Source of the DNA: Eledone cirrhosa
Lineage: Eukaryota
NCBI GenBank assembly: GCA_964016885.1
Contig: OZ024741.1
Coordinates: 350,858,001-350,922,000, forward strand
DNA: 64,000 bases
Reading direction: 5' to 3'
Numbering within the stretch: the first letter of the stretch is position 1; the number at the start of each line of letters is the position of its first letter. Below, in pieces: positions 1 to 64,000 of the stretch. The translations under genes were made by a program, and so were the position numbers. The notes below the pieces were generated by a model, which searched no databases, had not been told where the DNA came from, and saw only the letters and a list, made by a program, of their open reading frames with translations.

Positions 1-44
1 CTTAAATGGAGTCCATCACAGTTCTGGGATACAACATGTTTTAA
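1..44 (-). CDS. SIRT7: SIRT7 exon 6 (partial)
   Basis: Acceptor ttgcag, then LKHVVSQNCDGLHL (sirtuin SQNxDG motif). Confidence 0.9.
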
Positions 45-3000
45 CTGCAATTCACAAAGAAAATATAATGTCAATGTTTACAAATTAGCTGAGTTTATTT
101 GAAGCATTGTGATATGAAGTTATGATTATTTTAAGCCAGTACAATGCAAGTTGGAAAAAATGGAGTGAAAAGTAAATCCAGACAAACAAAACTGAACAAT
201 AGTTTACATTTTTACTTTATATTTCATGATATTTTGAGGTTAGAATCCGTTTTTCAAAAGAAAGGAAATAGAGAATGGTGTTGACGACATGTCAATGCTT
301 GTTTAGTTTAAAATGTCAACTAAATGGTAGTAGAAGTATATAGTAGATGACATGGTAATGGTGGTGGTGCTCTCAGAATATTTCTCAAAGAAAAACAAAA
401 ATTCTGACCTCATGTTAAAACGAGAAGGGATAAACAACATTCTCAATATGATTCCATGCTAATTTGGGGCTCTAAAAGACTTATGTAGCTCATTTTAGTG
501 CATTTCTTCATAGAAATATAAGTTTACTTGACAATGAATTCATCCATTTCTTGAAATTCTTGATATTTGAAGCCTTGGATTTATGTTCTCTTTCATCTTG
601 TGATATCTTGTGGCCATAATCAGCAACGGCCATATTAAATTGGCAAGAAATCTTTCTTTCTTGAAGTAAATATGTTCTTTTCTAAGCGAAAATTAATTAT
701 AAAATTTTCACTTTACATTTCATCACGATTATCTGATCTACTCCCATTGATTTTTATATCAAAATAAAGCAAAAAAAAGTTCTCTTCAGGACTGTATCAT
801 TTTCAACACAAATCAAGTTACAGTGTTCCAGCATATTGAACTAAAACTATTGTTACTGTTCAACAGTCATAAACGAAAATGGGATGTTGTAAATGGGTGG
901 AAATATGAGGGTGATCAAGGGGATCTGGCATGATATGTAAGTGTCAGATTTTGATCAAACGTAAATGAGGAGAAAGTTCACATCCAGAACTTTCAAACGA
1001 TATATAATTGTCCACAGAAAAAATGTATTTTGACATGAAAATGATCAAGCAAAAAGAGGATTTTTGCATGGTCAAACTGTGCTTATTGCCCCTTCTCGAA
1101 GCTCTACTGTGATACCTAATTATAACTTAACATTTCATGAACTTACACTGTCTACAGCGAAGAAAGCTATTTTTATCACTTAGTCAGGGAGGGAAGGACA
1201 GTGCCCATGTGCCTTCTCTGAGATTTGTGAAAGGGAAGAAAGTAACCTCAAACCAGCGACCTGGCCTGAATGCTTGGAACAGAATGGGACTTTACTTAAA
1301 GTACCTAGGTGATATGACTAACCTTTTTGACATCAAACTGACAAAAACCCACTCTTGTTCTATGAGACAAAACCTCCACATTGTAAAGATTTCTTATTTG
1401 AATTAAAATGTTTCAACATAATTTATATAAACATCTTTTAAGTTATATTACAAATAACATTTTAATAATGAAATTATTAATTTTAGTAAATCCCTCCACA
1501 TTCTTTATTATTTAATTGAAATACAGTATGTATTAAAATGCACAGTGGAATTAAACCCAGAACAAACCATGTAATTTAGAAGTAAACTTCATTTCGATAG
1601 TTGTGTCTGCGACTTATACTTTAATAGCTAATATCATGTGTTATTACAAAATAATACTAAAGTAAAATTGTATATAATAACATGTGTGTGTATGCTTTTA
1701 ATGTTTTCAAGTCTCTAACATGAGGTAATTGTTTCAGTACCAAAATACAGAAGAATTGAGAGAAAAACTGGGCATAATGAGGACCAGTTGTAGTGTACAA
1801 GAAGAAAGATTATGCTGGTATGAACATGATAATTGTTGGGTGTAGATGTGCCAGGAAATGGCAGAAGAGGAATACCAAGGAAATCTAGGACAAAAGTGGT
1901 GAGAGTTGATTTCAAGATATTTAACCTCACAGAGGAAATGATGAAGGAATGCAACAAGTGAAACAAAGTTGTGCTGGAGAAGACCCATCCAACTCATGAA
2001 AGCATAAAAAGGATGATAAAGTTGATCATCATCATCATTTATCGTTCATTTTCCACGCTAGCATGGGTTAGACAGGTTGTCCTGTTTGAGGCATGTCTGG
2101 TTAGGTGACTGTGTCTTGCTCAAACAGAACTGTTTCTGGCTTAGTTTCTATGGCTGGATGCCCTTCCTAACACCAACCACATTTACAGTGTGAACTTGGT
2201 GCTTTTTGTTGTGACTCCTACACGACCACTTTACAGTGTGATAAGACAATCTCAGATCAAATTTCTTACCAAATAAAGGTAAAAATATAAGTTTGTTAAA
2301 TCACCTTATTAGATTAAGTGTTTCCATAAAACAGTTAACTTACCTTGCCATGCTTATAAAGGGTTAGCAAACCCATATGAGTTTTCGTTGGTTCTGCATC
2401 AGTCAATTGTTGAGGTCTACAAAAATAATAAATTTAATAATTATATAGTAACTAATAGAATCAGATGGAATGGTAAATACTCCACAAGACATAAACAAAT
2501 GTCACTGCAGTGTCAAATGTGAAATGAAGATACAAAGACAAACACACACACACATCTACCACTGATAAGGTATTGGGTTAAACTGAAGCTATGTTAGAAG
2601 ACACTTGCTCGCGGTGCTGTGCAGTGGGGTGAAACTTAGGACAATATGGTTGTAAAGCAAACTTCTTAACCACAAGGGTATATTTTTGATGATTTTCGTT
2701 ATGATTAATTTTATGAGAATGACAATATTTATGACTAAGCTTTCAGAGATTTAAACTGTCAAAAATATAACTATTTTATGGTTAAATATTAAAAGTTAAA
2801 ATCTGTCCCAAACCTGGAAGTTCATAAAGCTTAAGCTTATCAGGTTTATAGTGTTAAACAGGATTAATCCCCCATCCACCCAGCAGTTGCTGGTACTCTT
2901 CTAAGCTGAGATATCTGAAGCAATGTGAAAAGAAATATTTGGCTCAAGAACATGCTACCGGTCAAGGAATCAAACACATGACATTATGATCATAAGCCCA

Positions 3001-5538
3001 ACACTCAAACTACTAGGCCACACACCTTCACATTAAGTATGGAGAATTTCTCAAATATATGTTTTTGTAACTGGTCAGCAAGTACACAGGACTTATAAAG
3101 AGGTAGCAAAATAAACTATATCCATGTTGTATCCAACCCTCCAGGTACCACCTCAACCATTACACAAAGTCTTTCTTTCCCAGAACCTCAGCCCTCTTGT
3201 ACTCCCTTCCTATTCATGTCTTTTCTACAGGAGTCAACTTGCATCAGTGTAAATGAAACATAAATAGCATAAATATCTTTGGTCACATAAGGTTTGAAAA
3301 TGCCATGGGCATTGCTTTCTTCCAGACACCAAAAGATATTTTTTTAAATAAATAAAATGCACAATAAAGTGGCTTACTTTAACTCTTTTCCCTTTTGGAG
3401 TAGGGTCCATACACCATTTGGTCCTCTATAGTCAGGGATGGAAGCAGCCTAGTAAAAAAAAAGAATCAAAATTTATTTAAAGATAAGTTAGTAATACAAT
3501 GATTAAATTGAAATTAAAATACTTATCTTGATACATTCTACAGAAATTTATGCTAAACTATACGAGAAATACTGAATATTTCAGAATATGATTAATTAAT
3601 AAGAGGGAACACATCACTGTTAAATTATTTATATGAGCACATGTCATATTAACTGGGTATGGAACAAAACAACCTCTCTTGTGTTGTGGCTATGACAAAT
3701 GAACACAGTACAGCCTGTAAAGTGGTTGGTGTTAGAAGGTGCACCCGGCTAGAGAAGTCATAACAAACATGGAATGAACAAGTGATACAAAGTCCTCTAA
3801 CTTATCTAAAGTTTATGGGATACCTGCAGTTGCCCATGCAGTAACTCTGAATAAGAACTGACTCATACCACAATAATAATCATTGAATCCAATCATCTTA
3901 CTAAACTGAAAAACAACACTTACTGTACTGATTCCTGCTCCAGTATAGACACAGATACCTTTTGATTTCTTAATAGCTTCAGCAAGTTGGTCACATTTCT
4001 GTTTGAATACTTCAGTGGAATCTTCAATCTGAAACAAAATAATTGACACACTTGTTAATTCACAACCCAGCTGACCCACTCATGCTTCTATGATACAAAA
4101 CATATCATCTTAACCCTTTAGCATTTAAACCAGCCGTATCCGGCCAGAATTCTCTCACCGCTTTCTGTTCAAATCGACCATAACTAGCTACACATATTTA
4201 TGTTAAGGTATTGTTCTCAAAATAAATAATATCAAAATCTCATAGATTTTTGAAATAAAGGGTTTATAGTGAAAATACAATAGTAAATATAGCATAATGT
4301 AAATGCTAATGAGTTAAAGTATTAGTATTGAAATTAAAAATCTTCTGTTATGAATTTATGTTATCTTCGATTTATTAATTATCATCATTTTTACTTTTCT
4401 CTGTTTGCATCAATTGAATGAGTAGATATTTTTCCTATATCTGAATACCATTCCTAATGCCAACCTATACTTTATTACAAGTATAATATATACCGCTGAC
4501 ATTTGTTGGAACAGCTACAGAGGGGGCCGTATTGTTTATAGTGAACATAAACATCACTACATGCTTTGAATAGTGTTCATATGAAGATATTCATGGTGAC
4601 TGAAACACGAGTACATACATGCATATATATATATATATATGACAGTAACTCTGCAAAGGGGCTGGGGTTACGAACGGTATCTAGCTATAGAAATCATGCC
4701 AAAACCTGAAAGTAGGTAAGCAAAACATTCCCCCACCACCAGCAGCCTGTCTGAGAGCACAGTAGCTCCAATTAAGTACTGACTTGGTTTGTGATGACCC
4801 CATCCAACATATACCAGCATGGAAAAATTGGACGCTAAATGATGTTGCAGCTGATGATGAATGAAACAAATATTGTCAGCATTTTATTTGTTCCTTACCT
4901 CCATTGCACGTCTTTTTAATTTGCATCGCATCGTTGCTCTTTCTACAGCCTTTTTAACAAGATCTGGGTACTTTTCAAGAATTACAGACTCTTCAGAACT
5001 TCTTTCTTGCTCAGACTTCTTTAAGATTTTGTTGATCTTCAGAAAAAGAAATGAAAGAAAGAAATGTAATCCATATTATAATAATTGTACAGCATATTTT
5101 TGACCATCTGTCACATGAACACTTTCATATGACAAAATAATTTTAAAACTTTTTTATTTACAATTCATGAAACAGAATAAAAAGACAAAAATTGGAAGTG
5201 CAAATGTTCTAAATGTTTTCATTCATGCCAGAAATTATTTGCTAACGGTGTTGTCTGCTTGTCTCCCTCTACCCCTATATATATATAGGGGTAGAAACAC
5301 CCCTATATGAGTGAGACATGGTCACCTGACACAACTTGCCTCTAAATGGGACCCGTATAACCCATGCTACAGTGGAAGATGGACGTTAATTGATGCTGAT
5401 ATATATTATATTATTTATTTATATTCATACACAGAACAAAGGTACTACCCAAGGTCTCAAGACCCAATGTTTACCATACCTCCAGATTAAAAGAGGTATC
5501 AAATTTGTGACCTTTCTTCAGGTGCTTATACAAGTTTA

Positions 5539-5607
<69 letters not shown>

Positions 5608-6411
5608 TATATATATATATATTGAGATAACATAAGCATTAGTTGAATAATATGTATTGAAAAATTTGTAAAGCTATTGTTATATATGTTCTGTGTTATT
5701 ATATGTACCTTCTTCTATTCTTAAAACACATCTCTCCTGAATTTCTGGTTCTTTCTATGATGACATAAATACATAGAGCTTGAAAATATTATTACTTGAC
5801 AGTATCAACTCTCTTTGGTTTAACATATATGTGTTACAATTTGATGAAGAAACCAAATATTTCTTATGCCACCTTTAAAACAACGGTTTATGTTTTAGGT
5901 AATAATATATTGTACAAATGAACAAATTTTATTTATTTTGAATGATGCATGTACAGGTAACAACCCCCTCCAAAATCATGTTAAACTGCATTTTTTAAAT
6001 GTTTCTACACAGCTTAATCAGAGGAAAGACAGCAGCACCCATGACTTTTTCCAGGGTTTCCACATTTGATAGGATGAAGGACATTAACTACTCACTGTAC
6101 CTTCAATGCTTGCAACAGAGTGGAATCTGTAAATGCACTAAAATGCAAAGTGGTGGATTACGTCTATCAAGCAAAAGTAGCTATATATGTTCATAGATTG
6201 TTGCTTAACCACCAATAAACAAACAAAGTATATAAATAGAATTTTTTTTAAATTGTACAGATCATATATGATTGAACAGTTAAGGAGTTTCTCTTTGTAA
6301 CCACATAGTCAGAGGTTCGGTCCTATAGCACAGTGCCTTCGGCAAGTGTCTTACTAGAAGACAAAGTCGGGGCGATGAAATATCAAAGAGAATCCACATG
6401 TAATATATATA

Positions 6412-6453
<42 letters not shown>

Positions 6454-6985
6454 GTAACCTTATTATGTAAGAAGCTGTCCGATGAAAGCATGGCACTGAG
6501 TACGCGGAATCGCATGGCCACTGTCGTCATCGAAATATGTATTGAATTGCATCAATGTTTTTTATCATACGTGTGTGTGTGTGTGTGTGTATATATATAT
6601 CATCATCATCATCGTTTAACGTCCATCTTCCACGCTGGCATGGGTCTGGACGGGAATTGTCCCACTTGAGGCAAGATTGGTTGTCTCGCTCGTATTAGGA
6701 CTGTCTGGCAGGTTTTCTACAGCTGGATGCCCTTCCTAACACCAACCACGTTTACAGTGTGGACTGGGAGGTTTTTACCGTGTTACCTACATGGCCACAT
6801 TACAGCGTGGACTGTGTGATTTTTTGTCGTGACACCTACACAACCTCATTTATTTAGGACTGGATGTTGTGGTACCAACATAGCTTTACATCGAAAAGGG
6901 TGGTGTAGATGGCGGTGGGGGTAGAGGTAGTGGGACGGGGGTGTATTTTGGTTAAGAGGTGCCTACTGACTGTAGGTTTCGCTTT

Positions 6986-7024
<39 letters not shown>

Positions 7025-10000
7025 ATATCATCATCATCATCATTTAACGTCCATCTTCCACGCTTGCATGGGTTTGGACGGGAGTTTTCCCACTTGAGGC
7101 AAGATTGGTTGTCTTGCTCACATAGGACTGTCTGGCGGGTTTTCTACGGCTGGATGCCCTTCCTAACACCAACCACGTTTACAGTGTGGACTGGGAGGTT
7201 TTTACCGTGTTACCTACACGGCCACATTACAGCGTGGACTGTGTGTTTTTTTGTCGTGACACCTACACGATCTCATTTGTTTCGGACTGGATGTTGTGGT
7301 ACCAACATAACTTCACATTTAAGGGGGTGGTTTGGATGGGGTGGGGGTAGTGGGACAGGGGTGTATTTTTGTTAGCGGTGCCTACTGACTGTAGGTTTCG
7401 CTTTGTACTTAGGCAAGGCGGGTCTTCTGTATTACTGTGTAGCGCCAAAGATCTCGGTCCAGTAACATTGTCTTGGAGAGGTGTAAGTGTGTGAGGTCGG
7501 AATTTATCAAGTCGTACCAGATTTTTCTGGGTCTGCCTACTCCGTGGCTACCGTCTATTTTTATCGCTCTGCACTTTTTTATACAGCTGTCATCTTTCAT
7601 GCGTATCACGTGACCGTACCAACGTAGTCTTCTCTCGAATAAACAACATCTGATCCCTCTTATTCCTAATTTCTCCCTTAGTTCGTTTATGCTTTGCCGT
7701 TCACGTATATTACTATTACACATCCAGCGGAGCATGCAAGCTTCGTTCCTCTCTAGTCTGCGTATATCCTCTGCACACAATGCCCAGGTCTCACTGCCAT
7801 GTAACATTGTTGTTCGTATGCAGGCATCATACAGCCTGCCTTTCATTTTTAGAGAGAACCCTTTAGCAGCCAATAGTGGTATAAGCTCTCTGAACTTTTT
7901 CCATCCCGTTCTGACTCTAGCTACTGTACTTTCAGAGCACCCTCCCCCACCCAGGTAACGGAAGGTGTCCACTAATATATATATATATAGAGAGAGAGAG
8001 AGAGGCACATGGCTTAGTGGTTCGAGCATTGGCCTTGCAATCGAAAGGTTGTGAGTTCAATTGTCAGACCGGGTGATGTGTTGTTTCCTTCAGCAAGACA
8101 CTTTATTTCACATTGCTCCATTTACTCAGCTTTAGAAATGAGATGATAGGACTGGGGTCCCTATCATTCCATTGCAAAGTGGTCGTGTAGGTGCCAGGGA
8201 AAAAAAGCACCCAGCACTCACTGTAAATGAGGTTGGTGTTAGGAAGGGCATCCAGCTGTAGAAATCAAGCCAGAATCAGTTCCCGTCCCCCCCTTGCAAG
8301 CAGGGAAAAGCGGACGTAAAATGTTGATGATGATGATGATATATCATCATTATCATCATTTTACATCCGCTTTTCCCTGCTTGCAAGGGTGGGACAGGTC
8401 CTATTCAGCACAGCATCTCTCCATTCGTCATGGTACTTCATCATCTCCTCTGTGAGCTTCAGTGATCTGAGGTCAGCTCTCACCACCTCCGCCCATGATT
8501 TTCGTGGTCTTCCTCTATTGTGTCTTCCTTCTACTGGGATTTCTTATATATAACCAACCTTTCATTTGTAGGGAGAAACCCTTCTTCGTCAAAAGAGGAA
8601 GCAGCTCCCTAAACTTCTTCCAACATGTCCTTATTCTAGATACTATGGCCTCGGAGCACCCTCCTCCCTGGCTAATCTGATCACCTAGGTATCGGAAGCT
8701 ATCAACCACCTCTATAGATCCTACCTGCATTTGAAAAATGTGTCTATCACTGTGACTTAGGGACCACCAGATGACAGATCGGAGTACTCTATCAAAGGCC
8801 TTCTCTAGGTCAACAAAAGCTAAGTATAGTGACTTATTCTTCTCGAAGAATCTCTCTTGTAGTTGTCTCACTAAGAAGAGGGGATCTGTTGTACTTTTCC
8901 CAGGCAGAAAACTAAACTGCATCTCATCTAATTCCTTTCTCTAATTAGTTGTGCTAGTATTCTTTCTGTCACTTTCATAACCTGATCCATCAGTTTTATG
9001 CACCTATAACTGCTCCTCTCCAGCGCATCCCCTTTACTTTTGTAGCAATTTATGAGAATGCTGCTGCACCAGTCTTTGGGTATGACTTCGCCATATTGAC
9101 GATGCGTGCAACCAGTTTAGTTCCTACTTCTCTTGATACCTTCAGCATCTCAGCAACTATCCCTGACAGTCCAGCGGCCTTACCACTTTTCATTTCCTTA
9201 ATTGCCTCTTTGACCCTATAGTCGTCAATCTCAATAGCTGGTCCCTCTGTCAGGTCTACTGGGGTAGTTTCTCTCTCTCCCATTCGTTCTCAACATTCAT
9301 CAGTCTCTCATAATGACATTTCCAAGCCTCCATTTTTGAGCATCAGTGACACTAAGTGCACCAGCATCATTTCGGACACACTTATCTCCAACAACGTCCT
9401 GATTTTCACTGACAAACTGCCTTGCAATGCGGAACACCGAACGTCTCTGATCTTCTCATCGCAGAACATTGGCAAACCTCCTACTCTCAGCTTCCCTGCG
9501 TGTTAAGTATATCTGACGTTTAGCTTCTCTTTTAGCGGATGTGTATCGGTCTCTACTCCCACCATTTTCCCAATCCTTCCATGCTAGTCTTTTGTCTTTA
9601 ATGGCGCTATCTACCATGCTGTTCCACCACCAGGTCACCCTCTGTCTGGTCAGAGCTCTGCTCCAGCCACAAGTTTCTTCAGTAGCCTGTAGTAAGTTGT
9701 CACGTAAGTAATTCCTGTTATCATTTATGTCATACAATTCTAACTCGTCTTCTTTCTTGTCATACACATCTTGAAGGGCTTTCCTAAATTTATATTTTAG
9801 TAAAAGGTCTTTTAACTTCCAGATCTTCCTTTTCCACACCTTCCTGTGTGTCTCATTTTGTCTCTTGCTTATTGAGATGTCACTAACGACTAACTTATGT
9901 TGGGGGTACATTCTTCCCCGGGGTATGCCTTTGTATTTGACACCATCTGTCTGTCTCGTTGCCTAACTAGCAAGAATTCAATCTCGCTTATGTGCTCGCT

Positions 10001-10519
10001 TGATTGGTAGGTTATTAGGTGGTTGGTAGATTTCTTGAAATTAGTGTTGCAAATGGTTAGTTCACTTACATCACAAAATTCAAGAAGCCTCACTCCTTCT
10101 TATTTCTTGAGACATAATCATGACCACCATGTACCCCAGTATACCCATCCTGGAGCTGTCCAACATGACCATTGAAGTCCCCTGCTTGCATAACTAGGTC
10201 TCTGTCCTCTGTCATTGTGGCTGTTTCTAGAAGTGGCTCGTAAAAGCAGTCCTTCTCTTCTTTACCTAGGCCCGCCTGGGGAGAATAGGTAGAGATAATC
10301 GTCAGCAGTCTCTTGCCTACAACTAATCTAATCTTAATTATTCTATTACTGACTCTAACTACCTCTATTGTCTTATTGATCCACCTCTCGGTCAGTAAAA
10401 TCCTACCCCACCTAACCCATCATCATTTCCTACCCATAAAAGCTTATAGCTAAGCTGTTTGCCTGCGATTAGTCTTGCTGAGGCACCTCTCCATCTCACC
10501 TCTTGCACGCAGCACACAC

Positions 10520-10550
<31 letters not shown>

Positions 10551-10551
10551 T

Positions 10552-10594
<43 letters not shown>

Positions 10595-12753
10595 TACACA
10601 TACATATATACATATAACTTTGATAAGTTTCGGGCAGTATTTACCCAGGCCATGTCTAACTTAATAGCACCACCTGGCGAAGTCTTTCAAATCAGGATTT
10701 GGACACCATGGCCCACTCAAGTAAAGAGTTATTGTTTACGAAGACATCCGGGTGTAGGGAGAGTACGTTAAAATAAACATTCCAAGTTGCGAGGCTCCCT
10801 CATGCAGATGGTCAATTCCACTCTGATAGTAGTGAGCAGGGAAGTGGTCCGGTGACAAAGAACGCCGGAAGTCTTCATCGTTACAGGAGAACGGCCAGTA
10901 CTTCATCAGCTAACGATCTTCGACTTGTTTACCAACAAAAACTAGACCTGTTGCCACTGGAGAAAGTGCTGTAGCATTGTGTTTGTGTCCCAACGGAACG
11001 GGAAAATCGATACCATCTGGCGAGTAAGCGGGAGGGAGATTAGGCAGAGAAGAGGACTCTACATTTGATATATTTTCAACGAGCAGGCATTGTTACATTA
11101 AAGTACCAGACACAGATATATATATTAGATAAGCATCAAGAATTTAAAAAAAAACATTTATAACAATTTAACTTATCGATTTTTCTTCTATAGGTTCGCT
11201 CACAGACTGTTTAAGCAAGTTATAGGTTTATAACAATCAAAAACAAAGTTCTTTAACTTTCACTGGGTACAAACAATAAATAGAAGTTACCTCCCCTCGT
11301 TTTATATACGGTATAAACAAAGAATTTAATTCATGTCACTACATGTGAACACTAATTGAACAGATATCTGTAATAAAGTCATTCCAGCCGTAGCCACCCC
11401 GTCTTCTTTTTTTAACATAGTAGTGTGTGATTTGATGGAAAGTTGGCTTCTATATCTAGCAGATCGAAGAGGCGACTACGTAGAGAAAGACTCCCTTGTG
11501 TCTTAACTGGGGATAAACAAGTACCTGTTATTTCAAGAGGAAGGGGAGAGATATTTGGGAGAGTCTACAATCCTGGAAAAGATTTGATTCAAATCCATTA
11601 AACGTTATAAAATCTGGAGTTAAGCATCATGAAAAGATTAACCTTATTCAGAGAGATGGTATGTGATTCTGAGGACATCATAAAAAGTCTTTAGTTATTA
11701 TCATAGCGGTGGGTTGCAGAATCGATAGAACATCGGATTAAATGTCATGTATTTAGTTACATACGTTCTGAGTTCAAATCTAGCTGAGGCTGATTTTTTT
11801 TTTTACTGTACCCATCCTCAAAGTATGTCTTTATTAGAACGCATTACTAAGAAAATAATTTTTAAAAGATATCTTTTAATTAGCGAAAAGGCCAAATTCT
11901 GAAGGGTTTCTTATATATTACTGGTAATTATTTTTTATCGACATAGAAGGATAAAAGAGAGAATCAACGTCAGGAGGTTTTGTACTTATAACACAAAAAC
12001 TATACAATGTGACATTTAACGTGCGAAACAGCCAAACAAACAGATGTTTCTATCTTAGACACGACATGAAATATTCAAGAGGTGGGGAACAGTTGATTGA
12101 ATCTACTCTTAGAATATCACTGATATTGCTTCATCACCATTGAGGAATAAAATACAAAATGAAACACTATGCGGGTGGTTGACAGAATCGGGAGAGCGTC
12201 AAGCAAAATGCTTTGTGGTATTTGTTCCGACTCCTTATTTTCTATTTCGAATCAACCTTGCTTTTCATCATTCCGGGATCGATAAAATAAATTACCAGTC
12301 AAGAAGTGGAGGTCGATTTAATTGAATCCCCCACCCTCCAAACTATTGTGATAAAAAAAAAAAATTATTTACAAAGTGGGGAAGATTTGCTATTACACTA
12401 CGATTGGGGCTTACAAGGAGCTACTTATCTGATAATATTCATGTTATAAATATTGAACAGACAAAAATGTTTCGCTACAAACACTGAACAGAAAATAGTT
12501 TGAAGTAATTCGTTATTTAAAAACAAAAACAACAAAGTTGACATTACTTTGTGAATCCATCACACCACGTCGTAATAATCGATTATAAAATCAAATGTAA
12601 ATTGTTCAATAAGGTATACATTTTGATTTTTACCTGAAATACTCTTTTCCGAGATTCCTGCAGCATAAGCATTTGATCGAGGGAATCCAATTTCCGTTTC
12701 TGACGCCGAGATAACATGAGAGAACCTAAATTTTGACATTCTGTCGACGCCAT
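1..12753 (-). CDS. SIRT7: NAD-dependent deacetylase sirtuin-7, 5' part (6 exons; continues off the left edge)
   Basis: Exons 12634-12753, 4899-5036, 3924-4028, 3378-3448, 2344-2416 and <1-44 have GT/AG ends and consistent phases. They read MASTECQ...SRRQKRK...[29 protein letters not shown]...AEPTKTHM...KHVVSQNCDGLHL. The N-terminal basic helical extension is typical of SIRT7 rather than SIRT6. Confidence 0.95.
1735..2030 (+). mobile_element. Degenerate RTE LINE 3' fragment
   Basis: Decayed ELREKLG...VQERRLCWY...GRGIPR...VVRVDF coding remnant matching the other RTE copies. Confidence 0.6.
2344..2416 (-). CDS. SIRT7: SIRT7 exon 5
   Basis: 73 nt, PQQLTDAEPTKTHMGLLTLYKHGK, tag/gta ends. Confidence 0.9.
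3378..3448 (-). CDS. SIRT7: SIRT7 exon 4
   Basis: 71 nt, [23 protein letters not shown], tag/gtaag ends. Confidence 0.93.
3924..4028 (-). CDS. SIRT7: SIRT7 exon 3
   Basis: 105 nt, [35 protein letters not shown], cag/gtaagt ends. Confidence 0.93.
4110..4317. mobile_element. piggyBac-type MITE (about 200 bp)
   Basis: TTAA-CCCTTTAGCATTTA ... TAAATGCTAATGAG-TTAA. Confidence 0.8.
4899..5036 (-). CDS. SIRT7: SIRT7 exon 2
   Basis: 138 nt, INKILKKSEQERSSEESVILEKYPDLV...KLKRRAME, aag/gtaag ends. Confidence 0.88.
6600..7975 (-). mobile_element. RTE LINE 3' end with a tandemly duplicated 3' UTR
   Basis: ORF 7409-8029 (FRYLG...WKKFREL...LHGSETW...RRLRWYGHV...GRPRK). The roughly 380-bp 3' UTR with a (GAT)n tail occurs twice (about 6600-6990 and 7027-7410), separated by (TA)n. 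Confidence 0.85.
8004..8342 (+). mobile_element. tRNA-derived SINE with RTE-type tail (family A)
   Basis: A-box TGGCTTAGTGG, B-box-like GAGTTCAATT, core CAAGACACTTTATTTCAC, (GAT)n tail; near-identical to the 16507 and 30064 copies. Confidence 0.85.
8343..10510 (-). mobile_element. Degenerate RTE LINE (APE plus partial RT)
   Basis: VQEVRW, LLEFC...ICNTNF, TWWWN, KAAGLSG, FVDLEKAFDRV, FRYLG; many frameshifts and an internal RT deletion. Confidence 0.88.
12170..12350 (+). mobile_element. Old tRNA-SINE, family B (core resembles the Nin/Deu domain)
   Basis: CTTTTCATCATTCCGGGATCGATAAAATAAATTACCAG core, with related copies near 11705 and 17160-17375. The domain name is from recall and was not searched. 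Confidence 0.5.
12634..12753 (-). CDS. SIRT7: SIRT7 exon 1
   Basis: ATG at 12753, 40 codons MASTECQNLGSLMLSRRQKRKLDSLDQMLMLQESRKRVFQ, then gtaaaa. Confidence 0.82.
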
Positions 12754-13022
12754 CCTTTTTTTTTTGTTCGGTCGCTTACAGAAATAATAAATAAAGTTTA
12801 AGTTTTTTTAATTTTTTATTTCCATTTTTTTCAAAAATAAAACTCGATGAAATGATAAAGTATAAATGTTACATTCTGATTCAATTATTTGTTGAATTGT
12901 TCTTCTTTTAATTTGTATGAAATATATTAAAATGATGAAGAAATACTATACACAAGAAAGATGTTTTCATTGTTGTTTATATTTATAATGTTCTAAGCGA
13001 TTAACCACGCCAGAAAAGTAAA
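12754..13022. promoter_or_regulatory. Putative bidirectional promoter and 5' UTRs between SIRT7 and METTL23
   Basis: Only 269 bp separate the two divergent inferred start codons. The interval is AT-rich and has no recognisable TE. Confidence 0.55.
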
Positions 13023-13106
13023 ATGCAGTGTGTAAAAATATTCTCGAAAAAGTTTAATTTTATTAATGAGAAATCAAAAGAAACTTTATTTGTTGTTATT
13101 CCAGAG
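13023..13106 (+). CDS. METTL23: METTL23 exon 1
   Basis: [28 protein letters not shown] then gtatat; phase 0 joins exon 2. Confidence 0.75.
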
Positions 13107-16100
13107 GTATATTTCTATTATTATGATTTTTTTCAAAATTCAATAGAATAATATTCGCATTTATTCGGCTTTCTTCGGTGTTTATATTAAAACATGTCTC
13201 AGTGTTTAGACGATTTATTTATTAATCTAATGATTTTTCGTAGTATTAAATTCCAGTTTAGAGATGAAACAGCAAATTTCCCACCTTCTATCACCGCAAT
13301 AAGATACACAAATCAGGGCTGAATTAAAAAAATAAAAGTAACTCCACTCTCTCTGGAATAGACGAGCTGTTTTATAAAATGCTCCTGTCTAAAATCCTCA
13401 AACCTTTACTCCATATATTCCCTGGATATGTCGACAGTTCCAATGAAGTTAGAAAGACGGTAGAATACCCCCACATTGCGATAGGAAATGCCTTCCGGAT
13501 GCTCGCAGCCAAGATCATTTGCAAGCCTGTTGCACTTGAGCTAGGCGAGGAACTCAGCTCAGTGAAGCTGGGGGATTGGCGTGGACAGTGGGTGCGAGGG
13601 AGCCACTCACGTCGCTAGACATTTCATCAACAACTGTCTTCCCGAGCCAGGGCCTAGTGATTCCAGGCATCGCATCGTCAAGCTTGACATGAGAAACACC
13701 TTCAACTGACCACGATGCGACACTTGCTCGAGGCTTATCTCAGCCATGCCCCATCCGCCTACCGGGCATACTCCTCACTGCAGACAAGACCATACCATAC
13801 CATCCTAAACCGCCGTCTAACAGGCGATCTATTGGGCCTCTGCCTCTTTGCTCTCGAGGTGGACAGCGTTGCTCGGAGCGTCACCGCTCCTCTCAGCCTC
13901 TGGTATCTGGACGATGTTACGATAGGTGGACCCACAGAGAGAGAGAGAGTCTGTCAGGATTTCCAGTCAGTGCTCCCTGCTACAGCCAAGCATCTCTCCC
14001 CACAGATCTCAACGTCTACATTCGACAGGTTGCTGAATGATATACAACGTCCAGTTTGACAACACCAGTTGGCAGCTGCCACATTACCCGTCAAATATGG
14101 CAGCCTCGGCTATCTCGCTGGCCCTGCCTGCTTTCCTTTCATCAGTACCCTCTTGCCATGTCCTCGTCAACAAGGTTCTCCAGAACACAACTGAACCTTC
14201 TGTGAATGAGGAGCATGAAGTAGCCTACATGACATATAACCAGCCTGGTCTCTGCACTATGAATATCTATCCCCCTCTCCTCTTCATAGATGTCCACTCC
14301 CCAAAACAAACGGGATGCCATCCTTTTGCAAAATGATTTCAGACAGGTGGTGCGCCAGCTTGACCGGAACCATCTAATATGTTTCCACTCAGACTCCCAA
14401 CCCTGCAGTAGTGCCTGGCTCAACACAGTTCCAGCACTTGCAACTGGCATTCAGCTGGACAGCAACAGCTTGCACATTGATGTTTCCCTGACGCACTCAT
14501 GTCTGTGAGCCTCACAAATGCTGCTGCAGTACCACTGTGGATACTTTCGGTCTCCACCCACTGTCATGCTGTTACAGTGCTAGCTGCCTCCCATACCATA
14601 CTACTTTCAACAAGATCATAAAGCATGGCCTATATGGCACAGACTTCCCTTCCCAACTCAAGCCAGTGGGACTGGATGAAGGGGGACGGAAAAAGGCCAG
14701 ACAGCATGACAATTTTCACTTTCCGTGGGGGTAGACCCCTTATCTGGGATGCTGCATGCTGTAACACCTCTTGCAGCTACCTGCCCACCAGGCCAAAGAA
14801 GGCAAACTGTTCATGTATCAGCCGCTCTCTGATAGGCTTGTGGTAGAGCCTGTAGCAGTTGGCCCCCAGACCACATCTCTTCTCACTACTTTCGGAGCTG
14901 AGTTGACTGCTCATGAGGTATGTTCCAGCACTTCTCCCTCGCCGTCCTCCAGGGCAATGTATTCTCTATCCTGTCAGCCGGGACCAAGAGGTAGGGGATA
15001 CTCGATTGGACATCGCTTATTTCCTCTTCTCACCCCACTTTCACTCACTCTATGTATTATTTATGCACTTCTTCACGTGATAGCAGCCATTTAATTGCAA
15101 CATAATCCATTTCCCCCTACCCCTGACTTCGTTAATATTTTAACTATTAATAAACACAAACACCTCACTTCTCACCACATCTCTTGCATCCATTAGAAAC
15201 TAATAGTTAAATCTTGTTGGCTGTCTGAAGAAGTTGGGATTTCCATTTCCAAGCAGCTGTACTTGCTGAGAGCTATTTCTGCACTAATAGAAACCTATGA
15301 ATCTATTTTCAGTTGATGGATCCAAATTATGGCTACTATGTTTGGCCTTGTGCAGTGATACTAGCTCAGTATATCTGGTACTTCCAAGAAGAAGTTAAAG
15401 GTAAAAGGATACTGGAGGTAAGGTATTTTTTCTGTAAAAATAACAAAGAGCATTTGTTTCTGTTACGAGTATTTGAATGACAGGGATAGTAGAGGAGATA
15501 CTAAAACATTAGCAGTCTTTATCATGTCTCCCATTAAATGTCACTCAAAACTTAAATGCCATATGTCCACCTAGCTGTGAATAAGTACCACAGGGTAGGA
15601 ACAATTCCCTGCTGAAAAACTGTCAAATTGATGTTTCATTGAGTTCAATTCTAGATGAATGAAAATGTAACCATGATAGACTGGTATCTAATCCAGTGGA
15701 AATTTTTCTCTAAATTACATAATCTTATAAATATGCATATTGGTTGGTGTCAGGAAAAGCATCTGTTGTAAAACATACTCCCAAAAGTCCCCTCTGACAC
15801 ATGACAGCATAGAAAAAGACGTAAAAATAATGAGGACGACATGTTGATGTATGTGCATGTATATATCATTTTTTTAAAAGCCGGTACAATGTAGAAAAAT
15901 ACAAAGGGCAAAGGATGACAAATGAAACAAAACAAAGTAATGTTTTACCCAGTGTATTTTAGCAGGATATTTCAATGTTCCCTACTTATTTTAAAGACAG
16001 TAAGGTACATGAGATTTTGTTGCTATTTCTAGCAGGTTTCCCCATTGCATGGCAGAAGTTAAATAACTGCAAACAGTGAAATGGTATTTCTACAATTGCT

Positions 16101-19100
16101 TTTTGATACTAAGTTGATATCAATGTCATTTGAATGTGAATGGAGAAGACTAAATACTGTCTACATCCACTACCTGTTTATTTGTATGAGATGAAAATAT
16201 TGTTTAATTTTACTGTTATAATCATTCAGTTGAGTGCTGGAACTGCATTGCCAGGAATTGTTGCAGCGAAATGTCAGGCAGCATCAGTGATTCTCAGTGA
16301 CAGTTTCTTATTAGCTGATTGTCTACAACATTGTAAGAGTTGCTGTGCTGCCAATGATCTACCAGACTTGCCAGTTATTGGTATCACATGGGGACTTTTC
16401 TCACCTAACTTAATAAATCTGGCTCCAGTTGATATCATTCTTGGTTCTGACTGCTTTTATAACCCAAAAGGTAAATTTTATCTTGTTTTTTTAATTATTA
16501 TTATGGAGGCACATGGCTTAGTGGTTAGAGCATTGGCCTTGAAATCGAAAGGTTGTGAGTTCAATTCTCAGACCGGGTGATGTGTTGTTTCCTTGAGCAA
16601 GACACTTTATTTCACATTGCTCCAGTTTACTCAGCTGTAGAAATGAGATGATAGGGACTGGGGTCCATATCATTCCATTGCAAAGTGGTCGTGGAGGTGG
16701 CATGGCAAAAAAGCACCCAGCACTCACTATAAATGAGGTTGGTGTTAGGAAGGGCATCCAGCTGTAGAAATCAAGCCAAAATCAGTTCCCGTCCCACCCT
16801 TGCAAGCAGGGAAAAAGCGGACGTAAAATGAAATGATGATGGTCGTGGATTGGTGACATTGTTAATTTAGGCTAAAAACATGCAATTTGGGGATAGGTGA
16901 CCCCAATACTTTACTGGTACTCTATTTTATCAGCCTTGGAGAGATGAAGGGCAAACTTGACAATGGCTGGATTTCAACAAAGAACCTGAACAAAACTCTT
17001 GCAAAGCGTTTTCTGACATTGTAACAATCCTGGAAAATCAACAAGTGATTAATAATAAACATTAGATAAATTTTTATGTCTCGATTTACATTTCCAGGCT
17101 TCTTGGCCTTTTGGCAGTGTAGATTCTGTTCTTAGCTTAATGTCTGATACATACTCAGAGTGGTAGGTTGGTAGTATTGAGAGCGTCGGACAATATGCTT
17201 CACTGTATAGTTACACTTTACGTTCTGAATTCAAATCTTGCAGAGGTTAGCTTTGCCTTTCATCCTTACAGGGGTGGTGGTGGTGGGGGATCGATGAATA
17301 AAGCACTGGGGCCGATTTAATTGATTTTCTCTTCCCCGAAAATTGCTGGCCTTGTGCCTAAAGTAGAAACAATTATTTCCTAGATAAAATTTTTTTATTT
17401 CAGACTTTGAAGACATCTTAGTAACAGTGTCATTTATTTTAGAGAAGACCATGGAGTGCCAGTTTTGGTGCACTTACCAAGAACGAAGGTAGGTTCATGA
17501 TATTTTTTCTTTCTAGTACATCTACATTTCTCTTGTATTTGGCTATTAAATTTAAGAATCTAGTGCTGGTGCCATGATAAAATGCAGTTGGTAGAATATG
17601 GGCCCATATTTAAGCGAGATGCGGACGCTTCAGTGAAAATCTGCTCAACTCCTGCTAGCAGAGAAAGTGGACATGAAATTATATTTTAACAGAGAGAAGG
17701 AAAATGAAATTTGTGACAAGGTAACAGACAGACCTGGCTTAGATTATATGTATTGTGGAATATATGTAACTTTAGGAGATTAGTATCGGTGTACATATAA
17801 AATTATTACAAAAGACAATAAATGCCGGTGTGTGTTGTGATAATGTTTTTACTTCATAGAAGTCAAAGGTATTAATATAAATGAATCATTACCCGTGGAT
17901 CACAACTCCAGGCTGAAGTTTGTGGAGAAGAACAGAGATCTTCTCTAGGAGGTGTTAACATCTTCTTAGGCTCTTAGGCTGCCGGTTGCATTCTTCTTGG
18001 TGGCGAAGGATTATGAGAAAGGAATCATCTCATGCTAAGGTCGCAGGTGTTACCACTTTGGAATTCAGGAGGCGAGAGAGAAAGGTTGTCCTGACCTGTT
18101 CCTTTTATAGGGTCTGACCGGAAGTGACCAACAGGGAGTCTGTCAACCCCAAAGGGAAGTAACTCCAGCTACTTCCTGTCTAGAGAGCGGTGATGAGATT
18201 GTCATGACAAGGGAGGCAACTCTTGCTACATTATCTCCCGCCAGATTTTTAAAACATAAAAATCGAATGAAGCATGCATGGAGTAAGATGGCGAGCATGT
18301 AAGAGGCATGAAAATTATGATACAATGTAATAAAAGTAAGAGAAGAGATCAAAGTTCAAAATACAGTTCACATGTGTGCAATCACATGACAGCAGGAAAG
18401 AATGTGTTCCAGAGAATGAATGAATGCAGGTGGTTTCTGGTCTGTGGTATAACGTGAAATTTCCAACTTCCGAAGGGAATTTCTCACAGGAAGAGTGCTG
18501 CAGAAATAAATTGTCTGGCTTGTTCTGCTGGTTTTGGTTGTTGATGAAGCTGTGTTCTTGTTGTTGATGTTGTGAATGCGTTGACCTGGAAGGGTCAAGA
18601 AGCCAGCGACCAGAGAAATAAGCATTCTGAATAAATGCGCAATTTTCAACAGCAAATTTACATGGTAAATTTATAAACCGGCAAATAGAAGAATATAGCT
18701 TAAAATGTTCGTTGTAAAGGAAACAAAAAACATATATATAAATCCAGTGAAATGGTAATGAGAGGTACATTGTAATACAATAAATCACTAAATAACAAGA
18801 ACAGCAAAAAAAAAATATAAGGCTCCAGTGGCCAGTTCACATAAAAATAGTTTGGCAGAACTTTTTGGGCCAGTGGACTCTCCGACCGGAACGGGTTGTA
18901 GTCTTGTATGTAGGTGAAGGTGGGGCAGAAGGAGCAGGTGTATGCACAAGAGAGAAAGATTGGGGTATTTGTGGCTCGGGTGTATGAGCGTCATTGTGTG
19001 CCCTTTTCAGTCTATCCACCGAATTGTCTCTCTGGACCCCTTAACATCTACAGTGAAATGTTTGTCAGTACGTGCTAACACACGGTAGGGTCCAGAGTAT

Positions 19101-22100
19101 GGTTGTGTGAGGGGTGGTCTCACAGCATCGTTCCTTATGAACACATGGGTCCACGAGGCAATATCCCTCGGGACCGCAGGTTTTACAGTTTGTTTCCTCG
19201 TATCCATCGGCGGCAGGTCCTGAAAATAAGAACACAGACGGGATACGTAGGAAAGCGGATCTTGGAAAGCAAGATCAACAGGGGCAAGCATTTGCCCAGG
19301 CAATGCTAGAGGAGCACCGTAAAGTAATTCGGCCGGGGAGAACCCAAGGTCCTCCTTTATTGATGACCGAATTCCTAACAACACAATAGGAAGGTACTCG
19401 CTCCAACGTTGAGAGTCTGGATAGGAGCGAAGAGCGGCCTTTAATTGGCAGTGGAATCGTTCCACCATTCCATTTGACGCAGGATGATAGGCTGTGGTCC
19501 GAATCCGTTGAGCTCCAATTATTTTTGTGAGCTCAGAGAAGAGATGGGACTCGAATTGTCTACCACGGTCTGTGGTGAGTGTAGTTGGTACCCCAAAGCG
19601 GGTAATCCACCCTGATACCAGGGCACGTGCTACAGTCTCAGCAGTCATGTCTTGTAAAGGGATGGCTTCAGGCCATCGCGAAAAACGATCGACACAGGTC
19701 AATATGTATGAATATCCACTGCTGAATGGCCAAGGTCCAACGAAGTCAATGTGGATGTGTTGAAACCGAGCATCTGGAGTATTGAAAGTACCAAGTGGAG
19801 TTCGGATATGTCTATGGATTTTCGATTTCTGGCAAGCGATGCAGGAACGGCACCAAGCAGCAATGTCGCGCCTCATATTTGGCCAGAAGAATCTGGCTGT
19901 TATGAGCTTTACTGTGGCAGCAGATCCTGGGTGAGAAATGTTGTGTAAAGCTAGGAACACAATTCGACGGTGAGTCTCAGGAACAAGTGGTCGTGGTGCA
20001 TCCGTAGATACATCACATAGAATCTGCCTGTCGGTGGTGGACAAGGGCAGATATTTGAAAATGCAAGTCGCAAATTCAGCAGAAAGAGTGTCCAACGATT
20101 GGAGTGCAGGTTGGTCTGCAGCTAAACGACCTAAGTCGATCTCCTGGGATGACAAGATGGAGCTAATTGGCAAACGTGACAATGCGTCTGCAGCTATGTT
20201 GTGCGAGCCGGCAAAGTGCTGGATATCGTTTGTAAATTGTCAAACGTAGTCCAGGTGCCTTGTCTCTCTGGGCGAATATCTGTCGGCTTTGGCCCTCAAA
20301 GCGAAGGTCAACGGTTTGTGGTCTGTAAAATTTCTCCCCTCAAGAATATGAGAGTAATGTTTCACCGACAGATATATGGCTAATAATTCCCGCTCAAATG
20401 TGCTGTAACACGTTTCTGCTGGTTTCAACTTCCTCGAGAAAAATGTCAAAGGTTGTTGGTTTTCAGCGTAGGACTGCTGTAAAACTGCTCCCACAGCGGT
20501 ATCAGATGCATCAACACAAAGCGAAAGCTTAGCCTCTGGTACCGGGTGGGCTAGCAAAGATGAACTAGCGAGTGCTGTCTTGGCAGACTGGAAGTCTTGA
20601 AGCTGTCCTTGTGTCAAGGAAATATCCTCATTCTTCTTACGATGATTTTTTAAAATGTCAGTAAGGGAAGATAGAAAATTAGCACAATGAGGAACGAAAC
20701 GCCTATAGAAATTGATTAGGCCTAAGAAGTGACGCAACCGGTGAAGTGTAGTAGGCGGATGTAACTCCTGTATGGCTTGAACTCACTGAGGGAGCGGCCT
20801 AATACCTTCGGCATCGATGAGGTGGCCTAAAAAATTTAGGGAAGTGGAACCGAAAACACACTTTGCAGGATTCACGTGAACGCAGTAATCCTGAAGTCGC
20901 CGAAATAAGAGAAGCATGTGGCGCATATGCTCTTCTGGAGAGGAACTAGCGACGAGAATATCGTCTATGTAGGCATAAACGAAGTCCAGACCACGCGTGA
21001 CCTCGTCTATGAACCGCTGAAAAGTGCTAGCAGCGTTCCTGAGTCCGAAAGGCATGGTAAAAAATTCGAATGATCCGAAAGGGGTTGTAATCGCCGTTTT
21101 CGGAATATCCTCCTTCCTGACCGGAATTTGGTGGTAGGCTCGCACTAAATCTAACTTTGAAAAAATCTTACACCCCTGCAGTGAAGATGCAAAATCATGG
21201 AGATGGGGAATGGGATACCTATCCGGGACGGTCATGGCATTTAACCTCCTATAATCCCCAGTGGGTCTCCAGTCGCCGGAAGTCTTAGGCACCATGTGTA
21301 ACGGTGAAGCCCAAGGACTCGTAGATGGGCGAATAATGCCCAGCTGCAGCATATGGTCAAACTCGGACCGTGCTGCCTTTAATTTTTCCGTCGGTAAGCG
21401 GCGTGGACACGAAAACACTGGAGCACTGGTGGTGGAAACGAAATGTTCGGTAGAGTGTGTTGGGTCAGTTTACAGAAAGAACCCAGCAACGAATGGTAGG
21501 CGTCTCCAGCGGCAGCGACGAAGAACATGGGGCCGACTATTGGAGCATTGGCTTCCTGGCCATGAATTGAAAAGCCGGTGATGTTATCCACCAGGCGTTG
21601 GCCACGAACGTCCACAGTTAAAGAGAAGTTGTGGAGGAAATCCGCTCCTAAGATGGGGTATGGCAAATCGGCAACCGTAAAAATCCACTTAAAATCCCTT
21701 CGAAGATTTAGGAATTTGAGAGGAAGCAAGATTTTCCCGTACGTCTTTATAGACGAGTGGTTAACTGCCTGCAGCATAACAGATGACTCTATGGGGGTAT
21801 CTTTCAGGCAATGGACCGGCCAAATACTACAGGAGGCTCCTGTATCCACTAGGAAACCTCTTCTGGAAATGAGGTCCTTAATGAAGAAATGGCGGTTTGG
21901 TGGCTTTATGTTGAGGTCAGCTGACCCCATCAGAGGACCTCTTAGGCATTGCACGCAGTGATTCGCGTTCTCAGCAAATCGCTCGTGGTACCAGCATAAA
22001 GATGAAGCTGGTGATTTAGAACGTCTAAAACTTTGCGATCTCCCGCGACTGGGCACCACACAAGGCCTTCATCTTGTTGAGCTCTATGGTGAGTTCCTGA

Positions 22101-24008
22101 ATGGACCTTTGCATCGCCATAATGGTTGAGCTGTCTATTGGCGCTGCCGCGTAGATCGCATGGCCGTGTGTGGCCCGAGCTGGGTGCTGAACAGCGGCAA
22201 GGGGGTCGCTGCCTCCGGCATTCGTCACCTCGAAAACTTTGTCCGCAGATGCGGCAAGCTGATCCACCGTGCTTGTATCCCTCATGGGGGCCAAAATTGC
22301 CTGTACGTTGGTCGGCAGGCGCGAGAAGAGCAACTGCTTCAGCAGGGCAGTTTCCTCTACCGACCCCTCCGTTAGATCTTTCATTCGCCTTAGGAGGTTC
22401 GATGGGGTGCCATCCCCTATATGTTCCAGATGGACCAAAGCCCTAAATCTTTTTTCTGAAGACTGTTCTGTCTGGCTGAGTATTTCAGCCTTCAGAGACG
22501 TGTACGACGAGTCTGTGGGTGTCTCTAACACCAGGTCCTTAATCGCTGGGAGAATTGCCGGCGGAATTGCGCTGAGGACCACAGGACGTTGTAGTTCCTC
22601 GTCAACTCTGTTCGCCTTGAAGAATGCTTCTAACTGGGCGAACCATAGCCCTACGTCGCCCGTGTACGTTGGCAGAACAGAGTGGGAAGCCATTGGTATA
22701 CCGTAGGCAATTTACCGTTTGGAAAAATGTCTCTAACGCAACAGAAAAGGAAAACAAAATCGCTTATTTTTCCCTGTCAAACCACTGGACCGGAAAAATA
22801 ATGCATCCGGGACAATATGCAAAGCGATTAAGTGAATGCTGTTATTACTAAGGTAAGGGGAAGGAACTTAAAACAAAATCCAACATGGCAGACTATTTCG
22901 CGCCAAAAACACTAATGATGGAGAAGAGAGACTCCATCTTGTCATCCTCAAAAGTTTTTAGCCAGAGAAGAGAAGGGCAGAAAAGGAGAGAAAAAAAAGG
23001 CAAAAACATTCATCCAATTGCTGTTTGTTTGTCAATAATTGTAGGTGTTCGTTTTGTATTAAATTATTTTTTTTCTCTCTATATACACCGTATACCATTT
23101 CCCATTTTTTTTTTAAAATCACGTCGGGGGTCACCACTTTAGGAGATTAGTATCGGTGTACATATAAAATGATTACAAAAGACAATAAATGCTGGTGTGT
23201 GTTGTGATAATGTTTTTACTTCATAGAAGTCAAAGATATTAATATAAATGAATCATTACCCGTGGATCACAACTCCATGCTGAAGTTTGTGGAGAAGAAC
23301 AGAGATCTTCTCTAGGAGATGTTAACATCTTCTTAGGCTCTTAGGCTGCCGGTTGCATTCTTCTTGGTGGCGAAGGATTATGAGAAAGGAATCATCTCAT
23401 GCTAAGGTCGCAGGTGTTACCACTTTGGAATTCAGGAGGCGAGAGAAAGGCTGTCCTGACCTGTTCCTTTTATAGGGTCTGACTGGAAGTAACTCCAGCT
23501 ACTTCCTGTCTAGAGAGCAGTGATGAGATTGTCACGACAAGGGAGGCAACTCTTGCTACATAACTATTTTAATTCCAATAAACTTTTCAATTAAAAACAT
23601 TGCCATCCCTCAATTTTCAGCTCAGGCATAGTAATGCTGGTGCCAAGAAAATGTAACCAATACATTCTGTAAAGTGGTTGGTGTCAGGAAGAGCATCTAG
23701 CCATAGCAATCATGCCTAAATGAGCAAGATGGGGTTATCTGACCCAGCTAGCTTCAGACCATAATGATCTATGCCAGCATGGAAAGCAGACGTAAAATGA
23801 TATTACTGTCTCTCAATTTTTCTTTATTTTGCTTTTCAGCTCAGACCAATCTATAGAACTTCTATTGAAACGATGGGATTTGAATTGTCGTCAAATATCC
23901 TTGGCTGAATTCCAAGCTGATGGTCTAGATATTGCCAGTTCAGGTCTCCCAGGAAATCACTCTATTCAAATACTGAAGATATCTAAGAGAAAACCAAAGA
24001 TTGGATGA
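13023..24008 (+). CDS. METTL23: Methyltransferase-like protein 23 (seven-beta-strand MTase), complete, 5 exons, 227 aa
   Basis: Exons 13023-13106, 15313-15417, 16230-16470, 17404-17488 and 23840-24008 total 684 nt. Motifs: [64 protein letters not shown]. Confidence 0.93.
13455..15000 (+). mobile_element. Degenerate CRE-like non-LTR retrotransposon (RT plus RLE) in METTL23 intron 1
   Basis: [48 protein letters not shown]...LIWDA; collinear with the 34-37 kb copy. Confidence 0.85.
15313..15417 (+). CDS. METTL23: METTL23 exon 2
   Basis: [35 protein letters not shown], cag/gtaagg ends. Confidence 0.93.
16230..16470 (+). CDS. METTL23: METTL23 exon 3
   Basis: [15 protein letters not shown]...[13 protein letters not shown], cag/gtaaat ends. 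Confidence 0.93.
16507..16841 (+). mobile_element. tRNA-derived SINE family A
   Basis: Full-length copy, almost identical to 30064-30398. Confidence 0.85.
17098..17150 (+). pseudogene. U2 snRNA 5' fragment (degenerate)
   Basis: GCTTCTTGGCCTTTTGGC--AGTGTAGATTCTGTTCTT-AGCTTAATGTCTGATAC aligns with gaps to the first about 67 nt of U2. There is no Sm site or 3' half. Confidence 0.75.
17404..17488 (+). CDS. METTL23: METTL23 exon 4
   Basis: (D)[27 protein letters not shown], cag/gtagg ends. Confidence 0.92.
17772..18230 (-). repeat. Gypsy 3' LTR (459 bp)
   Basis: Direct repeat of 23139-23560. Confidence 0.93.
18837..22059 (-). pseudogene. Gypsy pol (protease, RT, RNase H, integrase), broken by frameshifts and stops
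   Basis: LVDTGAS, ILGADFL, PFGLRNA, YIDD, DAS...ERELLA...TDHKPL, HHCC zinc finger, DDE core ([22 protein letters not shown]), GPY. Confidence 0.93.
22025..22693 (-). CDS. Gypsy Gag (222-aa ORF)
   Basis: WFAQLEAFF...PSNLLRRM...FSRLP; located between the PBS and the protease. Confidence 0.85.
   Translation of the reverse strand: MASHSVLPTYTGDVGLWFAQLEAFFKANRVDEELQRPVVLSAIPPAILPAIKDLVLETPTDSSYTSLKAEILSQTEQSSEKRFRALVHLEHIGDGTPSNLLRRMKDLTEGSVEETALLKQLLFSRLPTNVQAILAPMRDTSTVDQLAASADKVFEVTNAGGSDPLAAVQHPARATHGHAIYAAAPIDSSTIMAMQRSIQELTIELNKMKALCGAQSREIAKF
23139..23560 (-). repeat. Gypsy 5' LTR (422 bp)
   Basis: Begins TGTAGC on the minus strand; followed by AG and the PBS TGGTGACCCCCGACGTGATT. Confidence 0.93.
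23840..24008 (+). CDS. METTL23: METTL23 exon 5 (stop)
   Basis: [24 protein letters not shown]...[20 protein letters not shown]. Confidence 0.92.
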
Positions 24009-24627
24009 GGCTGCCCCTACCTCTTCTGGAATCATTTTACATTCAATATAAATGTGGCGATGAATTGGATTACACGCAGTAAAGAATCCACTTTTAGCCT
24101 GTAGATATGACTGGCTGTTGAACAAACCAAGTGAACATAAGGTGAAGTCATGAGGCATGTAGTGGTCTGCCAAAAACATTACAAGCCATCAACTGAAATG
24201 TGCAGCTTATGATTGCACAGTTCATGTATTATTGGTGGTGTTGATCGTGTAGCCTATTGCACTAAAAGTTAATAAGAACCAGACCTTTTTATTAGGTGAA
24301 TTGGTAGAATGCCTCCATGTTTGTTCCAGTTCTCTGTGTTCAAATCCTACCTCCCCTCACCAGAAAAGCAGTGATGCTTCTGCCAGGAGTTGTGACCAAT
24401 GGAAACAATTACGTGTCTCATCTAACCATTGGCTACTAGCATCACATCAGCAAAACAAACATTTATCAGGTCAAATTATAGAAAAGAAAACAAAAAAAGT
24501 ATTTCCATATTTTCCTTTAAATTTTGGATAAAGTTCAACATTTTATTTTTCTTCATAAGTTTTTCATTAAAATTTTGGATAAAATTCTCAACATTTTATT
24601 TTTCTCCCTCCAGTAAGGCAATAATGT

Positions 24628-24785
24628 GACTGGGTGCCCCCCCCCCCCGATGATTTCCTTCGAAAAAAATAATTCTAGTCCTGTAGAAGCCAATTCTATA
24701 TTAAATGTTATTGTATTCACTCTACTAATGTATTGAGTACCTTACTTAAATGGTCCTCGGCCTGCCTGAGATTAACTACTATGTA
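24628..24785 (+). mobile_element. Degenerate copy of the hammerhead-bearing short repeat
   Basis: Shares GATGATTTCC...TTCTAGTCCTGTAGAAGC...TGTATTGAGTACCTTACT with the 38.6 and 57.7 kb copies; the catalytic core is mutated. Confidence 0.7.
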
Positions 24786-25059
24786 TATATACATAACATT
24801 ATCATCATTTAATGTCCACTTTCTCTGCTAGCAAGTTTTGGATGGGTCTTCACAAACTGAGTCAGTACTGAAATGGGTCTGCTGACCTTCCAGAGGTGGG
24901 GATTTGGTGTGCCACTTGCATGCAGTCCCATGTTCTACTGAATGTACTTATGGCACCAGCACTGGGGAGGTTATGTTTTTGACACAACTGAAGAGGCCTA
25001 ACTATTTTCTATAGCTAAATGCTCTTCATATCACCAACACTAGAGTTTGTCATGTTGAC

Positions 25060-25990
25060 GCAACTGAAGGGTCCGTTCTTAGACCACTCCTGTTTATTAT
25101 CGCCTTCCAGGCTATAACAGAAGAGTTTAAAATAGGCTGCCTATGGGACCTCTCATAGCCAAATCTAGAATTAGAGAAGAATTTCCAGACCTTGAAGCAA
25201 AAGGTTTTAAAGTCAACTTGGCAAAGACGATTGTCCTAGTAAATAGAAATAAAAATGGTTCTGATCCCTTCAGAGAAATGGCCTTGCTCAATGTGCAGGA
25301 AAGGAGTGGGCAGAAATTCCATCTTATGTCTCAAATGCAAACTATATGTACACAAGCGATGCAGTGGTATCTCAGGTAGGCTAACAAAGAACATAATCTC
25401 ATATTTTGTCAAAGAACAGGAACAGTAAACAGCAAGAGCTCACAGGAAATAAGCTCTATCAAATGCTCAGAAGTTTCCGTAAAAGTAGTTGATAGCTTGT
25501 TACCTGGGTGACCAAATTAGCAGTGGAGGTGTGTTCTGAAAGTACAGTAGCCAGAGTGAGAATGGGATGGAGAAAGTTCAGAGAGCTACTACTGCTGCTG
25601 ATTTTCCTCTTCAAAATGTAAGGCAGATTGTATGATGCTTGTATACAAATAGCAATGCTGCGTAGAAGTGAGACCTGGGCATTGTGCAGAGGATCTACAA
25701 AGATTGGATAGAATTGAAGTGTGCATGCTTCAATTGATGTATAATAGTAGTATGCATGAATGGTGAAGTGTCAATGAACTGAGAGAGTAACTGGACATAA
25801 GAGTAGTAAGTTGCAGTGTGCAAGAGAGAAGATTGTGATGTGTATGGAAGATGACAACTGTATCAAAAAGTGCAGGGGATTTGAAATTGAAGGAAACAAT
25901 AAAAGCTGACCTTATACAATTAAACTTTACAACAGTTATAACACAGGATTGAGACCTCTGGCATGCCGTACTGCAGAAGACCCGCCTTCC
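25060..25990 (+). mobile_element. Degenerate RTE LINE 3' half
   Basis: PLLFIIAFQAITEEFKIGC, KVNLAKT, WRKFRELL and SETWAL remnants. Confidence 0.8.
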
Positions 25991-26219
25991 CATGTGCACA
26001 GGATGAAGCAAGCATGTCAAACTGAGGGTCCCCCAAAGGCCACACACGACAACTAATTTTATGAAGATAAAACATGTTCGCGTTGTACCTTTGTGTGAGC
26101 CGCATGTTTGACATGCCTGATCTAGAGGACACTAGACAGCATCAACCCCCCTCTTCTCTCCACTGCCTACATACCTTTCATCACCCTAATACTTATCCAT
26201 TGCCAGCCTGTATACTTGT

Positions 26220-26410
26220 TTAACCCTTTAGCATTTACATATATATTATATTTTCATGGTAAAGGCTTTACCTTACATAATTATCTCTCAATATTGAATC
26301 TGAGATTTTGATATTATTTTGAGAATACCTTAGCATAAGTATGAGCAGCTGGTTTGAACAGAAAGAGGTGAGAGAATTCTGGCTGGATATGGCCGAGTTT
26401 AAATGCTAAT
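26220..26410. mobile_element. piggyBac-type MITE (one end truncated)
   Basis: TTAACCCTTTAGCATTTAC start and family-typical body. Confidence 0.75.
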
Positions 26411-28604
26411 CTGCCCTCTTTGTATGATGGTTTTACTGATGACACAAATGTGTATGTGTGTATCATCCTTATCACAGTTTAACTTCCATTTTTCCATACT
26501 AGCATGGGTGTATATGTATATGTTGCACTCATATAAATAAATACATATAGACATGCACACACACATACATACATACAAACATATATATATATAAATATAA
26601 AAAAAAACATTTACATACATACACAAACATTATATATATACATATATATATATATATAAAAACAGTTAAATTCTATAGCAACCTATAAGAAACTGTATTG
26701 CCTGGTCTGAGAAGTTTTCTTCTAAACAATGCCAGGTATGGTAAACTACTGAAAGAAACAACATTGCTAAACAAACCTTTTAAGATCTCAAACGAGGAGA
26801 TACTTCTGAAGGAATCTGATCTTAAATACAAAAGGTACGAGATAGAAAAACTGGATATCAAGGTATATGGAATGGTTAGAGAATAGGCATGAGAAACAAT
26901 TAGTATAATCAAACATTTGTCGTTTTTATTTCCAGTGGTATTTAAAACAAATATTTCCTTATTTGCTACAGTTTTGCATTTCTTTCTCGTTTTATTTTTT
27001 TTGTGTTTAGCCTCTGGCTGTAAGATATGGAGGAGAGAGAAACCTCTCAAAGTTCAGGTTGGAAACTCCAGAACATCTATTTACCCCCCTCCCCTCTCTC
27101 TCATTGCTCACACACAGTTAGGTGAACAGATGCAATGTAGAAGTTATTCAACAGTTTCAACAGTTATGCACAAACTCAAGACCCATGAATTTGCAACCAA
27201 ATATTCATGTAGCACAATACAAATTAATGGGAAAGAGAAAATGTTTTTTGAAAGGGAAAAAAAAAAAAAAAAAAAAAGTAGCACAGTGGTTTCTTGATGT
27301 CACAAGCTAAGAAACACTACACTAAATGCATTTTGAAATAAGGCATCAGTATCCAAGACTCTGGACATAAGTTTAGATTTTGTGGAGGAAGACCCTTTAA
27401 AACCACAGTCAGTCATAAAGACTTTTTAAGGCAACTGTTGAAGTGGCACAAATGGTATTTCTGAGATCTACAATGTATGTATAAATGAATGTGCATCTTT
27501 AGGCACAAGACCACACAATTCTAGAAGAGAACAAGACTATATGATGTTCATGTCAATGGCCATCAGCAGCATGCACAACGACAACTAGTTTCTACTGACA
27601 ATCAAAATTAAACTGCATTCTTGACTTGCACTGAGCTAGCTCTTGGTCTACTACGTGTAAACTAGACAGAAGGCTATTTTAAAAAAATGTAGATGGGGAA
27701 TTTGCTTCCAGTGTATTTCTGGCACTTTGTGCTGCCCTATATATTTTCTACCATTTCAATAAAGGGAGGATAAAAACATAACACTGGCAAATTCATTAAC
27801 ACAGCTTGCCCCACACAGATCTTTTAAACAATGAAAACAGAATCTATTTTTTAAATACAAAAGATTAAATTAACCTACATTCCTTTTGAGATATCTTCCC
27901 TCAAGTTAATTACCATGATCTAAATTCGATGATTTATTCTTAATAATAATTGTCACTGAATTGTTCTCAATAAATAATTCCATGAATAATTAAAAGATCA
28001 CTTATATGCCTTTTAGATGTAAACAACACAAAAAAATAAAATAACATGCCAAAATTGGCTTTAACGATCTGAGAGTATCTTCACAGTGATTAATGGACAA
28101 ATTGACAAGTTGATTTTGATTCCACAAAGGTTTTAAATAATACATTGGCTTTCAATTTGACCTTGACTCAACTTCACCAGCATTCAGCTAATGGTCCTTG
28201 AAATCATATTACTTTTAGTTTAACAGTGAAAAATAACTCCATTAATGAAATAGTGGGCATTCATTCATTCATTCATTCATTCATTCACTCACTCACTTAT
28301 TCAGGGTTTAAAAAAAGTCGGGGTGACTAATTTCCAGTCAAAAGTTCCAGAGTTTGTGATAGGGAAAAGATTCCTCAATGAAATGTTAAAAAAATTATTA
28401 CTTGATCCCTGCACAGAACATAATGGAGTAAACACCACCCCACTTCTCTCACGAGTGACTTTTTAAAGTCATATGGATGTTTTTTTTCTTTTGTAGAAAT
28501 GGGCGATCATATTTGTTCTGTATGCTCATTTTATTTTCTCTTTACCTTTGCTCTGTATGTTCTCTTCTTCAATACAAATCTGATGATTGTAGTGCTTTAA
28601 AGCT

Positions 28605-28671
28605 CTAGTTTACATTTATATAATAACTGTCTTTATTTGATGAGAGAGCACGCAGACTGTTTGCAATTTCT
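28605..28671 (-). CDS. USP37: USP37 last coding exon
   Basis: [21 protein letters not shown], preceded by a ttgcag acceptor. Confidence 0.8.
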
Positions 28672-31600
28672 CTGCAATAGAAAAAAACAAAGAAAAATAC
28701 AAATGTGAATCCTTTTGGAATCTTCAATAGTGTTTAGGAACACCGCATGAGTTCTAAATTTACATCACTGTTGGTGCTACAATAAAATGCACTCAGTATA
28801 CTCTAAAGGGAATCCAGCTGTAGAAACGGTGATAAGCAATGGGCTGAGAAGACTGGTGTGGCCCCAATAAAATGTACTCAATATACTCTCAAGTGGTTAG
28901 TGATAGGAAGGGCTGTCAGCTGTAAAACCATGCCAAAACTAGAATGTATCTAAATGAGGCATGGAACCAAGTCCATCTGGGAGACAATAGTTCTGATTAA
29001 TTACTGTCTTGATTTATGATGGCCTAGGCAACCCATGTCATCCTGGGAAAATGATGTTGATGATTTATCAATTAGCCTATATGATAAATATGAAACACTT
29101 GATAAACCTTTAAAAGATTGACTGGAATATTATTCTCTAGTGTTTAGGGTGTTAGACTCATGATTATAATGTTATCATTTAACATCCATTTTCCACTTTT
29201 ATCAAGGGTTTCCAGACTGGGCAGTATGTTGTGTTCTTGACCAAACTGCTTAATTTTACATTTCTCCAGTTCACCCAATTGAAAAAGATAGGTACTAGCA
29301 GCAGCTAGGGATTAACTCTTACAATAGACTGGCACCTGGTCCAGAGGGTAAGTCTTTTCATGAAACATTCTATGAAATGCAACCTCATAGAAAGCCAGCT
29401 AAATCTACATTTTATTCAATATTCTTCCAAAACATTAGCTTTAATTCTTAACATCTGCATTAGAAAGACTGCAACATATTAAAAATTAAAACTAATTTAC
29501 TGCAAATTTTCACAACAATCTATCCACAAGTTAAGATACTATACACATTCAAATTAACCAACCCACTTTTAGATATTTGGATTAAATGCATGAAAAGGCA
29601 AGTGATGATGGTGAGATTAAGTAATAACAATATAAACTTACTTTGATAAATAGAAAAAAATGTAACCAGAATCTTGGCGTGTGTTTTGTACTTCTGTCTC
29701 GTTAGTTAACCGAACTTCTTTGTCATCAAACGAATACCATTTATTGGTTTGTAGATCTAGAACTTCACTTAGATAGTGTCCTGATGGAAAATACATGAAT
29801 ACAAGTAAAAACAACTAAAAACATTTGGACATTTTATCTAAAGGGTAAAAGAAAAATATATTTTTAAGTATGCATATTTACCCTTTTAAGACTTAAACTG
29901 CCTAAAATTGCACCAGGTTCTTTTATCAAAAAGTATTCCATCATAATTTTAGTTAAGAACCTTTGTTAACCTGTTAGCATTTACATTACTCTATATATAC
30001 TATTGTACTTTTGTGGTAACAGCTTTATCTTACATAATTATCTCACACAATATCAAATCTATGAGGCACATGGCTTAGTGGTTAGAGCATTGGCCTTGTA
30101 ATTGAAAGGTTGTGAGTTCAATTCTCAGACCGGGTGATGTGTTGTTTCCTTGAACAAGACACTTTATTTCACATTGCTCCAGTTTACTCAGCTGTAGAAA
30201 TGAGATGATAGGGACTGGGGTCCATATCATTCCACTGCAAAGTGGTCGTGGAGGTGCCACGGCAAAAAAGTACCCAGCACTCACTGTAAATGAGGTTGGT
30301 GTTAGGAAGGGCATCCAGCTGTAGAAATCAAGCCAAAATCAGTTCCCGTCCCACCCTTGCAAGCAGGGAAAAGTGGACTTAAAATGAAATGATGATGAGA
30401 TTTTGATGTTATTTATTTTGCGAACTATACCATAACATCAGTATGAGTAGCCGGTTACAGTTGATTTGAACAGAAAGTGAGAGAATTCTGGTTGGATATG
30501 GCCGGTTTAAGTGTTAAAGAGTTAAAGTATTCATATCTAACCCTTTTAATATTTAAACTGTCTGAAATTGTCCCAGGTTCTGATACAAAGCTTTTTTTCT
30601 TCTTTTTATCAAAAAATATTCCATCATAATTTTATATAAGAACCTTTGTTAACTTATAATAGTTATATTAACTAAATCCTTCAAAATTCTTGATTATTTC
30701 CAAAATTATTTCAAAACCATAAGCATTGTTTTTCATTAGGAATATGGCATATTTATCTAAAACCCTCCATCATAATTTTATGCAGCTTAATAATGAGAAA
30801 GTTATATAACAATTATATATCTTCACTTGCACTTGCATTGGGCAAGACAACAGACATGCCTCACTTATCCTGTAAAGATATGACTAGGTCCCCTATAATT
30901 AAAACACCTGAGAATAAAATCAAAAGGCATAGAGTTATGATAAACTTACCAGAAACAGATGTATTTCCAATATGTGCAACAACACTGACAAGTTGGTAGG
31001 AATGAGGTAAATTACCTTCCTGGAAGATAGAAATAAAAAATAGATATATAATTAAGTGTAACAATGAACTCAATAGCTAACAGTAAAGTGTCTCTATATT
31101 TAGTTTTTACCATAGCCATGTCATAAAAGGGACTAAAAGAGATATGGAGCCTACAGTACAGGCAACCTATTTAGGAGGGCAGTAATTTTAAATATAAAAC
31201 TGATAAAGTAGAGGAGACTCTTTAGTTATTATGTAATACAATGACAAGATCTTATTACTGACAATATATATATAAAGTGAAAAGACAAAAAGTGCTCAGC
31301 TCACACTGTAAAATGGTGTAGGTGTGTGTGTGTCACAACAAAAAGTGCCTAGTCCACCCCGTTAGTTGTCACATAGGTGTCAACAAAAAGCATCCACTGT
31401 AAATGTGGCTGGCGTTAGGAAGGGCATCCAGCCATAAAACTCAAACAAAAGAAATCAGCTCTGTGTGAGAAAAACACGGTCCTCCGACCTGGCTTGTCTC
31501 ACAAGGGGACAGCCTGTCTAACCCATGTTGGCATGGAAAATGGACATTAAATGATGATAATGATATTCAGAATACCTTATTACGGATAATATATATATCT

Positions 31601-34600
31601 TGTAATACATTGCCATCCAAACAAATCCGGTTAATTGCATAAGAATTTCAATCACTGACGCTATGCAATTAACGAAACAATTATACCAGCTTACAGGTAA
31701 ATCAACTCAAAAGCTGAGAATAAAAGGTCTTGATTATGAATATTGGTGACAAGATAGAAAAATAATCCCAACTTACTAACCACTCCACGTGACCCAGTAT
31801 TCTATATATAAAATAATTTAAGAATTTGAATATTACAATAGCCTAACTAATGAAGGTGCATGGCTTAGTGGTTAGACTGCTGAGCTCGGGATTGTCATGT
31901 CATCGGTTTGCTTCCTGGACTAAACAGCATATATTCTTGAATAAAACACTTTATTTTACATTGCTCCACTCAACTCAACTGAAAGTGAGTACTAGCAGCA
32001 GTAACTGGATGTTAAACCTGTGACCAACTGATGTCTCATCACTTAACAAATCCAGGATATGCCTCCAGACCAAAGACAGACTTTAACCCTTTAGCATTTA
32101 CATTACTCTATATTTGCTACATTTTTATGGTAAAGTCTTTACCTCACATAATATCGAATCTATAAAAATTTTGGTATTACTTATTTTGAGAATACTTTAA
32201 GATCAGTATGAGTGGCCGGTTCGAACAGAAAGAGGAGAGAGAATTCTAGCCAGATACGGCTGGTTTAAATGCTAAAGGGTTAATAACCTGTTAATGTAAC
32301 TAACATCTAAGCCATGCCAAAATGGAAAGCACATGATGATGAATGTCAAAACATAATATATAAAGGAGAAATTACCTTAGCATTAGTTTTTAACATTTCA
32401 ATTTCTTCTTTTGACCGTTTCAATGTCTCAACAGAGACTCCAAATTCTGTAGGTGCTGGTTGAAGCTCATCATCATAATTTAAATCTGGGAAGAATATAT
32501 AATAGTAATGATGATTACTCAAATTATAAGCAGAAGGCCAGACATTTTCAACAAGGGCACAATGGTTAAAATGGCATTCCCTTCCCTACTACTTAAATAC
32601 TTATTTCAAAATGACTATGAAGAGATAAAAGGCAAAGTTAACCATGGTCAGATTTGAACTAGGAAACAAAGGAGCTTACAAAAATATGACATACCACTGC
32701 TCTTATAATACTTTCTAATTTAAGAATTCAGTAATATAGGTTACTGACGACCCCAAGGAATGCGCAGAGCTCATTGCTGAATGCTATGCAGGCATTTTCA
32801 CTATTGAAGACCAGAGCGTACCATCTCCACCACCTATGACACCGGACTCTATTACAACCATGGAATTTACACCTGCAATGCTGCGACATCACCTAAAAAA
32901 ATAAACACAACCATGCCTCTCCTGGTCTTGATGGTGTTACGTACCTGCTTCTTAAACGTGGTGGGTACTTCCTTCTGCACCAGTTATCACGCTTCTTCCA
33001 ATTCTGTCTGAACAACGGTGCTACTCCAGAACAGTGGAAAACTACCAGTGTCATTCCTCTGTTCAAAAAGGGTGACCGCACATCATCTGTGAACTATCGT
33101 ACAGTCAGTCTTACTAGTTGCATTGCCAAACTGATGGAATCCTGTGTCAGAGAAACTTCTGGAACTCTCACAGTCTTATCCGGCCCTTGCAATTTGGCTT
33201 TATCCCCAACTCCAGCTGCTGTGATCAACTTATCGAGTTTCTTGAAGACATCACCCAGATCACTGATGGCGGCTCATGGGTGGATGTTGTTTACCTTGAC
33301 TTTGCGAAAGCCTTCAATTCAATTCTTATGACAAAACTCTCTGCAATGAGTGTGAAGGATGATCTTTTTAACTGGTTGAAGTTCTTCATTCTCAGTCGAA
33401 GAGAGGTAGTGACGGTTCTGGGACAGCATTCCTCACCATATGAGATGTCATCTAGTGTACCACAGGGATCTGTTCTTGGCCCCCTTTTGTTTGTGGCATA
33501 TATTAATGACATAGATGCCAACTTAAAGAATTCCACAGTACTAAAGTACACAGATGACATCAAGCTGTACCTTGAGATAAAAAGGACAGATCTTGAACAC
33601 TATAGATCTTGCTTGCAGTCTGACCTGGACACAATGCAACAATGGATCTCAGACTGGCAACTCAAGCTAGCTGTGGACAAGTGCACCACCATGCATTTTG
33701 GGAGTAAAAACCCAGCGTCCACATACTCCCTCCACAGCACTAATATCAAGAAGTCTTCTTGTGAACGTGACTTGGGCATTACGGTCAGCAGCGATTTGCG
33801 TTGGACGAAGCACGTCTCTAAAATTGTCAAGAGGGCCGAGGGTGTCATAGCATCATTCAGCAAGACCTTTGTCAGCCGCTCTCCAGCTATCTATTTAAGG
33901 CTGTACATGGCTATGGTGCAGCCACACTTAGAATTTGCATCACCAGTCTGGAACCCCTATCTTGCTCAGAACATTGATCACCCGGAAACTGTTCAGAGAC
34001 GTGCAACCAAGCGAATACCCGCCATCAGGCATCTACCATACTCTGAACGCCTTGCTTCCCTGGGACATTGAAGCTCCGACGCCTGGCAACAACAGAGAGG
34101 CAAGTGTGTTATATATATGTATGAGATGAAAGAATGGTATTTAACTAATGTAATGGTACGCGATGGGGCCCATGCACAGCTCCGGCGGACAGAATGGAGA
34201 AGGCGTTTCCCCAGAGGACAGCAAGGGAGATGCGCTGGAAAAGCCACTCCAACTCGCGGGGCTCACACCTACGGCTGGCCAGCTCAGCGCCTATGGTGGT
34301 GAGTAAGGAGATAGCCCTGGGGCCGAGGACACCAGAAGTTTCCACTGCCAGGAGAACGACCGCAAACCTGTCGGAGAACGACCGGTATTTGAGGAGTTTG
34401 GCCCCCTCAGCCCGACGTGCAGCAGAACCTGGGTCAGTTGCAGACTGCACCAGGTTGCAGCTGCAGAAAGTGTCAGTGCAAGTGGCATCCCAGACGAGGG
34501 GTTTGCCACCGCGGAATGGGAAGATGGTCATGCCATCTGGCCTTTTGCCGTGCCCTCGATCCAGCCCCACCGGCTCGAGCTGGGAAGGGAAGCCTGCAGC

Positions 34601-37600
34601 ATCCAAGCCATGCTTAATGACCTCATTGAGGGCAGTATGGCGTGGAATGCAGCCGGCACTGTGGCAACAGGAAAGCGGGTGGAGGCCGAATGAGTCCACA
34701 GTGGAACCGCAGCGACATTGGTGTGGCTGGCAGATCCGGAGGCCGAGCCTCAGGGAAACGCAAATTCGTAGGCTATGGTTGTCTAGCTGCGTGCCAGTGG
34801 AGAAGGAAGGCAGAGCATGGAGCCAGGCACCACTGTGGGGTTTGGAGGCCGCACGAAAACAAGCAAGGCGGTGCTGGTTGTGCTGGTGCGTGAGCCTGTC
34901 TGAGGCCAGGCTGCACTGGATGGCATCCCAAGTGCGTTGGGGGTCTTGACGTCAATAGGGAGAGAAGGAGGGACGTCTACTGGGCTAAGTCCCAACCAGT
35001 CCCACGTCTCACAAGCGGCCTTACGTTCTCTGAACACAGAGGGTTCTGTTGTGTTTTGAAGAACCCTGCTGACGAGGACACGGCACGGGGTTACCGACGA
35101 AAGATACGCCGGCAAAGCTAGTGAGATCGGGGACCGGTAAAGTGGCCTGTTGTCACCCTATGTCGTGAAACTTGACGTTGCATATCCCCTCGGCTGCTGC
35201 TCGGATACAAGTATCGAGGTCAGCGAGGAGAGATGTCTGGGTGTAGCATGGAGCGTTGCGGAGTGTATAGAGAAGCTTCGGCATGGCGAAGTAGTTCCTC
35301 CGCAGAAAGCTGGGTGGCCGTCAATGAAGCCCGGTCGGCTCGTGAGAGTTTGGAGTTGTTGAAGCATGGACCTGATGGTGGAGCAGATGGCTGGCGGGTG
35401 GATCGGTGACCCAAGGATGAGGACATCCTCTTTGGGGGTCACCTGAACCTGGCGGAGAATGGACCGCACGTCCAAGACGGAGGCTGCAAAGCTCACAGCA
35501 TTGAGGCTGACGTTCACCACCTCCTTGGCCGAGTTGACCTGGAGGCCGATTCTCGCCAGGGCAGGAATCACCGATTGAAGGTCTTGGCAGACCGTTCGTA
35601 CGGGCCCGCCTAACGTAGCATCACCCAGATACCAAAAGTTGAGAGGGCCCGTGATACTCCGGGCGAACAGGAGGGGTCCCAAAGGGTCGCCCTCTTGGAC
35701 CCCAGTGGCCGAGGGTATGACCGTATCAGCAGCTAGGAGCATGCTCGGGGCTCCATATGACAGGTAGGCCAGCGGGTAGGCAGAGGGGGCTCGGCTGAGG
35801 CAGGCCTCGAGCAGATGATCCCGGCGTAAAGAGTTAAAGGCATTCCTCATGTCAAGCTTGACAATGAAGTGGCTGGAGTCTCTGAATGCTGGTACCGATG
35901 GGCAGCTGCTGAAGAATTGCCTGATTGCATGAGAGGCTCCCTCACAGCCACCGGATACGCCAACACCCAGTTGCACCGGACTAAACTCCTCACCTAGTTC
36001 ATGTGTGACGGACTTGCAGATCACCTTGGCAGCCAGCCTCCAGAAGACATTGCCCACAGCAATGGGACGTATGCCACCCTTTTTCTTCCTGAGAGCGGTG
36101 AGGCTGGCCGAAAAAAGAGGCCTTAGGCGTAAGGGTCGAGGGCACCATGAATGAGCCTATTGGTGAGCGCCACAATTGCACTCAGAAGAGAGGGGGGATG
36201 TAAACTCCTTGAGGTGGCCTGGTCGGAGACCATCAACACCTCCACAGATGCTAGCTGGGAAGGACCTGATAGCGGACATGATATCTGCATCAGTAGCCAC
36301 AAGGAGCAGGTGGGGGTCGGGTGGGGGTATGGGTCTGAGATCAGTGGGTGGCTCAGGGCGTTCGAGCTGCAGAGCAGCCAGGATCTCGGTGGGTTGGAGG
36401 ACAGTGTCCTCTGAGGTAACAACTCTGACTGCGGCCGAGACATCACCCATGATAAGCTTTGCGTTTACCTGGTCACGCAAACGCTTGGCGCTGTCCTCGG
36501 GGGTACCTGAGGGTGGGGTGTGTGGCGTCCCTGGGCACGCTTGGAATGGACGCTCGCCCAAATGACGAGACATTGGCCTTGACGAAGGCTGCTGCTGACC
36601 GGCCGCCCTGGTCACTGGAGCTGGGGAGGCCGAGGGCCAGTAGGGCGAAATAGAACAGCCGCTCCCGGTCACTGGCTTGATTGGAGTCCAGGGTGCTCTC
36701 AATCGAGGAAGCAAGAGCATCGGCCACCGGCACTCGTGCCGCTCTCGACATCCTGAGTGGGATCTTCCGGAGCCGCCTGAGCCGAGCGATGTTGACCAGC
36801 GAGGCTCGGGTGTCAGGCAAGCTCGCTGTCCCATCTGGTGGTGTGCCAGATGGCCGTGGCTGGGAAGAGGCAGCTCCTGCACCTCCACGCTGCGAGGGCA
36901 TTGGAAGATCGACGAGTCAAGCCAACGCAGGTGAGGTGGAGGAAGCAGCCGCACCCCAAACAGTTCCGGCTGCTCTTCCGTTTGTTAGTAGTGCCACAAG
37001 TGCTGCAGGAGTCAATTTGGAGGGGTGTGGCGCACTGAGCGGCATCAGGGGTGGGTGGCTGGTGTGTGTGGTTGGAAGGGAAAGTCCTGGTAAGAGGGCA
37101 GCATAGCTCACCTATATATATGGAGGTGCCAGAAAACGAGAGCGAAAAGGGGCAGTAAATGAATGAGTGAATGGATGGATGTACACACAAAAAAAGGGGG
37201 GGACAAGGGGTTGTTCCCAGCGGAAAGACCCAGAAAACAGCACGCACACATGCAAGCAACTGAGCAGTTTGTTAAAGACAATATTCTCAATGGACGTGCT
37301 TACAATATTTGAATATAACTGAACAGTCGTGTCATTTAATTTGAAAAGTGGAGCAAAGTAAAAGGAAAATAGTGAATTTGGAGTGTCAATCCCTTGTGAT
37401 TTTTTTTCCAATACCAGACTTAGTTTTCCAGGATTTATACTCACCCCCCCCCCCCATCAAAAGGATGGAGGCGTTTTATCTCCTCATGAAACTGACATTA
37501 CTTAATGATGTTCGTCATCTATGGCTTATTCATATGTATTATTTCATAACTCTATAGAACTATAAACACCCACAAAATTATTAACCATCTTGCCAACAAC

Positions 37601-38540
37601 AACCCTGAGTACCTTTTCGATTTCCATGTGTCTAACACACGTGGGCATGCCCACAAAGTCAGAAAACAGTACAGTTCCCATGACTTTCGGAAACATTTTT
37701 TCACGCTCAGAGTTGCTGAAGCATGGAACAAACTACCTGCATCGGTTGTTAGCTGTCGAGACACTGCATCCTTTAAGGCCTCCATGCTTCCCGAGATTCG
37801 CCAACACTACACCTAATGTTCCCCCTCCATACACATACACACATGTATATCATGACTCATACACTATTCACTTCCCTGACATTTGTGTATTATTCTATGT
37901 ACTATATATGCACCTTTGACGAGTTGTAGTGCACCTGAGCACTTTACACAATAATTTCATTATTATTATTATTATAGCTAAGTTTCTAGTTATTAATCTA
38001 GTGTTTGGAGGATAATTTAAAGTATATTACATAAAATTATAATGGCAGGTCATTTTTAGATAAAAGTAAACAGCTTAGTATAAAGAGTTTTATGGAATGA
38101 GTTGTCATCCTGTCTCATTTTTCATTTCATTTTACGATTCTGGCTTGATTTCTACAGCTGGATGCCCTTCCTAACACCAACCTCATTTACAGTGGAATGA
38201 TATGGACTCCAGTCCCTATCATCTCATTTCTACAGCTGAGTAAACTGGAGCAATGTGAAATAAAGGAAATAACACATCACCCGGTCTGAGAATTGAACTC
38301 ACAACCTTTCGATTGAAAGGCCAATGCTCTAACCACTAAGCCATGCGTCTCTATGTTGGAATAAACAATTTGTCAGAAGTCAAAATGATCACTGCAAACT
38401 TCACTTACCACAAAGGCTCATAGCTTTGGCTTTCTTCAGATCTTCCTCTTCTTGGTTCACACCAATCTTCTGAAAATGAACGATTTCTCTATTACAATTA
38501 CAACATTAAATTATATTGGAATTTTTATATAAACACATAC

Positions 38541-38595
<55 letters not shown>

Positions 38596-38775
38596 AGAGC
38601 TTCTACAGGACTAGAACTGTTTCATTCATGAGAAATCATCAGGAAGCTCTGATGATTTCTCACAAATGAAACAGTTCTAGTCCTGTAGCTCTTCTATATT
38701 AAAACATTTATACTCTGCTATGTATTGAGTACCTTACTGACTGTGGTTACCTCCGATTCAACCCGGAATAACTTA

Positions 38776-38819
<44 letters not shown>

Positions 38820-41800
38820 ATATATATGTAGCAAAGGCAAAATATATATATACAAAGCTCAAATATAGATTGTGATTATACAAATTTTCACCTAAAATTC
38901 TTCAAATAATTTGATGCATAACTCTCTTGAAATATGTGTAAAGAATTAAAAATGATTTAAAAGTTTTTCCATCTATATATTTGATTATATATATAAACAT
39001 ATATACACATGCAGCATTGTGACTGGGTACTGAAACAGCTGCTAAACTGTTTGAACATGGATGTGATATATCTCAACTTTGCAAATGCCTTTGACAAGGT
39101 TGATCATAGAATGATATGTTACAAACTACTTAGTTTTGGCATAGTTGGAAAATTAGGTGAAAGGCTTCATGACCTCTTAAAAAACAGAAGCCAGGCTGTT
39201 GAAGCCAACAGGGCCCTCTCAAAAGAATCATCAATAACAAGTGGTGTGTCCCAGGGAAACATCTTTGGCCCACTACTGTTTGCGGTGGCTCTCTCAGACA
39301 TCCCCCCCTGTCATATGGATAGCCTCACTCACAAACTATGCTGATGACACGATAGTAGCACAGGCAATCAAGAAACCGGCTGATGCTACTTTCTTACAAC
39401 ATGATTTAGATGCCATAAACAAGTGGGCTGAGGACAACAATATACGATTTAATGCCAGAAAATTTACCTCAAGATCCACAACTGGTGCATTACTACCATT
39501 GCTATTGTTTCTGCCATTAACTTCACCATTCTCGTGTGGACTGTTTGTCAGAGCAGGGACTGAACCTGAATCAGTCTTGCCATTTTCCGACGGTTGTTGA
39601 TTCTCTTTGTTTTCTACATCATAACCTTTAATTAACACAGAAAATTAAATGAAAGGAAACCAATGGTGGGAGAGGCATCTCAACAATTATTTTACAAGAA
39701 AAAACAAAAACAAATTTACAGCTCCCACTTATATAGGTTTAACTGACCTGCTCCAATATTGTATTTCAGGTTTCTCAAGTTTTTCAACTATTAACATCCT
39801 GCAGCACATGAAACTGCATTAGCAAGACATTTGAAAAGTATAAACTAGCACTATAGTTATATCACATTAGAAAATCAATGTATTTAGTCTAATATTACCC
39901 ATTTTCTCAATGATCTGTCTAATACTAGATATAAACATTGGAACTAACAAACCCAATTTTAGATATTTTCTGCAAAACTATTACAGAATGTTAAGAGTTT
40001 ATGATAGGGGCCTCAGTCCTACCATGAAAAGCAATGTGAGCTGAAGTGTCTTGGTTAAGAACACAATATGCTGCCTAGTCTAGAAATCAAACCAACGACC
40101 TTATAAACCAACACTAACTACTAAGCCACACACATTTACTGTGTGTATATATCTTGTATACATATTTGGTCTTATACTGGATTCAGGGATTAGACATTTT
40201 GCTAAGTGACATATATAGGTATGTATATGTATAAAAATATCATTTGTGACTGCTACATGGAGGGATGATACAGTTTACCTATTCTAAACTGTATACACAC
40301 AACAAGAATGATCCTGCCACTCCCTTACCCTTATGATAAATATGGTTATAGTAGTGATGATGATTGTAACTCACAAGTCAAGGAATTATTTTCATTCTCT
40401 GGTAATAAAGAGCTTTCTCTATTTGGAGAGTCTGTGTTAAACATTAATTGATGGTGTCTGTGTAACAACGGTACTGGTGGGGAATTGCCATCTTCAGATT
40501 CACTCTTTAACTGTAAACTGTTTTCTATTGCTAACTTCATCCTTTCGTCCTCACTCAAGCTAAGCAGATCATCATTACTCAGATATTTCACACCTGAAAA
40601 TAGATAAATTGATAAGTTAATGTATGCTTCCATGGAAACAGTGTTAACACAATGTTGCTACAGGTCACACATATGTAAGTTTAACTGGTTTCCTACAAAG
40701 TTGCATCTCAAAGAGAATTTCACAGGTATTTTCATGACAGGGGCTCCAATCCTATCATGAAAAGACTCGACCAGTTTTCAATCAAGAAAAAGAAGTCATC
40801 AAAATATATTATACTGTTAACCCATTTAAACTGGCCATATCCAGCCAGAATTATCCCCTCTTTCTGTTCAAACTTATGCTAAGGTATTTTTCTCAAAATA
40901 AATAATATCAAAATCTCGTGGATTTGATATTATGTGAGATAAAGTGTTTACCATGCAAATACAATAGTAAATATAGAGTAATGTAAATGCTAAAGGGTTA
41001 AAAATATATAATTAGTTTAGCCTTTTTGATACCACGCCGGTCCTGGTTCTATAATACTGAACCGTTTATTTTAAACTGCTTATATTTATCTAAAACCTGT
41101 CCATAATTTTATGCAAGAACCTTTCTCCGGTTATGTTCCTAACATCCACTTAATAATGAGAAAATCATTTTACTAAATCCTTCCAAATTCTCCATTATTT
41201 TCAAAAAAAATTTTTTTAAACATGGTAACAAAAGTGTTAATATGCAATCACTTTCCTGTCTACTTACCATTTTCTACAGGCTTTGTCTCTGAAGAACTGT
41301 TTAGAGGTGTACTGCAGTATTCCGGTAACTGAAATCAGATTATAAATATTATTATACAGATAAAATTCTGTTACATCGAACACCATTATAACAAATTTTT
41401 TTCAATCCCTGAGGAAATGAACAAATGCTCAATTTGTTTCGGTCAATCTCGTTTTAAAGAATTTTTTATTACAACAAAATTTTTTGTATACCCCATGAAT
41501 TTCGTTATAATGGAATTTCACAGTATATCATATTTTGTAATGTCGTTCAATAAACATTGAAATATTCAGTACATGTTTGTGATGAAATATGTAATACCTG
41601 TATACACACACACACAAATGGGTTAACTTGTGAACCTTCATCAACCTTATTAACCTAGTATCATTGGAATTAACCCTATAAAGCCTATTGTTAATAATTC
41701 TTGATGTTTCAAACACCATGTTCTTATGCGAAGAATGATAAAATTCAAACCTTAATTTCTAAGGATTCATTAGATTAAAATATTATGGCATGTAAATAAT

Positions 41801-41839
41801 TACATCTGGTGGTTGTTGCAGAAATTATTTACACCTGAA

Positions 41840-41917
<78 letters not shown>

Positions 41918-44900
41918 AAAATAAAATAAAATGATATATATCATTACCCTTAACCCTTTAGCATTTACATTACTCTATATATATATATTGTATTTTTGTG
42001 GTAATGGCTTTATCTATCGAATCTATGAGAGTTTGAGAACAATACCTTAATATCAGTATGAGTAGCTAGTTGCAGCCGATTGAACAGAAAGAGGTGAGAG
42101 AATTCTAGCCAGTTTAAATGCTAATGGGTTAAATAAGTTGAAAAGGGCCAATAAATCTGTATACAAGCATTATTTTGAAACCAAACAAGCCCCCCATGTT
42201 TATATTTACCCTCCATTTTTTTTTATTCTCTAACTGATTTGAAAATCAGTGTTTTTCATTAGAAGTATGACAACAACCATGACATATTTCCTACTTACCA
42301 ATTTGGTATTTTTACCCACATCATTGAAGAAAGAGAGATCTTGAGTTTTAGTCAAATCCTAAAAATAAATAAATTCCAAATTTACCATTGTACAAATGTA
42401 ATAATGCATGTAAGTTAAAAAGTTTCTCCCAAGCTCAGAGGCCCATCAGACCAGAACATATCCCAGTTTCACTGGTGTTAAGCAATTAAGAGTAGGGGAT
42501 TCCCCCTAAACGCCATTCCATCATAGGATTACCCAATCAGCAGTCGCTGGTACTCATTTTTCAACCGGGTTAAGTGGAACAATGTAAACTTAAGTGTTTT
42601 GCTCAAAACACAACACACCACCTGGTCCAGAAATTGGACACATGAAATTATAGTAAAGCCCAACATCCTCACAATATAACCCACACCTATGTAGGTTTAA
42701 ATAGCCTTATACAAGGTTGCCTCTTATAGGACACCAGTCCATTGCAGGGGTTAACCCACAGCTGCTATTGGTACTTATTTTTGTAAGCCGAGTGGACTTG
42801 AGCAAAATGAAATGAAGCATCCTGCTGAAAAACAATGCACCTCCCATTCCAGGAATTGAACATGTGACCTCATAATTGTGAGTCCAACACCCTAACTACT
42901 AGGCTGTGTCAATGGCCGAAAGCAAAATAACAATAACAGAAAATAAATTTAGAGTAAACAGAAAATAAATTTAAAGTAAACAGTTAATTACTTTGTTGTT
43001 AGTATGATTGGATGAGCCATTGTGTGTATTATTTGAAAATTCTTGTGGCAATGACAAAATTGGGATGACACCTAAATCATCATGGTTTTCAACTGATTCA
43101 TACAAAGGCCACTTTTGAGATGATGAATTACTGAAAAACAAAGACACAAAAAAATGATAATTTTGATAATCATAATTTTCAAATAGAAATTAGAAAAAAA
43201 AAGACAAGCATTTTAAGGACATTTTTGCTGCTTAAAGCAATCACAAAGTCATACTTGCATCTAACTGTAAATAGATACCATGAGAACATGATGCTGGTGC
43301 AGAAATGGTGTTTTGTCCAGCACAAATGTAATTACAAGCATAGCTTCAGTTGCTCTCTCCTGAAAGTCTTCATTTTTTTTTTGTCACACTCAGAAAAAAA
43401 ATGTTATTTATTAACAATTAAACTGGCCGTATCCAGCCAGAATTCTCTCACCTCTTTCTGTTCAAACTGGCTGTAACTAGCCACTCATACTTATGTTAAG
43501 TTATTGTTCTAAAAATAAATAATATCAAAATTTCATAGATTCAATATTATGTGAGAAAGCTTTTACTGCAAAAATACAATAGTATATATAGAGTTATGTA
43601 AATGCTAAAAGGTTAAAGCAATCACAAAGTCATGCTTGTATCTAACTGTAAATAGACACCATGAGAACATGGTGCTGATGCAGAAATGGTGTTTGGTCCA
43701 GCACAAATGTAATTACAAGCATAGCTTCAGTTGTTCTCTCATGAAAGCCTTCCTTTATCACACATAGAAAAAAAACGATTATTTATTAAAACTTACACAG
43801 AATCAGTGTAGTCAAGTCGTCTACAAAATGTTGAATCTTTCTCTATTTCAGTCCGAGGTTTTGGTGGGCTGCAAATATGACAAATAAAATACCAGCATAT
43901 TATATAATATCAACAAATGTAATAGAAGCAGAACCTATTTCTTTTCAGTTTATATGTGCGTTTGTGGTGTCGTGTTTAAAAGTAGTGAACCATGTGAGAG
44001 GTAATGTGTATGTATGAAAGAGAGAGTGTGTGTGTGTGTGTGTGCATGAGCGAGAGGTAGTGTGTATGTGTGAGTGAGAAAGAGAGAGATAGTGTGTGGG
44101 TGTGTGTGCGAGAGTGTAAAATAAACAACTTATGCTCCTACCTGGTAAATAGGCTATTGATAGAAGGTGCTGGAATAATAGTTTCTGAACAATGTGATGA
44201 GAGAGTCAGATATTTAGGAATGGAAATATGCTGAATAACTTTCCTGTTACATGAAGCTGTGACACTATATGTATAGCGTTTCAAATGGAGAATAAACACT
44301 CTGCAATCAAAACAAGCATCAGCATCATGATTAACATTATTGTTGAAAACAAATAAATTTACATTATCATTAACATTCACAGTATACCTACAAAATCCAA
44401 TATCAGAATGAGTTTTTTGCTTTGTGACACTAGACCTCAAAATGTGGCTAATTGTGATAGCAGAGCTCTAGATGTGGCTAGCTATTATGACACCAGAGCT
44501 GTAGATGTGGTCATCTATAATGACACCAGAACACCAAAAGATATGTTTCTTTTTGACTCCAGAACGCTTAATCCTTTAGCATTCAAACTAGCCAAATCAA
44601 GCCAGAATTCTCCACCAGAAGAACTACTGCCATGTTAATTTTCGTTCCTGCAAACACAGAGCTTAGAGAAAATCAAAACTAACTGAAATAGATGTTAACA
44701 GAGAAAATATTGATTTTCATAAGATAGAAAAAGTTTGCAGAATGTGCTCTTTGCAAAAGCGAAAAACCATTAAAGGTTACTGGATAAAAACATCTTTCAC
44801 GTGTTCCTTTTGTAAAGTGCCATTATGTAAAGGGTGCTTTGGCCAATTTCATGACAGAAATATTGCCTGACAATATTAATTATGTGGTTAAAAAAAAAAT

Positions 44901-47900
44901 GTATTATTTGAACACAAATTATAGGTGAAAACCAGGAATATGTACACAACTGACACTTGTTAATGAGCAATTTTTTTTTTATTGAGCACATTGTTATGTA
45001 AATCTACTCAGTACATTGTAAAGGAGTACATTGGCTGGTAAAAGGGTTTAATACTTTCTTTTCATTGAAAACTTTTGCATGAAATGTAGAGAAAGAATAA
45101 AACCGTGTACTGGATTATACTTGCATTTTAATTCACTTGCTCATGAAAAGCAGTAAAATTGTTTATCCGGGTCACTGTTGGATAATTTTTGTAACATAAC
45201 TAACAAGTAAGACACAAACTTTAATGATTTCTGTTAATTAATTTCATCTGTCCACAAAAGTCAAATTTAACAAAATTAAAAAAATCAGGTAAAGATACAC
45301 AATTGTAAATCATATATTTAAACACCTACTGACAAAATTTCAAGTCTGTACATAAAAAATTTTAAGTTACAAATATAATTGATAACCCTTTTGAGTATGT
45401 TTAACTAGATTTGACAGAGTAAAGGGTTAAAAATGTGGCACAAGAACACCTAAAGTTGAGATATTTTATGGTGTCACCAGAGTTGCTAAAGATATCCTTT
45501 ATATTGACATCAGACCCAATAATACGGTTCTTTACTGACACCACAGCCTCTAAAGATGTGCTCCTTTTAGTGTGACACCAGAGCAGCTAAAAATGTGTTT
45601 TTTCTATATGACACTAAATCACCTAAAGATATGTTCTCTACAGTGAAACAAGGCCTAAGATGTGGTCATCTATTGCAACACCATAGATAGAGCTTTCAGT
45701 GGAGAAAAGTCCACGAGATAAAGGTGGTCATAAACACAAAAGCTGAGAATACTTGATTTCTTAAAATAACAAACAAATGGGTGTAATCTACTAAAGGAGA
45801 AATGGAAATCCAAATTACATTTCATATAAAATCGTAATTGTCCTGAACATATAAGACACCCTAGCTTCAATTTCAGCAGAGGACATTAACTCTTAATGAT
45901 TCAGCAGAAAATAGATTTAATTCAAATGCCTGTAATATCTTTGTGAAGCATTTTAACAGCTTCACTGTAATACATCTTACCTTGGTAATCTACTGATGCA
46001 TTTGGAAACTTCTGATTTATCATGATTACATTTAGCACACCGATAATCAACATTTTCTTTGACAAAAAACAGGTCAAGGGCATCTTGAATACTTGGATTA
46101 CTGAAATTTAATGAGATGGGAGTTAGTGAAAGAGTGATGTCAGGGAGGCGGGGGAAAGAAAAGGCAGTGTCAGAGAGAGAGGTGAGAAAAAAAGCTAATG
46201 TCAGAGAGAGAAAAAGAGTGTTTAACCCTTTAGCATTTAAACCGGCCATATCTGGCCAGAATTCTCTCACTTCTTTCTGTTCAAACTGGCCACTCATACT
46301 GATGTTTAGGTACCGTTCTCAAAAGAAATATCAAAATCTTCTAGATTCGATATTATGTAAGATAAAGCTTTTACCACGATAGTATATATAGAGCTATGTA
46401 AATGTTAAAGCCAATTTTCCATGCTAAAGCAGGGGTTAACCTTGTGGAGGCCCTGTTAGGCCACATACTCATCATGGGATCCGTTTTGAAGTAATGTTTA
46501 TAGCCTGATGCCCTTCCTGGCACCAAACATTTTAGTCCCCTCTTATGACATGCCGGGATATGGTGTACCAATTCTAAACTAGATACACAGAAGTAAATAA
46601 CCAGGTGAGTAAAGGTGAACAGAAAACAAGAGGGGACGAGAAGGATGGATTTGATGTATAGGATATCGACAGAGAGAGAGAAAGAAAACAAAAGTGATAC
46701 TGACCATCCCCTTGGTATATCCAATGACAAATCTATACATTGTTCAACTTTAGAGACGACAACACCACACCTAAAAAAACAACAAAAAGTAGCAATTATT
46801 TATTTTATAGTCCCTTGGACTAATTATATTTTCTATGATGAGGGGGTACTAACAATTTTAACTCAGGTGTAACTTCAGACTACAAAACACGAGACTCAAA
46901 CCAAACTACTGACAACAAGATACGTTTATTTATAATAGTCTGCCAAATCCATCCCAAAGGGGTGTTCACCACATCTCCCCATTTGAGATTTTCTTCCTTT
47001 AGAAATTATTAATTTTTTTTTTCTCTTTGGTTTCATGCAAAAATAATCCAGTCCAGCACAAGCTTCAAATACCTTGTCACCACTTTTATAGCCTCTTGGA
47101 CTGGTTATATTTTCTACTATATGGGGGGTACTAACAATTTTATCTCAGGTGTAACTTCCAACTACAAAACAAACTTTCAAGCAAGACTCCAACTGAACTA
47201 CTAACGAGACATGTTGCTTATTTATAATAGTCTGCCGAGTCCATTTCTTTAATCCCAAAGGGGTGTTCACCACAACAATTTACTATCACTCACTACTGTT
47301 AGTAAAACAGTCAAATGTTGCAGATTGTTATCAACATTAGTTGTTTTCTCACCTTTTACAAGTAATAGAACGATTGATATCAAATTCAAAGTTTTGAACT
47401 GTAGGGTTAATGAAGTTATCTCTGTAGTGAATTTCTTCATCATCATCATCATCAGTGGTACAATTACTAGATGTCGGAGTACTGGTCGACAACTTTACAC
47501 CTTCTTCTTTCAGACAGTCAAGGACTTGGTTTAAACATTCATGAGCATCCTACAAAAAATATTACAATAAAAAAATGTTACCTTTTAACATTTTTCGTAT
47601 CAAGCCACCTGAAACCACACAGTTCTATGATACAAAGTGGTTTAACACTTTAGCATTTACATTTACATTACTCTATATTTACTATTATATTTTCACAGTA
47701 AAGGCTTTACCCCACATAATATCAAATTTATCAGATTTATAGAACAATATCTTAACATCAGTATGAAAGCCGATTACAGCTGGTTTGAAAAGAAAGAAGT
47801 GAGAAAATACTGGCTGGATACAGCTGGTTCAAATGCCAAAGGGTTAAAGTGTTTATAAAAGATTTCTATCATAATTTTATACAAGAACAGTTATGTTATG

Positions 47901-49980
47901 TTCTAAACACCAGCTTGATAATGAGAATGTTACTCATCAAAATTCTTGATTATTTTCAAAATTTGAAAATCATTCATTAGAAATAAGGTAATGAAAGGGT
48001 TAATGACATAGGTAGTGTCTTTCATTAGAAACAATGGTAACAGGAAGGGTTAAACCATCTTGGTGTTGAGAAACTGATGAAAGAGAAAATAGCTGCTAAA
48101 GGTAGAGAACATGACTGCAAAGTAAATATATGGTCATACCTGCTGCCAAGTATTTAGCAAGTCAAGTTCTACAATTCACAGATATTTTAGACTTTTTATT
48201 TATCTGAAAACTTTTTCCTCCTAATTTTATGTAATAACGTTTATCAAGTCATGCTTCAAATACCAGCTTAATAATGAGAAAATTAGTTATATCACGAAAT
48301 ACTCCCAAATTTTTGACTATATTCAAAATAATTTGAAAATTAGCCAGTGTCATATGGTAATAAAAGAGTGACAATCCACCTGACTAGTACAGACACTCAC
48401 ATAGTCTACATGTTAAAAAGAGAGTAGCAAGTTGGTTGAGAAAGATTTAGCAGATATGAGAGGAAGTCGAAATAACTTGGAGAAGTGGAATGAAAATGTT
48501 ATTTAGTTTTATAGAAAGAAAATAGAGGCATACCTGCATATCGTTACTTAAGAAATGTGTACCAACAGTTGATATGGCTTCTCTCACATTGCCAAGTAAA
48601 GATACTTTACTAACATCAGACTCACTCTTTGTCTGCGAAATTAGTAAATTGGCCATGGTACTGCAACAGGAATTTAAGAGGTATTTCATAAAAAAAAAAA
48701 AAAAAGGGAATATTATTTAAAAAACAAATACAATAAAAATGGATTTCTTAAGGCATATTATTGAGGGAATAGATACATACACACTTATGATGCACTTTGT
48801 ACAGTTTTCATCTATCAAATTCACTCACAAAGTATTAGTTAACCTAAGTCTATAATAATGGGGTTTCTTACACACAACCCACAAACCTTTTCTATAGTTC
48901 ACAGCAGAAAAAATTTCCTGATCAATTAAGGAAAATTTGTACTAATTCACATACCCCACTTACTATCATATGCATATTAATGGGCACCAAATGATAGAAA
49001 CGAATGCCAAATAATGGGTTGGAAGGACTCTTCAGTTGAGTCAAAGACAGACCCCCCCCCCCCCCTCAAATGGTGCCACATTAGAATGCACCCAGAGCAC
49101 AATACATATGCAAACAATATGCAGACCACACTCAGCCAATCTAAAGGTCAGTAGTACTTTTCAAGTATTGATGCGGTCTGTGTCAACCCATCCAACCGTT
49201 GCTAGCAGGGAAAACTGTTGTCAAATGATGGTGAAACACACACAATGTTATCTTTGTTATTAAGAATAATTGCTAGCTGCAGAAACAAGAAACAGTCACT
49301 TCGTAGGTGTTACCTGTGTAAAGAACTGTGTGCGTATGTGAGCGTTAAAGGATGATGATTATATATATATATATATGGTGGCTGCCAACTCGTTTTCGAG
49401 TACGGCCACTACTTTATATCCATGTAGGAGAACCCCTACCGATGCGCTGAACGAGTGTGACTTTTTAGTCCAGTCAGCGACTTGAAAACTCTGGTACAAA
49501 CACTACACTTGTGACAATTATTGACACATAGTGCTGGGCCCATGGTACCATGTGACGGCAAGTGCAGAGAGATCTCCAGATATAAAGCAATGCCTGTGCC
49601 GTGAAGCTTTTATAGTGAGCAAAGGCACTGCACAAAGCCAGTCCCACTCTCTTAACCAAGATGATATTTACCAAAAAGAAGAACAAGTCAACATCATTGG
49701 ATACCATCAGGGTTGCAGGTGTTATATCAGAGTTTTCCTTCTCCTAGAATTCTGCCTTGACAAAGGCTAAGGGGTCATCTCTCCCAGTGATTTTGGATGG
49801 CCATTGACTCTTAAGAGCTCCTTTGACAGGTTTTGTTTTTAGTCCTGCAGGATGTCCAAAGACACCCTCCTCACCAAGAAACCTTAGTGGGGTTGCCAGT
49901 TTAGTCGCCAACGACCCGACCATGAGACAGGTTGTACTGGGATACATGTTACCAGTAGCACCAAGTGGTGACCTGACATA

Positions 49981-50014
<34 letters not shown>

Positions 50015-50283
50015 CATACATATATACATACATACATACACACATGTACATACATATATAAACATACATACATATACACATATATACATACATACATACA
50101 TATATACATACATATACATATACATACATACATACATATATATATATACATACATACATATATATACATACATACATACATACATATACATACACACACA
50201 TATATATATTCATACATATATATACTCATACATACATATACACACATATATATATACACATATATATACATATACATACACAC

Positions 50284-50320
<37 letters not shown>

Positions 50321-50373
50321 CATACATATACATACATATATATATACACATATATATACATATACATACACAC

Positions 50374-50410
<37 letters not shown>

Positions 50411-50517
50411 CATACATATACATACATACATACACACATATATATATATATATATATACATATATACATATACATACATACATACACACATATATATATA
50501 TATATACATATATACAT

Positions 50518-50548
<31 letters not shown>

Positions 50549-50811
50549 CATACATATACATATACATATATATACATACATACATATACATACACATACA
50601 TATATACATACATATATACACACACATACATATATATATATATACATACACACATTTATACATATATATATATATATACATACATACATATATACATACA
50701 TATATACATACATATATATATACATACATACATACATATATACATACATACATACATATACATACATATATATATACATACATATATATATACATACATA
50801 TATATACACAC

Positions 50812-50848
<37 letters not shown>

Positions 50849-50943
50849 CATACACATATACATACACATATACATACACATATACATACATATATATATA
50901 TACATACATATATATATATACATACATACATACATATATATAT

Positions 50944-50976
<33 letters not shown>

Positions 50977-51713
50977 TACATACATACATATACATACATA
51001 TATATACATACATACATATATATACATACATACATACATATACATACATATATACATACATATATACATACATATATATATATACATACATACATATATA
51101 TATACATGGTGGCTGCCAACTCGTTTTCGAGTACGGCCACTACTTTATATCCATGTAGGAGAACCCCTACCGATGCGCTGAACGAATGTGACTTTAGTCC
51201 AGCCAGCGACTTGAAAACTCTGGTACAAAGACTACACTTGTGACCATTATTGACACATAGTGCAGGGCCCATGGTACCATGTGATGACAAGTGCAGAGAG
51301 ATCTCCAGATATAAAGCAATGCCTGTGCCGTGAAGCTTTTATAGTGAGCAAAGGCACTGCACAAAGCCAGTCCCACTCTCTTAACCAAGATGATATTTAC
51401 CAAAAAGAAGAACAAGTCAACATCATTGGATACCATCAGGGTTGCAGGTGTTATATCAGAGTTTTCCTTCTCCTAGAATTCTGCCTTGACAAAGGCTAAG
51501 GGGTCATCTCTCCCGGTGATTTTGGATGGCCATTGACTCTTAAGAGCTCCTTTGCCCTTTGACAGGTTTTGTTTTTAGTCCTGCAGGATGTCCAAAGTCA
51601 CCCTCCTCACCAAGAAACCTTGGTGGGGTTGCCAGTTTAGTCGCCAACGACCCGACCATGGGACAGGTTGTACTGGGATACATGTTACCAGTAGCACCAA
51701 CTGGTGACCTGAC

Positions 51714-51750
<37 letters not shown>

Positions 51751-54700
51751 TATATATCACCATCATCACCGTTTAACGCCTATTTCTACATGCTTGCATG
51801 GGTTAGACAGGTCGTGCCATTGAGACAAGTTAAATGAAATGAATGTCATGCTCATACAGAACTGATTTTGGTTTGGTTTTTATGGCTGGATGCCCTTCAT
51901 AATGCCAACCACATTTTCAGAGTGGACTGTGTATTTTTTTTATTGTGACACCTACACAACAACTTTACAGTGTGGACTGGGCGCTTTTTGTCGTGTCTCC
52001 TACATGACCACTTCAGTGTGGACTGGGTGCTTTTTGACGTGTTATCACCTCATCCCAAGTCTTCCTACTCCATAGCTTCCATCAACTTCGAGTGCGCTAC
52101 ACCTTTTTATAGAGCTGTCATCCTTCATACACATCACATGTCAATACCAAAGCAATCTCCTCTCCTGTACACTGCATTCTACGGAACACACACACAATAT
52201 CATTACAAATATATGCAAGATACAGAAAAGGTCATTGTTACCTGTGTAAAGAACTGGGGTTGGCTTTCGATACTTTACAGTAATTAAATAACAACTCAGT
52301 AGCAAAAGTCTCCAGACTAAAGAGAGACTGTAAGATCGCATTTAAATAACAAGTGTTGCCCATATTGGTGAGTCTAAAAAGATAAAAGAAATTAATATAT
52401 GAGAAAAATGTAAGCATTTATATACAAAAGCAGGAACTAAATCAAAGTATTTAAAAGATGAAACAATCAATAAAGAAACATATCAGTTCTTAATACATCT
52501 TGGACATAGCCCCTTCAGCTGCTTCTACATTGTTCTGCTGTAATTTCATAAACCTTATTAAAGGACAAACCTGCAAACCCATCACTGCCCACCTCAATAA
52601 ATAAATAAATATATAGTAACAGAGAAGACCCGCCTTGCCAGTAGGCATCTCTAACAAACTACACCCCGTCCCGCCACCACCCCCACCCCATCCACACCAC
52701 CCCGTTCTATGTAAAGTTATGTTGGTGCCGCGCCATCCAGGCCGAAACAAATGAGATCGTGTAGGTGTCACGACAAAAAAACACACAGTCCACGCTGTAA
52801 TGTGGCCGTGTAGGCAACACGGTAAAAACCTCCCAGACCCACACTGTAAATGTGGTTGGTGTTAGGAAGGGCATCCAACTGTAGAAAACCTGCCAGACAG
52901 TCCTATGCGAGCAAGACAATCACTCTTGCCTCAAGTGGGACTACCCCCGTCCAAACCCATGCAAGCGTGGAACACGGACGTTAAACGTTGATGATGATGA
53001 TGATGATGATATAAATAAATAAATTTTGTATCGGGACAAAGGATAGAATTTTTACCCCCTCCTTTCCTACACACTGAACAAGGCCATTTCCTTGATGAGA
53101 TCAGGACCTTGTTGCCTTTGTCAAGTTCACTTTAAAACTATTAATTCCAAGTTAGGCATCTAGAGGTGGAATTTTTCTCTAATTTGGCCATATATATATA
53201 TATATATATAATACATACATACGTATGTATATAGATATATAATACACACACATATGTATGTATATATATGCACACGCATTTTATACATATATAAATAAAT
53301 ATTTGCTCTACGGTTCTTATATATTTGATATATATTTATCCTTATCGAGCCCTCTTTGGATTTTAGTCTTCAAATTTATTATTATTACTAATGTGGCCAT
53401 GTAGGTAACACGGTAAAAACCTCCCAGTCCACACTGTAAACGTGGTTGGTGTTAGGAAGGGCATCCAGCCGTAGAAAACCCGCCAGACAGTCCTATTCGA
53501 GCAAGACAACCAATCTTGCCTCAAGTGGGAAAATTCCTGTCCAAACCCATGCTAGCGTGGAAGATGGATGTTAAACGATGATGATGATGATGATGTATAT
53601 ATAAGCAGGTGGTAACAACCTCAATGACCACAAATGCCCCGTGGAAATAAGCATTGGCACATCTATCGGAATGCATGCGCACACAAACAGATGTAGGAAG
53701 ACAAAAGCACTGACATTGCTTTTGTTCCTCCTAATCTTCCAGTTGAACATTTGTTTTCTGTATGAATGTTAGATTAGAGATGTCCACATGTAAGGCCCTT
53801 TTGGTCGGTGTGGGATATATATATATTATATAAATGCTGTTTACTCGAGAGAAGACTACGTTGGTATGGCCACGTGATGCGCATGAAAGACAACAGCTGT
53901 ATAAAAAAGTGCAAATTGATGGTAGTTACGGAATAGGTAGACCTAGAAAAGCCTGGGACGATCTGATAAATTCCGACCTTATACAGTTGCACCTCTCTAA
54001 GACAATGTCACTGGACCAACATCTTTGGCGCTACGCAGTAATACAGAAGACCCGCCTTGCCTATGTACAAAGCGAAACCTAGTCAGTAGGCACCTCATAA
54101 CCAAATATACACCCAATCCACTACCCCTACTCTATCCTCCCACTCCCACCAACACCACCCTCTCACTATAAAGTTGGTACCACAACATCCAGTCCAAATA
54201 AATGAGATAAATGAGATCGAGGTCATGGAGGTGTCATGAGAAAAAAAAACACAGTCCACGCTGTAATGAGGCCATGTAGGTAACACGGTAAAAAGTTCCC
54301 AGTTCCACACTGTAAATATGGTTGGTGTTAGGAAGGGCATCCAGCAGTAGAAAACCTGCCAGATAGTCCTATATGACTGAGACATGGTCACCCGACCAAC
54401 CTTGCCTCAAGTGGGACAACTCCCGTCTAACCCATGCTAGCGTAGAAAATGGACGTTAAACGAAGATGATGATGATGATATATATACAACACATTTTTTA
54501 CCCTCGTTTTCTTTTCACATGCTGTCTCTCTACGAAGTCATCTACTCCCTTCCTCTCTCTTACATTATTATTAGTGTTGTTGTATTTATCATTTCGATGT
54601 CTCTACTCCCTTCGAAATCCTAACATTAACATTTCGCCTTGTCTAATATAGGTACTCGTATCGGTTTATTTTGCCCCGAGATGCTATAGGCCATGATGGC

Positions 54701-57700
54701 TACCTATCTCACAATTTCCCTCCCGCCCAACCCCTCACACCACCATAGCCTATTCGACCAATCAAGCCTCAGCATGCCCCCCCCCCCCCATTACCAACCC
54801 CAACAAACTGCCATTACTACTACTACCTACCTCTCCTCCCAACACACCCTGCCATTATTACCACCACCACTGTTCTTCTAGCCCTGAATTCTCCTACCGT
54901 TATGTATGGATGAGCTGAGAATAAATGGAGCAACCCCGAATTAATAAAAATGAAAATGAATCTGCGAGCTACCAGGCACCCATGTGAAGTTTCAATTCAG
55001 AGACAGGAAGCATACACACACCCTTGCAAAAATCGACCCTTTCCCACGAATGTTGACAAATGCCCAAAACTCGGTAACCATCAATGTAAGCACAATGAAA
55101 GGAAGAGGAGAAATTGTAGAGATGCTAGAGCAAAATGAAATTGATGTATGCTGTGTGCAAGAGACTAGATGGAGAGGAGAGTCTGCTAGAGTCCTTGTAG
55201 GAAAAAGTCAGTGCTAGAAATTTTTCTGAGTGGGAAATGACAATAGGATGGGTGGTGTAGGTATCCTACTAGCTGACAAGTGGTAATCTCAGTGAACAGG
55301 GTGAAAGAATCATTAAACTCAGACTAGTCCTGAATAAAACAATTACCACAATAATATCAGCTTATGCACCCCAATCGGGGTTGCCAGACGAACTTAAGGA
55401 TAGGTTTTATGAGCCCTTAATGCACACTACTGCTCTAACAAATGACAATGACTTCTTAATCATTGCAGGAGATTTTAACAGACACGTAGGTAAACACCGT
55501 GATGGCTTCTATAGAGTCCATGGGGTTGGCACAAGAAATGAAGAAGGCTTCAGGCTTCTAGAATTCTGCGACGCCAATGACATGCCGATATGTAACACAA
55601 ACTTCAACAAACCCGACACCCACCTGATCACCTATAGATCAGGGGAGCATTCTAGTCAGATAGATTTTATCCTCATCAGAAGACGCGACAGATGGACGGT
55701 CGTAAATACAAAAGCCTTTCCTAGTGAGGAATGTACCTCCCAACATAGCTTAGTTGTCAGCGACCTCACGGTCAGAACTAGACGAACCTGGAAACAGAAG
55801 CCAACCTGGAGAAGAAAGATCTGGAAGCTGAAAGACCTCTCAGCCAGTAACAGATTTAAAGATATTTTACTCAACGCCTATGACAGTAAAGAAGAACAGA
55901 TAGAGACATTCAATGTAGAAGAGCACTGGGAGTTCCTAAAAAATAACTTACTAAAGGTGACGGATGAGATCTGTGGCTGGACTAAGACCACAAGCAGGAG
56001 GAGAGTGACTTGGTGGTGGAACAATAAGGTAGATGAGGCAGTTAAAGCCAAGAGACAGGCATGGAAAGAATGGAACAATGGGGGAAGCAGGGTACATTAC
56101 ATAGAGACCAGGAGGGAAGCTAGGCGACAAGTATACTTAGCTAGGAGGGAAGCAGAGGATAAAAAATTCAAGCATGTTTTGCAACGCGAGGACCAGAAAC
56201 AGGAAGTGTTCAAGATTGCGAGGCAGTGTGTCAGAGAGAATTGTGATATCATTGGAGAGAAGTGTATCCGGAATGATAAAGGTGAGCTTGCCCTCACAAG
56301 TGCTGAAAAGAAAGATGCGTGGAAGAGCCATTATGATAGATTACTAAATGAGCAGAATGCATGGGAAGAAGAGACCCTACCCCAAGTGGACCCTATAGAG
56401 GGGCCAGCAGTACAAGTCAGCAGCAGTGTAGTAAGTAAGACATGGGAACTCCTGTATGCAATGACCTCGCACTTATAGCTGAATCTATGGTAGAACTAGA
56501 GAAGAAATTCCAAACTTGGAAGCAGGGACTAGAAAAAAAGGGTCTCAAAGTCAACCTGACAAAGACTAAGGTCCTTGTAAGTACACGAGAAAACAGAACC
56601 CAGATCCCCTCAGGGAAATGGCCTTGCTCAGTATGTAGGAAAGGTGTAGGTAGGAACTCCATTCTCTGCCCCAAATGCAAACAATGGGTACACAAGAGAT
56701 GTAGCGGGATCTCAGGAAGCTTAATTAAGAATGTAGGATTCACATGTCGCAGCTGTGCTGGGACAGCAAGCAGCAAACAGCCACAGGAAACAAATACCAC
56801 CAAACTCTGGGAGGGCTCTGTAGAAACAGTAGACAGCTTCTGCTACTTAGGTGAACGAATTAGCAGTGGAGGTGGGTGTCCGGAAAGTACAATAACTAGG
56901 GTAAGAACGAGATGGAAGAAGTTCAGGGAGCTACTGCCACTGCTAGCTGCAAAAAGCTTTTCCCTCAAAATGAAAGGCAGACTGTATGATGCGTGTATCC
57001 GAACAGCAATGTTGCATGGTAGTGAGACCTGGGCGCTGTCTGTGGAAGACTTGCGTAGATTAGAAAGAAACAAAGCCTGCATGCTCCGATGGATGTGTAA
57101 TAGTAATATATACGTGAACGGCAAAGCATAAATGAATTGAGAGAGAGACTAAGCATAAGAGGAATCAAAAGCTGTGTGCAGGAGAGGCGGTTGCGTTGGT
57201 ATGGATATGTGATGCGTATGAAGGACGACAGCTGTATAAAAAGGTGCAGAGCAGTAGAATTCGATGGAAACTGCGGAGTGGGGCGACCCAAGAAGACCTG
57301 GGATGAGGTGATAAAAGTTAACCTTACCCAATTACACCTCTCAAGGTCGATGACACACGACCGTGACCTCTGGCGTCACGCAATAATACAGAAGACCCGA
57401 CCCCCCAAGGGTACAAGCCGAAGGTGAAGCATATAGACAATAAGCCCCCAGACCCTCCCACTGCAAAAAAGCATCCAGCCCTCACTGTAAATGAGGTTGG
57501 TGTTAGGAAGGGCATCCAGCTGTAGAAATCAAGCCAGAATCGGTTTCCATATGAGCAAGACAAGGTCAGCCGACCGGACACTGCCCACAATAGGACAACA
57601 CGCCTCACCCATGCTAGCGTGGAAGAACGGACGTAAAACGGTGATGATGATGATGATGATATATATATATATGTGGACATCTCTAATCTAACATACATAC

Positions 57701-60700
57701 AGAAAACAAACGTTCGACTGGGCTTCCTGATGATTTCCCCCGAAGGAAACAGTTCTAGTCCTGTAGAAGCCTTTCTGTATTTAATATTCATACTCTGCTT
57801 TGTATTGAGTACCTTACTTACTGTGGTTACCCCCGATTAAACCCGGGATAAACATATATATATATACACAGGGTATCCCCCTAAAATGTATACACACTTC
57901 AACAGCATGCTAATAAATATTGCCTGTACAGGTCATCAAAGTGTGCATACATTTTGGGGGGACAACTTGTATATATATTTTTCCCCCTACCTAAGCAAGC
58001 ATGGAAAAATAGATGTAAAAGAATGAATATATATATAACAGCAACAACAAAACTGAAATAAAACTGCCACCTCATGTGATAAGTGAAGGAAAATGTTAAA
58101 ATAAATGAGCAAAAGGTATAAGAAAGTTCTATTACCCCCTTAAAGCAAGTTTTGGCACTGGGTAAACAGCTGCAACTGGAGGACTTTCAGCCTTCTTTGG
58201 TTGAGAATTTGTTGAGGAATCCACCAAAAGCCGTGGCCGCTTTACAGGTGTCATTTCACATCTCTTAGTCCTAGAAAAAGAAAGGATTCAGTTAGCCATA
58301 CAGCTACTGTTAGTATACTATTACCATCAGTATACAGCTACCATTACCATACAATTTACTACTGTAAAAAAAAACCTTTATTTAAATATCTATTGAGGAT
58401 CCGTCAATATACCAAAAACAATTAAAAAAATAAAAGGAATTAACTAAACCCACAAAATAGAGATATTTACAGAATTAACTAAACTCACAAAATAGAGATA
58501 TTTATAGAATTATCTAAAGCCAACACTTTGCTGCAGATTTTTTAACAGGTGCATTTGAAAGAAAATTTCTCCAGTTTTGCTTAATATCCATAATAAACAT
58601 ATCTGATTCATTTTTGTTTTGTTTAAGAAGCCTTAATGCTGTGTGTATCCAATTTAGAATAGGCACACCGTTTCTGTGCATGCTATAATATATAACAAAA
58701 ACGGTTTGTGACAAGAAAGGAATCCGGCCATAAACATTGCATTAAAAAAGGCCACCCAGGCCCTTGATGTGTGTTTAGCAGAGTTCAGTAAGTTGCAATC
58801 ACTCAAGCTATGTCAATAATCTGAGGATAACATCTTTCATCCCTTTCTATGTTTCTAAAAAGCAGAAGTTAGTGTATTTTGACGGGCATTCTATGCCAAA
58901 CTAAACACCCAATAAAAGAAAGGTTAAAAAAAAAGTAGTTTACCCCAGGATTCGTTTTCCACCAGTCACACATGAAGATTTATTCTTGTTATAGAAATTA
59001 TTTTTCCCTAGAGAAAAAATATTCTGGATCTTTTCATTTGCACGAGAAAGAAGGTTATCACCATTATATGATGGTGTTGATGACGATCTGGAAATTACAA
59101 AAAATATCTTTTTTTATGTAAACCATGCCACCAAACATGCAGAATAGTAAAACAAATGATAAATAACAAATATATAGCCCTAAAATTGGATAAAATTAAA
59201 TTTTGGTTTTCGATATAAATTCATGCATGCAGACATATGCACCTCTCTCTTCTACTAGCACAGGTGTGGCTAAAAAGGCTAAGAAGTTTGCTCTGTAATC
59301 ATGAGATCTTTGGCTCAATCCCACATACAATGTGGAAGCTTGGGTAAGTATCTTCTAGCATAGCAAATGTCGACCAAAACTTTCTGAAATTTAGTGGAAA
59401 CTGCTTGCAAGCTGTTAATGAAACAAGTATTTGCGGAATACTCAACCACTTACACTATAATACAAGAGTTGTGCTTGTAATTTAAACAGCCATCTGGAAC
59501 ACACTGTCTTGTCTAGTCAGCTTAGGGATTATGTGAATGGCACAAAAGTGTATGGAATATTTGGCCAGTTACACAATATACAACTAGCAGACCATTAGCG
59601 TCAACAATGATGGCAATAGCATTGAACATTTCTGGAGTCCAGGATCGGTATGCAATATATACCTAAATTACTGGATATACAAGCAGTGATACTTTAATCA
59701 TTTACTTCTATCTCCTGCCTTTTTTCTCATCACACCCCACCCTCCTTCCACTTCTCACTCATTATCCTTCTTTTGCATCCTCTATTTCTAACTATCTTCA
59801 GTTGAAGGACTAGTGCCTGCTTAAGACTCTTTTCCTGCTATCTGAAGTGTTAAACTAATATATTTCTTCAATGAACTGCATCATTTGCTTTGTTATTTCT
59901 GTTTACTTTTAACATATATATACAAACACAAACACATGATATATTCTAATATATGATGATTAGTTTTACTGATTGAACAACTGGCACACTCATCATAATT
60001 AAGAAGGAATCCATTAAATTTTTAACCCTTTGATACCTTTAAAACAAAGTCCCAACAATGCTAAAGTCCATTTTTTTAGTTTTTTAAAGGAGACCAGGAA
60101 CAAGAGTGGTGATCTTCACAATGTCAGAGTATTTTAATGGTTCACACTGGTTTGTCTAGATTCCTTACAAGATCAATTTTTTTCATTTCCTTTATTGTTT
60201 TGGTGCCACAATAAAAAGCACCCAGTCCATGCTTTAACCCTTTAGCGTTCAAAGCGACAAAATTATGTCCCCTTTCATTTATTCAAACCGACAAAAAAAG
60301 ACATTTAATACCACACGGAGATTTCCTTCTAAAAATAAACATTGACATCATCGAAATCTCGTCAATTCGAGATTACTGCGAGATAAAGCCCTTACGCGCG
60401 AAAATTAACTCTTAGTATAGTTAAAGAACTTGCGATAACACGTGTTTTTAACGTTGAAAGTGTAACATGGCTTCCGAAAGTAGCGACAACGAATTTGAAG
60501 GTTTTACGTCCGATGACATTCGAGATCAAAAAGAAACAGAAGATAATATCAGTGATTTATCTTCAAACGAATCAGATATATTTATTTCTGATATATCTGA
60601 TAATGATGATAGTTACTTTGAAAGTGAAAGAGAAGATTTGACTGACACCATTGAAAAAATAGCAACGTGGTTGAAAGAAACAACATTGATACATGTTTCG

Positions 60701-62797
60701 GATTTTACTGAAAATATTGGACCACAACACACATTACCACCCGATGCTAAAGCACTGGATTATTATTTTTTATTTTTACCACAATCTTTCTTCGAAGTTG
60801 TGGCAAATCGCTATGCACAACAACAAATTTCTAATATCGGAAAACCCGATCTGTTATGTTGTCCGACAGATTCTGCCGAAATGAAAGCGTTTTTTACCAT
60901 AAATATTATGTTTGGTATTAAACAATTTCCACGACTGTGGAATTATTGGAGTACTGATATAAGGTTTGGTGACCCTTATATATCTAGTATTATGGCAAAA
61001 ACGAGATTCATTAAATTAAAACAGTATTTGCATCTGGTTGATACTTCAAATGCCCCTGGTAGAAATGAATCAAATTACGACCCACTGTACAAAGTACGAC
61101 CATTAATTGAAATATTGTCATAAAAATTTAAAAGTGTGTATAAACTTATATATTGGGAACTTTCTATTACGTAATTTTACACCGTACATTTACAGAGTAC
61201 ATTGCCAATATTATTTTGACCGGTGAAAAGGTTTTATACATTTTTTTCAATGAAAATATTTGCCTGGAATGTAGAGAAAGACTAAAACCGTGTACTGATT
61301 ACACCTGCATTTTTAATTAATTCACCTGTTCAGAAAACTGCTAGAATTGATGGAAATCAGCATCTAGGTCATTATTGGATTTTTTTGCAACAAATCTAAC
61401 AGATAAGGCAGATAAAGTTTAAATTTTTGTGTTTATCCATAAAGTTATTACTTTTACACCTGTTAATTAATTTCACTTGCCCATAAAAGTCAAATTTAAC
61501 AAAAAAAATCAGGTAAAAATATATAATTGTAAATTATAGTTATTTAAACATCTACTGACAAAATTTCAAGTCTGCACATAGAAAATTAAAGTAATTACAA
61601 ACAAATAAAATTGATAACCCTCTTGAGTATAATTAAGTGAAAATAATGCGAATAGATGAACATGACATTTGATAATTCAATGTGAATGCTAAAGGGTTAA
61701 ATGTGGTTGGTGTTAGGAAGGGCATCCAGCTGTAGAAACCAAGCCAGAAATAGTTATGTATGAACAAGACACAGTCACCTGATCTGACTTGTCTCACAAC
61801 GGGACAACTCAGCTAACCCATGCTAGCATGGAAAATGGACATTAAATGGTGATGAGAATGATAATATCATCACCTCCTTTAAGGAATTAGACAAAATATA
61901 TTCAAAAACACATTGAATCTGCTTTCAGAAAGTTATTTCTAATAACTTAAAGATATGAAAACATTTTATCATTATCATTTTATGCATCTGTTATATGCAA
62001 TGTTTTATAACAAAAGTCATTTACTTTGAAGGACACACAGGAGATTCTTCGGTTGCTTCTTCTAACTGCTTCCCTTCTTTCTTCCGTACCATTTTGGATT
62101 TCAAAGAATTATCAAGTTTCGAGTTTTCTTTACCACTACAAACAAACAAATAAAACAGTGAATATATATATATATATATATAACTCCATGACTGACATTA
62201 ATTTCAAACTGTTAAACTTATCTTTAAAGATGGGGGTGAAGAGAGAAAAACGTTTCATACAGTGGAAGTTGCATTCTGATCATTTTAAGATGAAACTTTT
62301 TCATTAACAATAACCAGCTGATAACATTCAGTAAATGAAGAGTTTAGAAGCCACTAATTTTGGCAACAATAACAAGGTGATGACATCAGTGATGATAAAC
62401 ATAATATACTTTGTAATGTAGTAGTGCTGATGCTTTAACATGCACCCAGTACACACTATAAAGTGGCTAGCATTAGGAAGAACATCCTGTCATAGAAACC
62501 ATACTAAAACAAAATATATGAGCAAGTTGCAGTGATCTGATTTGTCTAGTCACAGACCATGACAACTCGCCCAACTTGCACCAGCATGGAAAACATGTAA
62601 AACAATGATAGTCTTATTTTCAGTCAAAAGAAGAAGAAAGGAAGATTAAGGGGAAGAAAAGAAAGATTAAGATACGAGCGCAATGGGGATAAAGGATCAC
62701 CTGTAAGCTTGGCGAGTCATCCTTTCAGCTGAGAAGTTATTAAACGTCCTATCTGACAAAGGTGTAACAGCACTGACTTCCGCACGGTTGACCGACT
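28605..62797 (-). CDS. USP37: Ubiquitin carboxyl-terminal hydrolase 37-like (USP26/29/37 family); 21 exons, about 813 aa in window, 5' end outside
   Basis: All 21 exons are phase-consistent with GT/AG ends. Motifs: Cys box [23 protein letters not shown], zinc-ribbon Cxx[16 protein letters not shown] boxes, UIM-like inserts, [17 protein letters not shown], His box GHY...WYSFDD...SGYIFFY. Confidence 0.92.
29642..29780 (-). CDS. USP37: USP37 His-box exon
   Basis: [23 protein letters not shown]...SGYIFFYLS. Confidence 0.93.
29966..30525. mobile_element. piggyBac-type MITE interrupted by SINE A (30064-30398)
   Basis: TTAA at both ends; the SINE is flanked by an ATGAG duplication. Confidence 0.8.
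30950..31019 (-). CDS. USP37: USP37 exon
   Basis: [23 protein letters not shown]. Confidence 0.93.
32083..32283. mobile_element. piggyBac-type MITE
   Basis: Perfect TIR CCCTTTAGCATTTA/TAAATGCTAAAGGG with TTAA TSDs. Confidence 0.9.
32376..32485 (-). CDS. USP37: USP37 exon
   Basis: [14 protein letters not shown]...[11 protein letters not shown]; phases fit. Confidence 0.85.
32740..37975 (+). mobile_element. 5'-truncated CR1-like LINE, split by a CRE-like insertion
   Basis: RT ORF 33118-34071 ([40 protein letters not shown]). It resumes near 37560 (NTHKII...TRGH...[14 protein letters not shown]) and ends in (ATT)n. Confidence 0.9.
34091..37560 (-). mobile_element. CRE-like non-LTR retrotransposon with PHD finger, RT and RLE
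   Basis: PHD (C4HC3) at about 36870-37015; RT ([37 protein letters not shown]); CCHC knuckle and RLE (GLHPLSC...RH...GKRPDG...LVWDATC...EGAKLLKY); several frameshifts. Confidence 0.88.
38122..38352 (-). mobile_element. SINE family A, internally deleted
   Basis: Reverse complement of the tRNA head and tail of family A. Confidence 0.8.
38409..38469 (-). CDS. USP37: USP37 UIM exon
   Basis: [20 protein letters not shown] (UIM-like); NAGNAG acceptor cagAAG. Confidence 0.85.
38596..38650 (-). ncRNA. Type I hammerhead ribozyme (predicted)
   Basis: The minus strand reads agagcttc CTGATGA tttc-tcat-gaat GAAA CAG-ttctagtc-CTG TA gaagctct: 8-bp stem I, intact core, GUA cleavage triplet. Confidence 0.75.
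39009..39465 (+). mobile_element. CR1/L2-group LINE RT fragment
   Basis: [38 protein letters not shown]. Confidence 0.85.
39468..39625 (-). CDS. USP37: USP37 exon (KEN box)
   Basis: [15 protein letters not shown]...APVVDLE; phases fit. Confidence 0.8.
40375..40593 (-). CDS. USP37: USP37 exon (UIM-like)
   Basis: [27 protein letters not shown]...NSLT, cag/gtgagt ends. Confidence 0.82.
40817..41001. mobile_element. piggyBac-type MITE
   Basis: TTAA at both ends; right TIR intact. Confidence 0.8.
41268..41328 (-). CDS. USP37: USP37 exon
   Basis: [20 protein letters not shown], cag/gtaag ends. Confidence 0.75.
41357..41525. mobile_element. Possible Tc1/pogo-like MITE
   Basis: Degenerate inverted termini (TACAGATAAAATTCTGTTACATCGAA / TTCGTTATAATGGAATTTCACAGTA) bounded by TA. 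Confidence 0.45.
41843..41916. repeat. (GT)n microsatellite
   Basis: About 37 perfect GT units. Confidence 0.95.
41950..42132. mobile_element. piggyBac-type MITE
   Basis: TTAA-CCCTTTAGC...GCTAATGGG-TTAA. Confidence 0.85.
42299..42358 (-). CDS. USP37: USP37 exon
   Basis: [20 protein letters not shown], tag/gtaag ends. Confidence 0.72.
42992..43130 (-). CDS. USP37: USP37 exon
   Basis: [18 protein letters not shown]...NHTNNK, cag/gtaatt ends. Confidence 0.75.
43411..43616. mobile_element. piggyBac-type MITE flanked by a roughly 180-bp direct duplication
   Basis: Family body with TTAA ends; the flanks 43232-43414 and 43613-43790 are near-identical. Confidence 0.8.
43797..43868 (-). CDS. USP37: USP37 exon
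   Basis: [23 protein letters not shown], cag/gtaag ends. Confidence 0.78.
44142..44300 (-). CDS. USP37: USP37 exon
   Basis: [12 protein letters not shown]...[11 protein letters not shown]. Confidence 0.92.
44425..45700. repeat. Degenerate minisatellite (unit about 33 bp) interrupted by a piggyBac derivative
   Basis: Repeated GACACCAGAGC..AGATGTGG..TAT units on both sides of the TTAA-bounded insertion at 44568-45430. Confidence 0.65.
44568..45430. mobile_element. Non-autonomous piggyBac derivative (about 860 bp)
   Basis: TTAA-TCCTTTAGCATTCA ... AAAGGG-TTAA; 45030-45400 is homologous to the right arm (61215-61630) of the 60-61 kb piggyBac. Confidence 0.75.
45981..46100 (-). CDS. USP37: USP37 exon
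   Basis: [39 protein letters not shown]. Confidence 0.92.
46222..46410. mobile_element. piggyBac-type MITE (right end truncated)
   Basis: TTAACCCTTTAGCATTTAAACCGGCC start. Confidence 0.8.
46705..46770 (-). CDS. USP37: USP37 exon
   Basis: [21 protein letters not shown]. Confidence 0.88.
46803..47273. repeat. Intronic direct duplication (about 170-190 bp, two copies)
   Basis: 46803-46975 resembles 47084-47273 (GGGGTACTAACAATTTTA...CCCAAAGGGGTGTTCACCAC). Confidence 0.8.
47353..47549 (-). CDS. USP37: USP37 exon (QDAHE box)
   Basis: [16 protein letters not shown]...[18 protein letters not shown]. Confidence 0.92.
47642..47847. mobile_element. piggyBac-type MITE nested in a second TTAA-MITE family
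   Basis: TTAA ends; surrounded by a different repeat also seen at 29880, 30540 and 41020. Confidence 0.75.
48534..48660 (-). CDS. USP37: USP37 exon
   Basis: [11 protein letters not shown]...[18 protein letters not shown]. Confidence 0.9.
49377..49977 (-). mobile_element. Non-autonomous RTE-like retroposon (about 600 bp), copy 1
   Basis: RTE-5'UTR-like GGAGAAGGAAAACTCTG segment, C2H2 remnant (CxxC..F....GL.SH) and (TA)n tail; near-identical to copy 2. Confidence 0.65.
49978..51106. repeat. Compound (TACA)n/(TA)n/(TATACA)n microsatellite, about 1.1 kb
   Basis: Read directly; it is the source of the spurious Y/I/H/T and M/Y/V/C ORFs. Confidence 0.97.
51107..51713 (-). mobile_element. Non-autonomous RTE-like retroposon (about 600 bp), copy 2
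   Basis: Tandem copy of 49377-49977; encodes a [19 protein letters not shown] remnant. Confidence 0.65.
52242..52373 (-). CDS. USP37: USP37 Cys-box exon
   Basis: [28 protein letters not shown]. Confidence 0.94.
52605..54480 (+). mobile_element. Cluster of RTE 3'-end fragments
   Basis: Three (GAT)n-tailed 3' UTR copies (about 52605-53010, 53390-53595, 53835-54480) matching the 6.6-7.9 kb element. Confidence 0.8.
55050..57660 (+). mobile_element. RTE LINE (APE, linker, RT C-terminal half; RT core deleted)
   Basis: [10 protein letters not shown]...VQETRW, AGDFN, SQIDFIL, SQHSLV, TWWWN; near 56435 it jumps to ELLYA-DL; FCYLG; RLRWYGYV; (GAT)n tail. Confidence 0.9.
57721..57771 (+). ncRNA. Type I hammerhead ribozyme (predicted)
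   Basis: ggcttc CTGATGA tttc-cccc-gaag GAAA CAG-ttctagtc-CTG TA gaagcc: all three stems and the core are present; predicted cleavage after A57765. Confidence 0.8.
57869..57969. mobile_element. Tc1/mariner-like MITE (about 100 bp)
   Basis: Imperfect TIR of about 30 bp (CAGGGTATCCCCCTAAAATGTATACACACTT / AAGTGTGCATACATTTTGGGGGGACAACTTG) in a TA-rich site. Confidence 0.65.
58136..58270 (-). CDS. USP37: USP37 exon
   Basis: [15 protein letters not shown]...PKLALR(G); phase 2 joins the Cys-box exon. Confidence 0.82.
58944..59087 (-). CDS. USP37: USP37 exon
   Basis: [15 protein letters not shown]...GGKRIL; phases fit. Confidence 0.75.
60238..61696 (+). mobile_element. Internally deleted piggyBac transposon inserted in a SINE
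   Basis: TTAA TSDs at 60234-37 and 61697-700; TIR CCCTTTAGCGTTCA/TGAATGCTAAAGGG; the SINE halves rejoin across the TTAA. Confidence 0.92.
60467..61123 (+). pseudogene. piggyBac (PGBD4-like) transposase N-terminal 218 aa, DDD core missing
   Basis: Acidic N-terminus, ANRYAQQ, EMKAFF, YWSTD, MAKTRF...[13 protein letters not shown]. Confidence 0.88.
62025..62135 (-). CDS. USP37: USP37 exon (KEN box)
   Basis: [14 protein letters not shown]...SPVCPS; phases fit. Confidence 0.75.
62701..62797 (-). CDS. USP37: USP37 exon
   Basis: [31 protein letters not shown], cag/gtgat ends. Confidence 0.7.
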
Positions 62798-63143
62798 CTG
62801 AAATTTACAGTAAACACAATTAAGTGTCAGTTTATATAACACACTGTGAATTAATACTTACCTGGACTATATTTCTAATTAAAATCTGACACCTTATTTA
62901 CGTAGAATTTGAAGTTGGTGAAAATTGTCAAAATATTGACCTCAAGTATAAGTTGACTCCACCCTTTCTATCATAGATTTTTTTTTATCACACATTTTTC
63001 AGCTTATATTTAAGTATTTATTGGTAACTGAAACATCTCATATTTTAACCTTCTAGTTATATACCTAATGAAAGATACTGCCTAGGATTTTCATATCCTT
63101 TTGAAAATAATCAAGAATTAGGAGATCCTATTTAAAGCATAGC

Positions 63144-63357
63144 TTAACCTTTTAGCATTTACATTAATGTATATTTACAATTGTATTTTCATGATAATGG
63201 CTTTATCTCACATAATATTGAATCTGAGATTTTGGTGATATTTATTTTGAGAATAATACCTTAACATTAGTATGAACAGCCAGTTACAACTGGTTTTAAC
63301 AGAAAGAGGTGAGAAAATTCTGGCCGGGTACAGCCAGTTTAAATGTTAAAGGGTTAA
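63144..63357. mobile_element. piggyBac-type MITE
   Basis: TTAA-CCTTTTAGCATTTAC...AAATGTTAAAGGG-TTAA. Confidence 0.85.
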
Positions 63358-63689
63358 AGGTTCCACGATAATTTTTTGTAAGAGAAAACAATAAAACATC
63401 TGAGCATCGTAAACCTAAAGTCCATTTAGGATCAAAAGTGTTAATTTCCGTAATAATAAAAAATTCTGAGGTGATTTAGATGAAAACTAACTTTTTATTC
63501 ATTTAGTAATTTATTAGTATGGTGATTGTTATTGATTAGTACTCGATAGTATGGTATAACTTAGCCTGTGTTTGGAACACAAAGTTCTTACATAAAAATA
63601 TATCATGTAAATACAATTTAATAGAAAAAGTAAAAAAGAAAATTTAGATTGAGAAAAAATATATATATATATAAACGGAAAAGGAAGGG

Positions 63690-63950
63690 AATGGCAAGGG
63701 CTCTAGTGTCACAGAATGGAGATGTGGAGGGTGATTGGGCTAGGAGCCTAGGGCTGCACCCACTACGGAGAAGACTGCAAAAGCATTCCTGCAGACAATG
63801 GCCAGTGACACCCGCTGCAACAACCACTCCACCTTTCTGGGCTCCTTCTTCAGACGGGTCGCAACATTCCAATCTTGCGGAGGAACTTGACAGTAGTGAG
63901 GTCTCTACGGTGATGCGAAGCGGAAGCAGCCAGACAAATAATGAAACTTC
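63690..63950 (-). mobile_element. CRE-like retrotransposon 3' fragment
   Basis: Minus-strand TVETS and EPRKVEWLLQRVSLAIVCRNAFAVFS match the C-terminus of the 34145-34699 RLE ORF ([26 protein letters not shown]). Confidence 0.75.
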
Positions 63951-64000
63951 TGTTTCAAGCATCTTTGTCTCAGAAATACCTTAAAATTTGTTTCTATTCT

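Follow-up and report, generated by a model that had tools for sequence, protein, structure and literature searches.

A hammerhead-tail insertion in Eledone cirrhosa, probably a stub of a Hydra-clade Penelope-like element

The window analysed was a 64,000-nt stretch of the Eledone cirrhosa genome (contig OZ024741.1, positions 350,858,001 to 350,922,000, forward strand). At 57721-57853 it carries an insertion of about 135 bp, composed of a hammerhead motif and a tail and lying in a (TA)n target. A first-pass annotation had placed a longer unit here (57673..57855) and had read it as a member of an independent, non-autonomous, self-cleaving RNA family. The features of the focal locus were as follows (signed positions are counted from C3 of the hammerhead; PLE, Penelope-like element):

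57659..57672, no strand: left-hand (TA)n target, preceded by a (GAT)n-ended repeat from a different family (sequence).
57668..57721, minus strand: 54 bp matching nearby DNA (53739-53792, 93%) in inverted orientation, fused to the stub 5' end in place of the usual inverted arm; outside the family (sequence match).
57721..57721, plus strand: 5' edge of the stub and putative transcription start of the parent element, -6 from C3 (end positions, TATA spacing).
57721..57771, plus strand: type I hammerhead of the PLE pseudo-LTR (pLTR), subfamily A (sequence, descriptor, copy comparison).
57721-57726 / 57766-57771, plus strand: stem I.
57727-57733 and 57746-57749, plus strand: core CUGAUGA and core GAAA.
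57734-57745, plus strand: stem II region.
57738..57745, plus strand: two focal-copy changes, one rare (57738) and one private (57745), favouring a slipped helix over the core GAA (copy comparison, fold prediction).
57749-57752 / 57761-57764, plus strand: stem III, with a CUAG palindrome within its loop.
57765/57766, plus strand: predicted cleavage site, at a GUA triplet.
57772..57793, plus strand: region of tail-less 3' ends (+53 to +66), where the inverted arms of other copies stop (copy ends).
57794..57853, plus strand: PLE tail, about 60-65 bp (copy comparison).
57854..57867, no strand: (TA)n target, right side (sequence).

The type I hammerhead proposed for 57721-57771 was borne out: stems I to III were in type I order and the core was present, with the CUGANGA, GAAA and NUH elements of this type. 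A strict hammerhead descriptor matched twice in the window (the focal motif and a minus-strand motif at 38.6 kb) and never in 100 shuffles, and the Rfam hammerhead models, suggested as a check, gave no match in the whole window or in 57690-57850 at E<=10. The 4-bp stem II of the original description depended on the G at 57745, which was found in none of 162 position-ordered copies (an alignment of ungapped copies). Stem II was 3 bp long in the family, with U.U at 10.1/11.1 in 155 of these 162 copies; the focal copy had U.G at this place, and an R10.1-Y11.1 pair closing the stem was absent. In the predicted minimum-energy fold of the focal copy stems I and III were retained, with the 5' strand of stem II paired to the core GAA (P 0.83 vs. 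0.01 for the canonical stem II), and the active fold lay 3.2 kcal/mol above the predicted minimum. The canonical stem II was a minor state of the modelled monomer in all types examined (P 0.01-0.18), and the earlier idea of cleavage as a dimer agreed with the models, in which the hammerhead was predicted to fold better in that form. On these predictions, the ribozyme of the focal copy is probably weakened. A published hammerhead variant with a stem II of this kind may exist.

The left boundary had to be moved, the repeat unit beginning at 57721 and not at 57673: the sequence at 57668-57721 matched only the inverted local sequence at 53739-53792. This segment was also considered as the arm of a second PLE family, and rejected: a genome search placed it only at these two sites of the window (the search skips common words, so rarity is not proven). 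The adjoining G at 57720 may derive from a cap or belong to a 2-nt microhomology. As a separate observation, contigs placed on the focal locus leave its left junction uncovered, which bears neither for nor against any reading of it.

Two further copies of the repeat had been reported in the window, at 38.6 and 24.6 kb:

38582..38647, minus strand: inverted arm without a tail; hammerhead intact, its stem I of 7 bp and U.U at the base of stem II (sequence match, descriptor).
38649..38785, plus strand: tail-bearing arm of the same head-to-head insertion, beginning at C3, hammerhead broken (sequence match).
24646..24748, plus strand: old degenerate copy, 78% identity, core broken (sequence match, tree).

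A related copy was indeed present at 38.6 kb, but its intact ribozyme and its tail were on separate arms, and the plus-strand arm was without the 5' strand of stem I and had a 3-nt deletion 3' of the cleavage site. The copy at 24.6 kb was degenerate, as described, but the TA-rich patch said to adjoin it lay about 30 nt beyond the match.

The suspected link to Penelope held elsewhere in the genome, where the hammerhead-tail sequence ran into an ORF for a reverse transcriptase (RT) and a GIY-YIG endonuclease; the absence of an ORF was true of the stubs but not of the family. The tail continued into this ORF at two loci (L067 and L160), after another 45-50 nt in full-length elements. Two loci (L164 and L165) had an intact ORF of 713 aa, and a 721-codon open frame was found in 14 rows among the young copies compared. 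The full structure was seen at L222 (repeat length 5,394 bp) and both pLTRs at L223-L226: a pLTR (promoter region, hammerhead and tail), the ORF, a 3' UTR, and again hammerhead and tail, inserted in (TA)n, with about 5.4 kb per repeat because the 3' UTR is rich in microsatellites. The single ORF encoded RT followed by a C-terminal GIY-YIG, with YRDD and IVY-x-YIG motifs kept in 17 homologues, together with RWR, DKT, a CNC-x5-C linker, CDLC and CMH, and without CCHH. Pfam detected no RT domain in it and gave a weak GIY-YIG match (E 0.067). The putative assignment to the Hydra clade is based on these motifs, with the named Hydra proteins compared by eye; the hammerhead in the pLTR, a partial tandem, an inverted copy and the tail were also present.

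Subfamilies A, B and C each had ORF-bearing members, subfamily C running into the ORF at L275. The focal unit was identical to the ORF-bearing L196 at 123 of 133 positions and grouped with the ORF copies of subfamily A in a rough tree, to be read qualitatively (fixed windows including some flank). All ORF-bearing subfamily A copies seen were broken. A 440-bp unit, for which all 30 of the 30 best matches began at a TA-rich edge, was considered as a separate non-autonomous family and rejected: as the ORF-bearing L034 shares this edge, at which full elements have a microsatellite tract, truncation at the tract is the simpler reading, though the proof would be a full-length element of subfamily A, and none was found.

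The repeat was as abundant as had been claimed: the tail word had 15,745 exact matches in the genome, and there were more than 15,000 copies. Copy ends were taken from BLAST matches (fuzzy by a few bases) for 89 position-ordered copies covering the first 37 Mb of one chromosome, leaving out L087 (the same locus as L086) and the last 10 of the 100 matches listed. Forty-five of the 89 5' ends fell at -8..+3 and one at -35..-9; 27 were scattered over +4..+74, 16 lay at -36 or beyond, and only one was near the cleavage site (+37..+41, around +38/+39). Most copies were stubs, sharply bounded at stem I on their 5' side, and the ORF was reached in two. The association with (TA)n was confirmed, a TA run being present within 20 nt of the 3' end in 80 copies (TA runs are common in this genome). 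An inverted, tail-less arm was found in 61 of the 89 copies, and 44 of these arms also ended at -8..+3. Among the position-ordered subfamily A copies keeping base -6, 27 of 30 stopped there; an extra G at -7 in 15 of the 27 junctions is only suggestive of a cap-derived base, the inverted arm explaining most of them equally well. A TATA box was present at -35 to -37, about 30 nt before stem I, in 8 of 9 ORF-bearing copies examined across diverged subfamilies, and the contig depth summed in run X1 stepped up at -6 and fell about 1000-fold past the tail.

These observations point to a transcription start at stem I. The same parent could also give the pile-up at stem I by microhomology during annealing or fold-back of the cDNA, or through a splice acceptor, and we consider this improbable. 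Forty-one of the 45 pile-up copies had an inverted arm, and in most of them the joints overlapped by 1-6 nt. Among the 28 arm-less copies, four began at -8..+3 and three at +35/+36, near the cleavage site, so that part of the pattern may come from microhomology at the joint or from a minor share of templates that had been cleaved. In subfamily B, stem I follows a pyrimidine tract and AG, making a splice acceptor possible as in Drosophila Penelope, whose intron ends at helix I (PMC4209133). However, the edge was one-sided (1 end at -35..-9 vs. 45 at -8..+3), the TATA spacing was conserved while the spacer diverged, many copies retained the AG and none showed a common upstream exon, and the arms began at different fixed 3' ends, unlike a simple snap-back.

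Stem covariation, proposed as a test of the ribozyme, was found in stem I, where two pairs changed on both sides between subfamilies: -4/+42 (A-U in 60 and C-G in 47 of 162 copies) and -6/+44 (A-U in 64 and G-C in 40). This reflects few independent events, and stems II and III were invariant. The expected conservation of the core was seen between subfamilies, where changes fell at N7, loop II, loop III and paired stem I sites, but not in young copies after insertion: 69 young arms had private changes at 7 of 666 core, 6 of 1216 stem and 11 of 2127 tail positions (sites with more than 15% mismatch set aside). These alignments indicate selection on the ribozyme within the parent elements. The fold could nevertheless be a relic without catalytic activity that persists as a structure or protein-binding signal, a rather unlikely reading that is compatible with the origin of the stubs proposed below. 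The non-canonical U.U pair, the minor canonical stem II of the monomer model, the apparently uncut templates and the poor cleavage of PLE hammerheads in vitro (reported in parts of PMC4209133 and PMC11167929) favour it; the core kept between subfamilies while changes fell elsewhere argues against it, as does the cleavage of an axolotl hammerhead whose helix II likewise has U.U at its base (PMC7229834).

A sister subfamily formed a satellite, new here, in which a 78-bp hammerhead unit was repeated head to tail in about 4,800 units over about 377 kb, essentially at one locus (the C28 array). All core bases were kept in 438 of 570 sampled monomers, and the array showed no clear protection of the core. 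Spread of the array to many loci through RNA was not apparent, the same junction occurring at two places among the first 100 matches listed, which take in every match that precedes the array in the ordering (a further 2,430 lie outside this set). Such an array might be expected if the stubs were independent non-autonomous retrozymes, self-cleaved or circular unit RNAs being repeatedly copied by the PLE enzyme, as the first-pass annotation had supposed. The high copy number relative to ORF copies, the ribozyme conserved across subfamilies and the old subfamily of the 24.6-kb type, with no ORF-bearing member among the loci compared (without a targeted search), would also fit. This origin is nonetheless very unlikely: the stubs lack a promoter, their 5' ends avoid the cut, three subfamilies have ORF-bearing members and the core of young copies is unprotected. 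The tandem arrays looked for on this account were not found among dispersed copies: a second same-strand hammerhead within 1.5 kb was present at only 4 of 60 loci, and short-period tandem matches were nearly all in the one array. The dispersed stubs showed neither head-to-tail repeats nor, in subfamilies A, B and C, a lineage independent of a protein-coding element.

The 135-bp unit is probably the hammerhead-tail end of the pLTR of a protein-coding Hydra-clade PLE, and the focal copy likely an abortive reverse transcript from the front of an uncut mRNA. Transcription would begin 30 nt downstream of the TATA box, with the first base of stem I as its start, and the endonuclease of the element would nick both (TA)n strands. 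From each nicked end, reverse transcription would then be primed at either of two internal sites (+53 to +66 or +126 to +132). Both cDNAs would arrive at the 5' end of the RNA, having grown to 70 or 135 nt, and would be linked to one another, to the target or, in the focal copy, to a nearby piece of DNA. The ribozyme of the parent would likely cut as a dimer. This run-off reading is supported by the two fixed 3' ends, which match the two internal RT start sites and the uncut template of an Anolis PLE in vitro (available text of PMC11167929). Having no promoter and a single ribozyme, the stubs are probably dead ends and not a self-spreading RNA family.

A broader scheme is more speculative, and we hold it as doubtful. 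Hydra-type PLEs would start transcription at the first base of the hammerhead and make a strong-stop cDNA like that of retroviruses; cleavage at the downstream hammerhead would give the RNA an identical 45-nt sequence at its two ends, which could let the cDNA transfer to the 3' end and generate the pLTRs. The stubs would be failed transfers, and one insertion would have grown into the satellite, with most hammerheads core-intact: a retrozyme-like array at birth from a known parent. Literature searches returned nothing relevant on strong-stop DNA in PLEs and, in the text available, nothing on PLE ends concerning twin priming, template switch or transcription start; the accessible part of PMC13282606 does not mention hammerhead, Hydra or ribozyme.

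The focal locus itself amounts to a single decayed stub. The interest lies in the family, since the role of PLE hammerheads, the origin of pLTRs and the origin of inverted ends are open questions in the PLE literature, as represented by the parts available. Young, near-identical intact elements, thousands of countable stub ends and a candidate start site make it possible to test whether the cut or the uncut RNA is copied and where that RNA begins. The satellite is a direct, traceable example of how a pLTR hammerhead becomes a tandem array, as has been proposed for animal retrozymes; if transcribed, it would be cut into 78-nt pieces or circles.

The following comparisons refer to the available parts of the papers cited. 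The Hydra-clade C-terminal EN+ PLEs of Craig et al. 2021 (PMC8557442) share with the present elements a single ORF of ~700 aa, RW(K/R), DKT, the CxCx5C linker, a C-terminal GIY-YIG without CCHH, CxxC and CxH near the end, a canonical hammerhead in the pLTR, a (TA)n target, partial tandems, an inverted 5'-truncated copy and a one-sided tail. Hydra-1_Obim differs in N-terminus and hammerhead and is a different family, and the accessible supplement contained no exact-string match (line breaks could hide one). The repeat is 5.4 kb here vs. mostly <3 kb, the tail ~65 bp vs. 30-40, and U.U at the base of stem II is a further difference. As in Anolis Poseidon PAc (Frangieh et al. 2024, PMC11167929), two internal RT start sites define the tail, an AT-rich target is cut on both strands and the RNA template is uncut, without ends at the cut (from reads in PAc, and from copy ends here). 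PAc belongs to another clade, and its ORF starts inside the hammerhead, whereas here it starts 175-177 nt after C3; copies ending at the transcription start are not described in the portion of its account at hand.

The PLE hammerheads of Cervera and de la Pena 2014 (PMC4209133) are likewise mostly single motifs of truncated PLEs, with some opposite-strand pairs, a palindromic loop III and an expected dimer; stem III is longer here (4 bp and an 8-nt loop), and the G10.1-C11.1 pair that the paper calls highly conserved is absent. With the metazoan non-LTR retrozymes (PMC7229834; 10.64898/2026.07.22.740005) the stubs share a type I hammerhead with a dimer-type stem III, a unit without an ORF and pLTR ancestry, but the focal copy differs from the retrozymes of Cervera and de la Pena 2020 (PMC7229834) in being a promoterless monomer whose parent has an ORF. 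The C28 array fits the operational definition of Li, Clavereau and Pollet 2026 (10.64898/2026.07.22.740005); unlike their retrozymes it is at one locus with no clear core protection, and it has ~4,800 units vs. a largest repeat limit of 300 in that work, whose supplements may list longer arrays.

The type I hammerhead described in the first-pass annotation was present at 57721-57771 of the window with all of its stems, its core and its GUA triplet. A strict hammerhead descriptor gave two matches across the window and none in 100 shuffles; the Rfam search proposed in that annotation, run on the window and on the focal region, did not detect the focal hammerhead. Positions are numbered here from C3 (57727 = 0), with predicted cleavage at +38/+39. 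The repeat annotated at 57673..57855 did contain a repeat unit, with corrected edges at 57721 and about 57853. Two features were delimited:

57721 (-6) to about 57853 (about +126) of the window: unit of a family derived from a Penelope-like element (PLE), 3' end in (TA)n
G000:C28:30,496,700-30,873,729 (contig C28 of the genome; loci L306-L319, L326, L327): 78-bp hammerhead satellite, subfamily B, head-to-tail

The 54 bp to the left of the unit (57668-57721) were an inverted duplicate (93%) of DNA 3.9 kb upstream (53739-53792), and a genome search found this flank in no place beyond these two. The junction of this local inverted duplication with the 5' end of the stub (a short copy with hammerhead and tail) suggests that template switching onto adjacent DNA accompanied the insertion. 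The insertion lay in the terminal TA run of an abundant short repeat with a (GAT)n end (57488-57657 and 12 other places). The 24.6-kb copy was degenerate, as annotated; the 38.6-kb copy was related, but proved to be a head-to-head pair in which the tail-less arm had the intact ribozyme and the tail-bearing arm a broken one. The window also contained, as judged by eye from motifs, decayed, stop-broken Ty3/gypsy-type gag-pol frames (19007-22711, minus strand), accompanied by a long direct repeat (98%) at about 17769 and 23136, and LINE-type frames for reverse transcriptase and endonuclease, of several kinds and likewise decayed (7409-9962, 33118-34071, 35158-36984 and 55273-57131).

The suspected link to Penelope was borne out. 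Sequence beyond the tail of two retrieved copies entered one common reading frame, and a search with this frame recovered young copies (98-99% alike), with an intact 713-aa ORF in L164 and L165 and a 721-codon open frame in 14 rows among the young copies retrieved. The full element L222 consisted of an inverted tail-less arm, a pseudo-LTR (promoter region, hammerhead and tail), the ORF, a microsatellite-rich 3' UTR and another hammerhead with its tail; the repeat was 5,394 bp long, and L223-L226 were similar. L222 and L223 (G000:C1164 and C4) were full-length with intact ORFs and 99.8-100% identical over the parts compared, indicating very recent activity; their 3' UTR contained about 2 kb of microsatellite-like sequence, which was transmitted from copy to copy. 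The L164-type protein had 1,404 homologues at E<=1e-10 (best full-length match 45%) and carried RW(R/K), DKT, a CxCx5C linker, a GIY-YIG at the C-terminus that lacked CCHH, plus CxxC and CxH, the motif set of the Hydra clade in the available text of Craig et al. (PMC8557442); Pfam by itself gave a weak GIY-YIG match and nothing else. The parent behaves like a Hydra-clade PLE and, going by all motifs tested in this predicted protein, is one. Comparison with the published Hydra proteins available ruled out identity with Hydra-1_Obim. The focal copy belonged to an older subfamily, A (123/133 identical to L196, 114/133 to young L164), in which the ORF-bearing members seen were broken; a third subfamily, C, likewise continued into an ORF. 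A more distant Hydra-type ORF (L283, G000:C2:300,252,120-300,255,562; 44-58% to L164) began directly after the TA run terminating a subfamily C element, an arrangement read as insertion of another family into this target. In run X5, from another organism (organism B), contigs covered promoter region, hammerhead and tail but left the ORF's first 190 bp uncovered in the stretch compared.

In the 3.0-Gb genome, a 25-nt tail word had 15,745 exact matches (reversed control, 0) and a subfamily A 5' word 1,740, both lower bounds because diverged copies were not counted. Ends were tallied in 89 copies (tail matches 1 to 90 of a listing ordered along the chromosome, minus one duplicate). Forty-five began at -8..+3, 1 at -35..-9, 16 at -36 or beyond and 27 at +4..+74 (1 at +37..+41); 80 had a 3'-terminal TA run, and 2 continued into the ORF. 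An inverted arm, nearly always without tail, adjoined 61 copies and stopped at -8..+3 in 44. Base -6 served as the anchor for 30 subfamily A copies, and 27 of them stopped at it. Eight of the 9 ORF-bearing copies inspected had a TATA box (-35 to -37) with a diverged spacer, which places the expected transcription start at about -6, and summed contig depth in public run X1 had the same edge at stem I, then fell about 1000-fold past the tail. Against a clean start-site reading, 41 of the 45 piled-up copies had an inverted arm, and only 4 of the 28 arm-less copies began at -8..+3 (3 at +35/+36). An additional G, as a cap would leave, occurred at 15 of 27 junctions, most of them ambiguous.

Parentage, architecture, target and end distributions were established. 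As to the route by which stubs arise, RNA would begin from the pseudo-LTR promoter where stem I begins, at its first base; the element protein may nick both (TA)n strands and prime at two internal sites, and both cDNAs would run off the RNA 5' end before being joined; at the focal locus, a nearby piece of DNA with a 2-nt overlap would take the place of the partner arm. The Anolis PLE in vitro, in the portion of PMC11167929 available, nicked both target strands, used two internal priming sites and preferred uncut RNA. Longer copies, beyond the -6 edge, may derive from read-through RNA, a circle, or a jump via the 45-nt redundancy after a 3' cut. Stubs, which lack a promoter, probably lead nowhere; no published report of stubs ending at a transcription start was found.

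Position-ordered samples supplied 162 ungapped copies. In these, subfamilies differed at N7, in loop II, at a single base of loop III and at two pairs of stem I. Both pairs were changed on both sides, the kind of covariation that the annotation proposed to look for, and the pattern fits expectation if source elements were selected for the fold. Selective conservation of the core across genomic copies was absent after insertion: private changes in 69 young arms (core 7/666, stems 6/1216, tail 11/2127) gave no core protection. The annotated 4-bp stem II exists in the focal copy through a private G at 57745 forming the fourth pair; the same G permits a misfold in which the stem II strand is predicted to pair with core GAA (P 0.83). 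This predicts weaker rather than absent activity, since nearest-neighbour models omit core tertiary energy. In two-strand folding, each of the four sequences modelled preferred the swapped dimer to a pair of monomers, with a margin of about 10 kcal/mol. In subfamily C (L081, L118, L119 and others), a loop III change made the palindrome 6 nt long instead of 4, which would give a stronger dimer.

A joint in contig data prompted a short-period tandem search (2,530 matches in total); those listed comprised one large array, on C28, a few scattered pairs and an 8-unit piece on C1. The focal unit, annotated as a member of a non-autonomous family, is not a retrozyme, judged by tandem organization and by independence; the interest lies in the start-site model, which can be tested, and in the satellite rather than in the focal copy. 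All 14 samples inside the C28 limits were array and all 3 beyond were empty, giving about 377 kb, or about 4,800 units by assembly length. The left edge had (TA)n followed by a subfamily B inverted tail arm, and the array therefore began as one PLE insertion; a 0.4-kb foreign insertion in its interior, itself duplicated, points to DNA-level growth. At the right edge, a different tandem repeat (unit of several hundred bp) started directly. Of 570 monomers sampled, 438 kept all core bases, and 389 of these also kept 11 or all 12 of the pairs. Core positions were not clearly kept better than other sites (change 2.6% vs. 3.3-4.6%; permutation p 0.06, units non-independent). The C1 piece (L323, G000:C1:350,200,253-350,200,842) had eight units with the same junction, in unrelated flanks without (TA)n, and is either a relocated piece of that array or a product of misassembly.

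The base of stem II was U.U in 155 of the 162 copies, in contrast to the G-C pair that the accessible part of PMC4209133 describes as highly conserved among PLE hammerheads; an axolotl hammerhead with U.U at this place cleaves, better as a dimer, according to the text available of PMC7229834. The largest retrozyme repeat count in the part of Li et al. 2026 (10.64898/2026.07.22.740005) at hand was 300, against about 4,800 units in the C28 array by its length in the assembly.
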